Of a stretch of DNA of 64,000 bases, positions 1 to 64,000 are shown piece after piece (positions within the stretch are counted from its first letter, which is position 1; each line of letters begins with the position of its first letter). Under the pieces are notes generated by a model that was given only the letters and a program-made list of their open reading frames with translations, searched no databases and had not been told where the DNA came from. The translations under genes were made by a program, and so were the position numbers. This DNA is from Candidatus Woesearchaeota archaeon (lineage in GTDB: Archaea; Nanobdellota; Nanobdellia; Pacearchaeales; GW2011-AR1), in NCBI GenBank assembly GCA_964344105.1, contig CAYFMD010000003.1, forward strand, positions 8,066 to 72,065, written 5' to 3'.

Positions 1-1520
1 TCATCATCTTTTGTGAAGGTTATTACTGCTTCCCCTTCAATTCCAGGAACCTCTACATTTAGAGGATATTTTTTGTCTAAGAACATTGCTATTGATCCTG
101 GTTGTATTGTAGAGAATATTTCTTTCTTTGTTTCATAGCCTTCTGCTCTTGCTATTACATAACCGTTTCCACATTGAGGGAATGTTTCTGTTAGTGTTGC
201 ATCGCCAGATTCTATTCTGGTTGTTCCTATCCTACAAACTTCGTCGAAGCATTTGTATTCTATTTGTGCTTCAACAGGTTCGAAGTTAGTGTTGAAGGTT
301 GATACTGAGATTTCTGTGTTCTTGTATCTGCATAGTTCGCTTGCTGTGTTTGCTATGTTAGATCCAGGTATTGGTTCTCTTGGTCTGTTTTTGTTTATGT
401 AGACAACAACAGGGAATTGGAAAACTCCGTCTGGAGTGTGCATTTGTATTAGGACTGGATATGCTAGGTCGTAGACAAAATGATATGGAACGTAACAGAA
501 TCCTAATAGCCCTAATCCTTCTTGAGTTCCTATAGGATCTGCGATTAATAGTCCTCCATCGTTTGGCCAGACTTCCATTTTTGTAGGCCAGTTCCTAGAG
601 AAGTGGAAATTTACCGGGACATCTACATTTTGTCCTATGTCATGGATGAAATATTCATTTTCTTGTTTGCTTAGATCGTAGTAGTCTCCTTTTATTTTTG
701 TGAAAGGTACGTTGGCTTCTAATGCCATTGTTAGATTTGCCCTTACTTCTTCTACATTCCATATTGATGGGCTGCATTGTATTTCTACTCCATCTACCGG
801 AGCGTATAGTCTTAGTATATCTACCCCATAATTTTCTAGGAACATTGATTCCTTGAAATCGTTATAGATATCTAGAGCTAGTTCGTGGAATTTTCCTAAG
901 CTAGATTGTACGTCGTTTGAATGACTCTTTCCTGTCCAAGATTGCTCGCCTCTTTTAATTTCAATTGAATGTGAGACATCAACATCAATTCTGTTTTCTC
1001 TTATGTTTGTTTCTACTTCTATCTCTCTTCCTACTGCTATTTCGAATCCTTCATTTGCAAATCTTGAGAAGTCACATTGTAATATTCTTTGTTCTAGGAA
1101 TTTATCTAATTCCTCCTCCATTGTATCTGTTGTTGGAACTTGTTCTTTTACAAGGTTATTTCCAGAAATGTAATACCAATAAGGTATTGGAATTCCTACA
1201 AAGTCTAGATAGTTAGAGAATGGCATATGTTCTGAACCTGGGTTGAAATCTGGGCCTTCGATGTATCCTCCCTGTTGACCTAATATGTTGGCTGCTATTT
1301 GTGTTTCTAATTCAATACAGCCTAAGTAATATTGATAGACTGGTTCTAGCTCTCCTGGAGGTCCTCCGAAAGATAGATTGCCTCTAAATACGAAGAATAA
1401 GACTATGATTCCTACAATTACTATTGCTAGAATAATGAATACTGTGGCTTGCGCCTTTTTATCACGCTCTTTAGGGATCATTCTTTCTCTTGTATAATCT
1501 TTTATGTTATTTAAACCCAT
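1..1520 (-). CDS. secreted pilin-like protein with N-terminal class III (prepilin-type) signal peptide. The start codon is at 1518-1520 (or an internal ATG at 1479-1481) and the C-terminus runs off the window edge. It is a paralog of the 29401, 36623 and 37622 genes.
   Basis: Reverse-complement translation from the ATG at 1520 gives MGLNNIKDYTRERMIPKERDKKAQATVFIILAIVIVGIIVLFFVF...LGQQGGYIEGP...PIPYWYY. A basic stretch is followed by A|Q and a long hydrophobic helix, with the same QGGY and aromatic motifs as the other paralogs. The reading frame stays open to position 1 and is absent from the ORF track only because it has no in-window stop. Confidence 0.5.
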   Translation of the reverse strand, partial: MGLNNIKDYTRERMIPKERDKKAQATVFIILAIVIVGIIVLFFVFRGNLSFGGPPGELEPVYQYYLGCIELETQIAANILGQQGGYIEGPDFNPGSEHMPFSNYLDFVGIPIPYWYYISGNNLVKEQVPTTDTMEEELDKFLEQRILQCDFSRFANEGFEIAVGREIEVETNIRENRIDVDVSHSIEIKRGEQSWTGKSHSNDVQSSLGKFHELALDIYNDFKESMFLENYGVDILRLYAPVDGVEIQCSPSIWNVEEVRANLTMALEANVPFTKIKGDYYDLSKQENEYFIHDIGQNVDVPVNFHFSRNWPTKMEVWPNDGGLLIADPIGTQEGLGLLGFCYVPYHFVYDLAYPVLIQMHTPDGVFQFPVVVYINKNRPREPIPGSNIANTASELCRYKNTEISVSTFNTNFEPVEAQIEYKCFDEVCRIGTTRIESGDATLTETFPQCGNGYVIARAEGYETKKEIFSTIQPGSIAMFLDKKYPLNVEVPGIEGEAVITFTKDD

Positions 1521-1523
1521 TTT

Positions 1524-1712
1524 TTATTTCCAGTAGTAGATTTTTGCCATACCGGCCCTCCTTATTTTAACTTTTTGAGCACCTTCGAGAAATGCGAAGC
1601 AATTAGCGATAGTTTGTCGAGATAATTTCATTTTTTTGGATAATTCGGAGATTGTGTAGCCCGATTTGCTTTTTTGCAATTCGTTGATAATTCTATTTCT
1701 GTATTTTTCCAT
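1524..1712 (-). CDS. small winged-helix/HTH DNA-binding protein (62 aa), directly upstream of and co-oriented with the pilin-like gene
   Basis: The sequence ...YTISELSKKMKLSRQTIANCFAFLEGAQKVKIRRAG... has an HTH-like pattern. Its stop codon lies 3 nt from the next ATG. Confidence 0.4.
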   Translation of the reverse strand: MEKYRNRIINELQKSKSGYTISELSKKMKLSRQTIANCFAFLEGAQKVKIRRAGMAKIYYWK

Positions 1713-1825
1713 TCTTACCTCTTTTTATACAGTTTGATAAGCAATAGTGTATTTAAAGGTATTGGTTAATATTGGTTAGTTTAATAGATTAGCAGTATTG
1801 ATAAGCAATAGAATAGAGAAAAAAA

Positions 1826-1896
1826 TGGTCCCACCAAGAATCGAACTTGGGACTTGTCCACGTCAAGGACACGTTTTACCACTAAACTATGGGGCC
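1826..1896 (-). tRNA. tRNA-Val (anticodon GAC)
   Basis: The reverse complement GGCCCCATAGTTTAGTGGTAAAACGTGTCCTTGACGTGGACAAGTCCCAAGTTCGATTCTTGGTGGGACCA folds as a cloverleaf with D-stem GTTT/AAAC, anticodon stem TGTCC/GGACA, loop TTGACGT and T-arm CCAAG-TTCGATT-CTTGG. There is one C.A mismatch at 3-70 in my manual fold. Confidence 0.75.
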
Positions 1897-1903
1897 TTAA
1901 TTG

Positions 1904-2197
1904 TTATGAGATAGATTGGTTTTTATTTCTTTTGCTGGTTTTTCCACCTTTGATTTGGCCCCAATTATCAGGGCTATTTTTGGTATCTAATGTATCTGGG
2001 TCTATTTTTGACAGGTAGATAAGATCTTGGAATAGGGGTTCTGGTAGAAGCCTTCTTTCTGTGTAATAGTTTTTCAGATTATTGTAGTCTGTGTTTATTC
2101 CTAGCTGCAGGAGCCCTCTAAGGGATGTTAGATTAAGATTTTCAATACATCTATCTAGAAATTCTCTTTGTTTGCCTTTTTGAAATTGGATTCTCAT
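1904..2197 (-). CDS. hypothetical protein (97 aa)
   Basis: This is an ORF with no recognisable motif, lying between the tRNA and L44e. Confidence 0.25.
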   Translation of the reverse strand: MRIQFQKGKQREFLDRCIENLNLTSLRGLLQLGINTDYNNLKNYYTERRLLPEPLFQDLIYLSKIDPDTLDTKNSPDNWGQIKGGKTSKRNKNQSIS

Positions 2198-2256
2198 TTT
2201 AGCTACGTCACCATTAGGAGCAAAAGCTTTAAATAGGTTTCTTTTTAGGTGTTTCT

Positions 2257-2577
2257 ATGAATCTACCAAAAGAAACAAAGAGATTTTGTCCTTATTGTAA
2301 GAAAAGGACTGAGCAGAAGATTGATGTAGTAAGTACTGGATTCAAGAGAGGGGAGTTGAGAAGGGGAAGTATTTCAAGATCTAAGTCAAGAGGAGCTATG
2401 CCTGGTCATGGTAATCAGGGAAGATATTCTAGAAAGGCGCCTAAGAACTGGAAGAGAAAGACTAAGACTACTACAAGAAAGGTTGTTATTTACAAATGTA
2501 AGGATTGTGGTAAGAGTAAGCAAGCTAAGGAGTCTAGGAGAGTTGGAAAGTTATTGATAGGAGAGAATAAGAAGTAA
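2257..2577 (+). CDS. rpl44e: 50S ribosomal protein L44e (eL42)
   Basis: It has the C4 zinc ribbon FCPYCKK...CKDCGK and a basic KRKTKTTTRKVV core typical of L44e. Confidence 0.85.
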   Translation: MNLPKETKRFCPYCKKRTEQKIDVVSTGFKRGELRRGSISRSKSRGAMPGHGNQGRYSRKAPKNWKRKTKTTTRKVVIYKCKDCGKSKQAKESRRVGKLLIGENKK

Positions 2578-2578
2578 G

Positions 2579-3418
2579 ATGGCAAAAGCAACAAAAGTAG
2601 TAGTAAGGAGAAAGAAGTTCCAGGAAGTTGATGTTCCAATTACCAAGGGTAAGATTGAGTTAGTTGGGGAGACTATTGATGAGATTGAAGGTAAGACTAT
2701 AAAGTTAGATTTGACTAGACAGTTGAAAGGTAAGAGTGTTGAAGTTACTGTTAAAGTTGCTAATGAAAAGGATAAGGCTGTTGCTCATCCTACTAAGATG
2801 AGATTGCTGTCTTACTTCATTAGAAGAATGATTAGGAAGAAGATTAGTTATGTTGAAGACAGTTTGGAGATTCCAAGTCAGGAAAGTATGTTGGTTGTTA
2901 AGCCTTTTTTGATTACAAGAAAGAGAGTTTCTAGAGCTGTTAGAAAGGCTTTGAGAAATAGAGCTAAGAATTGGTTGGAAGATTATATTTCACAGATGAC
3001 TGATAAAGAAGTATTTGATGAAGTTTTGAGTAATAAGTTGCAGAAGCCATTGAGTTTGGTTTTGAAGAAGACTTATCCACTTTCACTTTGTGAGATTAGA
3101 GTTTTAGAAATTAAGAGGCCTTTGGAGAAGTCTGAGGTTCCTAAGAAGGTTGCTAGAAAGAAGGTTGAAGAGACTAAGGAAGATGAAGGATTTATTGATC
3201 AGATGGCAGAGATAGAAGCTGAGAAGGTTAAGGCTGCTGAAGAGGAAATGGATAAAACTCAAAAGAAAGCTAGTAAGAAGGAAGATGAAGATAAGGAAGA
3301 AGAGAAGAAGGAAGTAGAAGAAGCTAAGGAAGAGAAGAAAAAGGCTACTAAGAAAACTACAAAGAAGACAGCAAGTAAATCTAAGGATGAGGATATTGTT
3401 AAGGAGGATAAAGAGTAA
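2579..3418 (+). CDS. rps3ae: 30S ribosomal protein S3Ae (eS1) with a long K/E-rich C-terminal tail
   Basis: The S3Ae pattern is present as LDLTRQLKGK.VEV...KKTYPLSLCEIRVLEIKRP. The gene starts 2 nt after L44e. Confidence 0.7.
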   Translation: MAKATKVVVRRKKFQEVDVPITKGKIELVGETIDEIEGKTIKLDLTRQLKGKSVEVTVKVANEKDKAVAHPTKMRLLSYFIRRMIRKKISYVEDSLEIPSQESMLVVKPFLITRKRVSRAVRKALRNRAKNWLEDYISQMTDKEVFDEVLSNKLQKPLSLVLKKTYPLSLCEIRVLEIKRPLEKSEVPKKVARKKVEETKEDEGFIDQMAEIEAEKVKAAEEEMDKTQKKASKKEDEDKEEEKKEVEEAKEEKKKATKKTTKKTASKSKDEDIVKEDKE

Positions 3419-3420
3419 AA

Positions 3421-3993
3421 ATGGAACAGACTTTAGTTTTGATTAAACCTGATGGAATACAGCAGAAAGTTGTTGGACAGATAATTAGTAGATTTGAGAC
3501 TGCTGGTTTGAGAGTTGTGGGTATGAAGATGGTTTGGCCTGATGAAGGTAAGGCAAGAGAGCATTACCCTTTGGATGAGGAATGGGCTAAGTCTGCTTTT
3601 GCTAAGACAAGTGAATCTGCAAAGAAGAATAACGAGAAGTTTGATTTTAAGGATCATATGGAGTTTGGAAAGTTTGTTCAAGATGGTTTGGTTAATTTTA
3701 TCCAGGAAAATCCAATAGTTGCTTTGGTTTTGGAAGGAAGTCATGCTATTGAGGTTGTTAGAAAGATGGTTGGTGCTACTGAGCCAAGAGCTGCAGCACC
3801 TGGTACAATTAGAGCTGACTTTGCTTCAGTTGAGTCTTATCCTAATGCTAATAATCAGGGAAGAGCTGTTAGAAATTTGATTCACGCTTCGGACAGTCCA
3901 GAGACTGCTGAGAAAGAGATTAAGACTTGGTTTGATGATGAAGAGGTTCATGATTATTCAAGACCTGGTGATGATAAGATTTTTGGCAAGTAA
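3421..3993 (+). CDS. ndk: nucleoside diphosphate kinase
   Basis: It contains EQTLVLIKPDGIQQKVVGQIISRFETAGLRVVGMKM and NLIHASDS. Confidence 0.9.
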   Translation: MEQTLVLIKPDGIQQKVVGQIISRFETAGLRVVGMKMVWPDEGKAREHYPLDEEWAKSAFAKTSESAKKNNEKFDFKDHMEFGKFVQDGLVNFIQENPIVALVLEGSHAIEVVRKMVGATEPRAAAPGTIRADFASVESYPNANNQGRAVRNLIHASDSPETAEKEIKTWFDDEEVHDYSRPGDDKIFGK

Positions 3994-4029
3994 CAAAGCT
4001 TAAAAACAGTAATTCTCTAAAAATATTAT

Positions 4030-4101
4030 GCCTCCATAGCTCAGTGGTAGAGCAACTGATTTGTAATCAGTAGGTCGTCGGTTCAAATCCGGCTGGGGGC
4101 T
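4030..4101 (+). tRNA. tRNA-Thr (anticodon TGT)
   Basis: GCCTCCATAGCTCAGTGGTAGAGCAACTGATTTGTAATCAGTAGGTCGTCGGTTCAAATCCGGCTGGGGGCT has acceptor GCCTCCA/TGGGGGC, anticodon stem ACTGA/TCAGT with loop TTTGTAA, and a TTCAAAT T-loop. Confidence 0.85.
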
Positions 4102-4155
4102 TTGTTATTTTTTAGTATCGATTTGTTTAAATATTGACTAAGGGTCATTATTTTA

Positions 4156-4659
4156 ATGGCTATTGAAAGTGTGGAAGAGGCTTATGAGAATAGGAGATTG
4201 GCTCTTCAGGGTGCTACTTTTGGACAATTTTTTAGGGGAGCGGTTCGTGCGCCCTTTTCTGCATTGGGAGATCCTGCAGCATTTATGATGGGGAGTTTTA
4301 AGGGATTTTTTTTAAGTTTTGCAAATGATACTGAAATCCCTGCTGAGGCTGTAGAGGCCTATCAAGCTTTTGGAGATAATGGTAAGGGAGGGTGGTTGGA
4401 TTCTATGGATGCAGAAGATATGGGTTATTTAATTGGAGCTACTGCGAATTATACTGCCGTTTCTGCTTGGATGTTGGGATCTGCTTATTGTGCGGCTGTT
4501 TCAGATCTTAGTCAGACTAGTGCTGAAGGAATTGCGAATTATGTTGTTGCAGGAGGTTTGCTTGTAGCTAATGTTTTGAGAGAAGGCCATAGGCGTTTGG
4601 AAGATTATCTTAATAGGCCTCATCCATTGCCTGGGAGTTCAAAAGGGGATAATGAATGA
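4156..4659 (+). CDS. hypothetical protein (Ala/Gly-rich, 167 aa)
   Basis: This is an ORF with no recognised domain. Its amino-acid composition differs from the K/I/N-rich neighbouring genes. Confidence 0.3.
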   Translation: MAIESVEEAYENRRLALQGATFGQFFRGAVRAPFSALGDPAAFMMGSFKGFFLSFANDTEIPAEAVEAYQAFGDNGKGGWLDSMDAEDMGYLIGATANYTAVSAWMLGSAYCAAVSDLSQTSAEGIANYVVAGGLLVANVLREGHRRLEDYLNRPHPLPGSSKGDNE

Positions 4660-5053
4660 TAAAGAAAAATTGGATGAGATAAGGAAGTTGGTTAGTGGGC
4701 TGAGTTTGCAGGAATATCAAAAGGCTTGCTTACGTACTGTTAAGGAATTTCCTAGTGATCAGGTTAAGATAATGACTTGGGGACTTGGTGTTGCTGGTGA
4801 GGCAGGAGATGTGGCTGGTTGTATAAAGAAGACATTTGTTCATAATAATGATACTACTTCTGGAATTAGAGAGAATGTTGGAGATACTATGTGGTATATA
4901 GCTAACATTTGTAATTTTTTTAATTGGGATCTACAAGAAATATTGCAAGAGAATGTTGATAAGTTGATGAAGAGATATCCTGAAGGTTTTACTTACAAGG
5001 ATGCTGATAGGGGTTATAAGGATTGGAATGAGGGTGTTGAAAATAGGAGATAG
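4652..5053 (+). CDS. MazG-like nucleoside triphosphate pyrophosphohydrolase
   Basis: It contains LQEYQK...WGLGVAGEAGDVAG.IKK...GDTMWYIANICNFFNWDLQEIL, an EExxE/D-type all-alpha NTP-PPase signature. Confidence 0.6.
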   Translation: MNDKEKLDEIRKLVSGLSLQEYQKACLRTVKEFPSDQVKIMTWGLGVAGEAGDVAGCIKKTFVHNNDTTSGIRENVGDTMWYIANICNFFNWDLQEILQENVDKLMKRYPEGFTYKDADRGYKDWNEGVENRR

Positions 5054-5614
5054 TTATTCTTCATCTACTGATTCTGCTTTTTTATCCCCTATAAGAATTG
5101 TTGCAACTTCTTCTTGGAGGTTGGCTATATCGCCTTTTTTGAAAGGCCCGATTTCATTTCCTTCTAGATCTAATAGGGCATCTGTATCTTCTACAAAAAC
5201 AATCATCTTGTTTTGGGGTTTATTTTCTTCTTCTTTTCCTCTTAAAATTTCTTCAATTTTTTTATCTCCTTTTTCTAGAGATTTCATAATTCCATCAAAC
5301 TGTTCTTTTTCGATTAATAGCATATTTTCAAAATCTCTTTTTGAAATTCCTGTTTCAGCGGCTACAAAGGCTAGTTCTAAGATTTTCTTTTTTCTTCTTA
5401 GTATTAGTTCTTTGAAGATTGCTATTGAATTTTCAAATTGCTTCTTTGTTTTTAGAATTGTATCTGAGAAATTATCATCTTCTTTGTTTGCTATCTCTTT
5501 CTTGTCTTTTAGATATGCAGATACTTCTTTTATGAAAAGTTTTGGTATTGGTTGTAGTTGTTCTGAATAACGCTCTTTTCTTAATGCATCATATAACTCA
5601 TTGTATGTAATCAT
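5054..5614 (-). CDS. DNA replication GINS complex subunit, Gins51-like
   Basis: The N-terminal A-domain pattern is ELYDALRKE.YSEQLQPIPKLFIKEVSAYL. The C-terminal B-domain is MIVFVEDTDALLDLEGNEIGPFKKGDIANLQEEVATILI. Confidence 0.55.
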   Translation of the reverse strand: MITYNELYDALRKERYSEQLQPIPKLFIKEVSAYLKDKKEIANKEDDNFSDTILKTKKQFENSIAIFKELILRRKKKILELAFVAAETGISKRDFENMLLIEKEQFDGIMKSLEKGDKKIEEILRGKEEENKPQNKMIVFVEDTDALLDLEGNEIGPFKKGDIANLQEEVATILIGDKKAESVDEE

Positions 5615-5620
5615 AGTCCA

Positions 5621-5636
5621 GGAAACCTAGGTTTCC
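5621..5636. promoter_or_regulatory. perfect 16-bp palindrome GGAAACCTAGGTTTCC, 6 bp upstream of the Gins-like start codon, followed by a ~37-bp imperfect direct repeat (two copies; run ends near 5709)
   Basis: Read directly from the sequence: the run is tagaCgcaaccTtcctaaGaatgct... followed by tagaTgcaaccCtcctaaTattgct.... Confidence 0.3.
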
Positions 5637-5783
5637 TAGACGCAACCTTCCTAAGAATGCTATTGTCTGTTTTCCCTAGATGCAACCCTCCTAATATTGC
5701 TGTTTCACAGTTATTATTCGCCATAGGTGTGAGAGAGGATTTTGATTTATAATGTTTGTTGTGGTTAGAATTCTTTGTAACTT

Positions 5784-6245
5784 TTAGTTAACTAGTGGTT
5801 CAAATCTTTTATAGGATGTATTGCCAATTTCTGGTATGTAACACCAGTCTTTAATGCCTTTTTCTGGTTCTTTTTTTAGTCTTAAATTATGTTTGGCTGC
5901 AGCAGTGTCTATCCATGAGTAAACTTGTTCTCCTGTGTCTGTTTCAAAGCTAGGAAAATTGAATGAGTAATCGTATATAGTTGGGTAGTCTTCTTGCCCT
6001 AGTCTATGTATTGGAATTCTGACTAAACTTATTGTTGAGTTGTCTTTTGTGATCCCATAGGGAGTTTTGAATTCCACTATTGCTGAGTCATAGGTAATTA
6101 GTTCTGAAAGATTTCTGACTATTGTTTCTGGAGACCACCATATGGAACTAAGAATTGTAAAATATCTATGAGTATGGTGTGGTGGTCCATCTCCTGTTTT
6201 AGCTCTTGTTGAATTCCCTATGCCTTCTTCAAAATTTCCGTTCAT
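5784..6245 (-). CDS. hypothetical protein (153 aa)
   Basis: This ORF is coupled by an ATGA overlap to the upstream ORF 6242-6916. Confidence 0.3.
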   Translation of the reverse strand: MNGNFEEGIGNSTRAKTGDGPPHHTHRYFTILSSIWWSPETIVRNLSELITYDSAIVEFKTPYGITKDNSTISLVRIPIHRLGQEDYPTIYDYSFNFPSFETDTGEQVYSWIDTAAAKHNLRLKKEPEKGIKDWCYIPEIGNTSYKRFEPLVN

Positions 6246-6916
6246 TTGATTTCTCCTCTTAATAAATCTTCAAATAATTCATGGTTGATTCCAACAGCTC
6301 TTTCTGGAGATATTAGTCCTTTGACTTTTTCTGCAAGTACTGGATATAAACGGAAGTCACTATGATGGTAACCTATTGGTCTAGCTATATGGCCTACACT
6401 ATATCTCAAGTCAATGCCCATATGCCTTGAGGGATATAGATGCTCACTATCTTTAGTGTATTCTACAAATCCTGATAATGTTTCTTCATCATTTCTAGCA
6501 AGGAATCTCCACTCAGGGCTCTCTAAAATAGTTTCTGATGAGTAGCCCTTTCCATCGATTTCTTCTACTCTCTCTTTGGGAATATGCAATACGTTGTGTT
6601 CCCTACTGTCTAATGCATACCATTCAATATCTGATAGAACTATGTTGCCTTCATAGATTAGCAATTCTTCAGGATTTTTTGTGAGAATGGGATCATTAGC
6701 AATTAATTTTACACTACCATCTCTAAAATAGTGCATACTATCACATGTTAGGGTTCTACATCTAAAGTCATCTTTTGTTTTCTTATCCGCATTGCTACCT
6801 AATAATCTCATATGGTCATACATAGTTGTTGGCTTATATCCTTGCTCAACTATTTCACGTAGGGCAGATATGCCTTCACCATGTGAACCTGTATATGGGT
6901 GTTTTTTCTTTTTCAT
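6242..6916 (-). CDS. hypothetical protein (224 aa)
   Basis: No recognised motif is present. It is divergent from the Lrp-like regulator. Confidence 0.3.
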   Translation of the reverse strand: MKKKKHPYTGSHGEGISALREIVEQGYKPTTMYDHMRLLGSNADKKTKDDFRCRTLTCDSMHYFRDGSVKLIANDPILTKNPEELLIYEGNIVLSDIEWYALDSREHNVLHIPKERVEEIDGKGYSSETILESPEWRFLARNDEETLSGFVEYTKDSEHLYPSRHMGIDLRYSVGHIARPIGYHHSDFRLYPVLAEKVKGLISPERAVGINHELFEDLLRGEIK

Positions 6917-7046
6917 TTTCTTGTTTTTCTTTTTAATTTTTACTTTATTTATTACTATTCGATGGTAATCTAATAAATTTAAAACTTTCTTGCTAATAAT
7001 TTTTACAAATAGAAATATTTATAAATAAAAATTATATTTTATTTAT

Positions 7047-8039
7047 ATGAAATCTGAGAGTATTGTGAAAAGGATATTATGGAATTTGGATTATGATGCT
7101 AGACTGCCTCTTAATAAGTTAGCTAAAAAAGTTGGAATATCTAAACAAAATTTGAATTATCATTTGAATAAATTGGTTCGTGATAAAGTTATTAGAAAAT
7201 TTACAACCGTTATTGATCTGCATAAGTTAGGTTATCTTACTTATAGGTTGTATATAAGGTATAAGGATGTTGATGGAAAAAGAGAGAAAGAGATTATAGA
7301 TTATTTTAGGGAACATGGCAATGTTATTTGGTTTGTTAGTTTAGTTGGAAGTTGGGATTTAGAGGTTGTTTTTGGAGCAAGAAATTTTATTCATTTTAAT
7401 AATATTTTTAAGAAAGTTAGGGAGGAGATTGGAGACTATTTCTCTAAATATGATGTTTCAATGTCTGTTGTTAATTATCATTTTAAGAGAGATTATTTAT
7501 TAGATAAAAGAAGAAGGGACTTTTCTCCTTCTTATTATGGTTTTGAACCCGATAAAGTTAGTATCGATGATTTGGATTATAAAATTCTTGGCGAGCTTTC
7601 AAAAGATTGTTCTAATAATAATGTTAGTATTGGGGAGAAAATTGGAGTTACTTATCAGACTATTAAGCAAAGAATAAAAAAATTGGAAGAGGGAGGGGTA
7701 ATTCAAAACCATAGGATTTTGTTTGATATTGGTGCGGCTGGAAGAGAGTATCATAAGATTTTGCTTAAGTTGAATAGCCCTTCTAAAGGGGAGGAGAAGG
7801 ATTTGTATGAATTTTGTAGCAGGCGTAATTTTGTTGTTTATATTGTAGAGGTTTTAGGGGATATTCAGATGGAGATTGAAACGGAGGTTGAAAACCAAGG
7901 CGAGGTTAATAAATTATTGAGAGATCTTAAGAATGAATTCCCGAGTTTGATTACAGATTATGATATATTGCAAGTTACTAAGGAGCATAAATTGGATTAT
8001 TTACCTGCAGGTCTTAGAATACTAAATGATAAAATATAA
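7047..8039 (+). CDS. Lrp/AsnC-family transcriptional regulator with tandem duplicated HTH + RAM domains
   Basis: Two HTH repeats are present: LDYDARLPLNKLAKKVGISKQNLNYHLNKLVRDKVI and LDYKILGELSKDCSNNNVSIGEKIGVTYQTIKQRIKKLEEGGVI. Each is followed by a ~80-aa RAM-like region. Confidence 0.6.
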   Translation: MKSESIVKRILWNLDYDARLPLNKLAKKVGISKQNLNYHLNKLVRDKVIRKFTTVIDLHKLGYLTYRLYIRYKDVDGKREKEIIDYFREHGNVIWFVSLVGSWDLEVVFGARNFIHFNNIFKKVREEIGDYFSKYDVSMSVVNYHFKRDYLLDKRRRDFSPSYYGFEPDKVSIDDLDYKILGELSKDCSNNNVSIGEKIGVTYQTIKQRIKKLEEGGVIQNHRILFDIGAAGREYHKILLKLNSPSKGEEKDLYEFCSRRNFVVYIVEVLGDIQMEIETEVENQGEVNKLLRDLKNEFPSLITDYDILQVTKEHKLDYLPAGLRILNDKI

Positions 8040-9284
8040 TCATTTTTTTATACCTGTCTTTTTTAAGAAATCTTTTCCAGTGAATGATTTTAGAGATCCT
8101 ACTCTGGCCTCTATTTCTGTGAATCTATGTGCGTGATCTGGTTCTATGTTGTTTTGGTAGATTAAAACTGGAACCGGGTGAGCTGAATGACCTTTTAGTT
8201 CACAAGGGGTTGAATGATCGCAAGTAACAATTACTCTCCAATCGTTTTTTACAGCTTGTTGCTTTATGAAAGAGAATAGTTTTTTGTCTACAGTTTCTAT
8301 CATCTTCTTTTTTTCTAAAGGCTTGTTATCATGTCCTGGAAGATCTGTTTCTTTTATTTGAATATAGCATCCCTGGAAGCTATTGTGGTGTTTTTTGATA
8401 GTTTTTATTGTGTGTTTTATTTTTGTGCTTAATAATTTTTCAAGATATTTGTAAGTGTCAATTGATTTTTGTGGAGGGATTTTGTATGGGAAGTTTTTCA
8501 TGCCTGAGATTTTTGCTATTCCAACTTCTAATGGCATTGAATTAACAGACATCCAGTTTCTGTATTGTTTGATCTTTGGTAATGAGTTCCCCGCACCTCT
8601 TGTTAAAATTATATTGGCTGGAAATAATCCTTTTCTTATTCTTTCTTTATTTACTGGATGATTTTTTAGGATGTGATATGATTGTATTATGAAATCGTTC
8701 ACTAATTCAGAGGATGTTTTTGATTTTGGATTTTTATCTACTGGTCCTGAGAATCTGAATAGGTTTGCTTTTGCACCTCCTGCCCATCCTGAATTGACTG
8801 GAGTGATTTTATCTGAATGATCTCCTTTTAATACTAGTGCGCCACGATGTTGTACTGTTGATTTGAATTCAAACTTACATTGTAGTACTATTTCTTCATT
8901 TAGTGATTTGGCTAATTGCTGAGCTTCTTTTGTAGTAAGTGTTCTTCCTGCTCTCCTATCAATTAGATTTTTGTTTTTTAGGTTGTCAATTGTCCCGAAG
9001 TTTGTTCTTAATGCAAGATCTCCTTTTTTGAGGTTTATTCCAGATCCAATTGTTTCATAGATTCCACGTTCGCACTTTTTTGGATCATTTCCTAGAAGGG
9101 TCACTATTGAATTAGCAGAACTTGGTGTTTTTCCTTTTGCTAAGGGATACATTATTCCTAGCTGTCCATTTTCTGCTAGGAAGTCTAGGTTTGGAGTTCT
9201 CGCGGCTTCAAATGGCGTTTGATTTTTTAGAGATTTGTTTGGGAGATCTGCGGCACCATCTAGAATTATTAGTACTGTTTTCAT
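8040..9284 (-). CDS. apgM: 2,3-bisphosphoglycerate-independent phosphoglycerate mutase, archaeal type
   Basis: It contains MKTVLIILDGAADLP...TPNLDFLAENGQLG...LIDRRAGR and a C-terminal HSAHPVPVLIY. Confidence 0.85.
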   Translation of the reverse strand: MKTVLIILDGAADLPNKSLKNQTPFEAARTPNLDFLAENGQLGIMYPLAKGKTPSSANSIVTLLGNDPKKCERGIYETIGSGINLKKGDLALRTNFGTIDNLKNKNLIDRRAGRTLTTKEAQQLAKSLNEEIVLQCKFEFKSTVQHRGALVLKGDHSDKITPVNSGWAGGAKANLFRFSGPVDKNPKSKTSSELVNDFIIQSYHILKNHPVNKERIRKGLFPANIILTRGAGNSLPKIKQYRNWMSVNSMPLEVGIAKISGMKNFPYKIPPQKSIDTYKYLEKLLSTKIKHTIKTIKKHHNSFQGCYIQIKETDLPGHDNKPLEKKKMIETVDKKLFSFIKQQAVKNDWRVIVTCDHSTPCELKGHSAHPVPVLIYQNNIEPDHAHRFTEIEARVGSLKSFTGKDFLKKTGIKK

Positions 9285-9368
9285 CTTATCACCTTTTTAT
9301 TGTAAGTGCTTTTGGGTATAAAAGATTTTTCTAATTAACCTTAAAAACCTCGATATCCTTGCAGTTTT

Positions 9369-10760
9369 ATGTTTGGAAAGTTTAAAGATAAGCTGAAGGG
9401 ATGGTTTAGTTCTAGTGCTGAGAAGATTGAGGAAGAAGCTGAAAAGATAGAAACTGAAGAAGAAGTTGTTGAAGAGCCTCCTAAGGAAGATAAGAAGAAA
9501 TCTGAGGGGAAGGTAAAGGCAGAAGTTAGTGAAAAAGATATAGAAAAAGTTGAGAAGTTAATTGAGAAGGCTAGGGATGAAAAGGTGGAAGGTGTTCCTG
9601 TCGCATATAATGAGTTTAGGAAGAAAACTGAGCCTGATCTTGATAAGATTCATGAGGAAGCAGGCACTATTAGTGATCAGATAGAAGAGGCTGAGCAGAA
9701 AAAGAAGGAGGAAAAGAAGGTTCAGAAGGAAGTAGAAAAGTTTGATAAGGAATTGGAGAGAGTTGATAAGGAGATAGAAGAAGAAAAAAATGAAGTGGAA
9801 GAGGGGGTTGTTGAAGAAGAGAAGTTTGAACCTGATTTGGAGGATAGGGGCAAGGGAAAGGTTAAGATGGAAGGACTTTCTGAAGAGAAGAAAGGTTTCT
9901 TTTCTAGGATGAAGAGTAGTTTTTCTTATAAGATTACAGAAGATGAGTTTGATAGTATATTTGATGATCTTGAACTTTTGTTATTAGATAATAATGTGGC
10001 GCTTGAAGCTGTAGATGATATTAGAGAGAAGCTTAAGGAAAAATTAGTTGGTAAGGAGATTAAGAAAGAAGAGTTAGAGGGAGAAATTCGTACTGAGTTG
10101 AAGAGAGCTATAGAAGAGGTTTTAATCGAGCCAGATAATCCTTTAGAATTTATTAAAATAGCTGAGAAGCCGTTTAAGATTTTGTTTTTTGGAATTAATG
10201 GTACTGGAAAGACAACAAGTATTGCCAAGGTTACTAGTTTTTTGAAGGCTGCAGGTTATAGCGTTGTGTTAGCTGCAGGAGATACTTTCAGAGCAGCCAG
10301 TATTGAGCAAATTGAAGAGCACGCTGGTAAGTTAGATGTTCCTGTGATTAAGCAAGATTATGGTGCAGATCCTGCGGCAGTTGGATTTGATGCTATTCAG
10401 TATGCTAAGAAGAATAAGATAGATGTTGTTCTTATAGATACTGCTGGAAGGATGCATACTAAATCTAATTTATTGGCTGAGATGGAGAAGATTGTTCGGG
10501 TAACTGATCCTGATTTGAAGTTGTTTGTTGCAGAGAGTGTTGCTGGGAATGATGCTGTTGATCAAGCTAAGGCTTTCCATGAGACCGTTGACATTGACGG
10601 ATCAATATTGAGTAAGGCAGATATTGATGAGAAAGGTGGGACAGTTATTAGTGTTAGTCATGCTACTAAGAAGCCTGTATTTTATTTGGGTACTGGCCAG
10701 AATTATTGTGATCTTGAATTGTTCAATAAACAGAAGTTTGTTGAGAGTCTTGGATTATAG
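9369..10760 (+). CDS. ftsY: signal recognition particle receptor FtsY
   Basis: It has an acidic K/E-rich A-domain followed by an NG domain (FFGINGTGKTTSIAK...DTAGR...DGSILSKAD) and no M domain. Confidence 0.9.
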   Translation: MFGKFKDKLKGWFSSSAEKIEEEAEKIETEEEVVEEPPKEDKKKSEGKVKAEVSEKDIEKVEKLIEKARDEKVEGVPVAYNEFRKKTEPDLDKIHEEAGTISDQIEEAEQKKKEEKKVQKEVEKFDKELERVDKEIEEEKNEVEEGVVEEEKFEPDLEDRGKGKVKMEGLSEEKKGFFSRMKSSFSYKITEDEFDSIFDDLELLLLDNNVALEAVDDIREKLKEKLVGKEIKKEELEGEIRTELKRAIEEVLIEPDNPLEFIKIAEKPFKILFFGINGTGKTTSIAKVTSFLKAAGYSVVLAAGDTFRAASIEQIEEHAGKLDVPVIKQDYGADPAAVGFDAIQYAKKNKIDVVLIDTAGRMHTKSNLLAEMEKIVRVTDPDLKLFVAESVAGNDAVDQAKAFHETVDIDGSILSKADIDEKGGTVISVSHATKKPVFYLGTGQNYCDLELFNKQKFVESLGL

Positions 10761-10799
10761 GCTATAAATCTTTATTAATCAATTTTATTTTGAATTGGG

Positions 10800-11426
10800 A
10801 TGGCTGATGATGGTGTTATAAAATTTAATCCTGGTTTTACGGAGGATGCTTCTCCGGGTCATGATGAGGTTGCTTTATTGAATCCTTGGAGGAGAAGACA
10901 TTATGAGTTGGGATTAATTGGAGAGGCTGCTGGAGTTGGTTATGGGAATGTTAGTATGAGAGTTCCCCCTTTTGAGATACGTCCTAGTAATAGGGCATTT
11001 ATTGTTTCTGGAACTCAGACTGGTTGTTTTCCTGTTCTTGCAGATCATCATTATGCTACTGTTATTGAATGCTATCCTGATGAGAATAGGCTTAATTCTT
11101 TTGGTCAGATTAAACCTTCTTCTGAGTCTATGACTCATGGTGCTATTTACATGTTTGATCCTAATATTAGATTTGCCTTTCATGCTCATTCTGCTAATAT
11201 GTGGAAGTATTTGGGAGATAGGGGATTTCCAGGCACAGATGGCGCTGTAGAATATGGTACTCCTGAAATGTCTGCAGAAGTTACTAGGTTATTAGCAGCG
11301 GGAGATGTTTTGGAGGAAAGGATCTTTTGGATGGCGGGTCATGAAGATGGAGTTTTTACTTTTGGGCGGACGGCAGAGGAGGCTTGGGAACCTATGTTTA
11401 GGATCTATGAGTTGTCAAAGCCTTAA
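10800..11426 (+). CDS. class II aldolase/adducin-family protein
   Basis: It contains SGTQTG...SSESMTHGAIY...HAHS...GTPE...HGVFTFG. Confidence 0.5.
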   Translation: MADDGVIKFNPGFTEDASPGHDEVALLNPWRRRHYELGLIGEAAGVGYGNVSMRVPPFEIRPSNRAFIVSGTQTGCFPVLADHHYATVIECYPDENRLNSFGQIKPSSESMTHGAIYMFDPNIRFAFHAHSANMWKYLGDRGFPGTDGAVEYGTPEMSAEVTRLLAAGDVLEERIFWMAGHEDGVFTFGRTAEEAWEPMFRIYELSKP

Positions 11427-11464
11427 TCAGTTAGCTTTTTATATTGTTAATTTTCTAAATAGTT

Positions 11465-12436
11465 ATGATAGTTGGAATTGAGACTACTGCACACACCTTT
11501 GGTGTTGGAATAGTTAATGATGGAGAGATCGTTGCTAATAAGAAGGATGCTTATACTACTGAGAGTGGTGGAATTATTCCAATGGATGCAGCTGCGCACC
11601 ATAGAGATTGTGCAGATAGGGTTTGGGATGAAGCTTTGGAAGAGGCTGGAATTTCTGCAGAGGATGTTGAAGCTATTGCTGTTAGTCAGGCGCCTGGATT
11701 GCCGCCTTGTTTGGCTGAAGGAATGAAGTTTGCTAAAAAGAAGGCTAAAGAACTTGGAGTTCCTTTAGTGCCTGTTAATCATTGTGTTGCTCATTTAGAG
11801 ATTGGTAAGAGTGTTGGAGCCACAGATCCTGTTATGTTGTATGCTTCTGGAGCTAATACTCAGATAATCGCTTATGCCGCTGGAAAGTACAGGGTTTTTG
11901 GAGAGACATTAGATACTGGAATTGGAAATTTTATTGATACTTTTGCTAGGCATATCGGTTTAGGATTTCCTGGAGGCCCTAAGATTCAGAAGTTGGCTGA
12001 AGGTGGAGAGTATATTGAAGTTCCTTATACAATAAAGGGAATGGATGTTGCTTTTTCTGGTTTGTTGACTAAGCTTAAACAGTTAAAGGAAAAGGGCGAG
12101 AAGGATGAGGATTTGGCTTTTAGCTTACAGGAGAGTGCTTTTGCAACATTAGTTGAAGCTGCAGAAAGGGCGTTGGCACATACTGGAAAGAATGAATTGT
12201 TGTTAGGTGGAGGGGTTGGATGTAATGCTAGATTGCAGGAAATGTGTAGGAAAATGTGCGAGGAGCGAGGTGCTAAGTTCTTTGTCCCAGGTTTTGGTTT
12301 GTTAGTTGATAATGGTGCTATGATTGCTTATTTGGGTGAGATAATGTTTAAGTCTGGAATTAAGGTTGAGGATGTAGACTCATTAGATATAGATTCTAGG
12401 CAGAGAACTGATATGGTTGATGTTAAGTGGAAGTAA
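11465..12436 (+). CDS. kae1: tRNA N6-adenosine threonylcarbamoyltransferase Kae1
   Basis: It contains IVGIETTAHTFGVGIV, VNHCVAHLE and GGGVGCNARL. Confidence 0.9.
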   Translation: MIVGIETTAHTFGVGIVNDGEIVANKKDAYTTESGGIIPMDAAAHHRDCADRVWDEALEEAGISAEDVEAIAVSQAPGLPPCLAEGMKFAKKKAKELGVPLVPVNHCVAHLEIGKSVGATDPVMLYASGANTQIIAYAAGKYRVFGETLDTGIGNFIDTFARHIGLGFPGGPKIQKLAEGGEYIEVPYTIKGMDVAFSGLLTKLKQLKEKGEKDEDLAFSLQESAFATLVEAAERALAHTGKNELLLGGGVGCNARLQEMCRKMCEERGAKFFVPGFGLLVDNGAMIAYLGEIMFKSGIKVEDVDSLDIDSRQRTDMVDVKWK

Positions 12437-12530
12437 AGCTTTAAATACCCTAAATTTATGGATCTAATATAGCCAATGACTATGGGAGGCTTACTCTTTA
12501 GTTCTTGGCGCATTAAATACGGAGATAAAA

Positions 12531-12869
12531 ATGGTTTCGGTATACGAATTAATCGAGAAGGCGAGAAAGACTGGAAAGGTCGAGAAAGGTACGAACGAAG
12601 TTACCAAGGCAGTAGAGAGAGGTACTGCGAAGTTGGTTGCTTATGGTGCTGATGTGGACCCTAAGGAGATCGTTCAACACATACCAATTCTATGTAAGGA
12701 AAAAGGTGTTCCTTGTGTAGAAGCTGACAAGAAAGAGAAGCTAGGTGTTGCTGTTGGATTGAATGTTGGTTGTGCTAGCGTTGTTGTAATAGATGCTGGT
12801 GATGCTGATAGCGATCTTAAGGGATTTGTTGCTAGTCTTGGTAAAGAAGAAACTAAGAAGGACGAATAA
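12531..12869 (+). CDS. rpl7ae: 50S ribosomal protein L7Ae
   Basis: It contains KGTNEVTKAVERGTAKLVAYGADVDPKEIVQHIPILCKEKGVPCV. A GGAGAT SD lies 10 nt upstream. Confidence 0.9.
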   Translation: MVSVYELIEKARKTGKVEKGTNEVTKAVERGTAKLVAYGADVDPKEIVQHIPILCKEKGVPCVEADKKEKLGVAVGLNVGCASVVVIDAGDADSDLKGFVASLGKEETKKDE

Positions 12870-12918
12870 TTCTGATAACTTTTAAGTTATTTGAATTAAA
12901 CTCTGATTATCTATTAAA

Positions 12919-13215
12919 ATGGGATCAAAGACACAAAAAACTAAGGAAGGCCAGGGAAGTGGTTCTGGAAAGGGAGCTGATGCTCTATTGAGTGAAAGCG
13001 CTGTTCCAGCTGTTGTTGAAGCAATTGTTGGTAGAACTGGTGCTAAGGGAGAAGTTACTCAGGTTAAGGCTAGAGTTTTACAAGGATTTGATAAAGGTAA
13101 GGTTATGAGAAGAAATGTTAAAGGTCCTGTGAGAAAGAAGGATATTTTGATGTTGAGAGAGACTCAGATTGAGGCTAGAAGAATTAAGAGTAAATATTCT
13201 AAGGGGGCAGCTTAA
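12919..13215 (+). CDS. rps28e: 30S ribosomal protein S28e (with ~25-aa G/S-rich N-terminal extension)
   Basis: It contains [58 protein letters not shown]. Confidence 0.85.
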
Positions 13216-13527
13216 ATGCCAACTTGTTCATTTTGTAAGAGGAATTATGAAAATCCAAGAGGATTGACTGTTTTTACTTTTGATGGAAAGTCTCTTTTCT
13301 ATTGTTCTAGTAAGTGTAGAGCTAATGCTAAGTTGGGAAGAGATCCTAAGAAGACTAATTGGGTTAAGACTGAAAAGAAAGTTAAGGTAAAGCCTGTTGA
13401 AGAGAAACCAAAGAAGGTTGAGAAAAAGGAAGAGCCAAAAGTAGAAGAAAAGAAGGAAGAGGCTAAAGAAGAAGTGAAGAAAGAAGAGAAAGTTGAAGAG
13501 AAAAAGGAAGAATCTAAAAAAGCTTAA
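13216..13527 (+). CDS. rpl24e: 50S ribosomal protein L24e (K/E-rich tail)
   Basis: It contains CSFCKRN...FTFDGKSLFYCSSKCRANAKLGRDPKK. L7Ae-S28e-L24e is the conserved archaeal gene order. Confidence 0.85.
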   Translation: MPTCSFCKRNYENPRGLTVFTFDGKSLFYCSSKCRANAKLGRDPKKTNWVKTEKKVKVKPVEEKPKKVEKKEEPKVEEKKEEAKEEVKKEEKVEEKKEESKKA

Positions 13528-13536
13528 AATTTTTAA

Positions 13537-14994
13537 TTAAACTTTATAGATAACGTTATTGTTTTTGTTATATACTATTTCCCAATTGCAATCGATTTGT
13601 TGTTCTGATAGTACATATGATACATTATATTTCTGGATTATTTGATTCTTTGTTTCACATCCTTCGGATAGGAAGAACTGAAATAGTAAGTTCCTATCTC
13701 CGTAGAAGAAAGTAGTTGCTAAGGGTTGGTGGTTAGTTATTGGGAAGATAGTTGTTGAGATTAATGCTGGCGCTATTACTCTTGATTTTGGTTCTATTGG
13801 TTGTTGTTTTAGAAATTGAAGCGCTTCATAATTATCTTCATCTATATTGTTGTAGAAAGGCGTTCTTTCTGGAAGATCATAGTATGAGTAGAATGTTAGA
13901 ACTATGATTAAAGTTATTGTGATTAGTGTTAGGATCTTTTTGTTTCTTATTTTTTGAGTTAGGTGATAGAGTCCTATTGCACTTAGGAATGGGAGGGATA
14001 TTGCAAAATAGTATAGGTTTCTTTGATATGGGCTTAGGTAAGAGATTCCTGTTTGTTTGAATATTAATATCGATATTATCATTACAATTGGCCAGATTAT
14101 GTGGATTAGATATTTTTTTCTAGTTTCTTTTTTGGAGATTATTGCTATTGATCCAATTATTGCTAGTAAGTATCCGATTGGGCTGTAGAGTTCAAACGGT
14201 GAGTTGTTAGCTTCTAAGACTCCGAAACCGTGTTTGAATTGTAAGCTGTTTATTATATTTGGGATTGATTGTATAATTGGTTCGTTCATTATTTGGCTGT
14301 AGAAAAATATTCCTAGGATTGGTATTAGGAAGAATGCTAGGAAAAATTTGTATTCTTTTTTTATGAATGATTTGTTTGTTAGTAAGTAGATTCCTAAGAT
14401 TGGTATTGCAAAGAGTACGGAGATTGAATGTATTGGTATGAGGAATAGCATTATTAGGAGGCTGTAGATAATTAGTTTTTTGTTTTCTTCTTGAATTCCT
14501 TTTGTGAATGCATGCATGTAGAGATAAATGAAAGGTATAGAGAAAGTTAATGGTATGAAGTACCATAATCCTAGTATGTTAGTATTTGATTTTAGTGATG
14601 CGAAGAATATTATTGTTGTTAGCGCTATTAGATAATTTGATTTTAGGGTTTTTGTTTCATCTTTTGTTATCTTGAATAAGATTATTGCAGTTATGACTGC
14701 CCATATTGTTGGGAGGAATCTATAGATTAGAATTAGGTTTGTGAAAGAATCTATGATTGAGAGAATGAAATGAAATCCTACTTTTGCTGCAGTGACTCCA
14801 GTGGGTGTTTGGTAGTTTAGTTTTATAGATTCTGTGATATGGTGCCATTCATCTATATGTGTGGGATAGGGATTGTCTAGTCTTGGAGATAGGATTAGTA
14901 GGAAGATTAGTATGAGAATTGTGAATAATAAGTAACTCTTCTTTATTTTCATATAATTATTTGGAGGGTCGTTATATATATTTTTATGTGACAA
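13537..14994 (-). CDS. polytopic membrane protein, putative GT-C-type (ArnT/PMT-like) glycosyltransferase
   Basis: About 12 hydrophobic helices are predicted. A DEW motif sits in the first extracytoplasmic loop (PTHIDEWHH). There is no WWDYG motif, so it is not AglB. It lies in a glycosylation cluster. Confidence 0.3.
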   Translation of the reverse strand: MSHKNIYNDPPNNYMKIKKSYLLFTILILIFLLILSPRLDNPYPTHIDEWHHITESIKLNYQTPTGVTAAKVGFHFILSIIDSFTNLILIYRFLPTIWAVITAIILFKITKDETKTLKSNYLIALTTIIFFASLKSNTNILGLWYFIPLTFSIPFIYLYMHAFTKGIQEENKKLIIYSLLIMLFLIPIHSISVLFAIPILGIYLLTNKSFIKKEYKFFLAFFLIPILGIFFYSQIMNEPIIQSIPNIINSLQFKHGFGVLEANNSPFELYSPIGYLLAIIGSIAIISKKETRKKYLIHIIWPIVMIISILIFKQTGISYLSPYQRNLYYFAISLPFLSAIGLYHLTQKIRNKKILTLITITLIIVLTFYSYYDLPERTPFYNNIDEDNYEALQFLKQQPIEPKSRVIAPALISTTIFPITNHQPLATTFFYGDRNLLFQFFLSEGCETKNQIIQKYNVSYVLSEQQIDCNWEIVYNKNNNVIYKV

Positions 14995-15025
14995 TGTTTA
15001 AAATACTCTTCCAATTTGATATTTT

Positions 15026-15649
15026 ATGATAAAAGAGAGTAATGTTAGGCGTGGACATGCTCGTATGTTTAGAATTCTTAAGTATCTTGATAGATTGTGC
15101 AGGGAGAATAGATTAACATATTGGATTTGTGGCGGAACTTTAATTGGTGCTATTTTTCACAAGGGATGGAAACCTAATGGCAGTGATATTGATATAACAT
15201 TACCAGAAAGAGATTATGCTAGGCTCTATGATCTTGTATTGAAAAATCCTTTGGAAGGTACCAGTGTTGAGTTGGTTAGGCCAATCTTGTTTAGGATTGT
15301 TGATTCGAAAGGCAAATATTCTAAGGGATCTAGGAGGGGTGTTGGTTTGATAGTAGATGTTTCTGCAAGTAAGGTGAAGAAGGGTTTGATTAATATTAGA
15401 TATAGGTGCCAGATTGATGAGGGTAATGAGAAAATTTTTAGGAAGAACATTCTTTTTCCCTTAAGAGAGTATGAATTTGAAGAGGGCTCTTTTTTTGGCC
15501 CGAATAAGCCGGTTTCTTTTTTGAGGTGTTTTAAGGAGGGCACTCAAAAATTAAATGATTATGGGTCTAATATTGAATATTTTAGGAAATTAAGAGAAGA
15601 TTATGATGCTAATAGCGAGATTGAGGTAAATTTTATTTCAGAAAGATGA
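15026..15649 (+). CDS. LicD-family phosphotransferase (nucleotidyltransferase-fold)
   Basis: It contains LTYWICGGTLIGAIFHKGWKPNGSDIDITLPERDYARL, matching the LicD D-x-D core. Confidence 0.6.
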   Translation: MIKESNVRRGHARMFRILKYLDRLCRENRLTYWICGGTLIGAIFHKGWKPNGSDIDITLPERDYARLYDLVLKNPLEGTSVELVRPILFRIVDSKGKYSKGSRRGVGLIVDVSASKVKKGLINIRYRCQIDEGNEKIFRKNILFPLREYEFEEGSFFGPNKPVSFLRCFKEGTQKLNDYGSNIEYFRKLREDYDANSEIEVNFISER

Positions 15650-16494
15650 CAGTATATAATATTTTTAGAAGATTGCTACCTAGGGATTTTGCTGGAAAGA
15701 TTTATGAATATTATTTAAGATCAAGGTTTGCTAGGAATATAAAAAGAGAAAAAATGGGAATTTTTTATACTCCATTTTATGTTGTAGATTATATTGTTGA
15801 AAATTCAGTTACTAATTATATTGAAGGGATGTCGATAGATGAAATATTGGATGTTAAAATATTAGATCCTTCTTGCGGTTCTGGCAGGTTTTTGGTTAAG
15901 TCATTTGAAGTTTTATGTAGGTCTGTTGAGGATAGGTTAAGGAAAAATGAATTTTCTTCTAATTGGAAGGTTTTTGATTATTTTGATGGGAAATTAGATC
16001 GTGACCAAAAGGCTACTATATTATTTAATTGCATTTATGGGATTGATTTGGATGATAGGGCGGCTAAAATATGTAGGTTTAATTTGAGAATTTCTTCTAG
16101 TTTTATGGATGTAGGGGATGATGAATTAAATATAGTTTGTGCAGATGCTATATTGGATGAAGTTTTTGACTTAGATTTTGATTTAGTTATTGGAGGGCCA
16201 CCTTATGGATCTTATATAAAGTTTAGAGATCGGAGACTAATAGGGGAGCAGTATAATTTCGGTACTACATATAGTACGGTTATTTTTATGGCCTTCGCAA
16301 AAAATGTTACTAAGAAGGGAGGAATGAATGTAATGATTGTGCCTAAGAAAGTTTTTGTAGATGATAATTTAAACATGATTTCAGGTTATCTTGGGGAGGG
16401 ATTATTTGATATAGTGGATTTTGGCCAGGTTTGGGAAGAGGTCCCTTTAGAAGAGGTTGTTTATTTTTATAGGAAGAAAAATGGAATTAGTTAG
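15646..16494 (+). CDS. gamma-class amino-methyltransferase-fold protein (Eco57I/TaqI-like N6-adenine MTase catalytic domain). It has an atypical GPPY motif IV and no target-recognition domain.
   Basis: Motif X is GIFYTP, motif I is LDPSCGSGRFL and motif IV is IGGPPYG. At 282 aa it is too short to carry a TRD. Confidence 0.45.
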   Translation: MTVYNIFRRLLPRDFAGKIYEYYLRSRFARNIKREKMGIFYTPFYVVDYIVENSVTNYIEGMSIDEILDVKILDPSCGSGRFLVKSFEVLCRSVEDRLRKNEFSSNWKVFDYFDGKLDRDQKATILFNCIYGIDLDDRAAKICRFNLRISSSFMDVGDDELNIVCADAILDEVFDLDFDLVIGGPPYGSYIKFRDRRLIGEQYNFGTTYSTVIFMAFAKNVTKKGGMNVMIVPKKVFVDDNLNMISGYLGEGLFDIVDFGQVWEEVPLEEVVYFYRKKNGIS

Positions 16495-17215
16495 AAAAAG
16501 CTTGGTTCAAATGAAAGAGAATTTTAGAGAGAGTAATGGGGATAGCAAGTGGGGATTTGTTTGGTATTTGCTAGATCCCTTGATGTTATTTATTGCATTG
16601 ATATTTGTTTTTGAGGTTGTTTTTGGAGATAAGGGCCAGGTATATCCTTCTTATTTATTAATTGGATTAGTTGTATTCAACTTTTTTAGGTTTAGTACAA
16701 TTCAGGCATTTCATATCCTTAGAAAAAATAGTAATAAGATAAACAATGAAATGAGGCCTGAGGTATTTGTTCTGTCAAACTTTTTTCAGTCTCTTTTATT
16801 ACACGCATTTGAGATATTATTGATAGCTGTTGTTTTGAGTTATTATGGACTTTCCTTGAAAGGGTTAATTTTTTATCCTATCCTTTTATTTTTCTTTTCT
16901 ATATTTGTGTTGGGGGTATCTTTTCCCTTATCTTTGATAGGATTTTATAGAAAGGAACTATTTAGGGGATGGACTATTTTTACAAGGACTCTTTGGTTTG
17001 TGACGCCTACATTTTATTTTGTAGAGAAAGGGGATTTCTTATATAATTTCAATTTGTTTAACCCTATGTTTTATTTTATCACTTCTTTTAGAGATGTCCT
17101 TGTTTACAATGTTTTTCCTTCTTGGTGGATGATTTTAATCTTTGTGGAAATAAGTCTTTTAAGTTTCCTTGGAGGGTTAGCCTTATTTTTGTATTACTCT
17201 AAGAGAATTGGTTAA
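16481..17215 (+). CDS. ABC-2-type (Wzm/TagG-like) polysaccharide exporter permease
   Basis: Six predicted TM helices are present, with a size and hydropathy pattern typical of ABC-2 permeases. The start is taken at MELVRK. No ATPase partner lies adjacent. Confidence 0.4.
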   Translation: MELVRKSLVQMKENFRESNGDSKWGFVWYLLDPLMLFIALIFVFEVVFGDKGQVYPSYLLIGLVVFNFFRFSTIQAFHILRKNSNKINNEMRPEVFVLSNFFQSLLLHAFEILLIAVVLSYYGLSLKGLIFYPILLFFFSIFVLGVSFPLSLIGFYRKELFRGWTIFTRTLWFVTPTFYFVEKGDFLYNFNLFNPMFYFITSFRDVLVYNVFPSWWMILIFVEISLLSFLGGLALFLYYSKRIG

Positions 17216-18538
17216 TTATTTTTTAACGATTATTGCTTCATTACTTTTTGTAGAAATTGAATTTTTTTCTGGTTTGTCTTTTAGAAAATCCTTACAGGCT
17301 TTTTTAACTCCTGGCAATGAATCCCATACGTAATCATCTATAACTATTATTGCATCCTTTGATAGTAAGGGATATACTTTTTCAAAGCTATCTTTAATTG
17401 AGCTGTAAAAGTCTCCGTCAAAAAATGCGAAAGATATCTTTTCTGGAAGGTCATTTTCTTTGATTTCATTAAACCAGCCCTCTTTTATTATTGGAGGGAT
17501 TAATCTTTCTTTTTTGAAATTTTTTATTAATGTTTTTTTAGTTGATTTTGCAACTCCTTCTTTGAATATTTTGTTTGCAGGATTTTCACTAAAATCTTCT
17601 TCTAATTTTTTTGGCAACCCCTCAAATGAGTCATATACGTAAAATTTTTTATTAGAATTATAAAAGTCTAATAATCTTCTGATGAATAGTGATGTTGTTC
17701 CTTCGTTGCATCCAAATTCGACGATATCTCCTTCAATATTTTTATCTAGTGTTTTCTTAAGATTTTCTAAGACAACTTCTATTTCTTCATGTTTCATCAT
17801 CCCTGAGATTACTCTATGTCTATTCAGAAGTTTCTTTACAATGTTATTTTTGTTTGGTTTATTTCTTTGAAACAATTTAACTAATTTTCTTAGAAGGCTT
17901 TCTGGATATAAGGATCCTTTTATTTGGAGGTATGTTCTATACTCTTCAGAGTTTATTAGGTGTTGATGTGTATCTTTCGTTATTGTTCCATTTTTTAAAT
18001 AGAAATGGTATCCTCTGTTAGCACTTTTTAATTTGTGATCTTGTCTTTTATATTTATGTCCAAACTTATCTTTTAGAAATTTCTTAAATTTTTTATGAGA
18101 GAATAATTCTATATGGTCTATATCCTTCCAGTAGTTTGGAATTGTGTCGCTTTTTAAGGGGTTAAGAGATCTTTTTCTTATATACTGGTTTAAAGATATT
18201 TTTAGTTTTTCTCCAAGATTAAAATGGAAATATTCTGAACATAGTCTGTCTCCTGGATGTCTTACGAAGGAAATTGTATACCAACCTTTCTTCTTGTATT
18301 TATAGAATGTTTCATCATCCCAGCTGTATAGGTGATTGTGTACAAATTGTTTTTCAGGATCCTCTAGAAATTTGAGCATTTCTTCTTTTGTCCATTCTCT
18401 TTTTAGATTTTTCCAAGAGTTTCTTATTTTGTATCCTTTTTTTTCAAGGAATCCTGCCATGTATGTGAAACAATAGGTCCCAGCAGTTCTTGGGATGTGA
18501 ATAAATGCTAAGTTTTTATTTAGTATTTTTTTATTCAT
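17216..18538 (-). CDS. bifunctional sulfotransferase-like / TylF-family O-methyltransferase fusion protein
   Basis: The N-terminal AFIHIPRTAGT is a PAPS 5'-PSB-like motif of the sulfotransferase family. The C-terminal GDIVEFGCNEGTTS...DGDFYSS...IVIDDY matches TylF/MycF class I MTases. Confidence 0.45.
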   Translation of the reverse strand: MNKKILNKNLAFIHIPRTAGTYCFTYMAGFLEKKGYKIRNSWKNLKREWTKEEMLKFLEDPEKQFVHNHLYSWDDETFYKYKKKGWYTISFVRHPGDRLCSEYFHFNLGEKLKISLNQYIRKRSLNPLKSDTIPNYWKDIDHIELFSHKKFKKFLKDKFGHKYKRQDHKLKSANRGYHFYLKNGTITKDTHQHLINSEEYRTYLQIKGSLYPESLLRKLVKLFQRNKPNKNNIVKKLLNRHRVISGMMKHEEIEVVLENLKKTLDKNIEGDIVEFGCNEGTTSLFIRRLLDFYNSNKKFYVYDSFEGLPKKLEEDFSENPANKIFKEGVAKSTKKTLIKNFKKERLIPPIIKEGWFNEIKENDLPEKISFAFFDGDFYSSIKDSFEKVYPLLSKDAIIVIDDYVWDSLPGVKKACKDFLKDKPEKNSISTKSNEAIIVKK

Positions 18539-18539
18539 T

Positions 18540-19541
18540 TTATCTTATTATTTTTTTTATGGTATCCTCCCAATTTATGAATCTTACTCTTTCTTCTGCT
18601 AATTTTCCCATCTCCTTAGCTTTATTTTTGTCTTTAATTAATATTGATAGTTGGTCTGCTATAGACTCTGGGTTCGGTTCTGCTATGAGTCCTGTTTTAT
18701 TATGCTCTACAAATTCTAACGGGCCTCCGGAATCCTTACATGTAATGACTGGTTTTTTACTTTTCATAGATTCTATGGTTACAAGTCCATAATCTTCTTT
18801 GTAGGAAACTAGGCAAGTGCATAAGGCATTTGAATATATGCCTATTAGCTCTTCTGGTGATTTATATCCTAGGAAAATTATTCTCTGATCATCTTTTGCT
18901 AGTTCTTTGAGTTGTTTTTCATGTGGGCCACTGCCCGCAATTACAAGTTTTATGTCTTCTTTAATGTATTTCATAGCTTTAATTAGCAGGCTTATTCTTT
19001 TTCTTTTGTCATCTAAGATGCTTGTGGATAGAATATAGTCATAGTTTTTACACTTGAAATTTTCTATTATTGGTGGGCAGTAGATGAGTTCAGAATCTAT
19101 GTTTTCATCCTTTAGCCTTTGTTGGATGAATTTGGAGTATGAAATTATTCTCTTTGTATTGCCTAGTGCTTTTTTATCTAGATGTCTTATTAGATTTCTT
19201 AATGCTAGTTGGGCAGGTTTGTATTTTTGATATTTCCATTGATCGTAGAATTGCCTATAGAAGTGCGCGAAGTAGCATATGTGGTTTCTATGTTTTATCA
19301 TATAGCTGGGAAATTTTAGAGATATTACTAGGTCAAAATTTGAGAGATCGATTAGTCTATGCATTAGATATGATTTGATTAGAGAAAGAGGGGGGTGGTG
19401 TTTCATTGGAGTATTGATGGTTAGTGCTTGATGTTTTGTGTACTTGTTAATATATTTTGATAGAGCCTCTGCTATGTATTGATTGCCTCCTTTGACTCCA
19501 AGTTCAATTTCATCCGATGGATTGATTATTGCTATTCTCAT
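18540..19541 (-). CDS. glycosyltransferase family 4 (GT-B)
   Basis: It contains LVIAGSGP...GLVTIESMKSKKPVITCKDSGGPLEFVEHNKTGL, an EX7E-type motif. Confidence 0.7.
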   Translation of the reverse strand: MRIAIINPSDEIELGVKGGNQYIAEALSKYINKYTKHQALTINTPMKHHPPLSLIKSYLMHRLIDLSNFDLVISLKFPSYMIKHRNHICYFAHFYRQFYDQWKYQKYKPAQLALRNLIRHLDKKALGNTKRIISYSKFIQQRLKDENIDSELIYCPPIIENFKCKNYDYILSTSILDDKRKRISLLIKAMKYIKEDIKLVIAGSGPHEKQLKELAKDDQRIIFLGYKSPEELIGIYSNALCTCLVSYKEDYGLVTIESMKSKKPVITCKDSGGPLEFVEHNKTGLIAEPNPESIADQLSILIKDKNKAKEMGKLAEERVRFINWEDTIKKIIR

Positions 19542-21108
19542 TGTAAACTTTTAATATGAAGTCCCTCAGTTCTTTCGCTTTATCTTGCCAGAGGTGATTT
19601 TTCTTTATGTGTTCTATTGCGTTGTTTGACATCTCTTTTTGAAATTCTTCATTCTTTAGTTTGTTTAATGCACCTAAAATGTTTTCAGTTTCATTTTTGT
19701 CTCTTTTGATTTTGAATACACAGCTTGTTGGAAATTCTTTATTTTCAGGAAGGTCAGAGATTATGCAGGGAGTTCCGGTAGATAGTGCTTTCATTAGAGA
19801 ACCAGATGTGGCTCCAGTTGTTGGCCATCTTAGATTTATGCATGCGTTACTTGCATAGATGTAATCTATTACTTTGTTGAATGGAATGTATCCTGTTAGG
19901 ATTGCATTTTTTTCTAGTCCAAGTTTTCTTATGATTTTTCTTATGTCTATTGTTTCGTCTTCCTCTCCCATTATTATGTATATTGAATTAGGGGCTGTCT
20001 TTAGAAATTCTTTGAATGCTTCTAGCGCTTTTTCTAAATGCTTATGTTTTTGAATTTTTCCAAATGAGCATGCTATGAATTCAAATTGATCAATTCCTAG
20101 TTTTCCCCTTATTTCTTTTTTTGAAATTTTTGGTTTGTTAAGTTCCACTCCTTGCAGCATTACTTGCATTGGGATTTTTGGATTTATTTTAGATGCTTTG
20201 TTTTTTAGGTGATTGCTATGTGTGATGATAGCTTTTGCAGATTTTATTACTTTTTTGTTAAGTGGGTATTTGTAAAGAATTTTATTTTTGACTCTTTCAA
20301 ATTTTAGATTTTTGATATAGAATGTTTCTTCAAAAAAGGGAATATTTATTTCTTTGTCTTTTTGATATTTTATCGAATGAATTTTAACTCCCATTGTTCT
20401 TAAATTACTGTCACTTAGCTTTGTTATTATTGAAAGTGGTTTAGATACCTTTATTTTGCAGATTAGTTTTTTACTTGGTATATTCTCTAAGCATACTTTT
20501 TTGAATTCATTTTTAGCTAGTTTAATTTTCTTTTTCCTTCCATTTAGGTCTAAAATTATTTTTGCAGGGAAGTCTGTTGAAATTTCCATTGAAATGCTTT
20601 TGATTTCTTGCTCATTGATAATTAGTTTAGATTTTTTTCTAGTCCATCTGAATTTTCTTCCTTTTTCTTCTTCTACCTTATGAAACCCCTGTGCTTGGAA
20701 ATTATCTCTCTCAATATTATTTGATTTCTTGTAAGCTTTTGTAAATAGTAATTGAAAATAATCTACTATGGCCTTAAATCCATGATTATTCAGAACCTCT
20801 TTTATGAATTTTGGTCTTGACCAGTATTCGCTTGCCATTCCGAAGGTCATTCCCTGCAGTATCCAGTCGTGTAATATTATTATGCTGGGATTTTTTTCTA
20901 GCTCATTAAAACTGTATGTATGTTCCTTATTATTTCCTATGTTGTGTATAGTCATGCTTTTATAGATCCCCGGCTGATAATTATCTTTGGTTACCTTAGT
21001 TATTTCAAAATATTTTTCTAGTTCTTTTAGCAATTCTTCTGAGTAGTCACTTATCCCAGATCTTACTGGAGGTAATGGGCTGAAGTAGTTTAATTTTGGT
21101 TTAGGCAT
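19510..21108 (-). CDS. glycosyltransferase family 4 with ~200-aa basic insertion
   Basis: The C-terminal GT4 core is IIMGEED...TGATSGSLMKALSTGTPCIISD. The N-terminal half is GT-B-like. Confidence 0.55.
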   Translation of the reverse strand: MPKPKLNYFSPLPPVRSGISDYSEELLKELEKYFEITKVTKDNYQPGIYKSMTIHNIGNNKEHTYSFNELEKNPSIIILHDWILQGMTFGMASEYWSRPKFIKEVLNNHGFKAIVDYFQLLFTKAYKKSNNIERDNFQAQGFHKVEEEKGRKFRWTRKKSKLIINEQEIKSISMEISTDFPAKIILDLNGRKKKIKLAKNEFKKVCLENIPSKKLICKIKVSKPLSIITKLSDSNLRTMGVKIHSIKYQKDKEINIPFFEETFYIKNLKFERVKNKILYKYPLNKKVIKSAKAIITHSNHLKNKASKINPKIPMQVMLQGVELNKPKISKKEIRGKLGIDQFEFIACSFGKIQKHKHLEKALEAFKEFLKTAPNSIYIIMGEEDETIDIRKIIRKLGLEKNAILTGYIPFNKVIDYIYASNACINLRWPTTGATSGSLMKALSTGTPCIISDLPENKEFPTSCVFKIKRDKNETENILGALNKLKNEEFQKEMSNNAIEHIKKNHLWQDKAKELRDFILKVYNENSNNQSIG

Positions 21109-22190
21109 TTTATTTCTTCCTTTATTTTTTCTATGAAAATTTTTGTGTCAAATTGTCTTGCTCTTTTTTGGGAATTTTCCTTATAGAATTCTGGATCTTT
21201 TTCTAGGTTTTTATTTATTTCTTTGATTGATTCGACTATTTTGCTTTCATCTATATGATCTATAAGAATTCCCGTGTCTTTTGTTATCGTTTCTTTATAG
21301 CCACCCTCATTTGCTGCTATAACTGGTTTTCCTGAGGCCATAGCTTCTATGGGGCTCATTCCGAAGTCCTCATCTCTTGCTGTCGCTATAAGCCCCTTAG
21401 CATTTGAATATAGTTCTTTTAGCTCATCATCTGAAATCCAAGAAACAATTTGCACATTTTTTGGTTTAATTTTTTTTATGTGATTAGCATATTTCTGGAA
21501 ATGTTTGGCTTTTTCATAAGATCCGACTATTATTAGATTTTCATCTGGTAGTTTTTTGAATGCCTTTATCTGTAAATCTATTCTTTTATTTTCAAATAAC
21601 CTATTGACAGAAATCCAGTAATTTTTGTTTTTTGAATTATTGTAGTTTTTAGTGGTTGTTGGAGGATTGATTATTTTTGCCTCTTTATTGTAGTATTTTT
21701 TTATTCTATTTTTTGTATTTTGTGAGTTAGCTAATATTCTTGTTATATGCTTCAAGTAAGATATGTTTAATGTTCTGTTGAATTTTGCCCATAATTCATA
21801 TATTGGTCTTTGGTAGAATGGTAGTTTAGATTTTATGTAATCTTTGAATTCCCAGAGTTCGTTTAATGGAGAGTGCGCATACCATAAATTTGGTTTGTTG
21901 TTTATAGAACCTGACATTGCCCAATCTCCCGAGATTATGTATAAATCGTATTTGTTTTTTAGACTTAGATTTCTAAATTTTAGGAATGAAAGTTGTTGTT
22001 TGAATGGAGCATTTATTGGAACTCTTCCTATTGATTTTATTTTTATATTTTTGAAACCCATTTTTTCTATTTTTTCTAAGTTGATGTTTGTTGTGTATAT
22101 TGTTGCGTTAAGTTCTTTTGCTAGAGTTAGTGTTACAATTTCTGCTCCCCCTATATTGTCCATATAATTGTGGAATATTGCAATTTTCAT
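21090..22190 (-). CDS. glycosyltransferase family 4
   Basis: It contains MKIAIFHNYMDNIGGAE...DEDFGMSPIEAMASGKPVIAANEGGYKETI. Confidence 0.7.
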   Translation of the reverse strand: MKIAIFHNYMDNIGGAEIVTLTLAKELNATIYTTNINLEKIEKMGFKNIKIKSIGRVPINAPFKQQLSFLKFRNLSLKNKYDLYIISGDWAMSGSINNKPNLWYAHSPLNELWEFKDYIKSKLPFYQRPIYELWAKFNRTLNISYLKHITRILANSQNTKNRIKKYYNKEAKIINPPTTTKNYNNSKNKNYWISVNRLFENKRIDLQIKAFKKLPDENLIIVGSYEKAKHFQKYANHIKKIKPKNVQIVSWISDDELKELYSNAKGLIATARDEDFGMSPIEAMASGKPVIAANEGGYKETITKDTGILIDHIDESKIVESIKEINKNLEKDPEFYKENSQKRARQFDTKIFIEKIKEEIKCLNQN

Positions 22191-23389
22191 TTTTCCTTGA
22201 TTCCTAGGATGCTTAACATGAATGAAGAGAATATTGTTTGGACTCCTAATGTTATTAGGGTTAATGCTAGAATAGAATTTTTTATCTGATCTAATTCTCC
22301 AAAGTTTGAATTTATCCAGTCGTTTAATATTTTTATGAAGATTATTAGGCCTGAAATAATTATTAGTATTCCTAAGATACTCGCTTTTTCTATCGTTATG
22401 TGTTTGTATAGATTTTCTATTCTTTTATTCGATTCTCCTAGGTGTGTTATTGCATAAGTTTTTGCAAATATTGAGAAGAAGATTAGTTGATAGCCTATTA
22501 TGGTTAGTAATGAGGATATAAACATTGGATGGATGTAGAACGTCGTTCCAAATAATACTGGATTTTTTGTGTAGAGTAATGTTAGCGTAAGAATTCCTAG
22601 AAGAAAAATTATTAATCCCGGAATGAAGAATAAGAATAATGGTGAGTATAATAGCATGAACCTTAGATGGCGCCAACCGTCCGCTATTGTGTTGAGTTTT
22701 GATTCTCCTAATCTTTTTTTGTAGTTTATTGGTAGTTCTTTTATTTGGAGATTGTTCTTTAGAGCTTTGATTACCATCTCTGAAGCAAATTCCATTCCAG
22801 TAGTCTTTAGATTTAGTTTTTTTAGAGCCTCTGTTCTTATTGCCCTCATTCCACAATGAGAGTCTCTTACAGTTGTTTTGTAGAATAATCTAAGTAGTCC
22901 TGAAAGTAATGGATTTCCTATGTATTTGTGTGTGGATGGCATTACATCTTTTTCTAGTGGGTATGCAAATCTATTTCCTATTACAAAGTCATTATTTTCC
23001 TTTAATTTGTTTAGAAAATTTGGAATTTCTGAGAAATCGTAAGTTCCATCACAATCTGCCATGAAGATGTAGTTAGTTGTAACGTGTTTGAATCCCTCTA
23101 GGTACGCGTTTCCATACCCTTCCTTGTTATGTTTAGCAATCTTTATTTTTAGTTTGTTAGGATTGTTTGTTACAAACTCTTTTATCTTATTTATTGTTTG
23201 ATCTGATGAGGAGTCTGAAATGATTACTTCAGCACCTATTTGATTTATTTCTAGGGTATTTGAGATTTCCTTTAGACAATGTTGAATGGCCTCTTGCTCG
23301 TTTCTACAGGGGAGGATAATTGATAATTCTGGCTCCTTTGGAGTGGTTAGAATGTTAGAGATGAGCCTATTTGCATCAATGTTTTCCAT
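22187..23389 (-). CDS. GT2 dolichyl-phosphate hexose synthase-like glycosyltransferase with C-terminal TM domain
   Basis: It contains LSIILPCRNEQEAI...ADCDGTYD...HCGMRAIR plus four C-terminal TM helices, matching the DPM1/AglJ/ArnC-like architecture. Confidence 0.7.
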   Translation of the reverse strand: MENIDANRLISNILTTPKEPELSIILPCRNEQEAIQHCLKEISNTLEINQIGAEVIISDSSSDQTINKIKEFVTNNPNKLKIKIAKHNKEGYGNAYLEGFKHVTTNYIFMADCDGTYDFSEIPNFLNKLKENNDFVIGNRFAYPLEKDVMPSTHKYIGNPLLSGLLRLFYKTTVRDSHCGMRAIRTEALKKLNLKTTGMEFASEMVIKALKNNLQIKELPINYKKRLGESKLNTIADGWRHLRFMLLYSPLFLFFIPGLIIFLLGILTLTLLYTKNPVLFGTTFYIHPMFISSLLTIIGYQLIFFSIFAKTYAITHLGESNKRIENLYKHITIEKASILGILIIISGLIIFIKILNDWINSNFGELDQIKNSILALTLITLGVQTIFSSFMLSILGIKEK

Positions 23390-23457
23390 GAACTTTTGAG
23401 TTTTTTGTGATTTATAATCATTTATGCTGTTTTTTGGTTGTTTTCATTTTTGTGGTA

Positions 23458-23474
23458 TTTTACCGTCGGTAAAA
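23458..23474. promoter_or_regulatory. 17-bp palindrome TTTTACCG-T-CGGTAAAA in the divergent GT2/gyrB promoter region
   Basis: This is a direct read of the sequence. Both arms are perfectly complementary. Confidence 0.3.
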
Positions 23475-23593
23475 CATATTTTAGCATAGAAAAGCTTTTA
23501 AAGGAAAATGCATTGAGAGTAGGATAAATATTGACAGTTTCTCGCTGGAAATTAATTAAAAATCGCTAGAGATTAGTCGAAACTTTAAGGAAA

Positions 23594-25483
23594 ATGGCAG
23601 AGAAGAAAGATTACAAAGCAGCTAATATTAAGGTTTTAGAAGGACTTGAGGCAGTTAGAAAGAGACCTGCTATGTATATTGGAGGTACTGGGAAGGATGG
23701 CCTACATCATTTAGTTTATGAGGTTGTTGATAATTCTATAGATGAGGCTTTAGCTGGTTTTTGTGATACAGTTATTGTTACTATTCATAAGGATGGTAGT
23801 TTGAGTGTTAGAGATAATGGCCGTGGAATTCCTACCGATATGCATCCCCAATATAAGAAGCCTGCTTTGGAGATCGCTTTGACTAAGTTACATGCAGGAG
23901 GTAAGTTTGAGAAGTCTGCTTATGCTATTTCAGGAGGATTGCATGGTGTTGGTGTTAGTTGTGTAAATGCACTTTCTACACATTTAAGAGCTACTGTTAA
24001 GAGGGATGGTAAGGTTTATCAGCAAGAGTATAAGATAGGTGTTCCAAATTATAACATGAAGGTAGTTGGGAAGGTTGGTAAGAGTGAGACTGGTACTGAA
24101 ATTCACTTTGTTCCAGATCCTGAAATTTTCTCAACTGTGGATTTTGATTTTGTTGTTTTGAAGAAGAGATTGCAAGAAATTGCTTTTTTGAATCCAGTTA
24201 AGATTGAGTTGATTGATGAGAGGAATGATAAGAGAGAAACTTTCCACTATGCTGGAGGATTAGTTGATTTTGTTCAGCATATAAATAAGTCTAAGAGCCC
24301 GTTACATAAACCAATTTATTTTAAGAGAACTGAGGAAGATAATGTTGTAGAGGTTGCTGTGCAATATACTGATGGTTATAATGAAAATATTTTTGGTTTT
24401 GTTAATATTATTAATACTACTGAGGGTGGAACTCATATTTCTGGTTTTAAGACTGCTTTGACAAGGGCTGTTAATGATTATATTACTAAGAAGGGATTGT
24501 TGAAGAATGCTAAGCTTTCGGGTGATGATGCTAGAGAGGGCTGTACTGCTATTGTTAATGTTAAAATGAGGGATCCTCAGTTTGAGGGGCAGACAAAGAC
24601 TAAGCTTGGAAATTCTGAGATGAAGGGTGTTGTTGATAGTATGGCTCATTTGGCCTTAACTGAATTTTTAGAAGAGAATCCTACTATTGCTAATAAGATT
24701 GCTCAGAAGGTTGTTGCTAGTGCTAAGGCTAGAGAGGCGGCTAAGAAGGCTAGAGATTTAGTTAGAAGAAAGAGTTCTATTGGTGGTTTGAGTGGGTTGC
24801 CAGGTAAGTTGGCTGATTGTAGTACAAAGAAAACTGAGAATACTGAACTTTATATTGTAGAGGGAGATTCGGCGGCTGGAAGCTCTAAAATGGCTAGGGA
24901 TAAAGAATTCCAGGCCATATTACCTTTGAAGGGTAAGATTTTGAATGTTGAAAAGAGTAATCCTACTAAGGCATTGAGTTCAGAGGAGATAATTAATTTG
25001 ATTACTGCAATTGGAACTGGTGTTAAGGAGAATTTTGATATTAGCAAGTTGAGATATAATAAGATTATAATTATGACTGATGCAGATGTTGATGGTCAGC
25101 ATATTATGACTTTGTTGTTGACTTTTTTTTATAGATATATGCCTGAGTTGATTGAGAATGGCAATGTGTTTGTTGCATTTAGTCCATTATTTAGAGTTAG
25201 AAAGAAGAAGGATTATTATGTTTATAGTGAGGATGAATTGAAAAAGGTGGTTAAGGAAGTTGGTGGAACTCCTGATGTTCAAAGATTTAAGGGTCTTGGA
25301 GAGATGAATCCTCAGCAGTTGTGGGATACGACTATGGATCCTAAAAAGAGAATTTTGAAGAAGGTTAGTATTGAGGATGCTGTTCTAGCTGACGAGACAT
25401 TTAGTATGTTAATGGGAGATGTTGTTGGGCCTAGAAGAAAGTTTATTGAGGTTAATGCGGATATTGCGGAGGTGGATCGATAA
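23594..25483 (+). CDS. gyrB: DNA gyrase subunit B
   Basis: The GHKL ATPase is [14 protein letters not shown]. The TOPRIM motifs are [13 protein letters not shown] and [13 protein letters not shown], with a C-terminal PRRKFIE. Confidence 0.9.
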
Positions 25484-25485
25484 AC

Positions 25486-28053
25486 ATGGCAGACGATGAA
25501 CAACAAACTCTTGGTAGTGAAGAGGCTGTAGAGGATAATTCTGAAGACTCTAGTGAAGAAAGTAATGGGGATGCAGAACATTTAGAGAAGACTGAAGTTA
25601 ATGTTAAGGATATTGATAAGGATAGAGTTTTGAATATTGAGATTTCTGGTGAGATGAAGAAAGCATATATTGATTATGCGATGAGTGTTATTGTTAATCG
25701 TGCATTGCCTTCTATTGAAGATGGATTGAAGCCGGTTCATAGAAGAATTTTATTTGCTATGAAGCAGATGGGCCTTGAGAAGGGGATGACTAAGAAATCG
25801 GCTAGAATTGTGGGAGATGTTATTGGTAAGTATCATCCTCATGGTGATACTGCAGTTTATGATGCTATGGTTAGAATGGCTCAGGATTTTAGTTTGAGAT
25901 ATCCTTTGGTTTTGGGTCAAGGTAATTTTGGGTCTATGGATGGAGATAACGCAGCAGCTATGAGATATACTGAAGCGAAGTTGCAAAAGCTTTCTGTTGA
26001 ATTGTTAGAAGACCTGGAAAAGAATACTGTTGATATGTTGCCTAATTTTGATAATTCATTGAAAGAACCTTTGGTTCTGCCAGGAAAGGTGCCTGCATTA
26101 TTGATTAATGGTGCTAGTGGTATCGCAGTAGGTATGACTACTAATGTTCCTCCGCATAACTTAAGCGAGGTTTGTGATGGGATTATTGCTACAATCAATA
26201 AACCTAAGATTGATGTTGATGAGTTGATGGAAATTATTAAAGGTCCTGATCTTCCAACTGGAGGAGTTATTGTTGGTGAGAATTTGAAAGAGCTTTATAC
26301 TAATGGTCGTGCAGGATTTGTTATTAGAGGAAAGGTTAAGACTGAAGAGAAGAAGGGTAAGGAACTAATAGTAATTACTGAGATTCCATATCAGGTTAAT
26401 AAGTCTAGTTTGGTTATGCAGATTGCTGATCTTGTTAGGGATAAGAAGTTAACAGAAGTTAGTGATATTAGAGATGAGAGTAGTAAGGGGAATGTTAGAA
26501 TTGTTATTGAAATGAAGAAGGGTGCTAATAGTCAGTTTACGATTAATAGATTGTATAAGTCTACTAAGTTGCAGTCTAGATTTGATGCTGTGCTTGTTGC
26601 TTTGGAAAATGGTGTGCCTAAGACTTTTGGTCTTAAGCAGATGATTGAGAGTTATATTAATTTTAGAAGAAAGATAATTAGGAAGAGAACTGAGTTTGAT
26701 TTAGATAAGGCTGAGAAGAGATTGCATATTGTTGAGGGTTTGTTGTTGGCTCAGAAGGATATCGATAAGGTTATTGAGACAATTAAGAAGAGTAAGACTA
26801 CTGCTGATGCTAAAGAGAATTTGATGAAGAAGTTCAAGTTGAGTGAGAAGCAGTCGGAGGCTATTTTAGAGATTACCTTGAAGCAGTTGACTTCTCTTGA
26901 AAGAGAAAAGCTAGAGAAGGAAGAGAAGGATTTGAAAGAGTTAATTGCTAAGTTGAAGAAGATCTTGGGTGATGAGAAAGAAATCTATAAACTGATTAAA
27001 GCTGATTTAACTGAATTGAAAAAGACTTATGGGGATGATAGGAGAAGTAAGATCATTAAGAGTGTTAAGGATATTGAGGAGAAGGATTTGGTTCAGAAGA
27101 AAGATGTTATAATTACAATAACAGAGAAAGGATACATAAAGAGAATGCCTTTCAAGGCTTATAATGAGCAGAAGCGTGGTGGTAAGGGGGTTATTGGAGC
27201 TGAGTTAAGTACTGAGGATTATGTTAAGGATCTGATAACTTGTTCAACACATGACCACTTGTTGTTGTTTACTGCAAGGGGGAGAATTTTCTGGTTGAAA
27301 GCTTACAAGGTTCCTGAAACTCAAAGATATGGTAAAGGGCAGGCTTTAGTTAATTTATTGAATATCAAAGATGATGTTGTTACTAATGTAATAGCGGTTA
27401 AAGAGTTTAATGATTATTTGTTTATGGCTACAAAGAAAGGACAGGTTAAGAAGATTAAGCTTGATTTGTTTTCTAAGCCAAGAAATGCAGGTGTTAGAAT
27501 CATTAATCTTCCTGCAGATAATAGTGATGAGGTTGTTGGTGTTAAGAGGATAGCTAGTGGCAAGGATGTTATGTTAGTAAGTAAGAAGGGTCAAGCAATT
27601 AAGTTTAATTCAGACGATGTTAGAGATATGGGTAGGGCTAGTTATGGGGTTACTGGTATAAAGATGGATGGAAATGATGAAGTTGTTAGTTTGGAAATTG
27701 TTAATGACCCTTCTTCAAGTATATTGACTATAACTGAAAGAGGAATGGGTAAGAGAAGTAAGGTTGAGGATTATAGGAAGACTGGTCGGGCTGGTAAGGG
27801 TGTTATTAATTTGAAGATAAGTGAAAAAACAGGAGATGTTGTTGATACAATTGATGTTAATGATGGAGATAAGTTTGTTGTTTCAACTAAGAAGGGTATT
27901 GTGATTAAATCTAGTGTTAAGGATATTAGGGTTATGGGGCGTGCGACTTCTGGAGTGACTATAATTAAGTTGGGAAGTGGAGATAGAGTTAGTACAATCG
28001 CTAAGTTGGTTAAGGATGAAGTTAAGGTTTCTGATGAAGAGGCTGATAAGTAA
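25486..28053 (+). CDS. gyrA: DNA gyrase subunit A
   Basis: It contains [38 protein letters not shown] and C-terminal beta-pinwheel repeats. It starts 3 nt after gyrB. Confidence 0.9.
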
Positions 28054-28099
28054 TCTATTTTGAGTAATCAATCACATTTATATATCAAAGAATTTATTT

Positions 28100-28157
28100 G
28101 TTATTGCTTACTTCGGTAAGTAGAGGATGTTAACTTCGGTTTTTATCCTCTTATTTT
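28100..28157. terminator. two UUCG-tetraloop hairpins with T-tracts between convergent gyrA and the secreted-protein operon
   Basis: The hairpins are gCTTACttcgGTAAGt and GAGGATgttaacttcggtttttATCCTCttatttttta. Confidence 0.3.
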
Positions 28158-29381
28158 TTAAGAAAACATTTCAAGTCTTTCTGTATTGATTATTAGTCTT
28201 GCATAATCTCCTGCTGAGGCTCCTGGATTTGATGTTCTGTCTGTATGGAAGAATGTTCCATCCTCACTTCTTATGAATCCTTTTGAGTTTGGATCGCTAG
28301 CTACTATGAAGCTATCTTGAGGTGCTAGTTTGTTTGATAGTTTGTTAACATCTATATCTAAGTTTTCTAGTAATGGTGCTGCATCTATTCTTTGATTGTG
28401 GACTCTTGTTTTTATTCCAACTTCTAGTACTAGTTCTTGACCTCCAGCATTATAGTTATCTAGATCAATGTGAGGTATGGTTCTTATGTTGTTTCCACTT
28501 TTGTCAATATCATTTCCATTAAGGTGCATGTGTTGCCCTGTTCCTTGTTGTGCTGAAACGAATGTTCTTGATAGGTGGTTTATTATTATATCTGCTAGTG
28601 GGAATGATAGTCCTGTAAGTACTCCATTACTTGTTAATGGATTAACTACAATGTTTGTTGCAATGTCTTTTGGCGTTTGGATTGATATAATTGGTTCATT
28701 GTTTTGATAGTATGTTGTGGCTGCATTTAATTGAGTGGTGTCTGCTAGTCCATCATTGAAATCTATTGATGCAAATCCTTCTTGGCTGTTTGTTGATTCA
28801 ACTCTTTCTTGATTTGTTCCTTCTAAATTTACTGTTTGTCCTCTAAGTCTTCCTATATTTCCATTTGCTAAGACTTCTAGTTCTCTTGCGCCAGTTCCTG
28901 TATCCACTGGCTGGCTTCCATCTGCGAAAGGACTTGAGCTAACCGCTGGAGCCCCGTCTCCTGTTTGATCCTCTGGAGCTAAGACTGCGAAGTTTTGTAA
29001 AAATCCAGAGATTGCTGGGAATACACTTAGAAGATAGCTTCCTGGATCTCCTCCACCTCCTCCTTGAGGGAATGCTCCTGGTGGGGCTGTTAGGCCTCCT
29101 GCTGGACCTCCACCATATGTCGTTCCTTGAGGAGATAAACTCACTTGAGGGAATGCTCCTGCTTGGTGGCTTGCAGAGAGTCTTGTTTGTCCTGATGGAT
29201 CAACCAAGTCTCCATTTGGACTTAGTGTATAGTCGGGGGTGGCTCCTTGGAGGCTATCTAGGTTCCAAAAGGTTGGTTCGCAATAAGTACACCCTGCTTG
29301 GAAGGCAATTACAAAATTTATTGAGATTAAAATTATTGAGATTAATAATCCTTTCTTCATCATTATTTTATTATTTTTCAT
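28158..29381 (-). CDS. secreted G/P-rich protein (407 aa)
   Basis: It has an N-terminal signal peptide MKNNKIMMKKGLLISIILISINFVIAF, followed by a G/P/Q-rich low-complexity region. Confidence 0.45.
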   Translation of the reverse strand: MKNNKIMMKKGLLISIILISINFVIAFQAGCTYCEPTFWNLDSLQGATPDYTLSPNGDLVDPSGQTRLSASHQAGAFPQVSLSPQGTTYGGGPAGGLTAPPGAFPQGGGGGDPGSYLLSVFPAISGFLQNFAVLAPEDQTGDGAPAVSSSPFADGSQPVDTGTGARELEVLANGNIGRLRGQTVNLEGTNQERVESTNSQEGFASIDFNDGLADTTQLNAATTYYQNNEPIISIQTPKDIATNIVVNPLTSNGVLTGLSFPLADIIINHLSRTFVSAQQGTGQHMHLNGNDIDKSGNNIRTIPHIDLDNYNAGGQELVLEVGIKTRVHNQRIDAAPLLENLDIDVNKLSNKLAPQDSFIVASDPNSKGFIRSEDGTFFHTDRTSNPGASAGDYARLIINTERLEMFS

Positions 29382-29400
29382 TTTATATCTATTATCATGT

Positions 29401-30156
29401 TTAATATCTATTTAGGAATTCGAAGACATATGGTTGTTCCATTGTTCGATTTTCTAAGATCATGACTAATGTGGTATCTTCTTCGAAGGCTATGAAATCT
29501 ACGTATAGTTGTCTATCTCTGGCTAGTTCAGTTATACAGTTTATGCAAATTAGGTTTGGATTTTCCTTATGAGAATCTGTTATGAAAGTTGCTACTTCTA
29601 TGATCTCTTCTAATGAGGAGTTAAGGGTTACAGGATGTTGATTTAGGTTGAAGTTTACTGTGTTTCCATTGCTTTCTATTATTACAGGTAATTCTGTTTC
29701 AAAAGTTAGTGATGTTGATTTTATTTTTGCCTTAGTTTGTGATGGCTCGTATTTTAGTTCTAGATTTTGAAAGTCTATTTGTGATATGCATTTTTCTAGG
29801 TTGGTATCTACATAACTGGCTAGCTCATTTTCTATTGTTTCTTTGAATGGTTGAGTGATAATTCCTTGATCGTAGTAGTATGGAACGAAGGCCCATTGCA
29901 TGTCTAAATGGTTTGTTGGTCTGTTAAAATATCCTCCTTGAATTCCGATTCTAATTAATGCATCTTTTGAGTTTTCTTCTAGACAATCTCTTATGAAATT
30001 TTGTACATTGTTAACTGATGGTTGAAGTCCTTGCTGATCAAAGTATTCTTTGCCTCTGTCTTCTGTTGTATTTCTTACAAAGAAAAATAGAACTATCCCT
30101 ATTACTATCACAATAGCTAATATGATTAGAACTGTTGTCTGTCCTCTTTTTTGCAT
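29401..30156 (-). CDS. pilin-like protein with class III signal peptide (paralog family member)
   Basis: It begins MQKRGQTTVLIILAIVIVIGIVLFFF and carries GIQGGY, PYYYDQ and C..C/CxxC motifs shared with 37622-38383. Confidence 0.55.
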   Translation of the reverse strand: MQKRGQTTVLIILAIVIVIGIVLFFFVRNTTEDRGKEYFDQQGLQPSVNNVQNFIRDCLEENSKDALIRIGIQGGYFNRPTNHLDMQWAFVPYYYDQGIITQPFKETIENELASYVDTNLEKCISQIDFQNLELKYEPSQTKAKIKSTSLTFETELPVIIESNGNTVNFNLNQHPVTLNSSLEEIIEVATFITDSHKENPNLICINCITELARDRQLYVDFIAFEEDTTLVMILENRTMEQPYVFEFLNRY

Positions 30157-30190
30157 GGTTAGATAAATAGATTGAGGTATTTAAGAGTTA

Positions 30191-31267
30191 TTAGTAGGTG
30201 TTTTCTTTTAGTCTCTGTTCGAATTTTGGAGAATAAATAAACTCTCCAACCCTTTTATCAATTTCTGGTTTCCATCTTTGCATTAGTGCAGGTCCGTTAT
30301 CACCAAATGCAGTTTCTAAGTCCTCTTGGCCCTCTGAAGTGTACCTTCTCCAATTTGAGTGATCAAATGATGTCCAGTGTTTTAATGTGTAATCAGTTAC
30401 TGTTCTTTGTGCTTGTTGTAAACTTATTCTGGAACCTTTTCCATCCAAAAGGAATCTTCCTGCTTTCCTAGCGTCATGGAAGTAAAATGCTTCATCTTCA
30501 TTGTTTGGTGCCCATAGCATTCTATATGATTCAATTTCTAGGGTGGTTTCTGCGAATTTTATTGGTATTGGCGTTTTTCCTTCTCGGGGAATCTCTATGT
30601 AGAAAGGGATGGTTTGGATTGGGTATCCTGATGAGGAATATATGTCAAATTCTGCATTTTCTCTGAATCTTTCATAGAAGAACATCATTAATTGATCCAT
30701 TGACATGGGATTAACAACATTCATTGGATGAGTTGGTAGGCCTTTATTATATTCTTGCCTTAATTCTTCAAGTAAATCTACTTCTGTAAATCCGGAAACA
30801 ATAACTTCATTTTCAAGAACGCTTGCTGACTGAGGAGTTCTTATTCCATTTCTTAGAACTATGTCTACCTTTCCAGTTTCTTCGTTAGGTACTAGTGCAT
30901 AATAAGGAATTTGGACATCTCTACCTGAAGTGAATAAATTATAACCTGCTTTTGCATCATCGCTTAGATTTTCTACAGCTTTTTTTGCTCCTACCGATCT
31001 TATATCAATTATCTTTTCTCTTACATCATCTGTGTAACTAAAATCTTCTGGTGTTATCCAGTATCTGAATGGGTCTACTGCTGGGGCTGTGGCTTTTGGT
31101 GTTGCCACAGTTGGTTTTTCATCTGGTTTTTCGGTTGGCGCTGGTTCGGAGTATTCAATTGGTGGAGCGACCGGAACTGGCGGGACTTTTGGTTTATCTT
31201 GTTCACATCCAATTGTGAAAGGTAGTAGAATTAGGGATGTTGCTAATATTCTTTGTACTAAATTCAT
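30191..31267 (-). CDS. secreted lipoprotein-like protein (358 aa)
   Basis: A signal peptide precedes a lipobox-like LPFTIGC, followed by a Pro-rich linker. Confidence 0.4.
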   Translation of the reverse strand: MNLVQRILATSLILLPFTIGCEQDKPKVPPVPVAPPIEYSEPAPTEKPDEKPTVATPKATAPAVDPFRYWITPEDFSYTDDVREKIIDIRSVGAKKAVENLSDDAKAGYNLFTSGRDVQIPYYALVPNEETGKVDIVLRNGIRTPQSASVLENEVIVSGFTEVDLLEELRQEYNKGLPTHPMNVVNPMSMDQLMMFFYERFRENAEFDIYSSSGYPIQTIPFYIEIPREGKTPIPIKFAETTLEIESYRMLWAPNNEDEAFYFHDARKAGRFLLDGKGSRISLQQAQRTVTDYTLKHWTSFDHSNWRRYTSEGQEDLETAFGDNGPALMQRWKPEIDKRVGEFIYSPKFEQRLKENTY

Positions 31268-31299
31268 AGAAATTAGAAAGATGGGAGATATTTAAGGTT

Positions 31300-33027
31300 T
31301 TATTTAGACTTTGCAACTATTTCTACTAGTTCAGATAGGCCTCTTGGGAACTCATCTAGATTTCCGTAAGCGCTTTGTTGATATTTATGTAGATAGCTTC
31401 CAGGTATTGTTATTGGTGAAACTCTTAATTCAGTGCTTGTTCCAGTTTCTCCCTTGTCCTTATAAGTTATCCTTCCAAATGATTTTTGACCTCCATCGTC
31501 AAAAGTCACAGTTGTTTGTACAGAGCCAACTATCATTGGACCTCTACTGAATATTTCTCTTTTTATAGTATCCACTTTATCTAATTCAGCCCCTCTTACT
31601 CCTCCTGATTCTAATCCTGTCCTTAATTCTGCAAATGTATCTGATGCTTCATCTTCAGTTATTGCTCTTTGGTAGGTGGTTTCTTCTAATAATTGTGAAA
31701 AGTGGTTGAATCCGTTTCTTCTAATTTGGTCTTCAGTCCATCCATTTGATCTAGCTATTTCTACAAAAGCATCTACTTCGCTTTGTAATGCATAAACTCT
31801 GGTGTCAGAAATGTGTACACCTAACCCTTCTCCTATCGGATTTGCATTACTTATTCCAAATCCAAATCTTGAACAGAAGGATCCTATACATACCCTATTA
31901 CTTTTATCAAATTCTACAAAGGTGGGTCCATTAGGAGTTGAAACTAATTTTCCGTTTGAAAATTTTGGAGGATTCAATTCATTAAATACAATTGTATTCC
32001 CTTTTGGGATTCTTGGATAATTAACACTTCCATCAAAGATGGTTATTTTATCATTACCATTTTTGATTCTAATGTTTTTACCATCTGCTATTGTAGTTAT
32101 TTTTTTTATTTTTGGTCCTTGGTCTAGTAAATCTATTTCAATATCATTTCCTTTTATTCTTAGGTTCTTGGTGTCTTCTTCTACACCCACTAATTGTATG
32201 TATTGTTCTGTTGTTGGTTTTTTTCTATTGAATAAAATTTCTGTCTCTTGATCTGAATTTATTCTTATCTCTGCAGCATTTGTTGTTAGTCTGATGCCTT
32301 TTCCTTTAAATTGTCCCCCCACAGGATCAATTGAGAAAGAAGATTCAGTGTCTGTGCTTGTGTCGAGTCTTTCAAATGATCTATCTCCTACACTAACTTG
32401 CGATCCTCCAATTAGTGAAAATTTTCCATCTTTGCTAATTGAGATAGATCCTTTGTTTGGCTTAAGTTGTATTGCCCCATTATCTTCTGTACTTGAAGGT
32501 ATTTGGCCTGATGTGTATCTTAAATCTTCGTCAACTTGACCTGTTGCATAATCTATAGTTGAGCTATCTTCTAATTCTAATTTTATTCCTTCTCCTTCAG
32601 TATAAGTCACTTCAGTTGTAGATTTTGGCAGATCATCTAGTTTGATCGTTATTGATCCATCACTTAGTGTATTTCTATCTATAAATTCTAATTTTGAACT
32701 CTCAAAACCAGAGAATCTCATTTCATTTACTTGTGAGTTTATTGATGCAACCTTTCCAAAATCAAAAAGGCTTAATCCCTCAGCCTTTCTTTTTTTAAGG
32801 GCATGTTTTGCTATTCCTGAGAATACTTGTCCTCTGTTTATTGATGGGTCTTCTAGAATTCTTTTTTGTTCACTTAAGGGTAATGTAGATACAGTTTCCC
32901 AGTCTCCAGAATCAATTGATTGTTGTATAAGCTCCTGAAGCTCTGTATCTGACATTTGTGTGAGGGATAGTGGTAGAACTAATATTATTCCTAGAATAAT
33001 TAGTAAATAGATATTTGTAAGTTTCAT
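31300..33027 (-). CDS. secreted protein (575 aa)
   Basis: It has an N-terminal signal/anchor MKLTNIYLLIILGIILVLPLSL. Confidence 0.45.
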   Translation of the reverse strand: MKLTNIYLLIILGIILVLPLSLTQMSDTELQELIQQSIDSGDWETVSTLPLSEQKRILEDPSINRGQVFSGIAKHALKKRKAEGLSLFDFGKVASINSQVNEMRFSGFESSKLEFIDRNTLSDGSITIKLDDLPKSTTEVTYTEGEGIKLELEDSSTIDYATGQVDEDLRYTSGQIPSSTEDNGAIQLKPNKGSISISKDGKFSLIGGSQVSVGDRSFERLDTSTDTESSFSIDPVGGQFKGKGIRLTTNAAEIRINSDQETEILFNRKKPTTEQYIQLVGVEEDTKNLRIKGNDIEIDLLDQGPKIKKITTIADGKNIRIKNGNDKITIFDGSVNYPRIPKGNTIVFNELNPPKFSNGKLVSTPNGPTFVEFDKSNRVCIGSFCSRFGFGISNANPIGEGLGVHISDTRVYALQSEVDAFVEIARSNGWTEDQIRRNGFNHFSQLLEETTYQRAITEDEASDTFAELRTGLESGGVRGAELDKVDTIKREIFSRGPMIVGSVQTTVTFDDGGQKSFGRITYKDKGETGTSTELRVSPITIPGSYLHKYQQSAYGNLDEFPRGLSELVEIVAKSK

Positions 33028-33132
33028 TCTCTTTTTATTTAAGAGTTAATTATGTGTTATAAAGATATCTTTGTTATTTATAACTATTATTAAGTAACAA
33101 CAAAAGGAAAGGTTTAAATAGTAGTTTTACAC

Positions 33133-33846
33133 ATGAATAATATGAGAAAAGCGATGAATGGATTAATGACAGGTGGTTTGGCATTGGTATTAGGCTATGC
33201 CGGATCTGGACTTGATACTCCTAGCTATGCACAGGATGCTCCTGAAGATGATAGAATAGCTCAGTCTGAAGGTAGATTGGAAAGTAGATTAGTTGATGTA
33301 GATAGTAAGTTAAGATATGATGTTTTTGATAGAATTTATGATGGGGAGACTATTGCTAAATATGCGAAGGTTAGTGATGAAGCTTTAGCTAGAGAATATG
33401 GTGATGGATATGTTGCTGAGGTTGGGAGGGTTAAGAAAGCTAGAGGATTTGCTATTGGTTATGGTGAAGCTTTAGAAGATGCTTTTGATAATCCTGAAGC
33501 AGTTATTTCTGCAATGGATGATTCGGATAGGGAACTATATGGGGAATTTGATGCTACTGAGACTTTGAAGAAACAAGGTAAAGATTCTAATTTTAGAGAA
33601 ATGTTGGGAGTTGCTGATAGTTATGAGTTCTCTGCTGATAGGGAATCTGATAAGTTAGCTGCATTTGTTGCAAAGTATGTTGCTGATGATATGGATGCTT
33701 ATGTTACAACTTCTTTAGGTGTTGCTAAGGTAGTCTTGGCTGCTGGCGATCCTTCATTATTGAAAGATGTTAGAGCTTCTAAGGTAGATCCAGAATCTGA
33801 AAGGTTTAGTAGAGCTACTAAGACACTTAGAAGAATTTTTAAGTAA
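33133..33846 (+). CDS. secreted protein (237 aa)
   Basis: It has a signal peptide ...GLALVLGYAGSG. It is convergent with the 928-aa gene. Confidence 0.4.
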   Translation: MNNMRKAMNGLMTGGLALVLGYAGSGLDTPSYAQDAPEDDRIAQSEGRLESRLVDVDSKLRYDVFDRIYDGETIAKYAKVSDEALAREYGDGYVAEVGRVKKARGFAIGYGEALEDAFDNPEAVISAMDDSDRELYGEFDATETLKKQGKDSNFREMLGVADSYEFSADRESDKLAAFVAKYVADDMDAYVTTSLGVAKVVLAAGDPSLLKDVRASKVDPESERFSRATKTLRRIFK

Positions 33847-36633
33847 TTATCTTACTAGTCCTTTTTTTCTGTCTCTTTTGTATCTCATCTGGCCTGTTCT
33901 ACCGAAGTATCTTGGTGAGTTCTTTTGGTATCTATATTGGGTTGTTTGAGTGGGAGTGTCTCTTCTTGTTGTGGGTGTTTGAGTAATTTGAGTGTTTTGA
34001 GGGGTTGAGGGATTTACGATTCTTTGTATGTATCTTGGATCATTTACAGTTCCTTGTATTGTTGGATCTATCCCACTAGTTGTGGCTACAACATTCCAAG
34101 TTCCTGGATGGAATACTCTTGATCCTGAAGTGTCATAAACTCTATTTGTAGAAGGACCTCCTAGGCTATCTAATATACTAGGCATTGCAGTGTGTACTAT
34201 TGGTGCTAGGTCTGGATTGATGATATGTGTCTGTCCGTTAACTGTTAGTTGGTATAGTCCAGATCCTCCCTCGTAACTTATGGTTCTTAGATCTCCTCCG
34301 TAAGAAGTTATTGAATTTCTTAGGAATTGAACAGCTCGATCTGCTTCTCTTACTGCACTGTCTCTAACTTCTAAGATTGATTGGCCCCTATTCAGTAATC
34401 CTGAAACGCTTCTTGTTAATTCAGAAGTTCCTGGAGATGCTATAGCTCCTGCACCTATGTCTACCATGTTTCCAATTATTTCTTCAGTTGCTTTTCCAGG
34501 GGTTCCTGATATGTCTATCGGTTTTCCTATTGTAGATTGTAACCTTTCCGATAAACTATCTAGTGCAGGAAGGCCCTCATAATAAATTTTACTTGCCTTC
34601 TTTCCTGCTGCTTCTTGCCCTACCCTTCCTGAAGATGAATAGGTAGTTAGATCAATGTCAATTGCATAATCTGAATCTGCAAGTCTTGCGTAGAATTTGG
34701 CTTTGTCATCTGGATCTCCTGAGTTATATAGTTTTAATAATTCACCATGCTCTACTCTTTCAACTTGGGTATTTACAGTCCCAACACTGTATTGGGTTCC
34801 TCCTTCAAATAGGTTTGCGAAAAATCCATCTTCTCTAGAAACTTGCCCAAATAATCCTGTTCCTCCAAATGTTACGGTATCAGATCCAGTCCTAGTTATT
34901 CTGGGAGCTCCGTAATTGTTTGAGGATATGCTGAACTGGTTTCCCCCATTGTCTGAGGTTATTGATCCTATGCTGTAAAAATTTCCAAAGTTAGTTGTTG
35001 ATGCAGTTTTTTTGTCTATAGAAACTCCTGCTGGAGATCCTCTGATTATTATTTCATCTCCATTGTATACTTTCCCTCCATTTATTCTTAGTTCTCCAAT
35101 ATTTCCATTTAGTTCTGCTTGCATGAAGCCTTGTTGGTATCTTCCTTTTTGTAATGTTGAAGAACTTATTCTATCTGTTAATGAATTTACTTGTCCTGCT
35201 AGTTGTGTACTTAACTCAGAAGTTATTTTTCCTTGTTCTGTTATTTGTGATATTGTTCCTCCTATTTGTTCTATCTCTTGAGATGATATTGCTGATGATA
35301 ATGCAGAATAAAGCTCGCTTTCAGGTGCTATTTGTAATTGTTCCTGTAATAAGCTTTCAATTAAGGGAGATGCAGTGCTCGCTAGTTGAAATCCTTCTAA
35401 GACTGAGAGTTCTGATTTATCTTTTTCAAGTAATGGTATTACTTGCTTGTAGCGGTCTACTTTTTGTTTTAATCCCTCTACACTATCTATTGCAGTTTTA
35501 GCAGCATCTGTTTCTAAGTCTCCTTGCAAGATATCAACAATTCCTCTAGCATTATCAAAAGTTCCTCTTTCAACACTTGATTCGAAAGTTTGTAAGATAT
35601 CATCATAAAGACTTCTTCCTTTTTGGTTCATAAATAGGAATCCTTTCTTTCCATCTTTTCCTATAAAATCAGGGTCGTATACTAGAATGTTTTCATCTCC
35701 CAAATCTCCTATTGCTTTTTCAAAAGTATCTCTTGATGAGAAGAATTTTGTATCTTCTCCAGTGAAGAATTGATGTTTATCTCTTTCTAGGTAAGCATGT
35801 GATAATGTGTCTATTTTTCCATCTTCATTGAAAGTTACTGTTGCAGGTTTGCTTTCTCCTTCTCTTTGATATGTACTTAACTTTGTTCCATCAGGTGATG
35901 CAAATCTTGACGCTGTTTCTGGATCTTCAGTAGCTAGTGATATTTTTGTTTTTTCAGAAGTTGAATCTATTGTTATATCTCCTCTTCCGTTCCATTTTCC
36001 AGACATTGGATCATCATAATCTGGTACCCTTTCTTCATTTAGCCTTACAAATTGATTTGTATCTGGGTCGAAGAAATACCCTCTTTGATTATCGGCTACA
36101 TTTAAGGTTACTGAACCATCTTTTTTCTTCATAATTAGTGAATGGCCATTCTCTGTTTTTTCATAAGTGACTTCAGTTATTGGGTTATCTGGGTTTTGTT
36201 GATTGTACAATTCTATATCGCTTCCTCTGAAATATGTTTTTGAATTCCCGAAAACACTTCCACTTCCAGGTCTTGTATTCTCATCGAATCCGGTCATTTT
36301 TACATTTCCATATTCTTCTCCATATTTTTTCATGAATTCAGATCTTTTTTCTGGATCTAAGTGTTCCCAAACTGATTGTTTTTTTGATTGGGTTGATTCA
36401 GCCTCCCAGTTTCTCCAGAAGTCTCCATTAATTTCATCTATTAGTGATTGTTGTTGTTCAGGCGTTAGTCTTTCAATATTGTCTGTTAGGATTGAAAGAT
36501 CATGGGTGTCTCTAAATCTATCAAGCTCTGTTTGAAATTGTTCATCTGTTAGTGGGTTTTCTTGTGATAAAACTAGGCTTATGGATAGAATGAATAGTAT
36601 GCTGATTACAGGTAGTATTTTTTTATAGTTCAT
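33847..36633 (-). CDS. large secreted protein (928 aa) with basic C-terminal tail
   Basis: It has a signal peptide MNYKKILPVISILFILSISLVLSQ. It overlaps the upstream pilin-like gene by 11 nt. It ends RYKRDRKKGLVR. Confidence 0.5.
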   Translation of the reverse strand: MNYKKILPVISILFILSISLVLSQENPLTDEQFQTELDRFRDTHDLSILTDNIERLTPEQQQSLIDEINGDFWRNWEAESTQSKKQSVWEHLDPEKRSEFMKKYGEEYGNVKMTGFDENTRPGSGSVFGNSKTYFRGSDIELYNQQNPDNPITEVTYEKTENGHSLIMKKKDGSVTLNVADNQRGYFFDPDTNQFVRLNEERVPDYDDPMSGKWNGRGDITIDSTSEKTKISLATEDPETASRFASPDGTKLSTYQREGESKPATVTFNEDGKIDTLSHAYLERDKHQFFTGEDTKFFSSRDTFEKAIGDLGDENILVYDPDFIGKDGKKGFLFMNQKGRSLYDDILQTFESSVERGTFDNARGIVDILQGDLETDAAKTAIDSVEGLKQKVDRYKQVIPLLEKDKSELSVLEGFQLASTASPLIESLLQEQLQIAPESELYSALSSAISSQEIEQIGGTISQITEQGKITSELSTQLAGQVNSLTDRISSSTLQKGRYQQGFMQAELNGNIGELRINGGKVYNGDEIIIRGSPAGVSIDKKTASTTNFGNFYSIGSITSDNGGNQFSISSNNYGAPRITRTGSDTVTFGGTGLFGQVSREDGFFANLFEGGTQYSVGTVNTQVERVEHGELLKLYNSGDPDDKAKFYARLADSDYAIDIDLTTYSSSGRVGQEAAGKKASKIYYEGLPALDSLSERLQSTIGKPIDISGTPGKATEEIIGNMVDIGAGAIASPGTSELTRSVSGLLNRGQSILEVRDSAVREADRAVQFLRNSITSYGGDLRTISYEGGSGLYQLTVNGQTHIINPDLAPIVHTAMPSILDSLGGPSTNRVYDTSGSRVFHPGTWNVVATTSGIDPTIQGTVNDPRYIQRIVNPSTPQNTQITQTPTTRRDTPTQTTQYRYQKNSPRYFGRTGQMRYKRDRKKGLVR

Positions 36634-37453
36634 TTGGTGGAAGTGTTATATCTTTAATTGAAGATTCAGATTCCGGAGATGGGATGAATATTACTTCATT
36701 TGTTCTATCTAAGCTAGCCTCTCTTACTTCTAAGAAGTTGAATGATCTAGGATAGGTGTCTGTTTTTTTAGATGATATTATTATGCTGATTATTTCTTCG
36801 TCGAAATTACTTATTTCAAAGTTTACATCATAAAGATCGGTTATATCTGATAAACAGTCAAGACAAACGGCATTTTGATTACTTATTAAGTATAGTTCTG
36901 ATGCTGAAATTAGATCATTTAGTTGAGAATCAATTTTATCATCACTTAGTTTTATGGTTGTTGAATCTTCTGCTTTTGAAATTGATAATGTTGTTGCTTG
37001 TTCTATGTATACAGAGTCTTGTTCAATATAAGGTAGTGAGTATATTTCTATCGCCTCTATGGTGTAATCGGGGAATCTTCCTCTAGTTTCACTTATGCAT
37101 ATTTGTGTATTTTCATCAATTATTAGCCCAAGATCAAGTTCAGTCACTTCTCTATTTGGAATCACTACATTATCATTGTACCTATATATTGGCATAAACA
37201 AGCCTACGTCACTTAGGTATGGCACGTGAGGTTCTTTTGAATATCCTCCTTGAGCTGAAACAAATTCTATTGAGTCTATGTATACTTGATTCATGCATTC
37301 TTCTGTGAATTGTTTAATGTTTTCAGACTCTTTATCAAATTCAGTTGAACCTAAATTACCATTATTTCCTAGTGTGAAAAATAGAATTATTGCTACTAGT
37401 GCTATGACTATTGCTAGGATTATAAGAATGGTAACTTGCCCCTTTTTCTTCAT
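36623..37453 (-). CDS. pilin-like protein with class III signal peptide (paralog family member)
   Basis: It begins MKKKGQVTILIILAIVIALVAIILFF and contains AQGGY and CLDCL motifs. Confidence 0.5.
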   Translation of the reverse strand: MKKKGQVTILIILAIVIALVAIILFFTLGNNGNLGSTEFDKESENIKQFTEECMNQVYIDSIEFVSAQGGYSKEPHVPYLSDVGLFMPIYRYNDNVVIPNREVTELDLGLIIDENTQICISETRGRFPDYTIEAIEIYSLPYIEQDSVYIEQATTLSISKAEDSTTIKLSDDKIDSQLNDLISASELYLISNQNAVCLDCLSDITDLYDVNFEISNFDEEIISIIISSKKTDTYPRSFNFLEVREASLDRTNEVIFIPSPESESSIKDITLPPNEL

Positions 37454-37496
37454 GTTTATTATTAGTTTAGAACGTATTTAAGGGTTTAGTGATCTT

Positions 37497-37625
37497 AATT
37501 TTTCACTAACATCCTTTTAACCCTTCTCACAATCTCACTTACAAGCCTTAACCCTCCCACCCACCCTAAGTAGTGAAAGTGAGAATGTTCGACCACCCTC
37601 TATTAAGAGGATGGTGAAAAATTAG
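37497..37625 (-). repeat. conserved ~125-bp intergenic element, copy A (leader/promoter of pilin-like gene 36623-37453)
   Basis: It is about 88% identical to 52938-53066. Both copies share ctaagtagtgaaagtgaga and a C-tract ccctcccacccaccc, which on the minus-strand sense reads GGGTGGGTGGGAGGG. Confidence 0.6.
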
Positions 37626-38383
37626 TATTTGTTTAGAAATTGAAAGACGTAGGGATCTTGGTCTTCGAATGATTTTGATATAACTACTAATGTACTTGTG
37701 TCTTCTTCAGACTCTAAAAAATCAACAAAAAGATTTTTTCCATCAGCCATTTCTGCTACACAACTTACGCATAGGTTTTCTGGATCTTCCCTATGTGTTT
37801 CTGCAATGAATGTAGCTATTTCTATTGCATCGTTTAATGGACTAGGTATTTCTACTGGGTGATTTTCCAAAGTTAGAGTTTCAGTTAGACCTTCTTTAGA
37901 TATTTGGATATTTAGATTTGTATTAAATTCAATTGATCCCTGATTTATTTTTGCAGTTGATTGCGAATTCTTATATTCTAAAGATAGTTCGCTGTTTCTT
38001 ATTTGACTTAAACAGAAATCTATATTGTCATCAAGGTAGTTTGCTAGTTCAGATTCTATCCTTTGATTTGATGGTTGAAGGATTGTTGGTTGATCGTAGT
38101 AGTATGGTATGAATGCTATTCCTATATCTTCTACTTTTGCTGGTTGATTGTAGTAGCCTCCCTGAATTCCTATTACTATGTTAGCATCTTCTGCTATGGT
38201 CTTTAAGCATTCTAATATTGATGATTGGACAACTGTTGCTTGAGATGTTGCTCCAATTTTTGAGAAAGCATTTTCAATATTTGATGATGAAGACTCATTG
38301 TTCAGGAAAGAGAAGATTAGGATTCCTACGATTACAACTACTGCTAGAATTATTAGAATTGTAACTTGTGCTCTTTTTTGCAT
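37622..38383 (-). CDS. pilin-like protein with class III signal peptide (paralog family member)
   Basis: It begins MQKRAQVTILIILAVVVIVGILIF and contains GIQGGYYNQP, PYYYDQ, CLSQI and CVSCV. Confidence 0.55.
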   Translation of the reverse strand: MQKRAQVTILIILAVVVIVGILIFSFLNNESSSSNIENAFSKIGATSQATVVQSSILECLKTIAEDANIVIGIQGGYYNQPAKVEDIGIAFIPYYYDQPTILQPSNQRIESELANYLDDNIDFCLSQIRNSELSLEYKNSQSTAKINQGSIEFNTNLNIQISKEGLTETLTLENHPVEIPSPLNDAIEIATFIAETHREDPENLCVSCVAEMADGKNLFVDFLESEEDTSTLVVISKSFEDQDPYVFQFLNKY

Positions 38384-38433
38384 ATTGTTATTTGGGTAAA
38401 TATGTATATAAACTTGAGCCTGTTTTTAGATTT

Positions 38434-39180
38434 ATGAAAAAGATTCTAAATTTGTATAAGAAAGTTGGGCAGACTCCTTTGGAAGTTATTGAGAAATTTA
38501 AGTTGAAGAATCCTTTGTATGCAAGTAAGAGAATGGGTTATGCTGGTCGATTAGATCCAATGGCTGAGGGAGTGTTGATAGTTTTAGCGGATGAAGAGAA
38601 TAAGAAGATAGCTCAATATATGGGTTTTGATAAAGAATATATCGCAGAGATCTTGCTTGGATTTTCTAGTGATAGTAATGATGTTTTGGGGATTGCTAGT
38701 CCTGGAGAGTTTGGAGAGTTGGATGAAAGGGATTTAAAGAGAAAGATCAAAGGGTTTGTTGGAAAATATGAACAGAAAATTCCTAAGTATTCTAGCTATA
38801 AAGTGAAGGGTAAACCAATGTTTCATTATGCAAGGAAGGGTGTTGATGTTGAAGATGTTAAGAAAAATGTTGAGATTAGGAAAGTTAAGGTTAATGAAAT
38901 TTACCAGATGACGAATAAGAGGTTGCTTAGGTATATTGTGGATAAGGTTGGAAAGGTTAAAGGGGACTTTCGTCAGGAGGAGACTTTGAAGAATTGGGAG
39001 AAATTGCTCTTGGATGATGGGAAGTATTATGTTATGAATGTTACACTCTCAGTTAGTTCTGGAACTTATATTAGGGCTATTGCTGATGATTTTGGTAAGG
39101 ATTTTGGTGGTGGTTTGTTGTTGAGTTTGAAAAGGACTAGGGTGGGAAAATTTGAGATTGGGAAGAGTCTGAAGGCGTAA
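38434..39180 (+). CDS. truB: tRNA pseudouridine synthase, TruB-like (no PUA domain)
   Basis: Motif II GYAGRLDPMAEGVL carries the catalytic Asp, and the downstream pattern is KIAQYMGFDKEYIAEILLGFSSDSND. The start is taken at MKKIL to avoid overlap with the divergent gene. Confidence 0.65.
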   Translation: MKKILNLYKKVGQTPLEVIEKFKLKNPLYASKRMGYAGRLDPMAEGVLIVLADEENKKIAQYMGFDKEYIAEILLGFSSDSNDVLGIASPGEFGELDERDLKRKIKGFVGKYEQKIPKYSSYKVKGKPMFHYARKGVDVEDVKKNVEIRKVKVNEIYQMTNKRLLRYIVDKVGKVKGDFRQEETLKNWEKLLLDDGKYYVMNVTLSVSSGTYIRAIADDFGKDFGGGLLLSLKRTRVGKFEIGKSLKA

Positions 39181-39241
39181 TTTCTTACTATAAAGTAATG
39201 ACAATAGTAAGCTTTAAAAGGCAATTTTTGTATGTTTAAAT

Positions 39242-39772
39242 GTGAGGATTTGGATTAATATGGATGACTATAATATATTGGAATACGATGCATTGCCTTT
39301 AGCTGAAAGAGATCCTTTTGAGATTGGAGAACTTGGAATATTGAGACAGTTTGATATTGGTAGATACTATGGTTCAATTGTTAATTCTATGATTCATACA
39401 ACGCTTATTGGTCAAGATAATTATACTAATTCTGAGTTGGGTGTTGAGTCTAGATATTTTTTTGGTGAGTCAGTGCTTGGTGCAAGATTAATTACTGGGA
39501 ATAGTGAACTTAGTGATATAATGCCTGGTTCGAATAGAGTTTTGATTGAACCATCTAGAAAACTGATTATTGGATCAATTGGTGATTTATTTGATAGTTT
39601 TGATAGGATTAAGGATGCTTCTGAATTAGTAGATGGTGAGTTTGGAGAAGATTGGTCTACTGATCTTAGAACTGATTTGATTGATTATCAGTTTAGTGAT
39701 TCTGGAAATTATTTTAGGTTTAATTTCCACCATCCAGATGAACAGAGAATTGTTTCAAGAAGATTACTGTAA
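39242..39772 (+). CDS. hypothetical protein (176 aa)
   Basis: This is an ORF with no recognised motif. Confidence 0.3.
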   Translation: MRIWINMDDYNILEYDALPLAERDPFEIGELGILRQFDIGRYYGSIVNSMIHTTLIGQDNYTNSELGVESRYFFGESVLGARLITGNSELSDIMPGSNRVLIEPSRKLIIGSIGDLFDSFDRIKDASELVDGEFGEDWSTDLRTDLIDYQFSDSGNYFRFNFHHPDEQRIVSRRLL

Positions 39773-39811
39773 TAAATGTTTGTTTTGGTAAGGTTTTAAT
39801 ATATTGTTTGT

Positions 39812-40708
39812 TTGATTAGTTTGATGGATTGGAAAAGAGGATTTGGAATTGGATTGATGTTTATTGGAATCTATTTGATAGCTGTAAATGGGGGTATCAC
39901 TGGAAATGTTATTGGGTTTGGAGATGGTGAGGGAAATAATGTTTTGGGATTTTTGGGGATTGTTGTTTTTTTAGTTGGAGCTTTTTTTTCGTTTATTGCT
40001 AGGAAATCCGGAGTTCCTGTCCCAAAAAAATTAGAGGACATAGTCCAGGTTGTAGAATATGGGAATAGTATTGATAATCCGAATTATCAACATTTTGATG
40101 ATCCTGATGAGATAATTCTTGATTCTAATGCTGTTATCTCTTTGTACCATGGGTTTAGTTCTGAAAACGATAGGATATTGGGGGATATTTTTGATAACCC
40201 TCAGTATGAATTGACTGTTCCTGAAAGTGTTTTAAATGAGTTAAAGGGATTGTCAACTTCTTCTCAGAGATCTCGATCCGGAAAAAAGCAGACTATTCCG
40301 AGGAAAGTTTTCTCTTACATATATAATCGGGCGCATTCTGATCCTCATTATAATTTGGAACCTGATGTTGATTACTCTGATAATCAGATAGATTATTTAA
40401 GAAGGAAGTGGGATGATTTTTCAGATACTAGGGAGGGTAGGCGGTTGGTGCATGGTATAGGGAAGGATTTTCAGAGTGATTTGATTAATGTTGCTGATGG
40501 GAAGGTTGCTATGCTTGCTTATGAAAGGGCTGTGATAGATGGTAAGAATGTTTTTGTATTCACAGATGATGCTGCTTTAAAGGGTGTTTTGAGGGAGATG
40601 AATAGGGATCTAACTAGGGATCAAAAACCAAACATTATTTATGGAGGATTTGAAGATTGGAAAGCTTATTATTCTGGATATAGCTCAGAGAGTGCTGTAG
40701 CAGCTTAG
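39812..40708 (+). CDS. membrane-anchored protein with PIN-like C-terminal domain (tentative)
   Basis: It has two N-terminal TM helices. The pattern IILDSNAVISLY...LTVPESVLNELKGL...VFVFTDDAALKGV resembles the acidic-residue pattern of a PIN domain. Confidence 0.3.
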   Translation: MISLMDWKRGFGIGLMFIGIYLIAVNGGITGNVIGFGDGEGNNVLGFLGIVVFLVGAFFSFIARKSGVPVPKKLEDIVQVVEYGNSIDNPNYQHFDDPDEIILDSNAVISLYHGFSSENDRILGDIFDNPQYELTVPESVLNELKGLSTSSQRSRSGKKQTIPRKVFSYIYNRAHSDPHYNLEPDVDYSDNQIDYLRRKWDDFSDTREGRRLVHGIGKDFQSDLINVADGKVAMLAYERAVIDGKNVFVFTDDAALKGVLREMNRDLTRDQKPNIIYGGFEDWKAYYSGYSSESAVAA

Positions 40709-41125
40709 AAATTTTTCTCTTAGTTTTTCGATCCTTCTTCCAAATTCAGGTATTCTCTCTTTTGTATCACTAAATCTGATTGATCCGTAGCTTTCAAATT
40801 GGGTTGTTGGTTCTCCTGATGCTTTAACTAATATTGGATTTTGAGTATCAGGAGTTCTTACTAGGTATCTAGTTAGGCTTGTGTCGTTTGTGTGCATTTC
40901 TTCACATATTCTTGCTATTTCTATTTTTTCTGTTGAAGTGTGGCTTGTGTATATCAGAGGTATTGTGTAAAAGCCCTCTCCTACAAAGGGTTCTTCAACA
41001 TTTTGAAATGCCAGATCTACAGCAGTTCCAACTAAGTCAAAATTTTCACTCACTGTTGCAAATTCCAAACCTGAATCACTTGTTGGAAAATCTATCAAAT
41101 CTGATAAAAGATAAAGGGTTCTCAT
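40685..41125 (-). CDS. hypothetical protein (146 aa)
   Basis: This is an ORF with no recognised motif. Confidence 0.25.
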   Translation of the reverse strand: MRTLYLLSDLIDFPTSDSGLEFATVSENFDLVGTAVDLAFQNVEEPFVGEGFYTIPLIYTSHTSTEKIEIARICEEMHTNDTSLTRYLVRTPDTQNPILVKASGEPTTQFESYGSIRFSDTKERIPEFGRRIEKLREKFLSCYSTL

Positions 41126-41159
41126 ATAAATTCAGATGTAATTTCTTTTATAAAGCTTA

Positions 41160-41792
41160 CTATCTCATAAAATTATCTTCCCAATTTCTCATGGAACGTT
41201 CGTCAAATCTAACTTCTACTTTATGGTCTTTTGGTTCTTTGAATTTTTGTCTATAGTAAAGCCCTATTATGAATCCAATTGCTATTCCTGAAAGATGAGC
41301 TATTGAACCCACGTTTGTTGGGCCAAATGCTCCGAAAGCTCTTAGTAAGTCTGCGATTACATAAATTGTTGCAGCTAGGAACATTGGCATTATAGCTCCG
41401 AAAGTCCAGATCATCATTGTTGGTCTTAGCATTGTTACCGCTCCTATTACTCCGTAGATTGCTCCAGATGCCCCGAGGCTTGAATTATAGAAATTAACTG
41501 ATATGATGTTTGCAATTATTCCGGTTACTAGATAAGTATAGATGAATCTTCTTGATCCTATTGTTTTTTCTAATACCATTCCAAAGAAGAATAGTGCGAA
41601 TAGGTTGAATAGTAGGTGATCTGCAGATCCGTGGAGGAACATTGATGATACATACCTCCAAATCTCAAAGTCTGTTTGAGCTTTTTGGTTTAATACTAGT
41701 GCGTCTGTGAATCCTGGGATTACTAATTGTAGCACAAAAAATGCAATTAGGATTCCGCATAACCATAGTGAGTAAAATTGTTGGTTTCTCAT
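41160..41792 (-). CDS. rhomboid-family intramembrane serine protease
   Basis: Six TM helices are present, with the catalytic GASGAIYGV (GxSG) and the HLSGIAIG histidine helix. Confidence 0.8.
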   Translation of the reverse strand: MRNQQFYSLWLCGILIAFFVLQLVIPGFTDALVLNQKAQTDFEIWRYVSSMFLHGSADHLLFNLFALFFFGMVLEKTIGSRRFIYTYLVTGIIANIISVNFYNSSLGASGAIYGVIGAVTMLRPTMMIWTFGAIMPMFLAATIYVIADLLRAFGAFGPTNVGSIAHLSGIAIGFIIGLYYRQKFKEPKDHKVEVRFDERSMRNWEDNFMR

Positions 41793-41825
41793 AAGTTTTA
41801 AATACTAAGTTGGTTTTAATAGTTT

Positions 41826-42326
41826 ATGGCAAAGACAAAGAGGCGAGCTGCAAAAGAATTGCAAATAAGGCATGGTAAATGGGAGGCTGAGAAGTTGTTA
41901 AGAAAAGCTGATTCTCGTTTGGGTAAAATATTAAGAGATCAACCTAGGAAGGTTGGAGGAAATAAACCCGTAGATCCTAGTAGGTTGGCAGCAGATTATG
42001 TTGTTTTGGGTGATTATTTTTCTGAACATGGGGATCCTGGGCTGGCTTCTAGATCATATTTCGGTGCTCAGAGAGTTGTTGATAGGGCTGGATTGGATGG
42101 TTATGATGATCTAGCATCTAAATTAGATGCTGCTCGTGAGAGTTCTCCTGGTGTTCCTAAGGGATATGTTGCTGCAGGAGCTTCTGCTATATTGGGCGGT
42201 GCTTTATTGGCAGTGGGAAGTATAACTGGAAATGTTGTTGGGATCTCTGAAGTTTCTTATACTGGAGCTGTTTTGTTTTTAGCAGGTGTTGCTTTGTTGG
42301 CTATTGGATTTCTTAAGAAACGGTAA
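41826..42326 (+). CDS. hypothetical protein with C-terminal TM helices
   Basis: This is an ORF with an Ala/Gly-rich composition. Confidence 0.3.
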   Translation: MAKTKRRAAKELQIRHGKWEAEKLLRKADSRLGKILRDQPRKVGGNKPVDPSRLAADYVVLGDYFSEHGDPGLASRSYFGAQRVVDRAGLDGYDDLASKLDAARESSPGVPKGYVAAGASAILGGALLAVGSITGNVVGISEVSYTGAVLFLAGVALLAIGFLKKR

Positions 42327-43544
<1,218 letters not shown>

Positions 43545-43559
43545 AAAAATTTAGTTTGT

Positions 43560-43901
43560 TTAACTTCTTGCTAGTGCAAATACGTTCTTAATTGCTACAA
43601 CAATAGTTGCTGGAACAAATAGTACTAATAGTGCATCGAAGATAGGTCCTGCATATGGTACAGGTGATAGAACATCACCACCAAAAGCACTTGCTATTAT
43701 CAATACTACACCAGACATAAGGAAAGGAGTTGTTTCTCTATCCGCTACATTCAATAGTCCAACTAACAAACCGATTATGACTAATGCCATTAACCAAGCT
43801 GATCCTAGTTGACCGAATAAACCGATAACTATGGCTATGATAAGTCCTATCAAAAAAGCCCAACTTCCTAACTGATTATTTCCGCCTCTTTTTTTTGCCA
43901 T
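43560..43901 (-). CDS. small membrane protein (113 aa, 3-4 TM)
   Basis: It has a hydrophobic profile and the N-terminus MAKKRGGNN. Confidence 0.35.
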   Translation of the reverse strand: MAKKRGGNNQLGSWAFLIGLIIAIVIGLFGQLGSAWLMALVIIGLLVGLLNVADRETTPFLMSGVVLIIASAFGGDVLSPVPYAGPIFDALLVLFVPATIVVAIKNVFALARS

Positions 43902-44113
43902 TTCAACCTCCTTTCAATTTACTATATTTCTTTTAGTATATTTTGTATACGATATTTTCCTTTTTATATGTTTTGGAAGGTAGTTTTAGGAAAATAAAAT
44001 GAAAAAGTTTAAAAGTGATGTAATTTTAGTATTCTTATGAAAGCGAAATTAGCTGAAAGATATGCAGGGAGTTATCCCCACTTACAATTTTTCTAGCAGC
44101 GCTTTTGATAATC

Positions 44114-44121
44114 TTTTTATA
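44114..44121 (+). promoter_or_regulatory. TATA-like box TTTTTATA ~34 nt upstream of the tRNA-His 5' end
   Basis: The sequence and its spacing are consistent with an archaeal TATA/BRE promoter. This is inference only. Confidence 0.3.
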
Positions 44122-44151
44122 CCTAGTTTTTCTGACTTTACTAACCAATAT

Positions 44152-44223
44152 GGCGGATGTAGCTTAGTGGTAAAGCGCACGGTTGTGGTCCGTGTGACGG
44201 GAGTTCGATTCTCCCCTTCCGCT
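44152..44223 (+). tRNA. tRNA-His (anticodon GTG) with genomically encoded G-1
   Basis: GGCGGATGTAGCTTAGTGGTAAAGCGCACGGTTGTGGTCCGTGTGACGGGAGTTCGATTCTCCCCTTCCGCT has D-stem GCTT/AAGC, anticodon stem CACGG/CCGTG with loop TTGTGGT, and a T-arm GGGAG-TTCGATT-CTCCC. An extra 5' G is characteristic of tRNA-His. Confidence 0.85.
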
Positions 44224-44270
44224 TTTTTTCTTGATGATAGTTTAATAAATACTGGGAAGTTAATGTTATA

Positions 44271-45416
44271 ATGGATCTGGTTAAGGGATTTAAGGATGTT
44301 GAAAATGCAAGTAAGAAGATTGCGGTTAGGAATGTTATAGAAGAAACTTTCAAGCTTTACAATTATAATCCTGTTGAGATGCCCATAATTGAGACTGAGA
44401 ATTTTGTGCGTGGTGAGAATGCTGATGATGAGGCAGTTAGTAGTGTATTTAGATTGAAAGATCGTGGGAAACGTGATTTAGCACTTCGTTATGAATTTAC
44501 TTTTCAGTTGAAGAGATTGGCTAAAAATAAGAAACTGCCTTACAAGAGATACCAGATTGGAGAAGTTTTTAGAGATGAGCCTGTTGGCCCAAATAGGTGG
44601 AGGCAGTTTACCCAATGTGATGTGGATGTTGTTGGGGGCACTGTTAAGGATGAAGCCGAAGTTTTGAAGATAGCTAGCGAGATTTTTAAGAAATTGAAAA
44701 TTGATATAGCTATCAATTTTAATAATAGGAAGTTATTGAATGAGGTTCTTTCTGATAGTGGTGTTAAAGAGAAGGACAGAGATAATGTTATTAGAGAAAT
44801 TGATAAATTGGATAAGTTATCTGAAAAGGAAGTTAAGGAAAATTTAAAGAAGTTTGGGGCGGAGAAGGTTCTTAATGTAATTAAGAAAGATGAAAAGTTT
44901 TTTGAGAAGTTTGAATCTTTTAATGAAGTTAAGGAATTGAAGAGATATTGTAAGTTGTTAGGGGTTAAGATTAATTTCCAGCCTTTTTTGGCAAGAGGAT
45001 TATCTTATTACAATGGAAGTATTTTTGAGATTAAAGGCAGTAAGATGAAACAAACAATAACTGCTGGAGGGAGTTATATGGTTAATGGAAATCAAGCAAC
45101 TGGAATAAGTTTTGGTTTAGATAGAATGGAAATGTTAGCAGATTTGGGGGATGAGTTTAAGAATGTTTTAGTTGTAAGTTTGAATCAAGATGAGAAAGCT
45201 GCTGAAGTTGCTAGTAAGGTTAGGAAAGAAGGCGTTGGTTGTAGTATCTTTTATGGAAAGCCGGGTAAGGCTTTAGATTATGCAAATAGCTATGGAATTG
45301 GTTATGTTATTTTTGTTGGCGATGAAGAAGTTAAGAAGAATAAGTTTAAGATTAAGAATATGAACTCTGGTAAGGAGAAGTTGGTTGGGTTGGATAATGT
45401 TGGTAAGCTAAGTTAG
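44271..45416 (+). CDS. hisS: histidyl-tRNA synthetase (compact, 381 aa)
   Basis: The class II motif 2 reads KRYQIGEVFRDEPVGPNRWRQFTQCDVDVVG. The N-terminus has VKGFKDV and the C-terminus has the anticodon-binding fold GIGYVIFVGDEE. Confidence 0.85.
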   Translation: MDLVKGFKDVENASKKIAVRNVIEETFKLYNYNPVEMPIIETENFVRGENADDEAVSSVFRLKDRGKRDLALRYEFTFQLKRLAKNKKLPYKRYQIGEVFRDEPVGPNRWRQFTQCDVDVVGGTVKDEAEVLKIASEIFKKLKIDIAINFNNRKLLNEVLSDSGVKEKDRDNVIREIDKLDKLSEKEVKENLKKFGAEKVLNVIKKDEKFFEKFESFNEVKELKRYCKLLGVKINFQPFLARGLSYYNGSIFEIKGSKMKQTITAGGSYMVNGNQATGISFGLDRMEMLADLGDEFKNVLVVSLNQDEKAAEVASKVRKEGVGCSIFYGKPGKALDYANSYGIGYVIFVGDEEVKKNKFKIKNMNSGKEKLVGLDNVGKLS

Positions 45417-45781
45417 ACAAACTGTTCTACAAGTCGATGCCCGTTATCCTCATTTTTATTTTGTATAGCTATTATATTTGAGCTGTTTTTTAGTGCATAT
45501 TCATTTCCTCTTAGATGAACAATTCCTACCACAACGCCACCTAGTTCTGTAAATCCTGGAACAAGAACTTCTGAAATTCTTGTAGCAAGAGTTTCTCTAG
45601 GGAATGATTTTCCTTGTGTAGATCTTATTAATATTTCTGCATTGGCTCCAGGGATATAGGCTCCATTTAACATTGGATGGTCTGTTGAGCCATCTGTAGA
45701 TGGATATGTCCAACCCTCATCATATTCTTGGTAGACTCTTAGGCTTTTCCCCATATATGCTCTAATTAATTGTCTTGTCAT
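45413..45781 (-). CDS. hypothetical protein (122 aa), last gene of dnaG operon
   Basis: This is an ORF with no recognised motif. It overlaps the hisS stop by 4 nt, in convergent orientation. Confidence 0.3.
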   Translation of the reverse strand: MTRQLIRAYMGKSLRVYQEYDEGWTYPSTDGSTDHPMLNGAYIPGANAEILIRSTQGKSFPRETLATRISEVLVPGFTELGGVVVGIVHLRGNEYALKNSSNIIAIQNKNEDNGHRLVEQFV

Positions 45782-45811
45782 CTCGCTGATTAAGAATTAG
45801 GGTTTATAAGA

Positions 45812-47962
45812 CTATTTCTTTGGTTCACCTAGTTTTGCAAGTAGTGCTATTAATGTTACAGAGTCTATTAGATTATGATTAACTATTCCTTCCATTTTCT
45901 TTGCAGTTCTTTCTCTTTTTTGCCTTGGAGTTAATGGTTTTCTACGTCTTCTTTTTTCTGGAACATCTTCTCCAATCCATTCTTGGTATGTTCTTGGGAC
46001 TTCTGCTCCTGGCAGGTCGTCGCCTCTATCATATCCGAATACAACTTTCTCAACTGTTTTTAATTTTTTATCCGCTAGATCCTTGAATCTTGCCTTTGAA
46101 GGAATTAAAAGATCTATATGATCCCCATTTAGTTTTTCTCTTAGGGTTGTTCTTCTATCTCCATTTAATGAAAGTCCATTGTGTCTTGCCCTGAATCCTA
46201 GCCTTGGTATGTCAAAAGCATTTCCGTTGTAGGTTAAGGATAATCTTCCATCAATCATCTCTAAGAAGTATTCTATCATTGGTTTTTCTTCTGAAGGGTC
46301 TCTAGCTAATAATACTCCCGGTACAACTTTTTGTCCATCGAATGTTGCGTAGCTTATGCTCACTATTGGATCTATGTATCTTAGTCCTGCTGTTTCTAGA
46401 TCCCATGCAATAATATCACTTTTTCTTAATGCTCTTCCAATCCCTAATGTACTTTTTATTGAATTCAATGTTAGTAGGTCTCTATGTTCTGCTATATAAT
46501 CCGCAAGAGTGTCTGCTCCAATATCTGCTATATCTCTTCTGGTTTCTAAGAAAGGAATTCTTCTTCTATGTCTTACTTTTGTATCTGGGATTGATAAGGG
46601 TACTTCAATGGATTCTGGTTCTTCATAAGAGCCTTCATTAATTTGTTTTGCTCTTCCCACTAATCCGTTTAGCATCCTATTTGTCCAATCATGTCTCATG
46701 TGATTGCTGCTTCTCATTACAAAGCAGGATTCTTGTAGTTCTTGATGTAGCCTTAGTAAATAATCTAGGTTTGGAACTGGATTAAGTCCTGCAGTTAAAT
46801 CAGGCCTTGATTCCAATCTTGTTATAACTGCCTCTAAGTTTCTTCTAACTGTAGATTGATCCATTAATTCAATTCCTGCTTCTCTAATTTGTTCTCTGGC
46901 TGGTTCGTATGTCCAATCGGGTTGTAAGAAGAATGCATATGTTTTTTCAAGTGGATCTTCAGATGCCCATAGGTTAAATGATGTATCTGAGTATCTGTCT
47001 AGGAAATCTTGGAGTCTTGATCCTTTGAATGATCCAAAGTAAGATTTCACTTCAATTGGGCTGTTTCCAACTCTTAAATCACTAAATGCTTTTCTTCCAC
47101 CATTATATGAAAATTCGTTTCTTTCTAGTGATGTTTCTAAATCTCCATCTATTCCATTAATTTTTATTCCGAGTATTGGTGCCCAATGTAGCATGAATGA
47201 AATTAGATTTTCTGCAACTACTGAGGATCTTTTTGACTCTGCTCTACTAAGTGTTACATCTTTTTCATCTAATCCTGCAAGGTCTGCGATTATTCCTCCA
47301 GGCATTCTACTAACGGAGTGATTTGATAGGCATTGTATTTCTCTGTAGACTCTATATTCTTCTGAATCTTTTGGTGCTGATCGTAGTGCTGTTGGACAGA
47401 TGGATCTACCTTGATAGAACCAATCTAATAATCTATCTCCTAAAACTCTCCTGTCAATTTCTCTATGATCTACTTTGTCTGCAATAAATGTGTATGCTGA
47501 AGCATAGGGTCCTGGCATTGATTTTATAAATCTTCTGAAACTTCCGAATCTCTTTCCTGTTGCTGCAGTGTATTCTTTTGGATGTTCTCTTCTGAATGCT
47601 TGCACTCCATATAGTGTTCCTTGGTATGCTTGAGCGATCCTAATATCCTCTTCTGGCCAGAATTCTTTGATAGCTGATTCTATTTGTTCCCTACTGGTCC
47701 AAGTTTCATTTAATCCAAGGTGTCTTCTTAATGCAGGATTATCAATTCTTCCTAGGTGGATGACTCCTAGTTCTTTAAACCATGCTCGAGTAGCCCCGGA
47801 AAGCCGACCTTGTTTCATATCGCTATGATACATCCGGAGAATTTCAGGTTCTGGCGGAACTCTTTTACCTCCTGTTGGCTTTCCGGGACCATAAATTCGG
47901 TAACCTCCATCCAATAGTGGATGGATTTCATATTCTCCTTTTGTGAAGGGCTCTTTAGACAT
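45812..47962 (-). CDS. 716-aa protein with central PD-(D/E)xK-like nuclease motif and C-terminal RNase H-like/DEDD 3'-5' exonuclease-like domain (YprB/PF13482-like)
   Basis: The C-terminal pattern is IIAWDLETAGL ... LTYNGNAFDIPRLGF ... NHNLIDSVTL, an Asp/Glu-Asp-His-Asp arrangement. The central region SDLRVGNSPIEVKSY fits a D..(E)VK PD-(D/E)xK core. There is no P-loop. Its start overlaps the dnaG stop by 8 nt. Confidence 0.45.
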   Translation of the reverse strand: MSKEPFTKGEYEIHPLLDGGYRIYGPGKPTGGKRVPPEPEILRMYHSDMKQGRLSGATRAWFKELGVIHLGRIDNPALRRHLGLNETWTSREQIESAIKEFWPEEDIRIAQAYQGTLYGVQAFRREHPKEYTAATGKRFGSFRRFIKSMPGPYASAYTFIADKVDHREIDRRVLGDRLLDWFYQGRSICPTALRSAPKDSEEYRVYREIQCLSNHSVSRMPGGIIADLAGLDEKDVTLSRAESKRSSVVAENLISFMLHWAPILGIKINGIDGDLETSLERNEFSYNGGRKAFSDLRVGNSPIEVKSYFGSFKGSRLQDFLDRYSDTSFNLWASEDPLEKTYAFFLQPDWTYEPAREQIREAGIELMDQSTVRRNLEAVITRLESRPDLTAGLNPVPNLDYLLRLHQELQESCFVMRSSNHMRHDWTNRMLNGLVGRAKQINEGSYEEPESIEVPLSIPDTKVRHRRRIPFLETRRDIADIGADTLADYIAEHRDLLTLNSIKSTLGIGRALRKSDIIAWDLETAGLRYIDPIVSISYATFDGQKVVPGVLLARDPSEEKPMIEYFLEMIDGRLSLTYNGNAFDIPRLGFRARHNGLSLNGDRRTTLREKLNGDHIDLLIPSKARFKDLADKKLKTVEKVVFGYDRGDDLPGAEVPRTYQEWIGEDVPEKRRRRKPLTPRQKRERTAKKMEGIVNHNLIDSVTLIALLAKLGEPKK

Positions 47963-49670
47963 CTTCTAAATCATCTACTATCTCTTCGATACCTGATAGA
48001 GATCTCCCTTCTCGATGTTTTTCAAAAATTATTTCTGCAGCATCATATGCAGTTATTGTTGCATAGGCAGTTTCCATTAGTCCAAGGGAGATTGGGACTC
48101 TTTCTCCACTTGGGAATAGAATCCTTCTTACCTTGCTCCTGTCTAATCCAGGATATCTTTCCATTATTGCATCAGTAGGATCTGTTTCTGTTTTTTCAAA
48201 AAGTCCTCCAGGTCCCGCAGATATTTGTCCTGCGATTACTAATGAGTATACTGCTCTTCTTTCTCCACTTCTGAATGTATCTACAGTTACTCTTTCTTCA
48301 AATTGAGGTCTAGCTTCTGGGAAGTGTATTAGTCCCTGGAGTAATTTAAATTCAGCCAAGGCTCTGCTGTCCATTCTATCTCCATTTAGATCTCCATAAG
48401 GGATGTTAAATAGAACTGATTCTATTGAATTTCTATCTTGATTCATTCTTCCTGCTAGAGCTCCTACATAAATTCCTCTTAATTCTGAGGGGACATTTTG
48501 GAAATCTGGAGCTATCCTTTGTAGGAATGCAATCCCTCTTTCTGGAACAGTTATATCATCTCCTCTAGCCATACCATCTACATAGAATTCAAATAATGGT
48601 GTAGATCTTGCTATCTCTTCTAAAAATCTTTCTTTTCCATGGTTATGGAAAATATCTGCAGGATCTTGTCCTCCAGAGAATAATGCTATGTCTGTATTTC
48701 CTCTTCCTATTAATTTTGATGATGCCCTTAGTGCAGCTCTTTTTCCAGGATCATCTCCGTCAAATCCTAAAATAACTCTTGTATCTGGAAATCTTCTTCT
48801 TACAATCTCTGCCTGATTATCTGTAAATGCTGTACCACAACTTGCAACTATATTAAAAACTCCGTGTTGGTGTCCTAGTAGCATATCTAGATATCCTTCA
48901 GTTACAATCATTTCTCCAGAACCTCTTATTGCTCTTTGTGCTTCTTGCATTCCATAGAGGATTTTTGATTTGTCATAGATTGGAGATTCATCATCTGTGT
49001 TTACATATTTGGCGGGATCATCAATAATTGTTCTTCCTCCAAAACCTACAAACCTTCCAGTGAAGTCTTTTATTGGGAACATTATTCTTCCTCTAAATGT
49101 ATCGTAGAAATGCCCTGGCTTATCTTTTGCTTCTCTAACAAGTCCTACTTGGGCTAATTTTTTATTTCCATGTCCTGACATTAGGTTTTTTATGTAGTCC
49201 CAACTGTTTGGTGCGAAGCCTACTTTGTAATCTCTTGCGAAATCTATGTCAACATCTCTTTCTCTTAGGTATTTTTCTGATTCTGTAGTGCTTATTAGTT
49301 TCGAATAAATATCTGCTGCTTCGGCAACAATTTGATAGAGCTCATCTTTTCTTGCCCATTGTTGTCTCTCTTCTTCAGAAGATTGTATTTCATGGCCTAC
49401 TCTTGATGCAAGGGTTTGAAATGCTTCGAAAAAGGCTAATCCTTCTCTTTTTTGAACAAATGTGTATGCGTCCCCTCCTTCATTACATGCCCAGCAACGG
49501 TATGTTTGTCTATCTGGGTAGACCACTAATGATGGTTTGTTATCATCATGCCATGGGCATAGTGCTACATAGTTTTTACCTTTTGGAGTTAGAGTTAGAC
49601 TTCCTCCTATGAGGTCAACTAAGTCGACTCTGTCTTTGACTATCTTGAAATCTCCAGAGAGTTCCGCCAT
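47955..49670 (-). CDS. dnaG: bacterial-type DNA primase DnaG (CHC2 zinc-ribbon + TOPRIM)
   Basis: The zinc ribbon is CPWHDDNKPSLVVYPDRQTYRCWACNEGGDAYTFV. The TOPRIM reads MIVTEGYLDMLL...ILGFDGDDPGKRAA. Confidence 0.8.
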   Translation of the reverse strand: MAELSGDFKIVKDRVDLVDLIGGSLTLTPKGKNYVALCPWHDDNKPSLVVYPDRQTYRCWACNEGGDAYTFVQKREGLAFFEAFQTLASRVGHEIQSSEEERQQWARKDELYQIVAEAADIYSKLISTTESEKYLRERDVDIDFARDYKVGFAPNSWDYIKNLMSGHGNKKLAQVGLVREAKDKPGHFYDTFRGRIMFPIKDFTGRFVGFGGRTIIDDPAKYVNTDDESPIYDKSKILYGMQEAQRAIRGSGEMIVTEGYLDMLLGHQHGVFNIVASCGTAFTDNQAEIVRRRFPDTRVILGFDGDDPGKRAALRASSKLIGRGNTDIALFSGGQDPADIFHNHGKERFLEEIARSTPLFEFYVDGMARGDDITVPERGIAFLQRIAPDFQNVPSELRGIYVGALAGRMNQDRNSIESVLFNIPYGDLNGDRMDSRALAEFKLLQGLIHFPEARPQFEERVTVDTFRSGERRAVYSLVIAGQISAGPGGLFEKTETDPTDAIMERYPGLDRSKVRRILFPSGERVPISLGLMETAYATITAYDAAEIIFEKHREGRSLSGIEEIVDDLEDV

Positions 49671-49728
49671 GCCAGTTAATTTGCTTCTAGCTTATTAATG
49701 TTGTATATTCTAGAATGGATAGGTCAGA

Positions 49729-50436
49729 TTATATTTTTTGAACTTCTAAAATCCAGTTCTTTTTAGAAAATCTATCAATGTTTTCTGTTGCTTTTTCGTT
49801 GTATATTGAAAAATCTATGATTTTGAATCCTGCTTCTTCGATTAATTCTTTTAGTTCTTCCTTTTTGTATAGGTAATAGTATCTCATGTGTGGAACATGA
49901 TTGTCATTCCATGCCATATAGATGTCACCTTTCTTTTTTATTTTATCAAATCTTTTATCATCTGAGTTCCATGTTGTGATTATAGCTTTGGCTTTTGGTT
50001 TTAGGATTCTATGGAATTCTTTTAGTGCTTTTTTTCTTTTTTCTTTTGTTTCTATGCAATGTAATGCTGCTATGAATAATCCATAATCAAATGTTTCTGA
50101 CTTTATTTTTGAAAGATTATCTGCAGATGCTTGAAGTGTTTTAGCATTGATTTTATTTTCTTTAATGTATTTTTTTGCATGGGCTAATTGTCCTTCTGAA
50201 AAGTCTACTGCAAGGTATTCAATGTTTTTACTTGGGATTAAATTTCTTCCGGTTCCACATCCTAGATCAATTATCTTTCCTTTTTTTCTTTTGAGAAATT
50301 TTTCTATTTTTGGAATCCTTTTTACTACATATGTTTTCCAGGGTTTGGCAATTTTGTTCCAAATTGTTTTTTGGATTGGTTTTTTGTGGTTTTTTAGGTA
50401 GTTATTTTTGCTTATGATTTTTATAGGTACTGTCAT
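49729..50436 (-). CDS. class I SAM-dependent methyltransferase
   Basis: Motif I is IIDLGCGTGRN. Motif II/post-I is AVDFSEGQL. It is of the Methyltransf_11 type. Confidence 0.6.
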   Translation of the reverse strand: MTVPIKIISKNNYLKNHKKPIQKTIWNKIAKPWKTYVVKRIPKIEKFLKRKKGKIIDLGCGTGRNLIPSKNIEYLAVDFSEGQLAHAKKYIKENKINAKTLQASADNLSKIKSETFDYGLFIAALHCIETKEKRKKALKEFHRILKPKAKAIITTWNSDDKRFDKIKKKGDIYMAWNDNHVPHMRYYYLYKKEELKELIEEAGFKIIDFSIYNEKATENIDRFSKKNWILEVQKI

Positions 50437-50487
50437 AATATATTTTGCATAGCAAGCTTTATAATACTTCTATTTGCTCCTAATTGT

Positions 50488-51879
50488 ATGCAAATACCAG
50501 AACCGGGAGAGATTAGGAAACCTGCTAAAACTATGGCAGGAGTTACTCCATTAACCGTAGTCTTAGGCCCGAGAAAATGTGATCATGGGACCTGTATTTA
50601 TTGTCCTGGTGGCGAGAAGGTCCCACAAAGTTATACCGATAAGAGCCCTGCTGTTATGAGGGGATTGATGTTGGATTTTGATCCCTATGAACAGGTTAAG
50701 GTTAGATTGAAAGCTTTTGATGTAATGAATCATCCTACTGATAAAATAGAACTTATTATTTTAGGAGGTACTTTTTTGCAGTATCCTAAAGAATATAGAG
50801 AGAATTTTATCAAGAAATGTTTTGATGCATTGAATGGTAAGGATAGTAAGGATCTAGAAGAAGCTAAGAAGATAAATGAAACTGCTAAGCATCGGTGTGT
50901 TGCCATGTGTATTGAGAATAGGCCTGATAATTGTTCTGAAGAAGAGATTAGAGAGATGTTAAGATATGGGGCCACGAGGGTTGAGATTGGAGTTCAGATG
51001 CCAGATGATGAGAGTTATAAGAAAACTAATAGAGGGCATACTGTGCAAGATGTTATTGATGCAAGTCAGAGATTAAGAGATGCTGGATTTAAGTTAGGCT
51101 ATCACGTTATGCCTGGGTTGCCTTATAGTACAAAGGCTAAAGATCTTAAGTTGTTTAAGATGATTTTTGATGATCAGAAATATAAACCTGATCAATTGAA
51201 AATTTATCCTTGTCAAGTTATTGACGATAGTCCTTTGGCTAGAACTTATGAAGCAATTGGATTTAAACCGATGAATGAAAAAGAAACTAGGGAAATTTTA
51301 GAGAAGATGACTAAGATGATTCCAGAGTACTGTAGGACTATGAGGATTATGAGAGAAATTCCTCCAGAGAGATTGGTTAGTGGGACTACTAGGATTGATA
51401 TTAGGAGAGATGTTGAGAAAAATTTGAGAGATGAGAAAGCTGATGTTAAGGAGATTAGAATGAGGGAACTTGGATTTAATAAACAGTATTTCAAGAAGAT
51501 AGATGAGCATGTTAGTTTGAAGGCTAGTGAATATGATGCTTCTGGGGGCAAGGAATTTTTCTTGCAGTTTGTAAATAAAGATAATATTTTGTTTGGTCTT
51601 CTTAGGCTTAGGTTTTTGAGTGAACCTTTCATGGGCATGCTTTCAGATTGTGCGATGGTTAGAGAGATTCATGTTTATGGTCAAGCCTTGAGTTTAGGTG
51701 AAAAGGGTAAGGATGGGCAGCATATTGGTCTTGGAAAGAAGTTGATGGCAGAAGCGGAGAAGATAGCTAAAGATGCTGGATATAAGAGATTGGCAGTTAT
51801 TTCAGGAGTTGGTGTTAGAGAATATTATAAGAAACTTGGGTATAAATTGGAGGGCCCTTATATGATCAAAAGTTTATAG
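50488..51879 (+). CDS. elp3: Elongator Elp3-like tRNA U34 carboxymethyl/acetyl-transferase (radical SAM + GNAT)
   Basis: The radical-SAM CX4CX2C is CDHGTCIYCPGG. The C-terminal GNAT region is HIGLGKKLMAEAEKIAKDAGYKRLAVISGVGVREYYKKLGY. Confidence 0.85.
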   Translation: MQIPEPGEIRKPAKTMAGVTPLTVVLGPRKCDHGTCIYCPGGEKVPQSYTDKSPAVMRGLMLDFDPYEQVKVRLKAFDVMNHPTDKIELIILGGTFLQYPKEYRENFIKKCFDALNGKDSKDLEEAKKINETAKHRCVAMCIENRPDNCSEEEIREMLRYGATRVEIGVQMPDDESYKKTNRGHTVQDVIDASQRLRDAGFKLGYHVMPGLPYSTKAKDLKLFKMIFDDQKYKPDQLKIYPCQVIDDSPLARTYEAIGFKPMNEKETREILEKMTKMIPEYCRTMRIMREIPPERLVSGTTRIDIRRDVEKNLRDEKADVKEIRMRELGFNKQYFKKIDEHVSLKASEYDASGGKEFFLQFVNKDNILFGLLRLRFLSEPFMGMLSDCAMVREIHVYGQALSLGEKGKDGQHIGLGKKLMAEAEKIAKDAGYKRLAVISGVGVREYYKKLGYKLEGPYMIKSL

Positions 51880-51923
51880 GGCACAAGCTTTATAAGTGGA
51901 ATTTCGGTGATTATGGTTGGAAG

Positions 51924-52307
51924 ATGGGACTTGGAAATTATTTAGCACATAAGGCAGGATGGATTGCACATGGTTTTGATGCACCTTGGAATCATGAAGA
52001 TTTTAGTTTGGCTAGGATCGCTTCTAAGACCGTTGTGACTGCCACCGCAGTGACTGCTTTGTTTTGGGGATATTCAAATTCTCAATTAAGGTGGGCTGAT
52101 AATGGGTTTGATAGATTGAGATCTCTTGATGAACCAAGTCATCCATATAAGGATGACTCTAGAATCTATTCAACTCCTGATAGGGAGTTTAGCGGATGGA
52201 GTCCTTATACAATTAGCACACCCTTAGAGAAGGATAGTGGGAGTATTGTTGGGAATAGTCCTCTTTTTGGGACTAATGGTTTAGATAGGATGGCTAAGTC
52301 CTTATAA
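51924..52307 (+). CDS. hypothetical protein (127 aa)
   Basis: This ORF is followed by a 47-bp A/T-only convergent terminator-like tract. Confidence 0.3.
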   Translation: MGLGNYLAHKAGWIAHGFDAPWNHEDFSLARIASKTVVTATAVTALFWGYSNSQLRWADNGFDRLRSLDEPSHPYKDDSRIYSTPDREFSGWSPYTISTPLEKDSGSIVGNSPLFGTNGLDRMAKSL

Positions 52308-52354
52308 TTGTTCTAAAAATAGAATAAAAATTATTAAAATAAAAAAATAAAAAA

Positions 52355-52861
52355 TTAAGCGACGGCAGTATCTGCTACACCGCAAAGCTTGTTAGTTTCT
52401 CCAACGATAGCAGCTATTTCTACAACCTTATTTCCTACAAGATCGGCAGTAATTTCTAGAGTTTCTAGCTCGTTAAGTGAAGATGCATCTACAGAATCTG
52501 CAACAACTTCTCCATCAGAAAGTACGCTTATTGCTCTTAAGTCTCCTCCGCCAGGGGTTCTCTTAACTAAAACTCCTGCATCAGTCCATACTCTCTCTAT
52601 AGGATCTGTGTCTATGTCACCGTCATGATCCCACAAACCATTACATGTTTGCTCATTTCCAGCAACATCATTACATGAAACGAATCTTAACTTCTCGATT
52701 TCCAAACCTACTGTGAAACAGTCGCTTTGGCCTCCGATTTCATCGGCTCCTTGTTGAACAGTTCCTTGTACAACTTGCCAAACAATTACTATAGCAGCTA
52801 AAACCAACAAGATTATCAACACTGTTGTGATAATTTGTGATTGTGCTTTTTTATTAAACAT
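52355..52861 (-). CDS. small secreted protein with class III (prepilin-like) signal peptide, Cys/Asp-rich globular part
   Basis: It begins MFNKKAQSQIITTVLIILLVLAAIVIVW. An AGGAGGT SD lies 12 nt upstream. It is preceded by copy B of the conserved element. Confidence 0.5.
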   Translation of the reverse strand: MFNKKAQSQIITTVLIILLVLAAIVIVWQVVQGTVQQGADEIGGQSDCFTVGLEIEKLRFVSCNDVAGNEQTCNGLWDHDGDIDTDPIERVWTDAGVLVKRTPGGGDLRAISVLSDGEVVADSVDASSLNELETLEITADLVGNKVVEIAAIVGETNKLCGVADTAVA

Positions 52862-52937
52862 AATGTCATACCTCCTTTCATGCCTCTTTTATCGTATAAT
52901 GAGTATGGTTTTTTAGTATATAAAGATTCTCTTCGTT

Positions 52938-53066
52938 GATTTTTCAATCATATCCCTTTAACCCTTCTCGCAATCTCGCTTACAAATCTTAACTCTCCCG
53001 CCCACCCTAAGTAGTGAAAGTGAGATTACTCGCCCACCCTCCCTTAAGAAGGTGATTAAAAAATCA
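52938..53066 (-). repeat. conserved ~125-bp intergenic element, copy B (leader/promoter of 52355-52861, containing the stop codon of gltX)
   Basis: It aligns to 37497-37625. The shared core is ccaccctaagtagtgaaagtgaga. Its G-tracts on the sense strand are GGGAGGGTGGG and GGGTGGGCGGG. Confidence 0.6.
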
Positions 53067-54269
53067 GATGTTTTTTTGCAAGTTATCTAGAACTTCTTTC
53101 AGATCTTTCATGGAAATTGTTTTGTCTGCTTCAGATAATCCTCTTTCTTCTACGAATTTCCAGAATGTTTCTGGTTTGTAGCCTTGTTTTTTGAAAGAGG
53201 CTACTGTTGGAAGTTTTGGATCATCCCATGATTTATATTTTCCAGATTCTATGTCTTTTGTGAAACCAGATGCTGACATTGTCATTTCTTTAAGATGTAA
53301 TCTTCCTATGAATTCAACTACTGGAAAGCTTTTTTCTTTCTTAAGTGCTTTATAGATTAGTTTTTGTCTCTCTGAATTATCTTTGTGATCTTTTCCTCTG
53401 ATTATATGTGTCATTCCTAGTTCAATATCATCTACAGTAACAGCTAGGTTCATTAATGGCCATACTCTGTACTTGTTTCCAGTTTTTGGATGTGCTGATT
53501 CGTTTATCCTTGCTAATGGGAAATCTCTCATTGCAGGATTTTTGTTTTTAATATCCGATTTGAATCTTAGTACTGCTTCACCTTCTTTGTAGCCGGGCTC
53601 TATCATTAATGACCATCTTTCTTTTTGTTCTTTAACATCTAGTTTTCTACATGGACATGCTTTGCTTTTTGAAATTAGTTCTTTAAATTTTTCTGGATTG
53701 CAAGTGCAAATATATGCATTAGCTGATTTGATTAGCTTTTCTGCATAATTGTAATAGATTTCTAATCGATCTGATTGGACTATTATATGTACGTTGTTCT
53801 TACATAACCATTTGCTTTCTTGCTCAATCATTTTGTAAGCTGGTTTGTATATGTTTTCTGGATTTGTATCTTCTATCCTCATATAGAACTTTCCATCATA
53901 GTTTTTTGCGTATAGGAAATTAGGTAATAAGGTAATTATGTGTCCAAAGGTTAGTGGTCCACTTGGAGATGGGCCCATTCTTGTTACGACCTTTCCTTTT
54001 TTTAATTTGGGTAGTTCAGGTAAGCCTTCTCTTTCTTTTCGGTAACCAATTATGTGTTCTAATTTTTTCAATTCTTCTTTTTGTTCCTCTAAAGATATGT
54101 TGTTGACTTCATCTAGAACCTCTTGTATTTTTGGAATTGTTTCTTTTATCTTATCTTTCTTAAGTCCTTCATTGAATAAACTGTTAATAACTGGACCTTG
54201 TGATGCTTTTCCAGAATGTTCTATTGCGTTTTTTAGAGTGTAGGCTTTTATTGAATCTTTTTTTACCAT
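53064..54269 (-). CDS. gltX: archaeal-type glutamyl-tRNA synthetase, catalytic core only (401 aa, no anticodon-binding domain)
   Basis: It has an archaeal N-terminal extension (YTLKNAIEHSGKA), a HIGH motif PSPSGPLTFGHI, RIEDTNPE, a Zn-like C.C...C.C, GMTHIIRGKDH and a degenerate KMSKS (MTMSAS). The protein ends about 60 aa after that motif. Confidence 0.7.
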   Translation of the reverse strand: MVKKDSIKAYTLKNAIEHSGKASQGPVINSLFNEGLKKDKIKETIPKIQEVLDEVNNISLEEQKEELKKLEHIIGYRKEREGLPELPKLKKGKVVTRMGPSPSGPLTFGHIITLLPNFLYAKNYDGKFYMRIEDTNPENIYKPAYKMIEQESKWLCKNNVHIIVQSDRLEIYYNYAEKLIKSANAYICTCNPEKFKELISKSKACPCRKLDVKEQKERWSLMIEPGYKEGEAVLRFKSDIKNKNPAMRDFPLARINESAHPKTGNKYRVWPLMNLAVTVDDIELGMTHIIRGKDHKDNSERQKLIYKALKKEKSFPVVEFIGRLHLKEMTMSASGFTKDIESGKYKSWDDPKLPTVASFKKQGYKPETFWKFVEERGLSEADKTISMKDLKEVLDNLQKNI

Positions 54270-54329
54270 ATTGTCATTAATTAAGTGAGTTATATAAAAG
54301 TTTATAATGAGGATAGCTCTTGATTTTTT

Positions 54330-54722
54330 ATGGTTAAGCCTGTTTATTTATATGACATTTTTAGGGATGATTTTTTGACTATAGAACCTGATCAAAGGCC
54401 TAGGATAATTGGGAGAGCTATGGATTGTGATCTTGTAACTGCTGTAGGGTATGGAGGTATTGGAAGGCATCATGCTCAGATACAATATTTCCCTAATGGC
54501 GATGTTAAATTGAAACAAAATTGCCCTATGTCTAAGACACATTGGAGTCCTGATGGGGAAGATTGGGAACAATTGTATACAGGAAATACTGAATTGATAT
54601 TGCCTGGCTATTGGATACGATTTGATGAAAGGTATGATCTTAGATTATTCGCACATAATAGTCTAGAAGTTCAAGATAGAATTGCTGCTAGAGATGCAGA
54701 GGTTGAGCGAGATGGAGATTAG
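54330..54722 (+). CDS. FHA (forkhead-associated) domain protein
   Basis: The pattern IIGRAMDCDLV....GIGRHHAQIQYFPNGDVKLKQ...SKTHWS matches the FHA GR..(D)..(S/G)R.HA...NG core. Confidence 0.45.
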   Translation: MVKPVYLYDIFRDDFLTIEPDQRPRIIGRAMDCDLVTAVGYGGIGRHHAQIQYFPNGDVKLKQNCPMSKTHWSPDGEDWEQLYTGNTELILPGYWIRFDERYDLRLFAHNSLEVQDRIAARDAEVERDGD

Positions 54723-55792
54723 TTCTCTTGTTTGAATCCCGTAGCTTCATCAATCTTTTCATCTTTTTCAAATCTTTCAACTTCAGTTGTCATGTCTATT
54801 CCAAGTTCTTTCATTAATTCGTCTTTGGCTTCTTCAGCTAGCTGTTTTTTCTTTTCTCTAGTTTCTCTAGCTTTTTCTAATCCTGATTGTTTTTGTTCTT
54901 CAACAGATTCTGCAAGCTCTTCTTTCATTTCTTCTATGTCTTCTTCTAGTTCCTCGATAAATTGATCTTTGTTTTTTTGGAAGTATTCAAAAAGATAAAT
55001 CCAAATTTCGTCTAAGTGTTCTGCTTGTTCTAGCCAGAGTTTTCTGTTGTTAGATAGATAGAGTAATGGCAGGAATGTTGCTAGTTTTTCTTCTTTCTCG
55101 TTGTTGGTTAGTTCAGAATATGTTAGTTTGTTCTTTGGTTTTTCAGGTTTTTTTATTACAGATAGTATTCTATCATGGAATTGTTTTACTCTGTCTTTTA
55201 GATCGATCTTTTTTATTTGGGGTATTCCATGGCTAGTTAATTTTTCTGCTCTTTTCACAGCTACTTCTCTCTTGATTCTTCTTGATTCTGTGTTTATAGC
55301 TTTGTTTAGAGCAATCATTAATTCCGGCAATGTTACCTTTCTTAATCTTGACATTGGAGTTTTTGGTACTAGTACAGGCAGTTCAGACTCATCTATCTCA
55401 ATTCTTTCAATTGGTCTTGCTTCTTCTTTCTTTTTTCCAAATAGTATTTCATCTATGTCCTTTAGGTGTCTATTAAGTAAGAATTCTGATTTGATTCTTA
55501 GTAATAGGGCTGCTGCAAGTAAGACTTTACTTGACATGTAGAAATCGGTTTCTTCTAATTCTTCTATTTTTTCAAAATATCTTCTTGTTAGGATTATTAT
55601 GTCTAAGTCCCATGGATCTAATTGTTCTGTGTGAACCATTTCATAGATTATTGTTTGCCAGTCTGGCTTCTTGCTAGTTATAATGTCATAAACCTGGTTG
55701 GGAGATATCTTTTCTATTTCTTCTATGACTTCTTGTTCAGTTAGTACTGGTTCTTCTGTTGCCTCTTTTGGTAAGAATTCTTCGAATCCCAT
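54719..55792 (-). CDS. scpA: segregation and condensation protein A (kleisin ScpA)
   Basis: It contains LDPWDLDIIILTRRYFEKI...SSKVLLAAALLLRIKSEFLL and an acidic coiled C-terminus. Confidence 0.7.
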   Translation of the reverse strand: MGFEEFLPKEATEEPVLTEQEVIEEIEKISPNQVYDIITSKKPDWQTIIYEMVHTEQLDPWDLDIIILTRRYFEKIEELEETDFYMSSKVLLAAALLLRIKSEFLLNRHLKDIDEILFGKKKEEARPIERIEIDESELPVLVPKTPMSRLRKVTLPELMIALNKAINTESRRIKREVAVKRAEKLTSHGIPQIKKIDLKDRVKQFHDRILSVIKKPEKPKNKLTYSELTNNEKEEKLATFLPLLYLSNNRKLWLEQAEHLDEIWIYLFEYFQKNKDQFIEELEEDIEEMKEELAESVEEQKQSGLEKARETREKKKQLAEEAKDELMKELGIDMTTEVERFEKDEKIDEATGFKQEN

Positions 55793-56182
55793 TTTATCTA
55801 AAGTGATATGTTAGTTATAAGGTTTCTTGTCTTGGTAGCTCTATTCCTAATTACTCTTTGTAAGGCCTTTAATCGTCATTTTATAGCATTACCAATAGGA
55901 AGGTATTCTTCGGTATACTTATGTCATTATTCAGTTACAACATACCGAAACATTTATAAATAGGAAACTGGTTGATATAGTATCACCTCTTTTTCCCCAG
56001 AAGAGCCAGGACGTACGCTTTTGTATGACACCGGCTTTTCTAGGGTTTAAAAAATCTTTTAGATTTTTTAACTCATTCAAAATCACAGATTTTGAAGATT
56101 TATATCAATTAATTATTATTTACTGTTAAGTCTTTTTTCTGCGAAATGTTTATATAGTATTTAGTTTGTAATAGATGTTAAT

Positions 56183-57447
56183 ATGGCAAGAGAGATGAAT
56201 AGAAGAAGTGCGATGAGGACATTAGCTGCTGGAGTTGGTGGAGTAAGTCTTGCTGGATTGGCTGCAATGGTTGGTAGGGATAGCCCTTCAGGTTCAGTTT
56301 TAATCGACCCTGTTCATGGTGAACTTAGGCCTGTTGTTTTTCAAGATTCTGATCCTAATTGGATTGTGGGAGATAATGGTCATTTGTGGCAGTGGATTAA
56401 TCACCCTTTTAGACATAATGAAAAAGACGTTACTTGGTATGATGGCCATAGCGGTGTTGCTCAGTCTAAGGATAATTTGTTCTTAGGGCAGACTAGTAGA
56501 TTTGGATCTAATAATAAACCTCACCATAATGTTTGGGTTTATGGAACTAAACCAGATGATAATGGGCAATTTGAATTGAAGGGCTCTTTTGGTAATTTTC
56601 ATCCTATTGCTCCTCATGGTGTTAATGTGCAGGAAGAAGGCGGACAAGAATTTGCTTATCTAGCCTTTAGTAATGGGGCTTTGTTGTTAAGACTGACCTT
56701 AAGGGTAGGGAAGTTTGGAGAGTTGGTAGGCCTGATAAAGAATCTGAAAATTATGGCCCGAGTTCGGCCTTCAAACCAACTAATGTAGCTTTTACAAGGG
56801 AAGGTAATGTTTTGGTAAGCGATGGATATGGAAGTGGTTGGACAATTGAGTATGATAAAAATGGAAAGTTTATTCAAGACTTTGGTGGAAGATTGAAAGA
56901 TAGGAAAGCTTTCACTGCGGGTAAGTTTACTACAGCTCACGGTGTTGATGTATTTAATGCAGGAGCTTATGATGTTGTTACTGTTGCAGATAGAGAGAAG
57001 CAAAGGGTTCAGCATTTTGTTAGAGATAGAGATGGGGAGTTTCAATATGTAAGTATGAGTGCTAAAACTGGAAGTATTGGTCTTAATGAATTAGAAGGCG
57101 GTCTTGAACCTATTGGTGGTCTTGATCAGACAGATCAAATGGGTAATGCTTGTAATATTAGATATAGCCCTGATCAAAAGTTTGCAGTTGTTCCTGAGTT
57201 GACATCTAGGGTAACTGTATATAATGTTGGGCCTGATGGTGGTTTGACTGATGTTGTTGCCCATTTAGGTGATGGAAGGCCTCATAGGCCAAATAGGGGC
57301 AAGGCAGACAATACTTGGCCTGGATACTTTGCTACTCCTCATTACGCAGGATTCCATGGTAATCCTGGCGACATAGTTGTTAGTCAGTATACTAATGCTG
57401 GAGCAGGCAGTGTATTGTTAAGAAAGCTTGCTGATAAGAAGGCTTAA
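56183..57447 (+). pseudogene. Tat-signal NHL-repeat beta-propeller protein interrupted by a -1 frameshift in a G4 run (56675-56678)
   Basis: ORF 56183-56788 (MNRRSAMRTLAAGVGG...) and ORF 56812-57447 are continuous if one G is added to the gggg run. The repaired sequence reads ...AFSNGGFVVKTDLKGREVWRVGRPDKESENYGPSSAFKPTNVAFTREGNVLVSDGYGSGW..., an NHL-repeat-like pattern. Confidence 0.55.
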
Positions 57448-57490
57448 GCAATATACATATTTTTTTAAACTAATTTAGTTCTAGGTTTTC

Positions 57491-58519
57491 ATGGAAGAAA
57501 CACCTCATTTTTTGTTTAAAGAGAAACAATTGGAGAAGAATTATAGGGAGTTTGAGAGACTTTGTAATGAGCATATTGGTAAGTATGTTATAGCTTATTC
57601 AATTAAGACAAATGGTTTTGGAGCTTTGATAAATAAGTTGCATGAGCTTGGAAGTAATTTTGAGGTTGCTTCTGAAGAAGAGATAATGAAGACTCCTGTT
57701 AAGGGAAAGATTTTCAATGGTGCTAGTAAAACTGAAGAAGAGTTGAGGATGGCTGTTGATGGTAAGTTTTTGATTAATGTGGATAGTAAGAGTGAGATTG
57801 ATAAGTTAATTAGAGTTTTGGATGGGAATGCTTTTAGTATTAGTTTGAGGGTTAGTTTGGAAGAAGGGAAGTTTGGATTTGATCCTGAAGTTATTAATGA
57901 GATTATTGATTATTGTTTTATGAATAATTTGAAGGTTATTGGATTGTCATTTCATCCTGGAACTCAAAAGAATTTTGATCAGTATCAGGATTATATTGGT
58001 TTGGTTGATAAGACTGTTGAGAAATTTAGTGATAAGATAGATTTGAAATATTTGGATGTTGGCGGAGGGTTTCCTGATAAAATTCAGTTAAGAAATTTGG
58101 GAGTTGGTTTGGAGGATTATATTAAGTTAGTTGCTGATTTGAAGAGATTTGGTGCTAGCATTGTTTTGGAACCTGGGAGGAATTTGGTTGCTGATGCTTT
58201 TGATCTTATTACAAAAGTTAATGTTGTTAAGATGAAAAAAGGAAAGAGATATGCTATTTTAGATGCTGGGATAAATTTATTGAGTAAGATTACTTTGGCT
58301 AGTTATAGGTTTGAGAAGGTTGGAGATAAAGAGGAAGGAGTTGGTGAAAATAAAGATTATATTTTAGCAGGACCTTTATTGTTTGGTAACGATGTTATTG
58401 GGAAGTTTAATGGTAAGTTGAAGGAAGGAGATTTAATTAGAGTTAGTAATGTTGGAGCATATTGTTTTAACCTTGGTTGGGAGATTAGTTATAGGAAGCC
58501 AAGAGTTTTTAGTGAGTGA
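57491..58519 (+). CDS. PLP-dependent decarboxylase, fold-type III (Orn/DAP/Arg decarboxylase family)
   Basis: It contains IAYSIKTNGF (lysine-PLP region), LEPGRNLVADA, GPLLFGNDVI and GAYCFN. Confidence 0.65.
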   Translation: MEETPHFLFKEKQLEKNYREFERLCNEHIGKYVIAYSIKTNGFGALINKLHELGSNFEVASEEEIMKTPVKGKIFNGASKTEEELRMAVDGKFLINVDSKSEIDKLIRVLDGNAFSISLRVSLEEGKFGFDPEVINEIIDYCFMNNLKVIGLSFHPGTQKNFDQYQDYIGLVDKTVEKFSDKIDLKYLDVGGGFPDKIQLRNLGVGLEDYIKLVADLKRFGASIVLEPGRNLVADAFDLITKVNVVKMKKGKRYAILDAGINLLSKITLASYRFEKVGDKEEGVGENKDYILAGPLLFGNDVIGKFNGKLKEGDLIRVSNVGAYCFNLGWEISYRKPRVFSE

Positions 58520-58562
58520 TTTTTCAAATAGATAGTTTTTTAAGTATCTTCTTAGAAATAGT

Positions 58563-58976
58563 TTGATGGTAGTCGCTGAATTGGAGCCTGTTGAAATTGT
58601 CCAACGTGTGGAGATAGAACCTGTTAGAACCGCCCAACATGGTCAAATTCCTATGGATTTGGAGTTAGTTGGTACTTTAACTGTTAAAAATAGTTCTACC
58701 TTTGGAAATGCTTTAAGATTGGATCTTGTTCTTGATGGAGAGGATGTACGTAGGAGTTCTTTGAGATTTTTCAATGAGGAGATTAGGCATGGAAAGGATT
58801 TTCAAAGGCGTGTTGATGAGGTTCTTTTTGGTAGGGGATATTATTTACTTAATGGGAGATATACTCCAAGAGGACCATTTGGGGCATATCCTGAACAAAT
58901 TCAAGGAGATCTTTATAGGGAAATTCCATGTATACCTTTTAATATGCCATTGGCTTATGTTTCTTATGGATTTTGA
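58563..58976 (+). CDS. hypothetical protein (137 aa)
   Basis: This is an ORF with no recognised motif. Confidence 0.3.
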   Translation: MMVVAELEPVEIVQRVEIEPVRTAQHGQIPMDLELVGTLTVKNSSTFGNALRLDLVLDGEDVRRSSLRFFNEEIRHGKDFQRRVDEVLFGRGYYLLNGRYTPRGPFGAYPEQIQGDLYREIPCIPFNMPLAYVSYGF

Positions 58977-59679
58977 AGAAGCTTATTTGACAATTTTGAA
59001 GGCTAGTAAGGAGAAGGATAGTGTTGAGGTGCCTACTATTTTATCTTGTGTTGATTTTTCTGGTAAAAAATGTTTGGAGATTGGTTGTGGTCCATTGGCT
59101 AGACTAGCTAGAGCAATAGCAGCTAATTCTAGTGTTTATAGTATAACTTGCACTGAGAATTATGATGGGTTTCTTAAGAAAGCTGAGGAGAATATATTTA
59201 TTGATGGGTATGGCGATTTAATTGACGTTATTTTAAATAAAGAAAAAACTAAGTTGCCTTTTGAGAATAATAGTTTTGATGTTGTTTATGGTGCATGGTT
59301 ACCTCATGCTTTGGTTACTGATGTAGAATTTTTAGATGAGCTTGTTCGTGTTTCTAAGAAAGATATTTTGTTAGTTATGCCTGGAATTGATGATGATCTA
59401 GTTGAAATGAAGTCTATTGCTTTTCCTGGTGAGAAAGAAAGGCGGGAGAAGTATAAATCTGATGTTGTTAGTTATTTGGAAGGCAAGGGCCTTAGTGTTA
59501 GTCTGAAGGAAGCTGATTTGAAATTGGATTTTGATAGTTTTGAGGATATTAAAGGTGTTTTTGATGTGTTTGATTTTAGTAAGGGCTATGAAGGCAAGGA
59601 GGAAGAAGTTGATGAATTCTTAAAGGGAAAGGTTCATAATATGAAGAATAGTTTCTATTGTATAATAGCGGAAAAATGA
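58966..59679 (+). CDS. class I SAM-dependent methyltransferase
   Basis: Motif I is CLEIGCGPLARLA. The start is taken at MDFEE. The upstream M-less extension in the ORF track overlaps the previous gene. Confidence 0.5.
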   Translation: MDFEEAYLTILKASKEKDSVEVPTILSCVDFSGKKCLEIGCGPLARLARAIAANSSVYSITCTENYDGFLKKAEENIFIDGYGDLIDVILNKEKTKLPFENNSFDVVYGAWLPHALVTDVEFLDELVRVSKKDILLVMPGIDDDLVEMKSIAFPGEKERREKYKSDVVSYLEGKGLSVSLKEADLKLDFDSFEDIKGVFDVFDFSKGYEGKEEEVDEFLKGKVHNMKNSFYCIIAEK

Positions 59680-60113
59680 TCTCAGAAAAAAATATAGAAA
59701 AAGCTAGAAGAGAAATTCAGAAGTTGGTTAGATCTGGTGAGAAAGTAATAGTCGAGGCTGGTGATGATAATTTTAATAGAAAGATATTTGAGATTAAAGA
59801 TGTGGATATGGTTGTTGGATTGGAGTTTGATAGAAGGGATAGGTTGAAGCAGCGTGATTCTGGGATGAATGAGATTCTTGCTAAGTTGGCTAAGAAAAAT
59901 GGAATTGTTGTTGGATTTGATGTTGCTAGGCTTTGTAAGTTAGATAGTTTGGAGAAGGGAAAGGTACTTTCTAGGTTGAGGCAGAATATTCAATTGTGTA
60001 AGAGAACTGGTGCTAGGATAGTTGTTCTTGGAGCTGGTGAGAAAGAGGCTAGTAGTTTGGTGGTTAGTCTTGGTGGGAGTACTGGGCAAGGTAAGCTGGC
60101 TTTTGAAGGTTAA
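59676..60113 (+). CDS. RNase P protein component 3 (Rpp30)-like, shortened (tentative)
   Basis: It contains IVVGFDVARL...QNIQLCKRTGARIVVLGAGEKEASSLVVSLGG, which resembles the Rpp30 TIM-barrel C-terminal half. It is joined by an ATGA overlap to the upstream gene. Confidence 0.3.
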   Translation: MISEKNIEKARREIQKLVRSGEKVIVEAGDDNFNRKIFEIKDVDMVVGLEFDRRDRLKQRDSGMNEILAKLAKKNGIVVGFDVARLCKLDSLEKGKVLSRLRQNIQLCKRTGARIVVLGAGEKEASSLVVSLGGSTGQGKLAFEG

Positions 60114-60114
60114 A

Positions 60115-60849
60115 ATGAAGTTATCAAAGAAACAATATGATCAGGTTAAGAAACAATTAGAAAATCATAATCGGGATGCAGGAGTTAGAAAGATTGTTCT
60201 AGATGAAGATAATAATATCTCCGTTGAGCTTTTTATTGAGAAAGGAGTTTTTGGTTCTGATATAATGAGTTCGGCCATGTATCTTGCTAAATTTTTGTAT
60301 GAACATCAGGAGTTGTATATTGGTAAGTCTGTATTAGATTTGGGGTGTGGACCTGGGACGCAGGGTATAGTTATGGCTACTTATGGAGCTAAATTAGTTA
60401 CACTTTCTGATATAAATCAGGGTGCCGTAGCTAATGCTGAGAAGAATATTGTTCGTAGGAATATTCTTAATGCAGAGATTTATCTGAGCGATTTATTTAA
60501 TGAAATCCCTAAGGATAAAAAATATGGGGTGGTAGTTTTTAATCACCCTTTCTTTTCTGATAATGCTGAAGATTTTGAAGGAGATCCTAATGATGATGTT
60601 ATGTTGAGGAAGAGTATGCTTGGAGGAGAGGATCTAATTAAGAGATTTTTTCGGCAGGTTTCTGATTATTTGAATGATGATGGAATTATTATTATGCCTT
60701 ACTTTCACTTTGCCGGTGTAGAGAATGACCCAAAGAATCATGTTGCCGATTATGATCTCAAAATAATTGATGAACATAGTTTTGGTTCTGATCATGGACT
60801 GCAGTTAGGAGATTCTTCTATCTATATAATATCTAAGGATAAAGCTTAA
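60115..60849 (+). CDS. MTS-type methyltransferase (HemK/Mtq2/RsmC-like, N-P-P-Y-like motif NHPF)
   Basis: Motif I is VLDLGCGPGTQGIVMA. Motif IV is VVVFNHPF. Confidence 0.5.
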   Translation: MKLSKKQYDQVKKQLENHNRDAGVRKIVLDEDNNISVELFIEKGVFGSDIMSSAMYLAKFLYEHQELYIGKSVLDLGCGPGTQGIVMATYGAKLVTLSDINQGAVANAEKNIVRRNILNAEIYLSDLFNEIPKDKKYGVVVFNHPFFSDNAEDFEGDPNDDVMLRKSMLGGEDLIKRFFRQVSDYLNDDGIIIMPYFHFAGVENDPKNHVADYDLKIIDEHSFGSDHGLQLGDSSIYIISKDKA

Positions 60850-61040
60850 ATACTAATTCTATATCTTAATTTCATGAAAGGTAAAAAGCTAGACCGGTTG
60901 AATTCGACTAGTTTTAACTTTGGTTTCTTTTACTTTTGGTAATTGTAAATCTGTTGGTCAGGTTTACAGTATAATTTAAGGTGAGTTGTACTATAATTCT
61001 GATTGATTTCATGATGTAAATAGGATAAAAAAATAAGAAA

Positions 61041-62114
61041 ATGACATATTTGGGAGATTTGAGATCGAGGTTAGTAGATGTACACATTGATGATAGGGCT
61101 CCTGTTGTGACTCCCAGAGCTGTTAAGGAGGAGTTTGAACTAACTGTTCCTTCTGCTGAGACTGTTTTGGGATCTAGAGAAGGTATTGAACAAATATTGG
61201 ATAGGGGGGATGATAGATTGATAGTTATTACAGGGCCTTGTTCAATACATAATTATGATGCAGCTATAGAATTTGGTCAGCATATAAAAGATTTGTCTGA
61301 AGATGTGGGGGATAAGATGTTATTGGTTATGAGGACTTATTTTGATAAGCCTAGAACAAGGGGTGGTTGGGAAGGATTTATTGCAGATCCTTGGATGAAT
61401 GGTACTTATGATATGAATACGGGGTATAGATCTGCAAGAAAGTTGCTTCTTGAATTAGCTGAAATGGGTGTTCCTACTGCTACAGAGGTTGTAGATATTG
61501 GTAGCACGCCTAATTATATTGATGATTGTTTGGGTTGGATGTGTATTGGTGCTAGGACGGTTGAATCTCAGTTTCATAGGAAAGTTGCTTCAGGTTTGTC
61601 AATGCCTGTTGGAATGAAAAATAGTACTTCAGGAGATATTGGACTTGCGGTTGATGCGGTTTATAGATCTCGTCAGCCTTCTGTTTTGAGAGCTACTGAT
61701 GAGGATTTGAATCTTGTTAGATTAACCACTCATGGAAATAATTATACTCATGTAGTTTTAAGGGGTGGAAATGGCACTCCTAATTACCATTTAGAAGGTG
61801 TTCGAAAGACAGTTGGTATGTTGGAGGATGCTGGATTGCCTCCAAATGTGATGATTGATTGCAGTCATGCAAATTCTGGAAAGGATCATAGAAGGCAGCC
61901 TGCCGTTTGGGAGGATGTTATAAGTCAGAGGGTTAATGGAAATAATAATATTATTGGAGTTATGTTGGAGGCAAATGTTCAGGAAGGGAGTCAACCATTT
62001 AAGTATCGGGAAACTGATCCTGGAACTTTAAGCCCTTATATTTCAGTTACTGATTCATGCATTCCTATGGAGACTAATGCTAGATTAATTAGAGGAGCAT
62101 ATGCTAAATTATAA
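61041..62114 (+). CDS. aroG: 3-deoxy-7-phosphoheptulonate (DAHP) synthase, class I-alpha (AroG/AroF type)
   Basis: It contains LIVITGPCSIHN, MRTYFDKPRTRGGWEGFIADP, IGARTVESQFHRKVASGLSMPVGMKN, DCSHANSGKDHRRQ and VMLEANVQEG. Confidence 0.85.
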   Translation: MTYLGDLRSRLVDVHIDDRAPVVTPRAVKEEFELTVPSAETVLGSREGIEQILDRGDDRLIVITGPCSIHNYDAAIEFGQHIKDLSEDVGDKMLLVMRTYFDKPRTRGGWEGFIADPWMNGTYDMNTGYRSARKLLLELAEMGVPTATEVVDIGSTPNYIDDCLGWMCIGARTVESQFHRKVASGLSMPVGMKNSTSGDIGLAVDAVYRSRQPSVLRATDEDLNLVRLTTHGNNYTHVVLRGGNGTPNYHLEGVRKTVGMLEDAGLPPNVMIDCSHANSGKDHRRQPAVWEDVISQRVNGNNNIIGVMLEANVQEGSQPFKYRETDPGTLSPYISVTDSCIPMETNARLIRGAYAKL

Positions 62115-62206
62115 TTTTATATACCTCTTATTCTAGATAATAAAATGACAGAAAATAGTAAATCAAAGATTTCCTAACCTGTCATTTTAAAACACGGAAG
62201 AATAAA

Positions 62207-63724
62207 ATGACAGACATGAAGAAACTGGTTGAATCGTTGAGTCCAAATGAGAGGTTGATAGTGCCACATTTAGGTGATGGAGGCACTATGGTTGAGCTTT
62301 CGGATAAGGCTGATTTAGATAAAACTAGTACATTGCGTTCTTTGCAGTTACTTTCTAATAAAGCTGCTGTTGAAATTGAATCCAGGGATGAGAAATCGGT
62401 TGAATTGGGTATTAATGGTTTGTTGTATGTTAAGAACGGTTTGCCTGAGAGAAGATTGGCTAATTTAGTTGTTGATAAATCTAGTATTGGAATGAAAGAT
62501 GCTATCAAGCAATCTAAGTTGAGTGATAATGAGTTTAAGGCTGCCCTGGGTGTTTTGAAGAGAAAGGCTTTGATAGATTTGAAAGAAGGTAATCTGGTTT
62601 TGAATGGTACTAAGGAGGAGTTGAGTAAGAGGACTTTGGAAGAGCAGTTTTTAGAAACCTTGCCTAGAGGGTTAGATAGTATGGAGCCTGAGGAAAAGTT
62701 TGCTTTTGAAAATTTGAAATCTAGGAAAAATATCATTGATGTTCAGGAGAGGAAGGTTGTTGAGTATAAGGTTACTGATCTTGGGAAGAAATTGATGAAA
62801 GAGAAGTTTGGTGATAAATTGATTGAGAGTGTTACTAGTAATCTTATTAGTAGTGGTAATTGGAAGGGTAAGAAATTTAGAAGATATGATATTACTAGTC
62901 CTGTTCCGAAGATTCATGGGGGCAAGAGGCATTTTGTGAATCAGGCGATGGATTATGGTAAGAGAATTTGGTTGGATATGGGTTTCAAAGAAATGACTGG
63001 AGATTATTTGCAGCCAGGATTTTGGAATTTTGATGCGTTATTTACTGCACAGGATCATCCTGTTAGGGAAATGCAAGATACATTCTTTTTGGATAAAAAA
63101 GGAAAACTTCCTGAAAAAGAAGTTGTTGAAAAGGTTAAGATGGCTCATGAAGGTGGGATTGAAGGTAGTAAGGGGTGGCAGGAGAAATGGGATGAGGATA
63201 AGAGTAAGCAAGTTAGTTTGAGAACACATACTACTTGTTTAAGTGCTAGAACCTTGTTGGAAATTGGAAAGAATAAAGAATTCCCTGCTAAGTATTTTGC
63301 TTTAGGTAAATGTTTTAGAAATGAGACTGTTGATTGGAGTCATGGTTTTGAGTTTAATCAGACTGAAGGAATTGTTGTGGATGAGAATGCCAATTTTAGA
63401 CAGTTGTTAGGTTATTTGATTGAGTTTTTTAAGAAAATGGGTTATGAGAAGATTAAAATCCGTCCGGGATATTTTCCGTATACAGAGCCTAGTTTAGAGA
63501 TAGATGTTTTCCATCCTGTTCATAAGAAATGGGTTGAATTAGGTGGTGCTGGAATGTTTAGGCCTGAAGTTACTATTCCTATGTTTGGTAGGCATATACC
63601 TGTTTTAGCTTGGGGCCCTGGATTCGATAGAATTATCATGGAGTTTTTTGAGATGAATGATCTGAGGGATATGTATAGAAATGATTTGAATAAATTAAGA
63701 GATATTAAAGTTTGGGATAAATGA
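62207..63724 (+). CDS. pheS: phenylalanyl-tRNA synthetase alpha subunit (archaeal/eukaryal type)
   Basis: It contains HPVREMQDTFF, LRTHTTCLSAR, GKCFRNETVDWSHGFEFNQTEG and AWGPGFDRI. Confidence 0.9.
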   Translation: MTDMKKLVESLSPNERLIVPHLGDGGTMVELSDKADLDKTSTLRSLQLLSNKAAVEIESRDEKSVELGINGLLYVKNGLPERRLANLVVDKSSIGMKDAIKQSKLSDNEFKAALGVLKRKALIDLKEGNLVLNGTKEELSKRTLEEQFLETLPRGLDSMEPEEKFAFENLKSRKNIIDVQERKVVEYKVTDLGKKLMKEKFGDKLIESVTSNLISSGNWKGKKFRRYDITSPVPKIHGGKRHFVNQAMDYGKRIWLDMGFKEMTGDYLQPGFWNFDALFTAQDHPVREMQDTFFLDKKGKLPEKEVVEKVKMAHEGGIEGSKGWQEKWDEDKSKQVSLRTHTTCLSARTLLEIGKNKEFPAKYFALGKCFRNETVDWSHGFEFNQTEGIVVDENANFRQLLGYLIEFFKKMGYEKIKIRPGYFPYTEPSLEIDVFHPVHKKWVELGGAGMFRPEVTIPMFGRHIPVLAWGPGFDRIIMEFFEMNDLRDMYRNDLNKLRDIKVWDK

Positions 63725-64000
63725 CAACGTTAACATTTAACAAAAAAGAATTGGAAGAGAAGATTGGCAAGATAGATGATAGTCTTAGAATGAATATAGA
63801 TATGTTTGGTACTCCCGTTGATGGTGAGACTGATGAGGAGATTACTATTGAGGTTTTCCCAAATAGGCCTGATTTACTTTCTATGCAAGGATTTGTTAGA
63901 GGGTTCAATAGGTTCATGAGTAAAGAAGAAACTAGGAATTATGTTGCCGAGAAACCTGAGAATGGTTATAAGGTTATTATTGATAAGTCAGTTAAACAAG
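63721..64000 (+). CDS. pheT: phenylalanyl-tRNA synthetase beta subunit, N-terminal part (continues beyond window)
   Basis: It has an ATGA overlap with pheS. The sequence MTTLTFNKKELEEKIGKIDD...FPNRPDLLSMQGFVRG matches the B1/B2 start of archaeal PheT. Confidence 0.75.
   Translation, partial: MTTLTFNKKELEEKIGKIDDSLRMNIDMFGTPVDGETDEEITIEVFPNRPDLLSMQGFVRGFNRFMSKEETRNYVAEKPENGYKVIIDKSVKQ

What the first reader, a model, noticed from the sequence alone, without database searches (positions are those of the whole stretch)
45413..49670. Bacterial-type DnaG primase translationally coupled to a 716-aa dual-nuclease-domain protein (three-gene minus-strand operon)
The primase has the bacterial N-terminal CHC2 zinc ribbon (CPWHDD...YRCWACNEGGD) in addition to TOPRIM. 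Canonical archaeal DnaG homologues lack this module and act in the exosome. The dnaG stop overlaps by 8 nt the start of a 716-aa protein. That protein's C-terminal ~200 aa carry a DEDD/RNase-H-like exonuclease signature (AWDLETAGL ... YNGNAFDIPRLGF ... HNLIDSV). Its middle contains a D...EVK motif compatible with a PD-(D/E)xK nuclease, and its first ~300 aa are unassignable. A 122-aa unknown protein follows. The encoded proteins are R/A/G/P-richer than neighbouring genes, which suggests horizontal origin. This could be the replicative primase plus a proofreading or Okazaki-processing partner borrowed from bacteria, in line with the bacterial gyrase here. It could equally be a module of an integrated element or defence island. 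The 716-aa architecture is not one I can place in a named family.
Basis: partly seen in the sequence, partly recalled or inferred. Interest (0 to 1): 0.65.

Follow-up and report, generated by a model that had tools for sequence, protein, structure and literature searches.

The report
Conserved archaeal primase–nuclease gene module
A tiny-celled (DPANN) archaeon carries a true bacterial-style DNA primase that, here and in many distantly related DPANN archaea, always sits directly upstream of two nuclease modules (fused here into one 716-aa protein). This looks like an undescribed, vertically inherited primase–nuclease machine, not a mobile element.

Summary
Gene 47955-49670(-) is a bona fide bacterial-type DnaG, with a CHC2 zinc ribbon, catalytic core and TOPRIM (TIGR01391, 340 bits against a cutoff of 284). 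Its stop overlaps by 8 nt the start of a 716-aa protein.

The 716-aa protein is a fusion of two modules that are separate genes in most relatives. One is a ~455-aa module with no Pfam, PDB or PHROG match. It carries a family-wide E251…D295…E304-x-K306 motif on an α-β-β-β-α-β core, which is PD-(D/E)xK-like. The other is a DEDDh 3'-5' exonuclease (PF13482, YprB/MrfB and PolB-exo type).

The order dnaG → N-module → exonuclease recurs in about 14 lineages of Pace-, Woese- and Nanoarchaeia, and I found no counter-example. One lineage fuses DnaG directly to the exonuclease.

Flanking genes are housekeeping and syntenic in relatives, and GC3 is host-like. Phage, plasmid, IMG/VR and PADLOC searches found nothing, so the mobile-element or defence reading is not supported.

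The 122-aa ORF lies in a strain-specific ~400-bp insertion and is not part of the module.

The function is inferred: a primase–nuclease complex acting in DNA replication or re-priming.

The parts
47955..49670 (-). dnaG: bacterial-type DNA primase, 571 aa
   Evidence: TIGR01391 at 340 bits against a cutoff of 283.6. Pfam Zn_ribbon_DnaG, DNAG_N and Toprim. Aquifex DnaG 2au3 at E 2.5e-59.
49377..49643 (-). DnaG CHC2 zinc-ribbon domain (residues 10-98; C38, H41, C59, C62)
   Evidence: PF01807 at 2.9e-26. Motif positions.
48654..49289 (-). DnaG catalytic core: DNAG_N plus TOPRIM (residues 128-339; EGYLD at 258, DGDDPG at 304)
   Evidence: PF08275 at 5.9e-32 and PF13155 at 1.8e-14. Aligned to the catalytic motifs of solved DnaGs.
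47958..48473 (-). DnaG C-terminal region (residues ~400-571), specific to this clade, with no detectable DnaB-binding domain
   Evidence: Bacterial DnaGs cover only 60-80% of the query. The CTD is 11-26% identical to distant module-associated DnaGs. A CTD profile finds no solved DnaG C-domain. PF10410 is only sub-threshold, at 20.3 bits against a cutoff of 20.6.
47955..47962 (-). 8-nt overlap ATGTCTAA (stop of dnaG, start of the 716-aa gene)
   Evidence: Read directly from the sequence. The same 8-nt overlap occurs in L001 and L029.
45812..47962 (-). 716-aa fusion protein: N-module plus exonuclease module
   Evidence: Close homologues are 57-82% identical. The family occurs both fused and split: 19 fused, 49 N-only and 85 C-only among 153 proteins.
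46598..47962 (-). N-module (residues 1-455): a new family made of a β-hairpin head, a helical region with an HTH-like segment, a PD-(D/E)xK-like core and a helical tail
   Evidence: AF2 model at pLDDT 91.1. No Pfam, PHROG or PDB sequence match. No significant fold match.
46853..47245 (-). Predicted PD-(D/E)xK-like nuclease core (residues 240-370)
   Evidence: DSSP order is helix 240-263, β283-286, β290-293, β296-298, β301-306, helix 314-324, β341-345. E251, D295, E304 and K306 are invariant or at least 90% conserved in 30 distant members.
47045..47080 (-). Signature motif D295-L-R-V-G-N-S-P-I-E304-V-K306
   Evidence: Family consensus ADLR[IV]GNxA[IV]EVK.
45815..46597 (-). C-module (residues 456-716): a small head domain plus the DEDDh 3'-5' exonuclease. 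It is a separate ~250-290-aa gene in most relatives.
   Evidence: Alignment A4 of 22 members. Split loci L010, L014, L015, L020 and L027.
45833..46414 (-). DEDDh exonuclease domain (residues 517-710; D521, E523, D584, H696, D700)
   Evidence: PF13482 at 6.4e-18. Catalytic columns are invariant or nearly so. PDB hits to the PolB exonuclease domain and MrfB.
45413..45781 (-). 122-aa orphan ORF inside a strain-specific ~400-bp insertion (about 45415-45812). It is not part of the conserved module.
   Evidence: Absent in L002, L003 and L008, where the 715-aa gene abuts HisRS. Its only cluster has 2 members. No hits elsewhere.
49671..49728 (-). 58-nt AT-rich spacer between the upstream methyltransferase gene and dnaG. 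It is a possible promoter region.
   Evidence: Sequence read. No functional evidence.

Best explanation
The locus encodes a chromosomal, vertically inherited DPANN-archaeal module with three parts.
1. A complete bacterial-type DnaG primase.
2. A new ~455-aa protein module: helical with an HTH-like segment, and a PD-(D/E)xK-like endonuclease core.
3. A DEDDh 3'-5' exonuclease of the YprB/MrfB and PolB-exo family.

In this lineage parts 2 and 3 are fused into the 716-aa protein.

Shown here:
- the domain identities;
- intact catalytic motifs in all three modules;
- strict gene order with overlapping or abutting reading frames across distant lineages;
- recurrent fusions (N-module with exonuclease, and DnaG with exonuclease);
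- housekeeping, syntenic surroundings.

Inferred:
- The three activities form one complex, probably held through the clade-specific DnaG C-terminal region, which replaces the bacterial DnaB-binding domain.
- The complex couples RNA priming to nucleolytic processing of DNA during chromosome replication or fork restart.

The version I favour is this. The endonuclease incises a nicked, flapped or stalled-fork structure. The 3'-5' exonuclease widens the incision into a single-stranded gap. DnaG has no DnaB here to feed it template, so it primes on that gap. Alternatively, the nucleases trim or clear primers that DnaG has made.
For: Identity of the parts.

Family structure: a profile search of 1.84 billion representatives gives 46 hits below 1e-30. 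Among the 153 family proteins retrieved, 19 are fused, 49 are N-only and 85 are C-only.

Gene order dnaG → N-module → exonuclease:
- in Pacearchaeota L010;
- in GTDB genomes L012-L015, which are Pacearchaeota, Nanoarchaeia and Woesearchaeota;
- in metagenome loci L018-L020, L023, L026 and L027;
- in L029;
- in the window clade, L001-L008.
No counter-example was found wherever upstream DNA exists.

Fusions: P0157 is an 831-aa DnaG fused directly to the exonuclease, with D-I-E, D and H..D intact.

Catalytic conservation: N-module E251, D295, E304 and K306. Exonuclease D521, E523, D584, H696 and D700.

Structure: the AF2 model of the N-module has pLDDT 91 and an α-β-β-β-α-β core around the motif. 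The weak top fold hits are nucleases: FANCM ERCC4-like, MspJI, Nt.BspD6I and TnsA-N.

Replication neighbours: FEN1 and PolB flank the module in L027. RFC small and large subunits lie downstream in L014. RNase HII and SMC lie upstream in L029.

The window itself is core archaeal chromosome: S3Ae, Kae1, FtsY, ELP3, ScpA, aaRS genes and gyrase.
Against: - There is no biochemical or expression evidence, so complex formation is inferred only from gene order and fusions.
- The PD-(D/E)xK assignment has no significant sequence or fold match. The best Foldseek E-value is 0.14.
- Replication genes are adjacent in only 3 of about 14 lineages.
- I could not check whether these genomes also keep PriS/PriL, archaeal DnaG, MCM or DnaB, so the division of labour is unknown.
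- The published survey in PMC7414124 says cluster-2 DPANN keep a fused PriS-PriL. If so, DnaG need not be the main replicative primase.
- DnaG monophyly is poorly supported: NJ bootstrap is 33%.
- A 3'-5' exonuclease cannot remove primers from their 5' ends, so a simple Okazaki-maturation role does not fit it.
Confidence: 0.55

Rival explanations
1. It is a recently acquired mobile-element, plasmid/virus replication or defence-island module, as in the first reader's alternative.
For: - The amino-acid composition is mildly unusual.
- DnaG-like domains occur in defence reverse transcriptases. PADLOC RT_UG29 and RTasDnaG-like match the primase domain.
- PHROG primase families match DnaG strongly.
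- A tRNA-His gene lies 1.2 kb beyond the operon end.
- A strain-specific 400-bp insertion sits at the 3' end.
Against: - The same methyltransferase – dnaG – nuclease – HisRS order holds in relatives at 82%, 76% and 57% identity.
- GC3 is host-like.
- No integrase or repeat boundaries were found.
- The 716-aa protein and the N-module have no PADLOC, phage, plasmid or IMG/VR match.
- Distant loci sit among aaRS, RFC, FEN1 and PolB genes.
- The PADLOC hits cover only the primase domain, and no RT domain is present.
Confidence: 0.05
2. It is an RNA-metabolism module. The primase-like protein and the two nucleases would act on RNA (3'-end trimming or degradation). This would parallel the way archaeal DnaG serves the exosome. 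Cluster-2 DPANN lack the Csl4 subunit that anchors archaeal DnaG to the exosome.
For: - Archaeal DnaG is an exosome subunit that needs Csl4 (PMC3672285, PMC4227792).
- Cluster-2 DPANN lack Csl4 (PMC7414124).
- DEDD exonucleases include many RNases.
- Neighbours are often aaRS and tRNA-modification genes.
Against: - The protein is a full bacterial primase with zinc ribbon and catalytic motifs. It scores 340 bits on the DnaG equivalog model and only 11 bits on the archaeal DnaG model.
- The exonuclease's nearest relatives are DNA exonucleases, namely the PolB exonuclease domain and MrfB.
- FEN1, PolB and RFC are neighbours in some loci.
Confidence: 0.1
3. DnaG is simply the cell's primase, and the nuclease genes are unrelated neighbours kept together by chance or by shared expression level.
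For: Small DPANN genomes are gene-dense, and overlapping reading frames are common.
Against: - Adjacency is kept across lineages whose N-modules are only 19-28% identical, while the flanking genes differ completely.
- Two kinds of gene fusion exist, including DnaG with the exonuclease.
Confidence: 0.05
4. It is a dedicated DNA-repair pathway (excision or inter-strand lesion repair, like MrfAB) in which priming fills resected gaps. On this reading it is not part of the replisome.
For: - The exonuclease belongs to the YprB/MrfB family. MrfB 8un9 matches at E 3e-6.
- An endonuclease plus a 3'-5' exonuclease is a typical incision-and-resection pair.
Against: - No MrfA-like helicase is adjacent in any locus.
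- Resection from a nick leaves a 3'-OH, so a primase is not obviously needed.
- The replication-gene neighbours favour a fork-associated role.
Confidence: 0.2

Closest known systems
Bacterial DnaG primase (TIGR01391 / COG0358), e.g. Aquifex aeolicus 2au3 and E. coli 1dd9
   Same: It has the N-terminal CHC2 zinc ribbon, the DNAG_N and TOPRIM catalytic core, and conserved EGYxD and DGDxxG motifs. It scores above the curated equivalog cutoff.
   Different: The host is an archaeon. The C-terminal ~170 aa are clade-specific, with no detectable DnaB-binding domain. The gene is always followed by nuclease genes, not placed in the bacterial rpsU-dnaG-rpoD context.
Archaeal DnaG (exosome-associated TOPRIM protein, NF003108)
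   Same: It shares the TOPRIM fold and the name.
   Different: The score is 11 bits against a cutoff of 300. Archaeal DnaG lacks the zinc ribbon and works with the Csl4-exosome (PMC3672285, PMC4227792). This protein is not that family.
YprB/MrfB-type DEDDh exonucleases (Pfam PF13482 RNase_H_2) and the 3'-5' exonuclease domain of family-B DNA polymerases
   Same: The C-terminal domain scores 65.7 bits against a cutoff of 22. The DEDDh residues are conserved. PDB profile hits go to the PolB exonuclease domain and to MrfB 8un9.
   Different: It is not linked to an MrfA-like helicase or to a polymerase domain. It is fused or adjacent to a new endonuclease-like module and to DnaG. It has its own ~55-aa head domain and extra invariant residues: ARDxxEE, HxD, and R…D (R646, D649).
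PD-(D/E)xK (restriction-endonuclease-like) nucleases, e.g. ERCC4/XPF/Hef/FANCM, TnsA-N and MspJI
   Same: There is a conserved E…D…E-x-K signature on an α-β-β-β-α-β core in a confident model. The weak top fold hits are nucleases of this fold.
   Different: There is no significant sequence or structure match to any member. The large helical N-terminal region and the C-terminal helices have no counterpart.
Primosome-type assemblies that couple a DnaG-type primase to a partner (DnaB–DnaG, and phage T7 gp4 primase-helicase)
   Same: A DnaG-type primase is genetically, and sometimes covalently, tied to a partner enzyme that acts on the same DNA.
   Different: The partner here is a pair of nucleases, not a helicase. 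No helicase gene lies in the module.

Membership tests
Bacterial DnaG primase (TIGR01391) | N-terminal CHC2 zinc-ribbon domain | tested here: met
   PF01807 at 2.9e-26, residues 10-98. C38-x2-H41 … C59-x2-C62. Aligned to 2au3 and 1d0q.
Bacterial DnaG primase (TIGR01391) | DNAG_N plus TOPRIM RNA-polymerase core with the catalytic Glu (EGYxD) and the DxD motif | tested here: met
   PF08275 at 5.9e-32, PF13155 at 1.8e-14. EGYLD at 258 and DGDDPG at 304 align to solved DnaGs.
Bacterial DnaG primase (TIGR01391) | Whole-protein score above the curated equivalog cutoff | tested here: met
   340.2 bits against a cutoff of 283.6.
Bacterial DnaG primase (TIGR01391) | C-terminal helicase (DnaB)-binding domain | tested here: inconclusive
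   There is no PF08278 hit. PF10410 scores 20.3 bits against a cutoff of 20.6. A CTD profile finds no solved DnaG C-domain. Bacterial CTDs are themselves very divergent, so absence is not proven.
Bacterial DnaG primase (TIGR01391) | Primer synthesis on ssDNA | not testable with these tools
   Needs biochemistry.
Archaeal exosome-type DnaG (NF003108) | Match to the archaeal DnaG model; no zinc ribbon; archaeal NTD and CTD | tested here: not met
   E 0.16, 11.2 bits against a cutoff of 300. A zinc ribbon is present.
PF13482 RNase_H_2 (YprB/MrfB) DEDDh exonuclease | Pfam score above the gathering threshold | tested here: met
   65.7 bits against a cutoff of 22, residues 521-710.
PF13482 RNase_H_2 (YprB/MrfB) DEDDh exonuclease | Conserved DEDDh catalytic residues | tested here: met
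   D521, E523, D584 and D700 are invariant. N579 and H696 are at least 90% conserved in 22 distant members.
MrfAB-type repair pair | Exonuclease paired with an MrfA-like helicase gene | tested here: not met
   No helicase is adjacent in the window or in any related locus.
PD-(D/E)xK nuclease superfamily | Conserved acidic/Lys signature (E … D … E-x-K) | tested here: met
   D295 is invariant. E251, E304 and K306 are at least 90% conserved in 30 members that are 19-28% identical. The exceptions are conservative: E→D and K→R.
PD-(D/E)xK nuclease superfamily | α-β-β-β-α-β core carrying the signature | tested here: met
   DSSP of the pLDDT-91 model shows helix 240-263, four strands in 283-306, helix 314-324 and strand 341-345.
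PD-(D/E)xK nuclease superfamily | Significant sequence or structure similarity to an established member | tested here: not met
Known anti-phage defence systems (PADLOC) | Match of the component proteins to a defence-system model | tested here: not met
   The 716-aa protein, the 122-aa ORF, and the split N- and C-modules give no hits. DnaG matches only through the primase domain of RT_UG29 and RTasDnaG-like, and no RT is present.
Integrated mobile element | Integrase or att boundaries, atypical synonymous composition, presence in virus or plasmid collections, variable insertion among relatives | tested here: not met
   There is no integrase among the neighbours. GC3 is host-like. Nothing was found in IMG/VR, phages or plasmids. 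The position is syntenic in relatives.

The most novel reading that the evidence does not exclude
The triad is a previously unrecognised, helicase-independent priming machine of Nanoarchaeota-type DPANN archaea. A new endonuclease and a DEDDh exonuclease would create or process the single-stranded template on which an anciently acquired bacterial DnaG primes. The machine would be a core part of chromosome replication or fork restart in these organisms. That would make their replisome a hybrid, combining bacterial gyrase, a PolII-like PolB and DnaG with a lineage-specific adaptor-nuclease in place of DnaB.
Probability: 0.2. Interest if true: 0.8.

Novelty: new variant of a known kind. Interest (0 to 1): 0.62.

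Why it matters
Archaeal replication is taught as eukaryote-like: a PriS/PriL primase, with 'DnaG' relegated to the exosome.

This locus shows something different. A large uncultivated archaeal radiation (Pace-, Woese- and Nanoarchaeia) keeps a true bacterial-type primase as a core chromosomal gene. That primase is hard-wired, by gene order and by fusions, to two nuclease activities, one of which is a protein family with no annotation at all.

If the three act together, this is a new way of coupling priming to DNA processing. It is also a concrete case of how a bacterial replication enzyme was re-plugged into an archaeal cell without its usual helicase partner.

The result yields:
- a clean, testable set of recombinant proteins;
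- a new family (at least 65 clusters at 50% identity) that deserves a Pfam or arCOG entry;
- a candidate synapomorphy for DPANN phylogeny.

Tried and rejected
1. Word-index homology searches with the 716-aa protein and with an N-module profile returned only 4-5 proteins. The exhaustive profile search was needed.
2. The first genome-contig scan, with the close alignment, found nothing. A 30-sequence alignment was too divergent for pattern design. An 11-sequence subset worked.
3. AF2 on the 4-sequence full-length alignment was useless, at pLDDT 41. The N-module with 30 sequences gave pLDDT 91.
5. Profile searches against PDB with the whole N-module, with the nuclease core alone, and with the DnaG CTD gave nothing. 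Kelch hits to the core are a chance 'ERYxPxxNxW' motif.
6. Member-by-member scans of the 30 N-modules against Pfam and PHROGs found no recurrent family.
7. No PIP-box-like motif occurs in any of the three proteins.
8. No repeats bound the 400-bp insertion that carries the 122-aa ORF. That ORF has no relatives anywhere searched.
9. NJ phylogeny of DnaG: 11 of 12 module-associated DnaGs cluster exclusively, but bootstrap support is only 33%. A single acquisition is compatible with the data but not demonstrated.
10. FEN1, PolB and RNase HII are not adjacent in most loci.
11. Literature searches found no description of this module, nor of a zinc-ribbon DnaG in DPANN. Project PRJEB17505 was not found.
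12. The sigma-70 promoter scan found fewer sites than shuffled controls (11 against a mean of 16.4). The terminator-like scan found 7 against a mean of 3.7 (sd 2.2), and the sites were not examined further. The promoter model does not apply to archaea in any case.

Full report
**1. What is at the coordinates**

The first two overlap by 8 nt. The sequence ATGTCTAA holds the start codon of the second gene and the TAA stop of the first.

The window as a whole is ordinary archaeal chromosome:
- ribosomal protein S3Ae, Kae1, FtsY, ELP3, archaeal-type tRNA-guanine transglycosylase, ScpA, PheRS, GluRS and HisRS;
- a tRNA-His gene;
- a bacterial-type gyrB/gyrA pair at 23594-28053.

**2. The primase**

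The 571-aa protein is a full bacterial-type DnaG.
- Pfam finds the CHC2 zinc ribbon (2.9e-26), DNAG_N (5.9e-32) and TOPRIM.
- The NCBIfam equivalog model TIGR01391 scores 340 bits against a cutoff of 283.6.
- The archaeal-DnaG model scores 11 bits against a cutoff of 300.
- The best solved relative is Aquifex DnaG (2au3, E 2.5e-59), with the catalytic EGYxD and DGDxxG motifs aligned.

Bacterial DnaGs match at 31-40% identity, but over only 60-80% of the length. The last ~170 residues are shared only with close archaeal relatives. A profile of them finds no solved DnaB-binding domain.

**3. The 716-aa protein is a fusion of two modules**

Only four close homologues exist in the word-indexed database, at 57-100% identity. 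An exhaustive profile search of 1.84 billion representatives found 46 proteins below 1e-30. That search revealed two forms:
- a fused ~700-aa form;
- a split form, with a ~460-480-aa N-module and a ~250-290-aa C-module.

Among 153 family proteins retrieved, 19 are fused, 49 are N-only and 85 are C-only.

The C-module is a DEDDh 3'-5' exonuclease.
- It matches PF13482 at 65.7 bits.
- Profile hits in PDB go to the exonuclease domain of archaeal PolB and to B. subtilis MrfB.
- D521, E523, D584, H696 and D700 are invariant or nearly so in 22 distant members.

The N-module matches nothing in Pfam, NCBIfam, PHROGs, PADLOC or PDB, whether by sequence or by profile.
- With a 30-sequence alignment, AlphaFold gives a confident model (pLDDT 91.1, pTM 0.71).
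- The model shows a small β-hairpin head, a helical region, an α-β-β-β-α-β core and a helical tail. I read the IADLAGLDEKDV segment in the helical region as HTH-like, from the sequence alone.
It is the family signature, ADLR[IV]GNxA[IV]EVK.
- D295 is invariant. E251 (on the preceding helix), E304 and K306 are at least 90% conserved, at 19-28% overall identity.

**4. The link to DnaG is conserved far beyond this organism**

In a Pacearchaeota MAG whose N-module is only 21% identical, the order is dnaG (606 aa), then N-module (471 aa), then exonuclease (257 aa). The genes are on one strand and abut or overlap.

The same order holds elsewhere:
- four GTDB genomes named Pacearchaeota, Nanoarchaeia and Woesearchaeota;
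- every metagenome locus with enough upstream DNA;
- L029;
- the four species of the window's own clade.

That makes about 14 lineages with no counter-example.

Junctions are gaps of 1-2 nt or overlaps of 4-29 nt. Fusions of the N-module with the exonuclease recur. One lineage (P0157, 831 aa) fuses DnaG directly to the exonuclease, with catalytic motifs intact and no N-module alongside.

Conserved order combined with two kinds of fusion is strong evidence that the three activities work together. The most likely arrangement is a single complex.

**5. It is not a mobile element or a defence island**

- In relatives at 82%, 76% and 57% identity the module has the same neighbours: methyltransferase, ELP3 and GluRS on one side, and HisRS, TGT and rhomboid on the other.
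- GC3 of the genes (0.20-0.22) is typical for minus-strand genes of this window.
- Only amino-acid composition is somewhat shifted, by about 1.2 sd, and several other genes share that shift.
- The neighbours include no integrase, and no repeats bound the insertion at the module's 3' end.
- The N-module has no relatives in IMG/VR, GenBank phages or PLSDB plasmids. No PADLOC model matches the nuclease protein.
- Distant loci lie among aaRS genes and archaeal markers.
- In three lineages replication genes are close by. FEN1 and PolB flank the module in L027. RFC small and large subunits lie downstream in L014. RNase HII and SMC lie upstream in L029.

Any bacterial origin of DnaG is therefore ancient. 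An NJ tree groups 11 of 12 module-associated DnaGs exclusively, but with only 33% bootstrap support, so a single acquisition is not proven. Published work reports another bacterial-derived replication gene in these lineages, the PolII-like PolB group B7 (PMC7544198). The window itself carries a bacterial-type gyrase.

**6. The 122-aa ORF**

It sits in a ~400-bp insertion between the convergent stops of the nuclease gene and HisRS. The insertion is absent from the closest relatives. The ORF has no homologue beyond its own two-member cluster. It is not part of the module. Whether it is expressed is unknown.

**7. Mechanism**

Shown:
- an intact primase;
- an intact DEDDh exonuclease;
- a conserved PD-(D/E)xK-like signature;
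- obligatory linkage of the three.

Inferred:
- They form a complex, probably through the clade-specific DnaG C-terminal region, which stands where bacteria have the DnaB-binding domain.
- The complex couples priming to nucleolytic processing of DNA at replication forks or during restart.

My favoured version runs as follows. The endonuclease incises a nicked, flapped or stalled-fork structure. The 3'-5' exonuclease opens a single-stranded gap. DnaG then primes on that gap, which would explain how a DnaG can work without DnaB. Trimming or clearance of primers is an alternative.

A plain Okazaki-maturation role fits poorly, because a 3'-5' exonuclease cannot remove 5' RNA.

Rivals I cannot exclude are a repair-only pathway of the MrfB kind and an RNA-processing role. 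The second is prompted by the published loss of Csl4 in these DPANN (PMC7414124).

I could not test which other primases, helicases or polymerases these genomes keep.

**8. Novelty**

I found no paper describing a zinc-ribbon DnaG in DPANN or this gene triad. The one named member is labelled 'hypothetical protein'.

The parts belong to known superfamilies. What is new is the combination, together with the N-module family (at least 65 clusters at 50% identity). I rate this a new variant of a known kind (a primase with a dedicated partner), of moderate to high interest for archaeal replication and DPANN evolution.

Noticed in passing
window 1-64000: The + strand is G-rich and T-rich almost everywhere, whatever the gene orientation. 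Cumulative GC skew rises monotonically to 14.3. The whole window therefore lies on one replichore, with strong strand-specific mutational bias. That bias also lowers GC3 of minus-strand genes.
   Followed up: partly
window 28158-37453 (-): Six consecutive ORFs (407, 251, 358, 575, 928 and 276 aa) have no Pfam match at all. Their Gly/Ala/Arg/Pro-rich composition resembles that of the dnaG operon.
   Followed up: no
window 45415-45812: A ~400-bp strain-specific insertion carries the orphan 122-aa ORF. It lies between the convergent stops of the nuclease gene and HisRS. It has no bounding repeats and no homologues.
   Followed up: yes
L028 7374-9869 (protein P0157): An 831-aa protein has a full DnaG fused directly to the RNase_H_2 exonuclease. 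No N-module gene lies next to it.
   Followed up: partly
L013 4687-9057; also L018 and L019: In a Nanoarchaeia MAG, dnaG is split into a 187-aa zinc-ribbon ORF and a 401-aa catalytic ORF. Both lie upstream of an 845-aa fused nuclease. This could be a real split or a frameshift.
   Followed up: no
L027 2447-10725; L014 12654-15116; L029 5320-6018: Replication genes lie next to the module in some lineages. L027 has FEN1 divergently upstream and a family-B DNA polymerase 160 nt downstream. L014 has the RFC small and large subunits downstream. L029 has RNase HII upstream.
   Followed up: partly
window 44152-45416: tRNA-His(GTG) lies 47 nt upstream of, and on the same strand as, the histidyl-tRNA synthetase gene.
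   Followed up: no
window 42357-43544: The tRNA-guanine transglycosylase is only 395 aa, and the Pfam TGT domain spans nearly all of it (residues 9-393). There is therefore no room for the C-terminal PUA-type domains that, as far as I recall, archaeosine TGTs usually have.
   Followed up: no
window 15646-16494: A 282-aa N6-adenine DNA-methylase / Eco57I-like ORF sits inside a cluster of glycosyltransferase, LicD, TylF and sulfotransferase genes.
   Followed up: no
window 23594-28053: A bacterial-type DNA gyrase pair, gyrB (629 aa) and gyrA (855 aa), is confirmed. This is a second bacterial-type DNA-transaction system on the same contig.
   Followed up: partly

What the first reader, a model, noticed from the sequence alone, without database searches (positions are those of the whole stretch)
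52355..53066. Copy B of the conserved element overlaps the gltX stop codon and precedes a second, unrelated class III-signal protein
Copy B (52938-53066) contains the TGA stop of gltX (53064-53066) at exactly the position where copy A contains the TAA stop of pilin-C. In both places the element therefore starts at the upstream gene's last codon. Its G-tracts read GGGAGGGTGGG and GGGTGGGCGGG on the sense strand. A TTTATATA box and an AGGAGGT SD follow before the ATG at 52861. The downstream gene (MFNKKAQSQIITTVLIILLVLAAIVIVW...) has a prepilin-like N-terminus. Its mature part is Cys/Asp/Gly-rich and unrelated to the 250-aa paralog family. The element is thus associated with the signal type or function rather than with one gene family. 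The immediate downstream flank is a 47-bp pure A/T tract (52308-52354), where convergent transcripts terminate.
Basis: seen in the sequence. Interest (0 to 1): 0.6.

Follow-up and report, generated by a model that had tools for sequence, protein, structure and literature searches.

The report
Small mobile G-tract hairpin insertion
The 130-bp "conserved element" after gltX is a recently inserted copy of a small palindromic mobile repeat with a G-quadruplex-type core, found in Pacearchaeota-type archaea; it is not a dedicated control element of pilin-like genes.

Summary
Copy B (window 52937-53066, minus strand) and copy A (37496-37624) are 82-83% identical (E 4e-34) and are the only two copies in the window. 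Both begin at the stop codon of the upstream gene.

Five related genomes (GluRS 77-90% identical) keep the same gltX end, the same TATA box and the same downstream pilin-like gene, but lack the ~133 bp. The ARS1180 genome (L017) likewise has an empty site for copy A. So only the element is an insertion. The downstream gene is not part of it.

Relatives of the element sit in unrelated places. A full-length 132-nt copy lies in frame inside TruB in another genome. Short core hairpins lie inside TGT and an ornithine decarboxylase, and in two intergenic regions.

The shared anatomy is 14-18-nt terminal inverted repeats, a 5' hairpin, and a central hairpin capped by GGGNGGGNGGGAGGG. No Rfam family, tRNA or transposase was found, and there is no clear target duplication.

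Best reading: a non-autonomous MITE/RPE-like palindromic element. Its intergenic copies read T(G/A)A-T5-6 inward from both ends, giving a stop plus an oligo-T terminator. The link to class III signal genes is probably coincidental. The mobility mechanism is unknown.

The parts
52937..53066 (-). Copy B of the palindromic element (130 nt; the G-rich strand is the minus strand)
   Evidence: blastn against copy A; nhmmer E 3.4e-36; absent from orthologous sites in L023, L024, L013, L009 and L019
53053..53066 (-). Left terminal inverted repeat TGATTTTTTAATCA. It contains the gltX stop TGA (53064-53066) and a T6 run (53058-53063) that could act as an archaeal oligo-T terminator.
   Evidence: the repeat finder I2: 14 nt, 93% complementary to 52937-52950. 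The terminator role is inferred.
52937..52950 (-). Right terminal inverted repeat TGATTGAAAAATCA. On the plus strand it reads TGA-TTTTT inward.
   Evidence: the repeat finder I2
53034..53055 (-). Hairpin 1 (TCACCTTCT / GGAGGGTGG), which carries the first G-tract block GGGAGGGTGGG
   Evidence: Conserved in A, B and L017. Its changes are C-G to U-G, which pair only on the G-rich strand.
52973..53026 (-). Central hairpin (ATCTCACTT / AAGCGAGAT, inner CTTA/TAAG) capped by GGGTGGGCGGGAGAG (53007-52993). This is the family core. In copy B the fourth G-tract is degraded to GAG.
   Evidence: the repeat finder I1; folds; homologous core-only hairpins in L013 and L009
52917..52930 (-). AGAATC + TTTATATA: the ancestral BRE/TATA of the downstream gene, 12 nt beyond the end of the element. 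It is not part of the element.
   Evidence: Aligns with AGAATATTTATAAA directly after the gltX stop in relatives
52355..52861 (-). 168-aa protein with a class III (archaellin/type IV pilin) N-terminus. It is the ancestral neighbour of gltX.
   Evidence: TIGR02537 at 20.5 bits; orthologues follow gltX in L013, L023, L024, L009 and L019
53064..54269 (-). gltX-like gene (401 aa; GluRS catalytic core only)
   Evidence: PF00749; the NF003169 and TIGR00463 matches cover only the first ~390 of ~560 model positions
37496..37624 (-). Copy A (129 nt), between the stop of the 253-aa pilin-like gene and the TATA of the 276-aa paralog. It carries the intact motif GGGTGGGTGGGAGGG.
   Evidence: empty site in L017 with a 34-bp spacer

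Best explanation
Copy B is one copy of a family of small, non-coding, palindromic insertion elements found in Pacearchaeota-type DPANN archaea. It resembles MITEs and Rickettsia palindromic elements.

When and where it inserted. About 133 bp landed between the gltX stop codon and the BRE/TATA of the pre-existing pilin-like gene. This happened after the lineage split from relatives whose GluRS is 90% identical.

Anatomy.
- 14-18-nt terminal inverted repeats form an outer stem.
- A 5' subterminal hairpin follows.
- A central hairpin has an apical loop that is a run of G3 tracts: a canonical G3N1 quadruplex motif in 5 of 7 family members, degraded in copy B.

Forms. The central hairpin also occurs alone, as 55-65-nt forms.

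Properties of the ends. In the two intergenic window copies both ends read T(G/A)A followed by T5-6 when read inward. Whatever is transcribed or translated into the element therefore meets a stop codon and an archaeal oligo-T terminator. In copy B the TGA of gltX is the first triplet of the element.

What is shown and what is inferred.
- Shown: repeat homology, insertion polymorphism at five orthologous sites, the inverted-repeat and hairpin anatomy, and in-frame coding copies.
- Inferred: the element is selfish or near-neutral at this site.
- Inferred: the T-run terminates gltX transcripts.
- Inferred: the element moves or is copied through a strand-specific single-stranded hairpin intermediate or by template switching. 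No transposase and no target duplication were identified.
For: 1. A and B are 82-83% identical, and nothing else in the window or in 7.4 kb of extra same-genome sequence matches.
2. Site B is empty in relatives. The gltX-to-next-gene spacer is 202 bp in the window, 77 bp in L023 (90% GluRS identity), L024 (86%) and L013 (79%), 30 bp in L009 and 23 bp in L019. The flanks align base for base.
3. Site A is empty in L017: 34 bp against 168 bp.
4. A full-length homolog in L017 (nhmmer E 1e-8 with the A+B model; 54-56% identity) sits inside the TruB ORF. It is a 132-nt, 44-codon, stop-free insert that is absent from the window, L015 and L016.
5. Core hairpins lie inside the TGT and ornithine decarboxylase ORFs and in an intergenic region of L013, and at the 5' end of a gene in L009. 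All are absent from the window orthologues.
6. Every G3N1-2G3N1-2G3 motif in about 200 kb of 35%-GC DNA lies in one of these hairpins. With the 3-sequence HMM exactly seven hits appear (E 0.023 or better) and nothing else up to E = 10.
7. Each full-length copy has its own terminal inverted repeats, which differ between copies but stay complementary. Eight of 28 consensus pairs show compensatory change.
8. No Rfam family, no tRNA, and no transposase Pfam family on the window ORFs scanned or in the precomputed annotations for most of the rest.
9. Precedents for in-frame palindromic repeats exist in Rickettsia and in Methanocaldococcus jannaschii (PMC10969869; PMC2229807 citing Suyama et al. 2005).
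Against: - No unambiguous target-site duplication. TA flanks fit copy A and GA fits L017, but copy B is flanked by TG and CA.
- No partner transposase was identified.
- Only two copies were seen in about 71 kb of this genome, and the genome-wide copy number is unknown.
- An exact 19-mer from the core found nothing in 185,579 species genomes or in the viral collection, and only one chance hit in metagenome contigs.
- A peptide-level search for in-frame copies found nothing real.
- The family is therefore rare or fast-evolving.
- Both window copies lie upstream of class III signal genes, which is unlikely under naive random placement.
- The termination and G-quadruplex roles are untested.
Confidence: 0.7

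Rival explanations
1. The element is a cis-regulatory module, either an upstream activator site or a long structured leader or sRNA, dedicated to genes with class III signal peptides.
For: - Both window copies lie 12-13 nt upstream of the TATA box of a pilin-like gene, with the G-rich strand on the sense strand.
- Only about 5 of 65 genes in the window are of this type.
- The repeats GYGAGATTGYGAGA and TCTCAC could be protein-binding sites.
Against: - The orthologous gene keeps the same TATA box, leader and Shine-Dalgarno sequence without the element in five relatives.
- Other family members sit inside ORFs or next to non-pilin genes.
- The element lies upstream of the TATA box and downstream of a T6 run, so it is outside the downstream transcription unit.
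- There is no Rfam match.
Confidence: 0.1
2. The G-quadruplex upstream of pilin-type genes promotes recombination or phase variation among pilin paralogs, as the pilE G4 does in Neisseria gonorrhoeae.
For: - Copy A has a perfect GGGTGGGTGGGAGGG next to tandem paralogs of 253 and 276 aa that are 26% identical.
- A G4 upstream of pilE is known to drive pilin variation (my own knowledge; Cahoon and Seifert appear in the reference list of PMC7565180).
Against: - Copy B lacks the fourth G-tract in its core.
- The gene downstream of copy B is single-copy in the window and unrelated to the paralog family.
- No silent pilin cassettes were seen.
- The paralogs are too diverged for gene conversion.
- Coding-region copies in other genomes have nothing to do with pilins.
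Confidence: 0.04
3. The element is not mobile. Copy B arose from copy A, or the reverse, by a single ectopic recombination or gene-conversion event between two similar stop-codon/promoter junctions.
For: - There are only two copies in 71 kb.
- They sit in similar contexts: stop codon, then T-run, then a TATA box 12-13 nt after the element.
Against: - Flanking sequence similarity stops at the terminal repeats.
- Homologs at five other, unrelated sites in three other genomes are each absent from the orthologous site in the window.
Confidence: 0.05
4. The element is an exapted terminator and insulator, kept because it separates gltX transcription from the downstream promoter and caps the mRNA 3' end with a stable hairpin or rG4. 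This is compatible with a mobile origin.
For: - Relatives have no T-run between the gltX stop and the next TATA box, whereas the element adds TGA-T6.
- The intergenic copies have inward T5-6 runs at both ends, while the in-ORF copy in L017 has none.
- The fold is stable: -35.6 kcal/mol for copy B and -45.5 kcal/mol for copy A over slightly different flanks. With G-quadruplex energies copy A reaches -77.6 kcal/mol, while copy B stays at -35.6 kcal/mol.
Against: - The insertion is very recent and is absent in all sampled relatives, which do without it.
- There are no expression data.
Confidence: 0.1

Closest known systems
Rickettsia palindromic elements (RPEs)
   Same: They are about 100-150-bp palindromic repeats without their own ORF. 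They occur both in intergenic DNA and as in-frame, stop-free insertions in unrelated housekeeping genes. Their mobility mechanism is unknown (PMC10969869).
   Different: They are bacterial and share no sequence similarity with this element. They have no G-tract or quadruplex core and no core-only short forms. RPEs encode a conserved peptide, whereas a peptide search here found nothing.
[quoted passage not shown]
   Same: They are archaeal, small and palindromic, and some copies are fused into protein genes.
   Different: The lineage and sequence are different. I could not read that paper, so I made no detailed comparison. A G-quadruplex cap has not been reported for them, to my knowledge.
Prokaryotic MITEs such as Neisseria Correia elements and Sulfolobus SM MITEs
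   Same: They are under 200 bp and non-coding, with terminal inverted repeats and insertion polymorphism between strains. They can bring terminators or promoters to neighbouring genes.
   Different: MITEs normally show target-site duplications (often TA) and share their terminal repeats with a resident IS. Neither was found here.
REP/REPIN-RAYT elements and IS200/IS605-derived palindrome-associated elements
   Same: They are hairpin-based with no target duplication. They are strand-specific, being handled as single-stranded DNA, and their orientation is biased with respect to replication.
   Different: Those lack long terminal inverted repeats and depend on a Y1 (HUH) transposase and a short conserved target or tag. 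No such gene or tag was seen. The strand predicted by the IS608 model would be the C-rich one, whereas the wobble pairs here favour the G-rich strand.
pilE G4 of Neisseria gonorrhoeae
   Same: It is a G3-tract quadruplex motif upstream of a pilin gene.
   Different: That one is a fixed, single-locus recombination initiator with its own sRNA promoter. This element is a dispersed repeat that is absent from close relatives.

Membership tests
MITE (miniature inverted-repeat transposable element) | Terminal inverted repeats | tested here: met
   Copy B: 14 nt, 93% complementary. Copy A: 18 nt, 83%. L017: 17 nt, 88%.
MITE (miniature inverted-repeat transposable element) | Small (<300 bp) and without its own ORF | tested here: met
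   The copies are 129-137 nt. The window copies have stop codons in most frames.
MITE (miniature inverted-repeat transposable element) | Target-site duplication flanking each copy | tested here: inconclusive
   TA/TA fits copy A and GA/GA fits L017. Copy B has TG/CA, which extends the inverted repeat instead.
MITE (miniature inverted-repeat transposable element) | Presence/absence polymorphism at orthologous sites | tested here: met
   Empty sites were found for A, B, the L017 TruB copy, the L013 copies and the L009 copy.
MITE (miniature inverted-repeat transposable element) | Many copies per genome | tested here: inconclusive
   Two copies in about 71 kb of the source genome and three core copies in 20 kb of L013. 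Whole genomes were not available.
MITE (miniature inverted-repeat transposable element) | Cognate autonomous IS with the same terminal repeats | tested here: not met
   No transposase Pfam family was found on the window ORFs scanned or in the precomputed annotations for most of the rest. Only this window was examined, so a partner elsewhere is not excluded.
RPE-like protein-coding palindromic repeats | In-frame, stop-free insertion into unrelated housekeeping ORFs | tested here: met
   TruB in L017 gains 44 aa. TGT and ornithine decarboxylase in L013 carry core copies. This applies to family members in relatives, not to copy B itself.
RPE-like protein-coding palindromic repeats | Conserved encoded peptide recurring in many proteins | tested here: not met
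   A profile of the A/B translation searched against 1.84 billion proteins gave only 3 low-complexity hits. A search with the L017 insert peptide found only an insert-free TruB.
Known structured RNA family (Rfam) or tRNA | Covariance-model match | tested here: not met
   There were no gathering-score hits except three ordinary tRNAs elsewhere in the window. The best local hit had E = 0.25 to an unstructured lncRNA model.
REP/RAYT or IS200/IS605-derived hairpin elements | Conserved short tag or target next to the hairpin, and a Y1 transposase in the genome | tested here: inconclusive
   No shared 4-5-nt flank was seen among A, B and L017, by my reading. No Y1 transposase was found in the window. 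The rest of the genome could not be searched.
Archaeal bulge-helix-bulge intron (considered for the TruB copy in L017) | Exon-exon and exon-intron helices forming the BHB motif at both junctions | tested here: not met
   The flanking exon sequences AAGGGGGA and TAAATATT cannot pair. The insert is in frame and stop-free, which argues for translation (plus my own inspection).

The most novel reading that the evidence does not exclude
The G-tract-capped hairpin is the functional unit of a previously undescribed class of archaeal mobile DNA. It would propagate strand-specifically as a single-stranded hairpin or G-quadruplex, or by G4-stalled template switching. In 7 of 7 copies the G-rich strand lies on the locally C-rich strand of genomes with very strong strand asymmetry. 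The intergenic forms would have evolved ends that act as portable stop-codon-plus-terminator cassettes, and might be exapted next to pilin-type promoters.
Probability: 0.2. Interest if true: 0.7.

Novelty: new variant of a known kind. Interest (0 to 1): 0.45.

Why it matters
- DPANN archaea have tiny, compact genomes that are thought to carry few mobile elements. A palindromic repeat family that invades stop-codon/promoter junctions and the loops of essential enzymes (TruB, TGT) shows ongoing small-scale genome and protein remodelling in them.
- The conserved core is a near-perfect G3N1 quadruplex motif held in a hairpin loop, inside 35%-GC genomes. This gives a concrete natural system for asking whether G-quadruplexes form and matter in archaea.
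- For annotation, it warns against reading such repeats as regulatory RNAs of the neighbouring gene.

Tried and rejected
- Rfam at gathering and at E <= 10 thresholds found nothing relevant. ARAGORN found nothing at the element.
- Exact 19-mer scans of the core gave 0 hits in genome contigs, 0 in viral contigs and 1 chance hit in metagenome contigs. That hit (L001) has no flanking similarity.
- A degenerate G-tract pattern scanned against viral contigs gave 0 hits.
- blastn against the phage and plasmid collections gave no match.
- A protein-level search with the stop-free translation of A and B returned only low-complexity noise.
- A search with the L017 TruB insert peptide returned only an insert-free TruB fragment.
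- Same-strain Logan/ENA contigs (L002-L008) carry an identical element, so they gave no variation.
- The 7.4 kb beyond the window start holds no further copy. The look-up for the last window gene failed.
- A BHB intron was rejected for the TruB copy because no exon pairing is possible and the insert is in frame.
- Similarity to an origin-recognition box (GTTTCCA...TGGAAA plus a G-string in L009) was rejected: it occurs in one copy only, and other copies lie inside ORFs.
- C/D-box or H/ACA sRNA was rejected because no boxes are present.
- The search for a target-site duplication stayed ambiguous.
- A formal pair count on alignment A6 was not run, because copy A is one column out of register in the terminal stem.

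Full report
**What is there**

On the minus strand, gltX ends with TGA at 53064-53066. A 202-bp spacer follows, and then the ATG (52861) of a 168-aa gene.

The spacer contains a 130-nt segment, 52937-53066. It matches 37495-37621 at 83.5% over 127 nt (E 3.9e-34). No other place in the 64-kb window matches.

In both copies the first aligned triplet is the stop codon of the upstream gene: TGA for gltX and TAA for the 253-aa gene. The G-tracts, the TATA box, the Shine-Dalgarno sequence and the ATG are at the stated coordinates.

Two details of the finding are inexact.
- The '47-bp pure A/T tract' contains one C and two G. The pure run is 36 bp, 52323-52358.
- The mature 168-aa protein has only four cysteines (my count from the translation).

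The protein's N-terminus passes the NCBIfam archaellin/type IV pilin N-terminal model at 20.5 bits against a cut-off of 20. It is unrelated to the 253/276-aa paralogs, which are 26% identical to each other.

**Organism**

The GluRS homologs are named Candidatus Pacearchaeota, Nanoarchaeota or Woesearchaeota MAGs. The window is 35% G+C.

**It is an insertion, and only the element is inserted**

I fetched the gltX neighbourhood from relatives. In all of them gltX is followed by the orthologous pilin-like gene (MFNKKAQSQIITTVL...).

| Locus | GluRS identity | Spacer from gltX to next gene |
|---|---|---|
| window | 100% | 202 bp |
| L023 | 90% | 77 bp |
| L024 | 86% | 77 bp |
| L013 | 79% | 77 bp |
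| L009-L012 | 87% | 30 bp |
| L019-L021 | 77% | 23 bp |

The alignment shows the stop codon followed within 2-5 nt by (A/G)(G/C)(A/T)AATATTTATAAA. It also shows a conserved leader, AAAAGAGGCATGAAAGGAGGTAT. In the window about 133 nt are intercalated between the stop codon and AGAATCTTTATATAC.

The same holds for copy A. In L017 the ortholog of the 253-aa gene is followed after 34 bp (TAG-GTAAC-TTTATATA...) by the next paralog, against 168 bp in the window.

So the downstream gene and its promoter are ancestral. The element arrived later than the split from a 90%-identical relative.

**It belongs to a dispersed family**

An HMM of A+B found a full-length relative in L017 (Pacearchaeota ARS1180) with E 1e-8. 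That copy lies inside the TruB ORF, with its G-rich strand antisense to the gene.

It forms a 132-nt, 44-codon, stop-free insert (…LLKGDQSLTYKSSNPTRQIHSDIQPSHPPLDVQSESNSPTLPLKDGSKIDKYY…). The insert is absent from TruB of the window, L015 and L016.

Shorter relatives consist of the central hairpin only.
- In L013 they lie inside the TGT ORF, inside an ornithine decarboxylase ORF (+11 aa), and between two divergent genes.
- In L009 one lies at the 5' end of a small gene.
- Each is absent from the orthologous site in the window.

With a three-sequence HMM, about 202 kb of window plus relatives gives exactly these seven hits (E 0.023 or better) and nothing else up to E = 10. Every G3N1-2G3N1-2G3 motif in that DNA lies in one of them.

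**Anatomy**

Each full-length copy has terminal inverted repeats.
- Copy B: TGATTTTTTAATCA / TGATTGAAAAATCA.
- Copy A: TAATTTTTCAC... / ...GTGAAAAATTA.
- L017: ATCAATCATTGACCTAT / ATGGGTCAAAGATTGAT.

The repeats differ between copies but remain complementary within each copy.

Inside the repeats comes a 9-10-bp hairpin (ACCATCCTCT/AGAGGGTGGT in A). Its differences among the three copies are C-G to U-G changes, which pair only on the G-rich strand.

Next comes a central hairpin with compensatory changes; 8 of 28 consensus pairs covary. Its loop is GGGNGGGNGGGAGGG.

With G-quadruplex energies switched on, ViennaRNA puts a quadruplex in the hairpin loop of A, L017 and the three L013 copies. It does not do so for copy B, whose fourth tract is GAG, or for L009, which has three tracts. 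Both strands fold well, as expected for palindromic DNA.

In the two intergenic window copies both ends read T(G/A)A + T5-6 when read inward. The copy inside TruB has neither a stop codon nor a T-run at its ends.

**What it is not**

- No Rfam family matches at gathering score or at E <= 10, and there is no tRNA or tmRNA.
- No C/D or H/ACA boxes are present.
- There is no similarity in the phage, plasmid or viral collections.
- No transposase domain was found on the window ORFs scanned or in the precomputed annotations for most of the rest.
- The TruB copy cannot form a bulge-helix-bulge intron, and it is in frame.

**Most likely mechanism**

The evidence fits a non-autonomous palindromic insertion element of the MITE/RPE kind. 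In-frame palindromic repeats are known from Rickettsia (PMC10969869). They have also been reported for Methanocaldococcus jannaschii (Suyama et al. 2005, cited in PMC2229807).

At gltX the element is probably tolerated because it supplies a stop codon in the right frame and a T6 run, and because it leaves the BRE/TATA of the next gene intact. It may insulate the two transcription units. That step is inferred.

How it spreads is unknown.
- No clean target duplication is visible.
- The hairpins are strand-asymmetric.
- In L013 a 34-bp direct duplication of the adjoining gene start flanks a partial element.

These features point either to a single-stranded, HUH-type route or to template switching at a stalled hairpin or G4. 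Both are speculation.

**Orientation**

The window shows extreme strand asymmetry. Third-codon-position GC skew is +0.71 in plus-strand genes and -0.35 (in the sense direction) in minus-strand genes, so the plus strand is G+T-rich throughout.

In all seven family members the G-rich strand lies on the locally C-rich strand. This could reflect strand-specific insertion or selection against a quadruplex on one template strand.

In coding copies it also follows from translation. The C-rich sense strand encodes Pro/Ser/Thr/Leu linkers.

**The link to class III signal genes**

About 5 of 65 genes in the window have such N-termini. Two hits out of two is therefore nominally unlikely, at about 0.6%.

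None of the five copies in other genomes sits next to such a gene. The promoter of the 168-aa gene is also unchanged by the insertion. I therefore rate a dedicated regulatory role at about 10%, and a Neisseria-like G4 recombination role at about 4%.

**Limits**

- Only about 200 kb of related DNA could be examined.
- The collection-wide scans needed exact words and found nothing, so family size and range are unknown.
- No expression or biophysical data exist.

**Verdict**

This is a real, non-chance feature and a recent insertion of a small palindromic repeat with an unusual G-quadruplex-type core. It is a new variant within the known class of MITE/RPE-like elements, and it is not a pilin-specific regulator. 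The interest is moderate.

Noticed in passing
window 1-64000: The window has very strong strand compositional asymmetry. Overall GC skew is +0.23 on the plus strand. Third-codon-position GC skew is +0.71 in plus-strand genes and -0.35 (sense) in minus-strand genes, with the matching T>A / A>T pattern. Codon usage therefore depends on gene orientation, as in Borrelia. The whole window seems to lie on one replichore. This is unusual for archaea.
   Followed up: partly
window 53064-54269 (-): The 'gltX' product is 401 aa and contains only the class I catalytic core. It matches model positions ~2-390 of the ~560-aa archaeal GluRS models, below their cut-offs, and has no anticodon-binding domain. 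All Pacearchaeota relatives have the same ~400-aa form.
   Followed up: partly
L017 3886-3990: TruB of Pacearchaeota ARS1180 carries a second in-frame insert of about 31 aa (…ERGVGMNENIGSSAKETRGNSAGREIESGARTLDIKNGG…) besides the element insert. Its origin was not examined.
   Followed up: no
L013 12218-12410: A 34-bp direct duplication (91% identical) of the 5' end of the radical-SAM gene flanks a 49-nt insert. That insert contains TTCTTAAGGGGTGG, which resembles hairpin 1 of the element, and it lies directly next to a core hairpin. The window has a 51-bp empty site here (50437-50487). This may be a scar of the insertion mechanism.
   Followed up: partly
L018 10587-10634: TruB of another relative has a G-rich, low-complexity, sense-strand expansion (…DGEGGKDRGGGRDGEDGKD…) in the same loop where L017 carries the element. 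This loop seems to be a hotspot for insertions.
   Followed up: no
window 28158-38383 (-): This is a run of minus-strand genes interrupted by one plus-strand ORF (33133-33846). It holds three ~250-276-aa proteins with class III signal peptides (29401-30156, 36623-37453, 37622-38383). Between them are large proteins (358, 575 and 928 aa) with hydrophobic, signal-peptide-like N-termini and no Pfam hits. It is probably a pilus or surface-structure locus.
   Followed up: no
window 7013-7048 and 52323-52358: These are the two longest pure A/T runs in the window, 36 bp each. The next longest is 20 bp. The second lies between the convergent 168-aa and 127-aa genes.
   Followed up: no
L009 1-3000 compared with window 1900-4000 and 62000-64000: In the relative L009 the S3Ae/NDK block lies directly next to the PheRS block, and the GC skew changes sign at about 2.6 kb. 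In the window these blocks are about 58 kb apart and share the same skew sign. This points to a rearrangement, or to a replication origin or terminus, near this point in one of the genomes.
   Followed up: no
window 15026-23389: A cluster of LicD, an N6-adenine methylase-like protein, a TylF-type methyltransferase with a sulfotransferase domain, and four glycosyltransferases. Its G+C is lower (0.31) than the rest of the window. It may be a horizontally acquired surface-glycan island.
   Followed up: no
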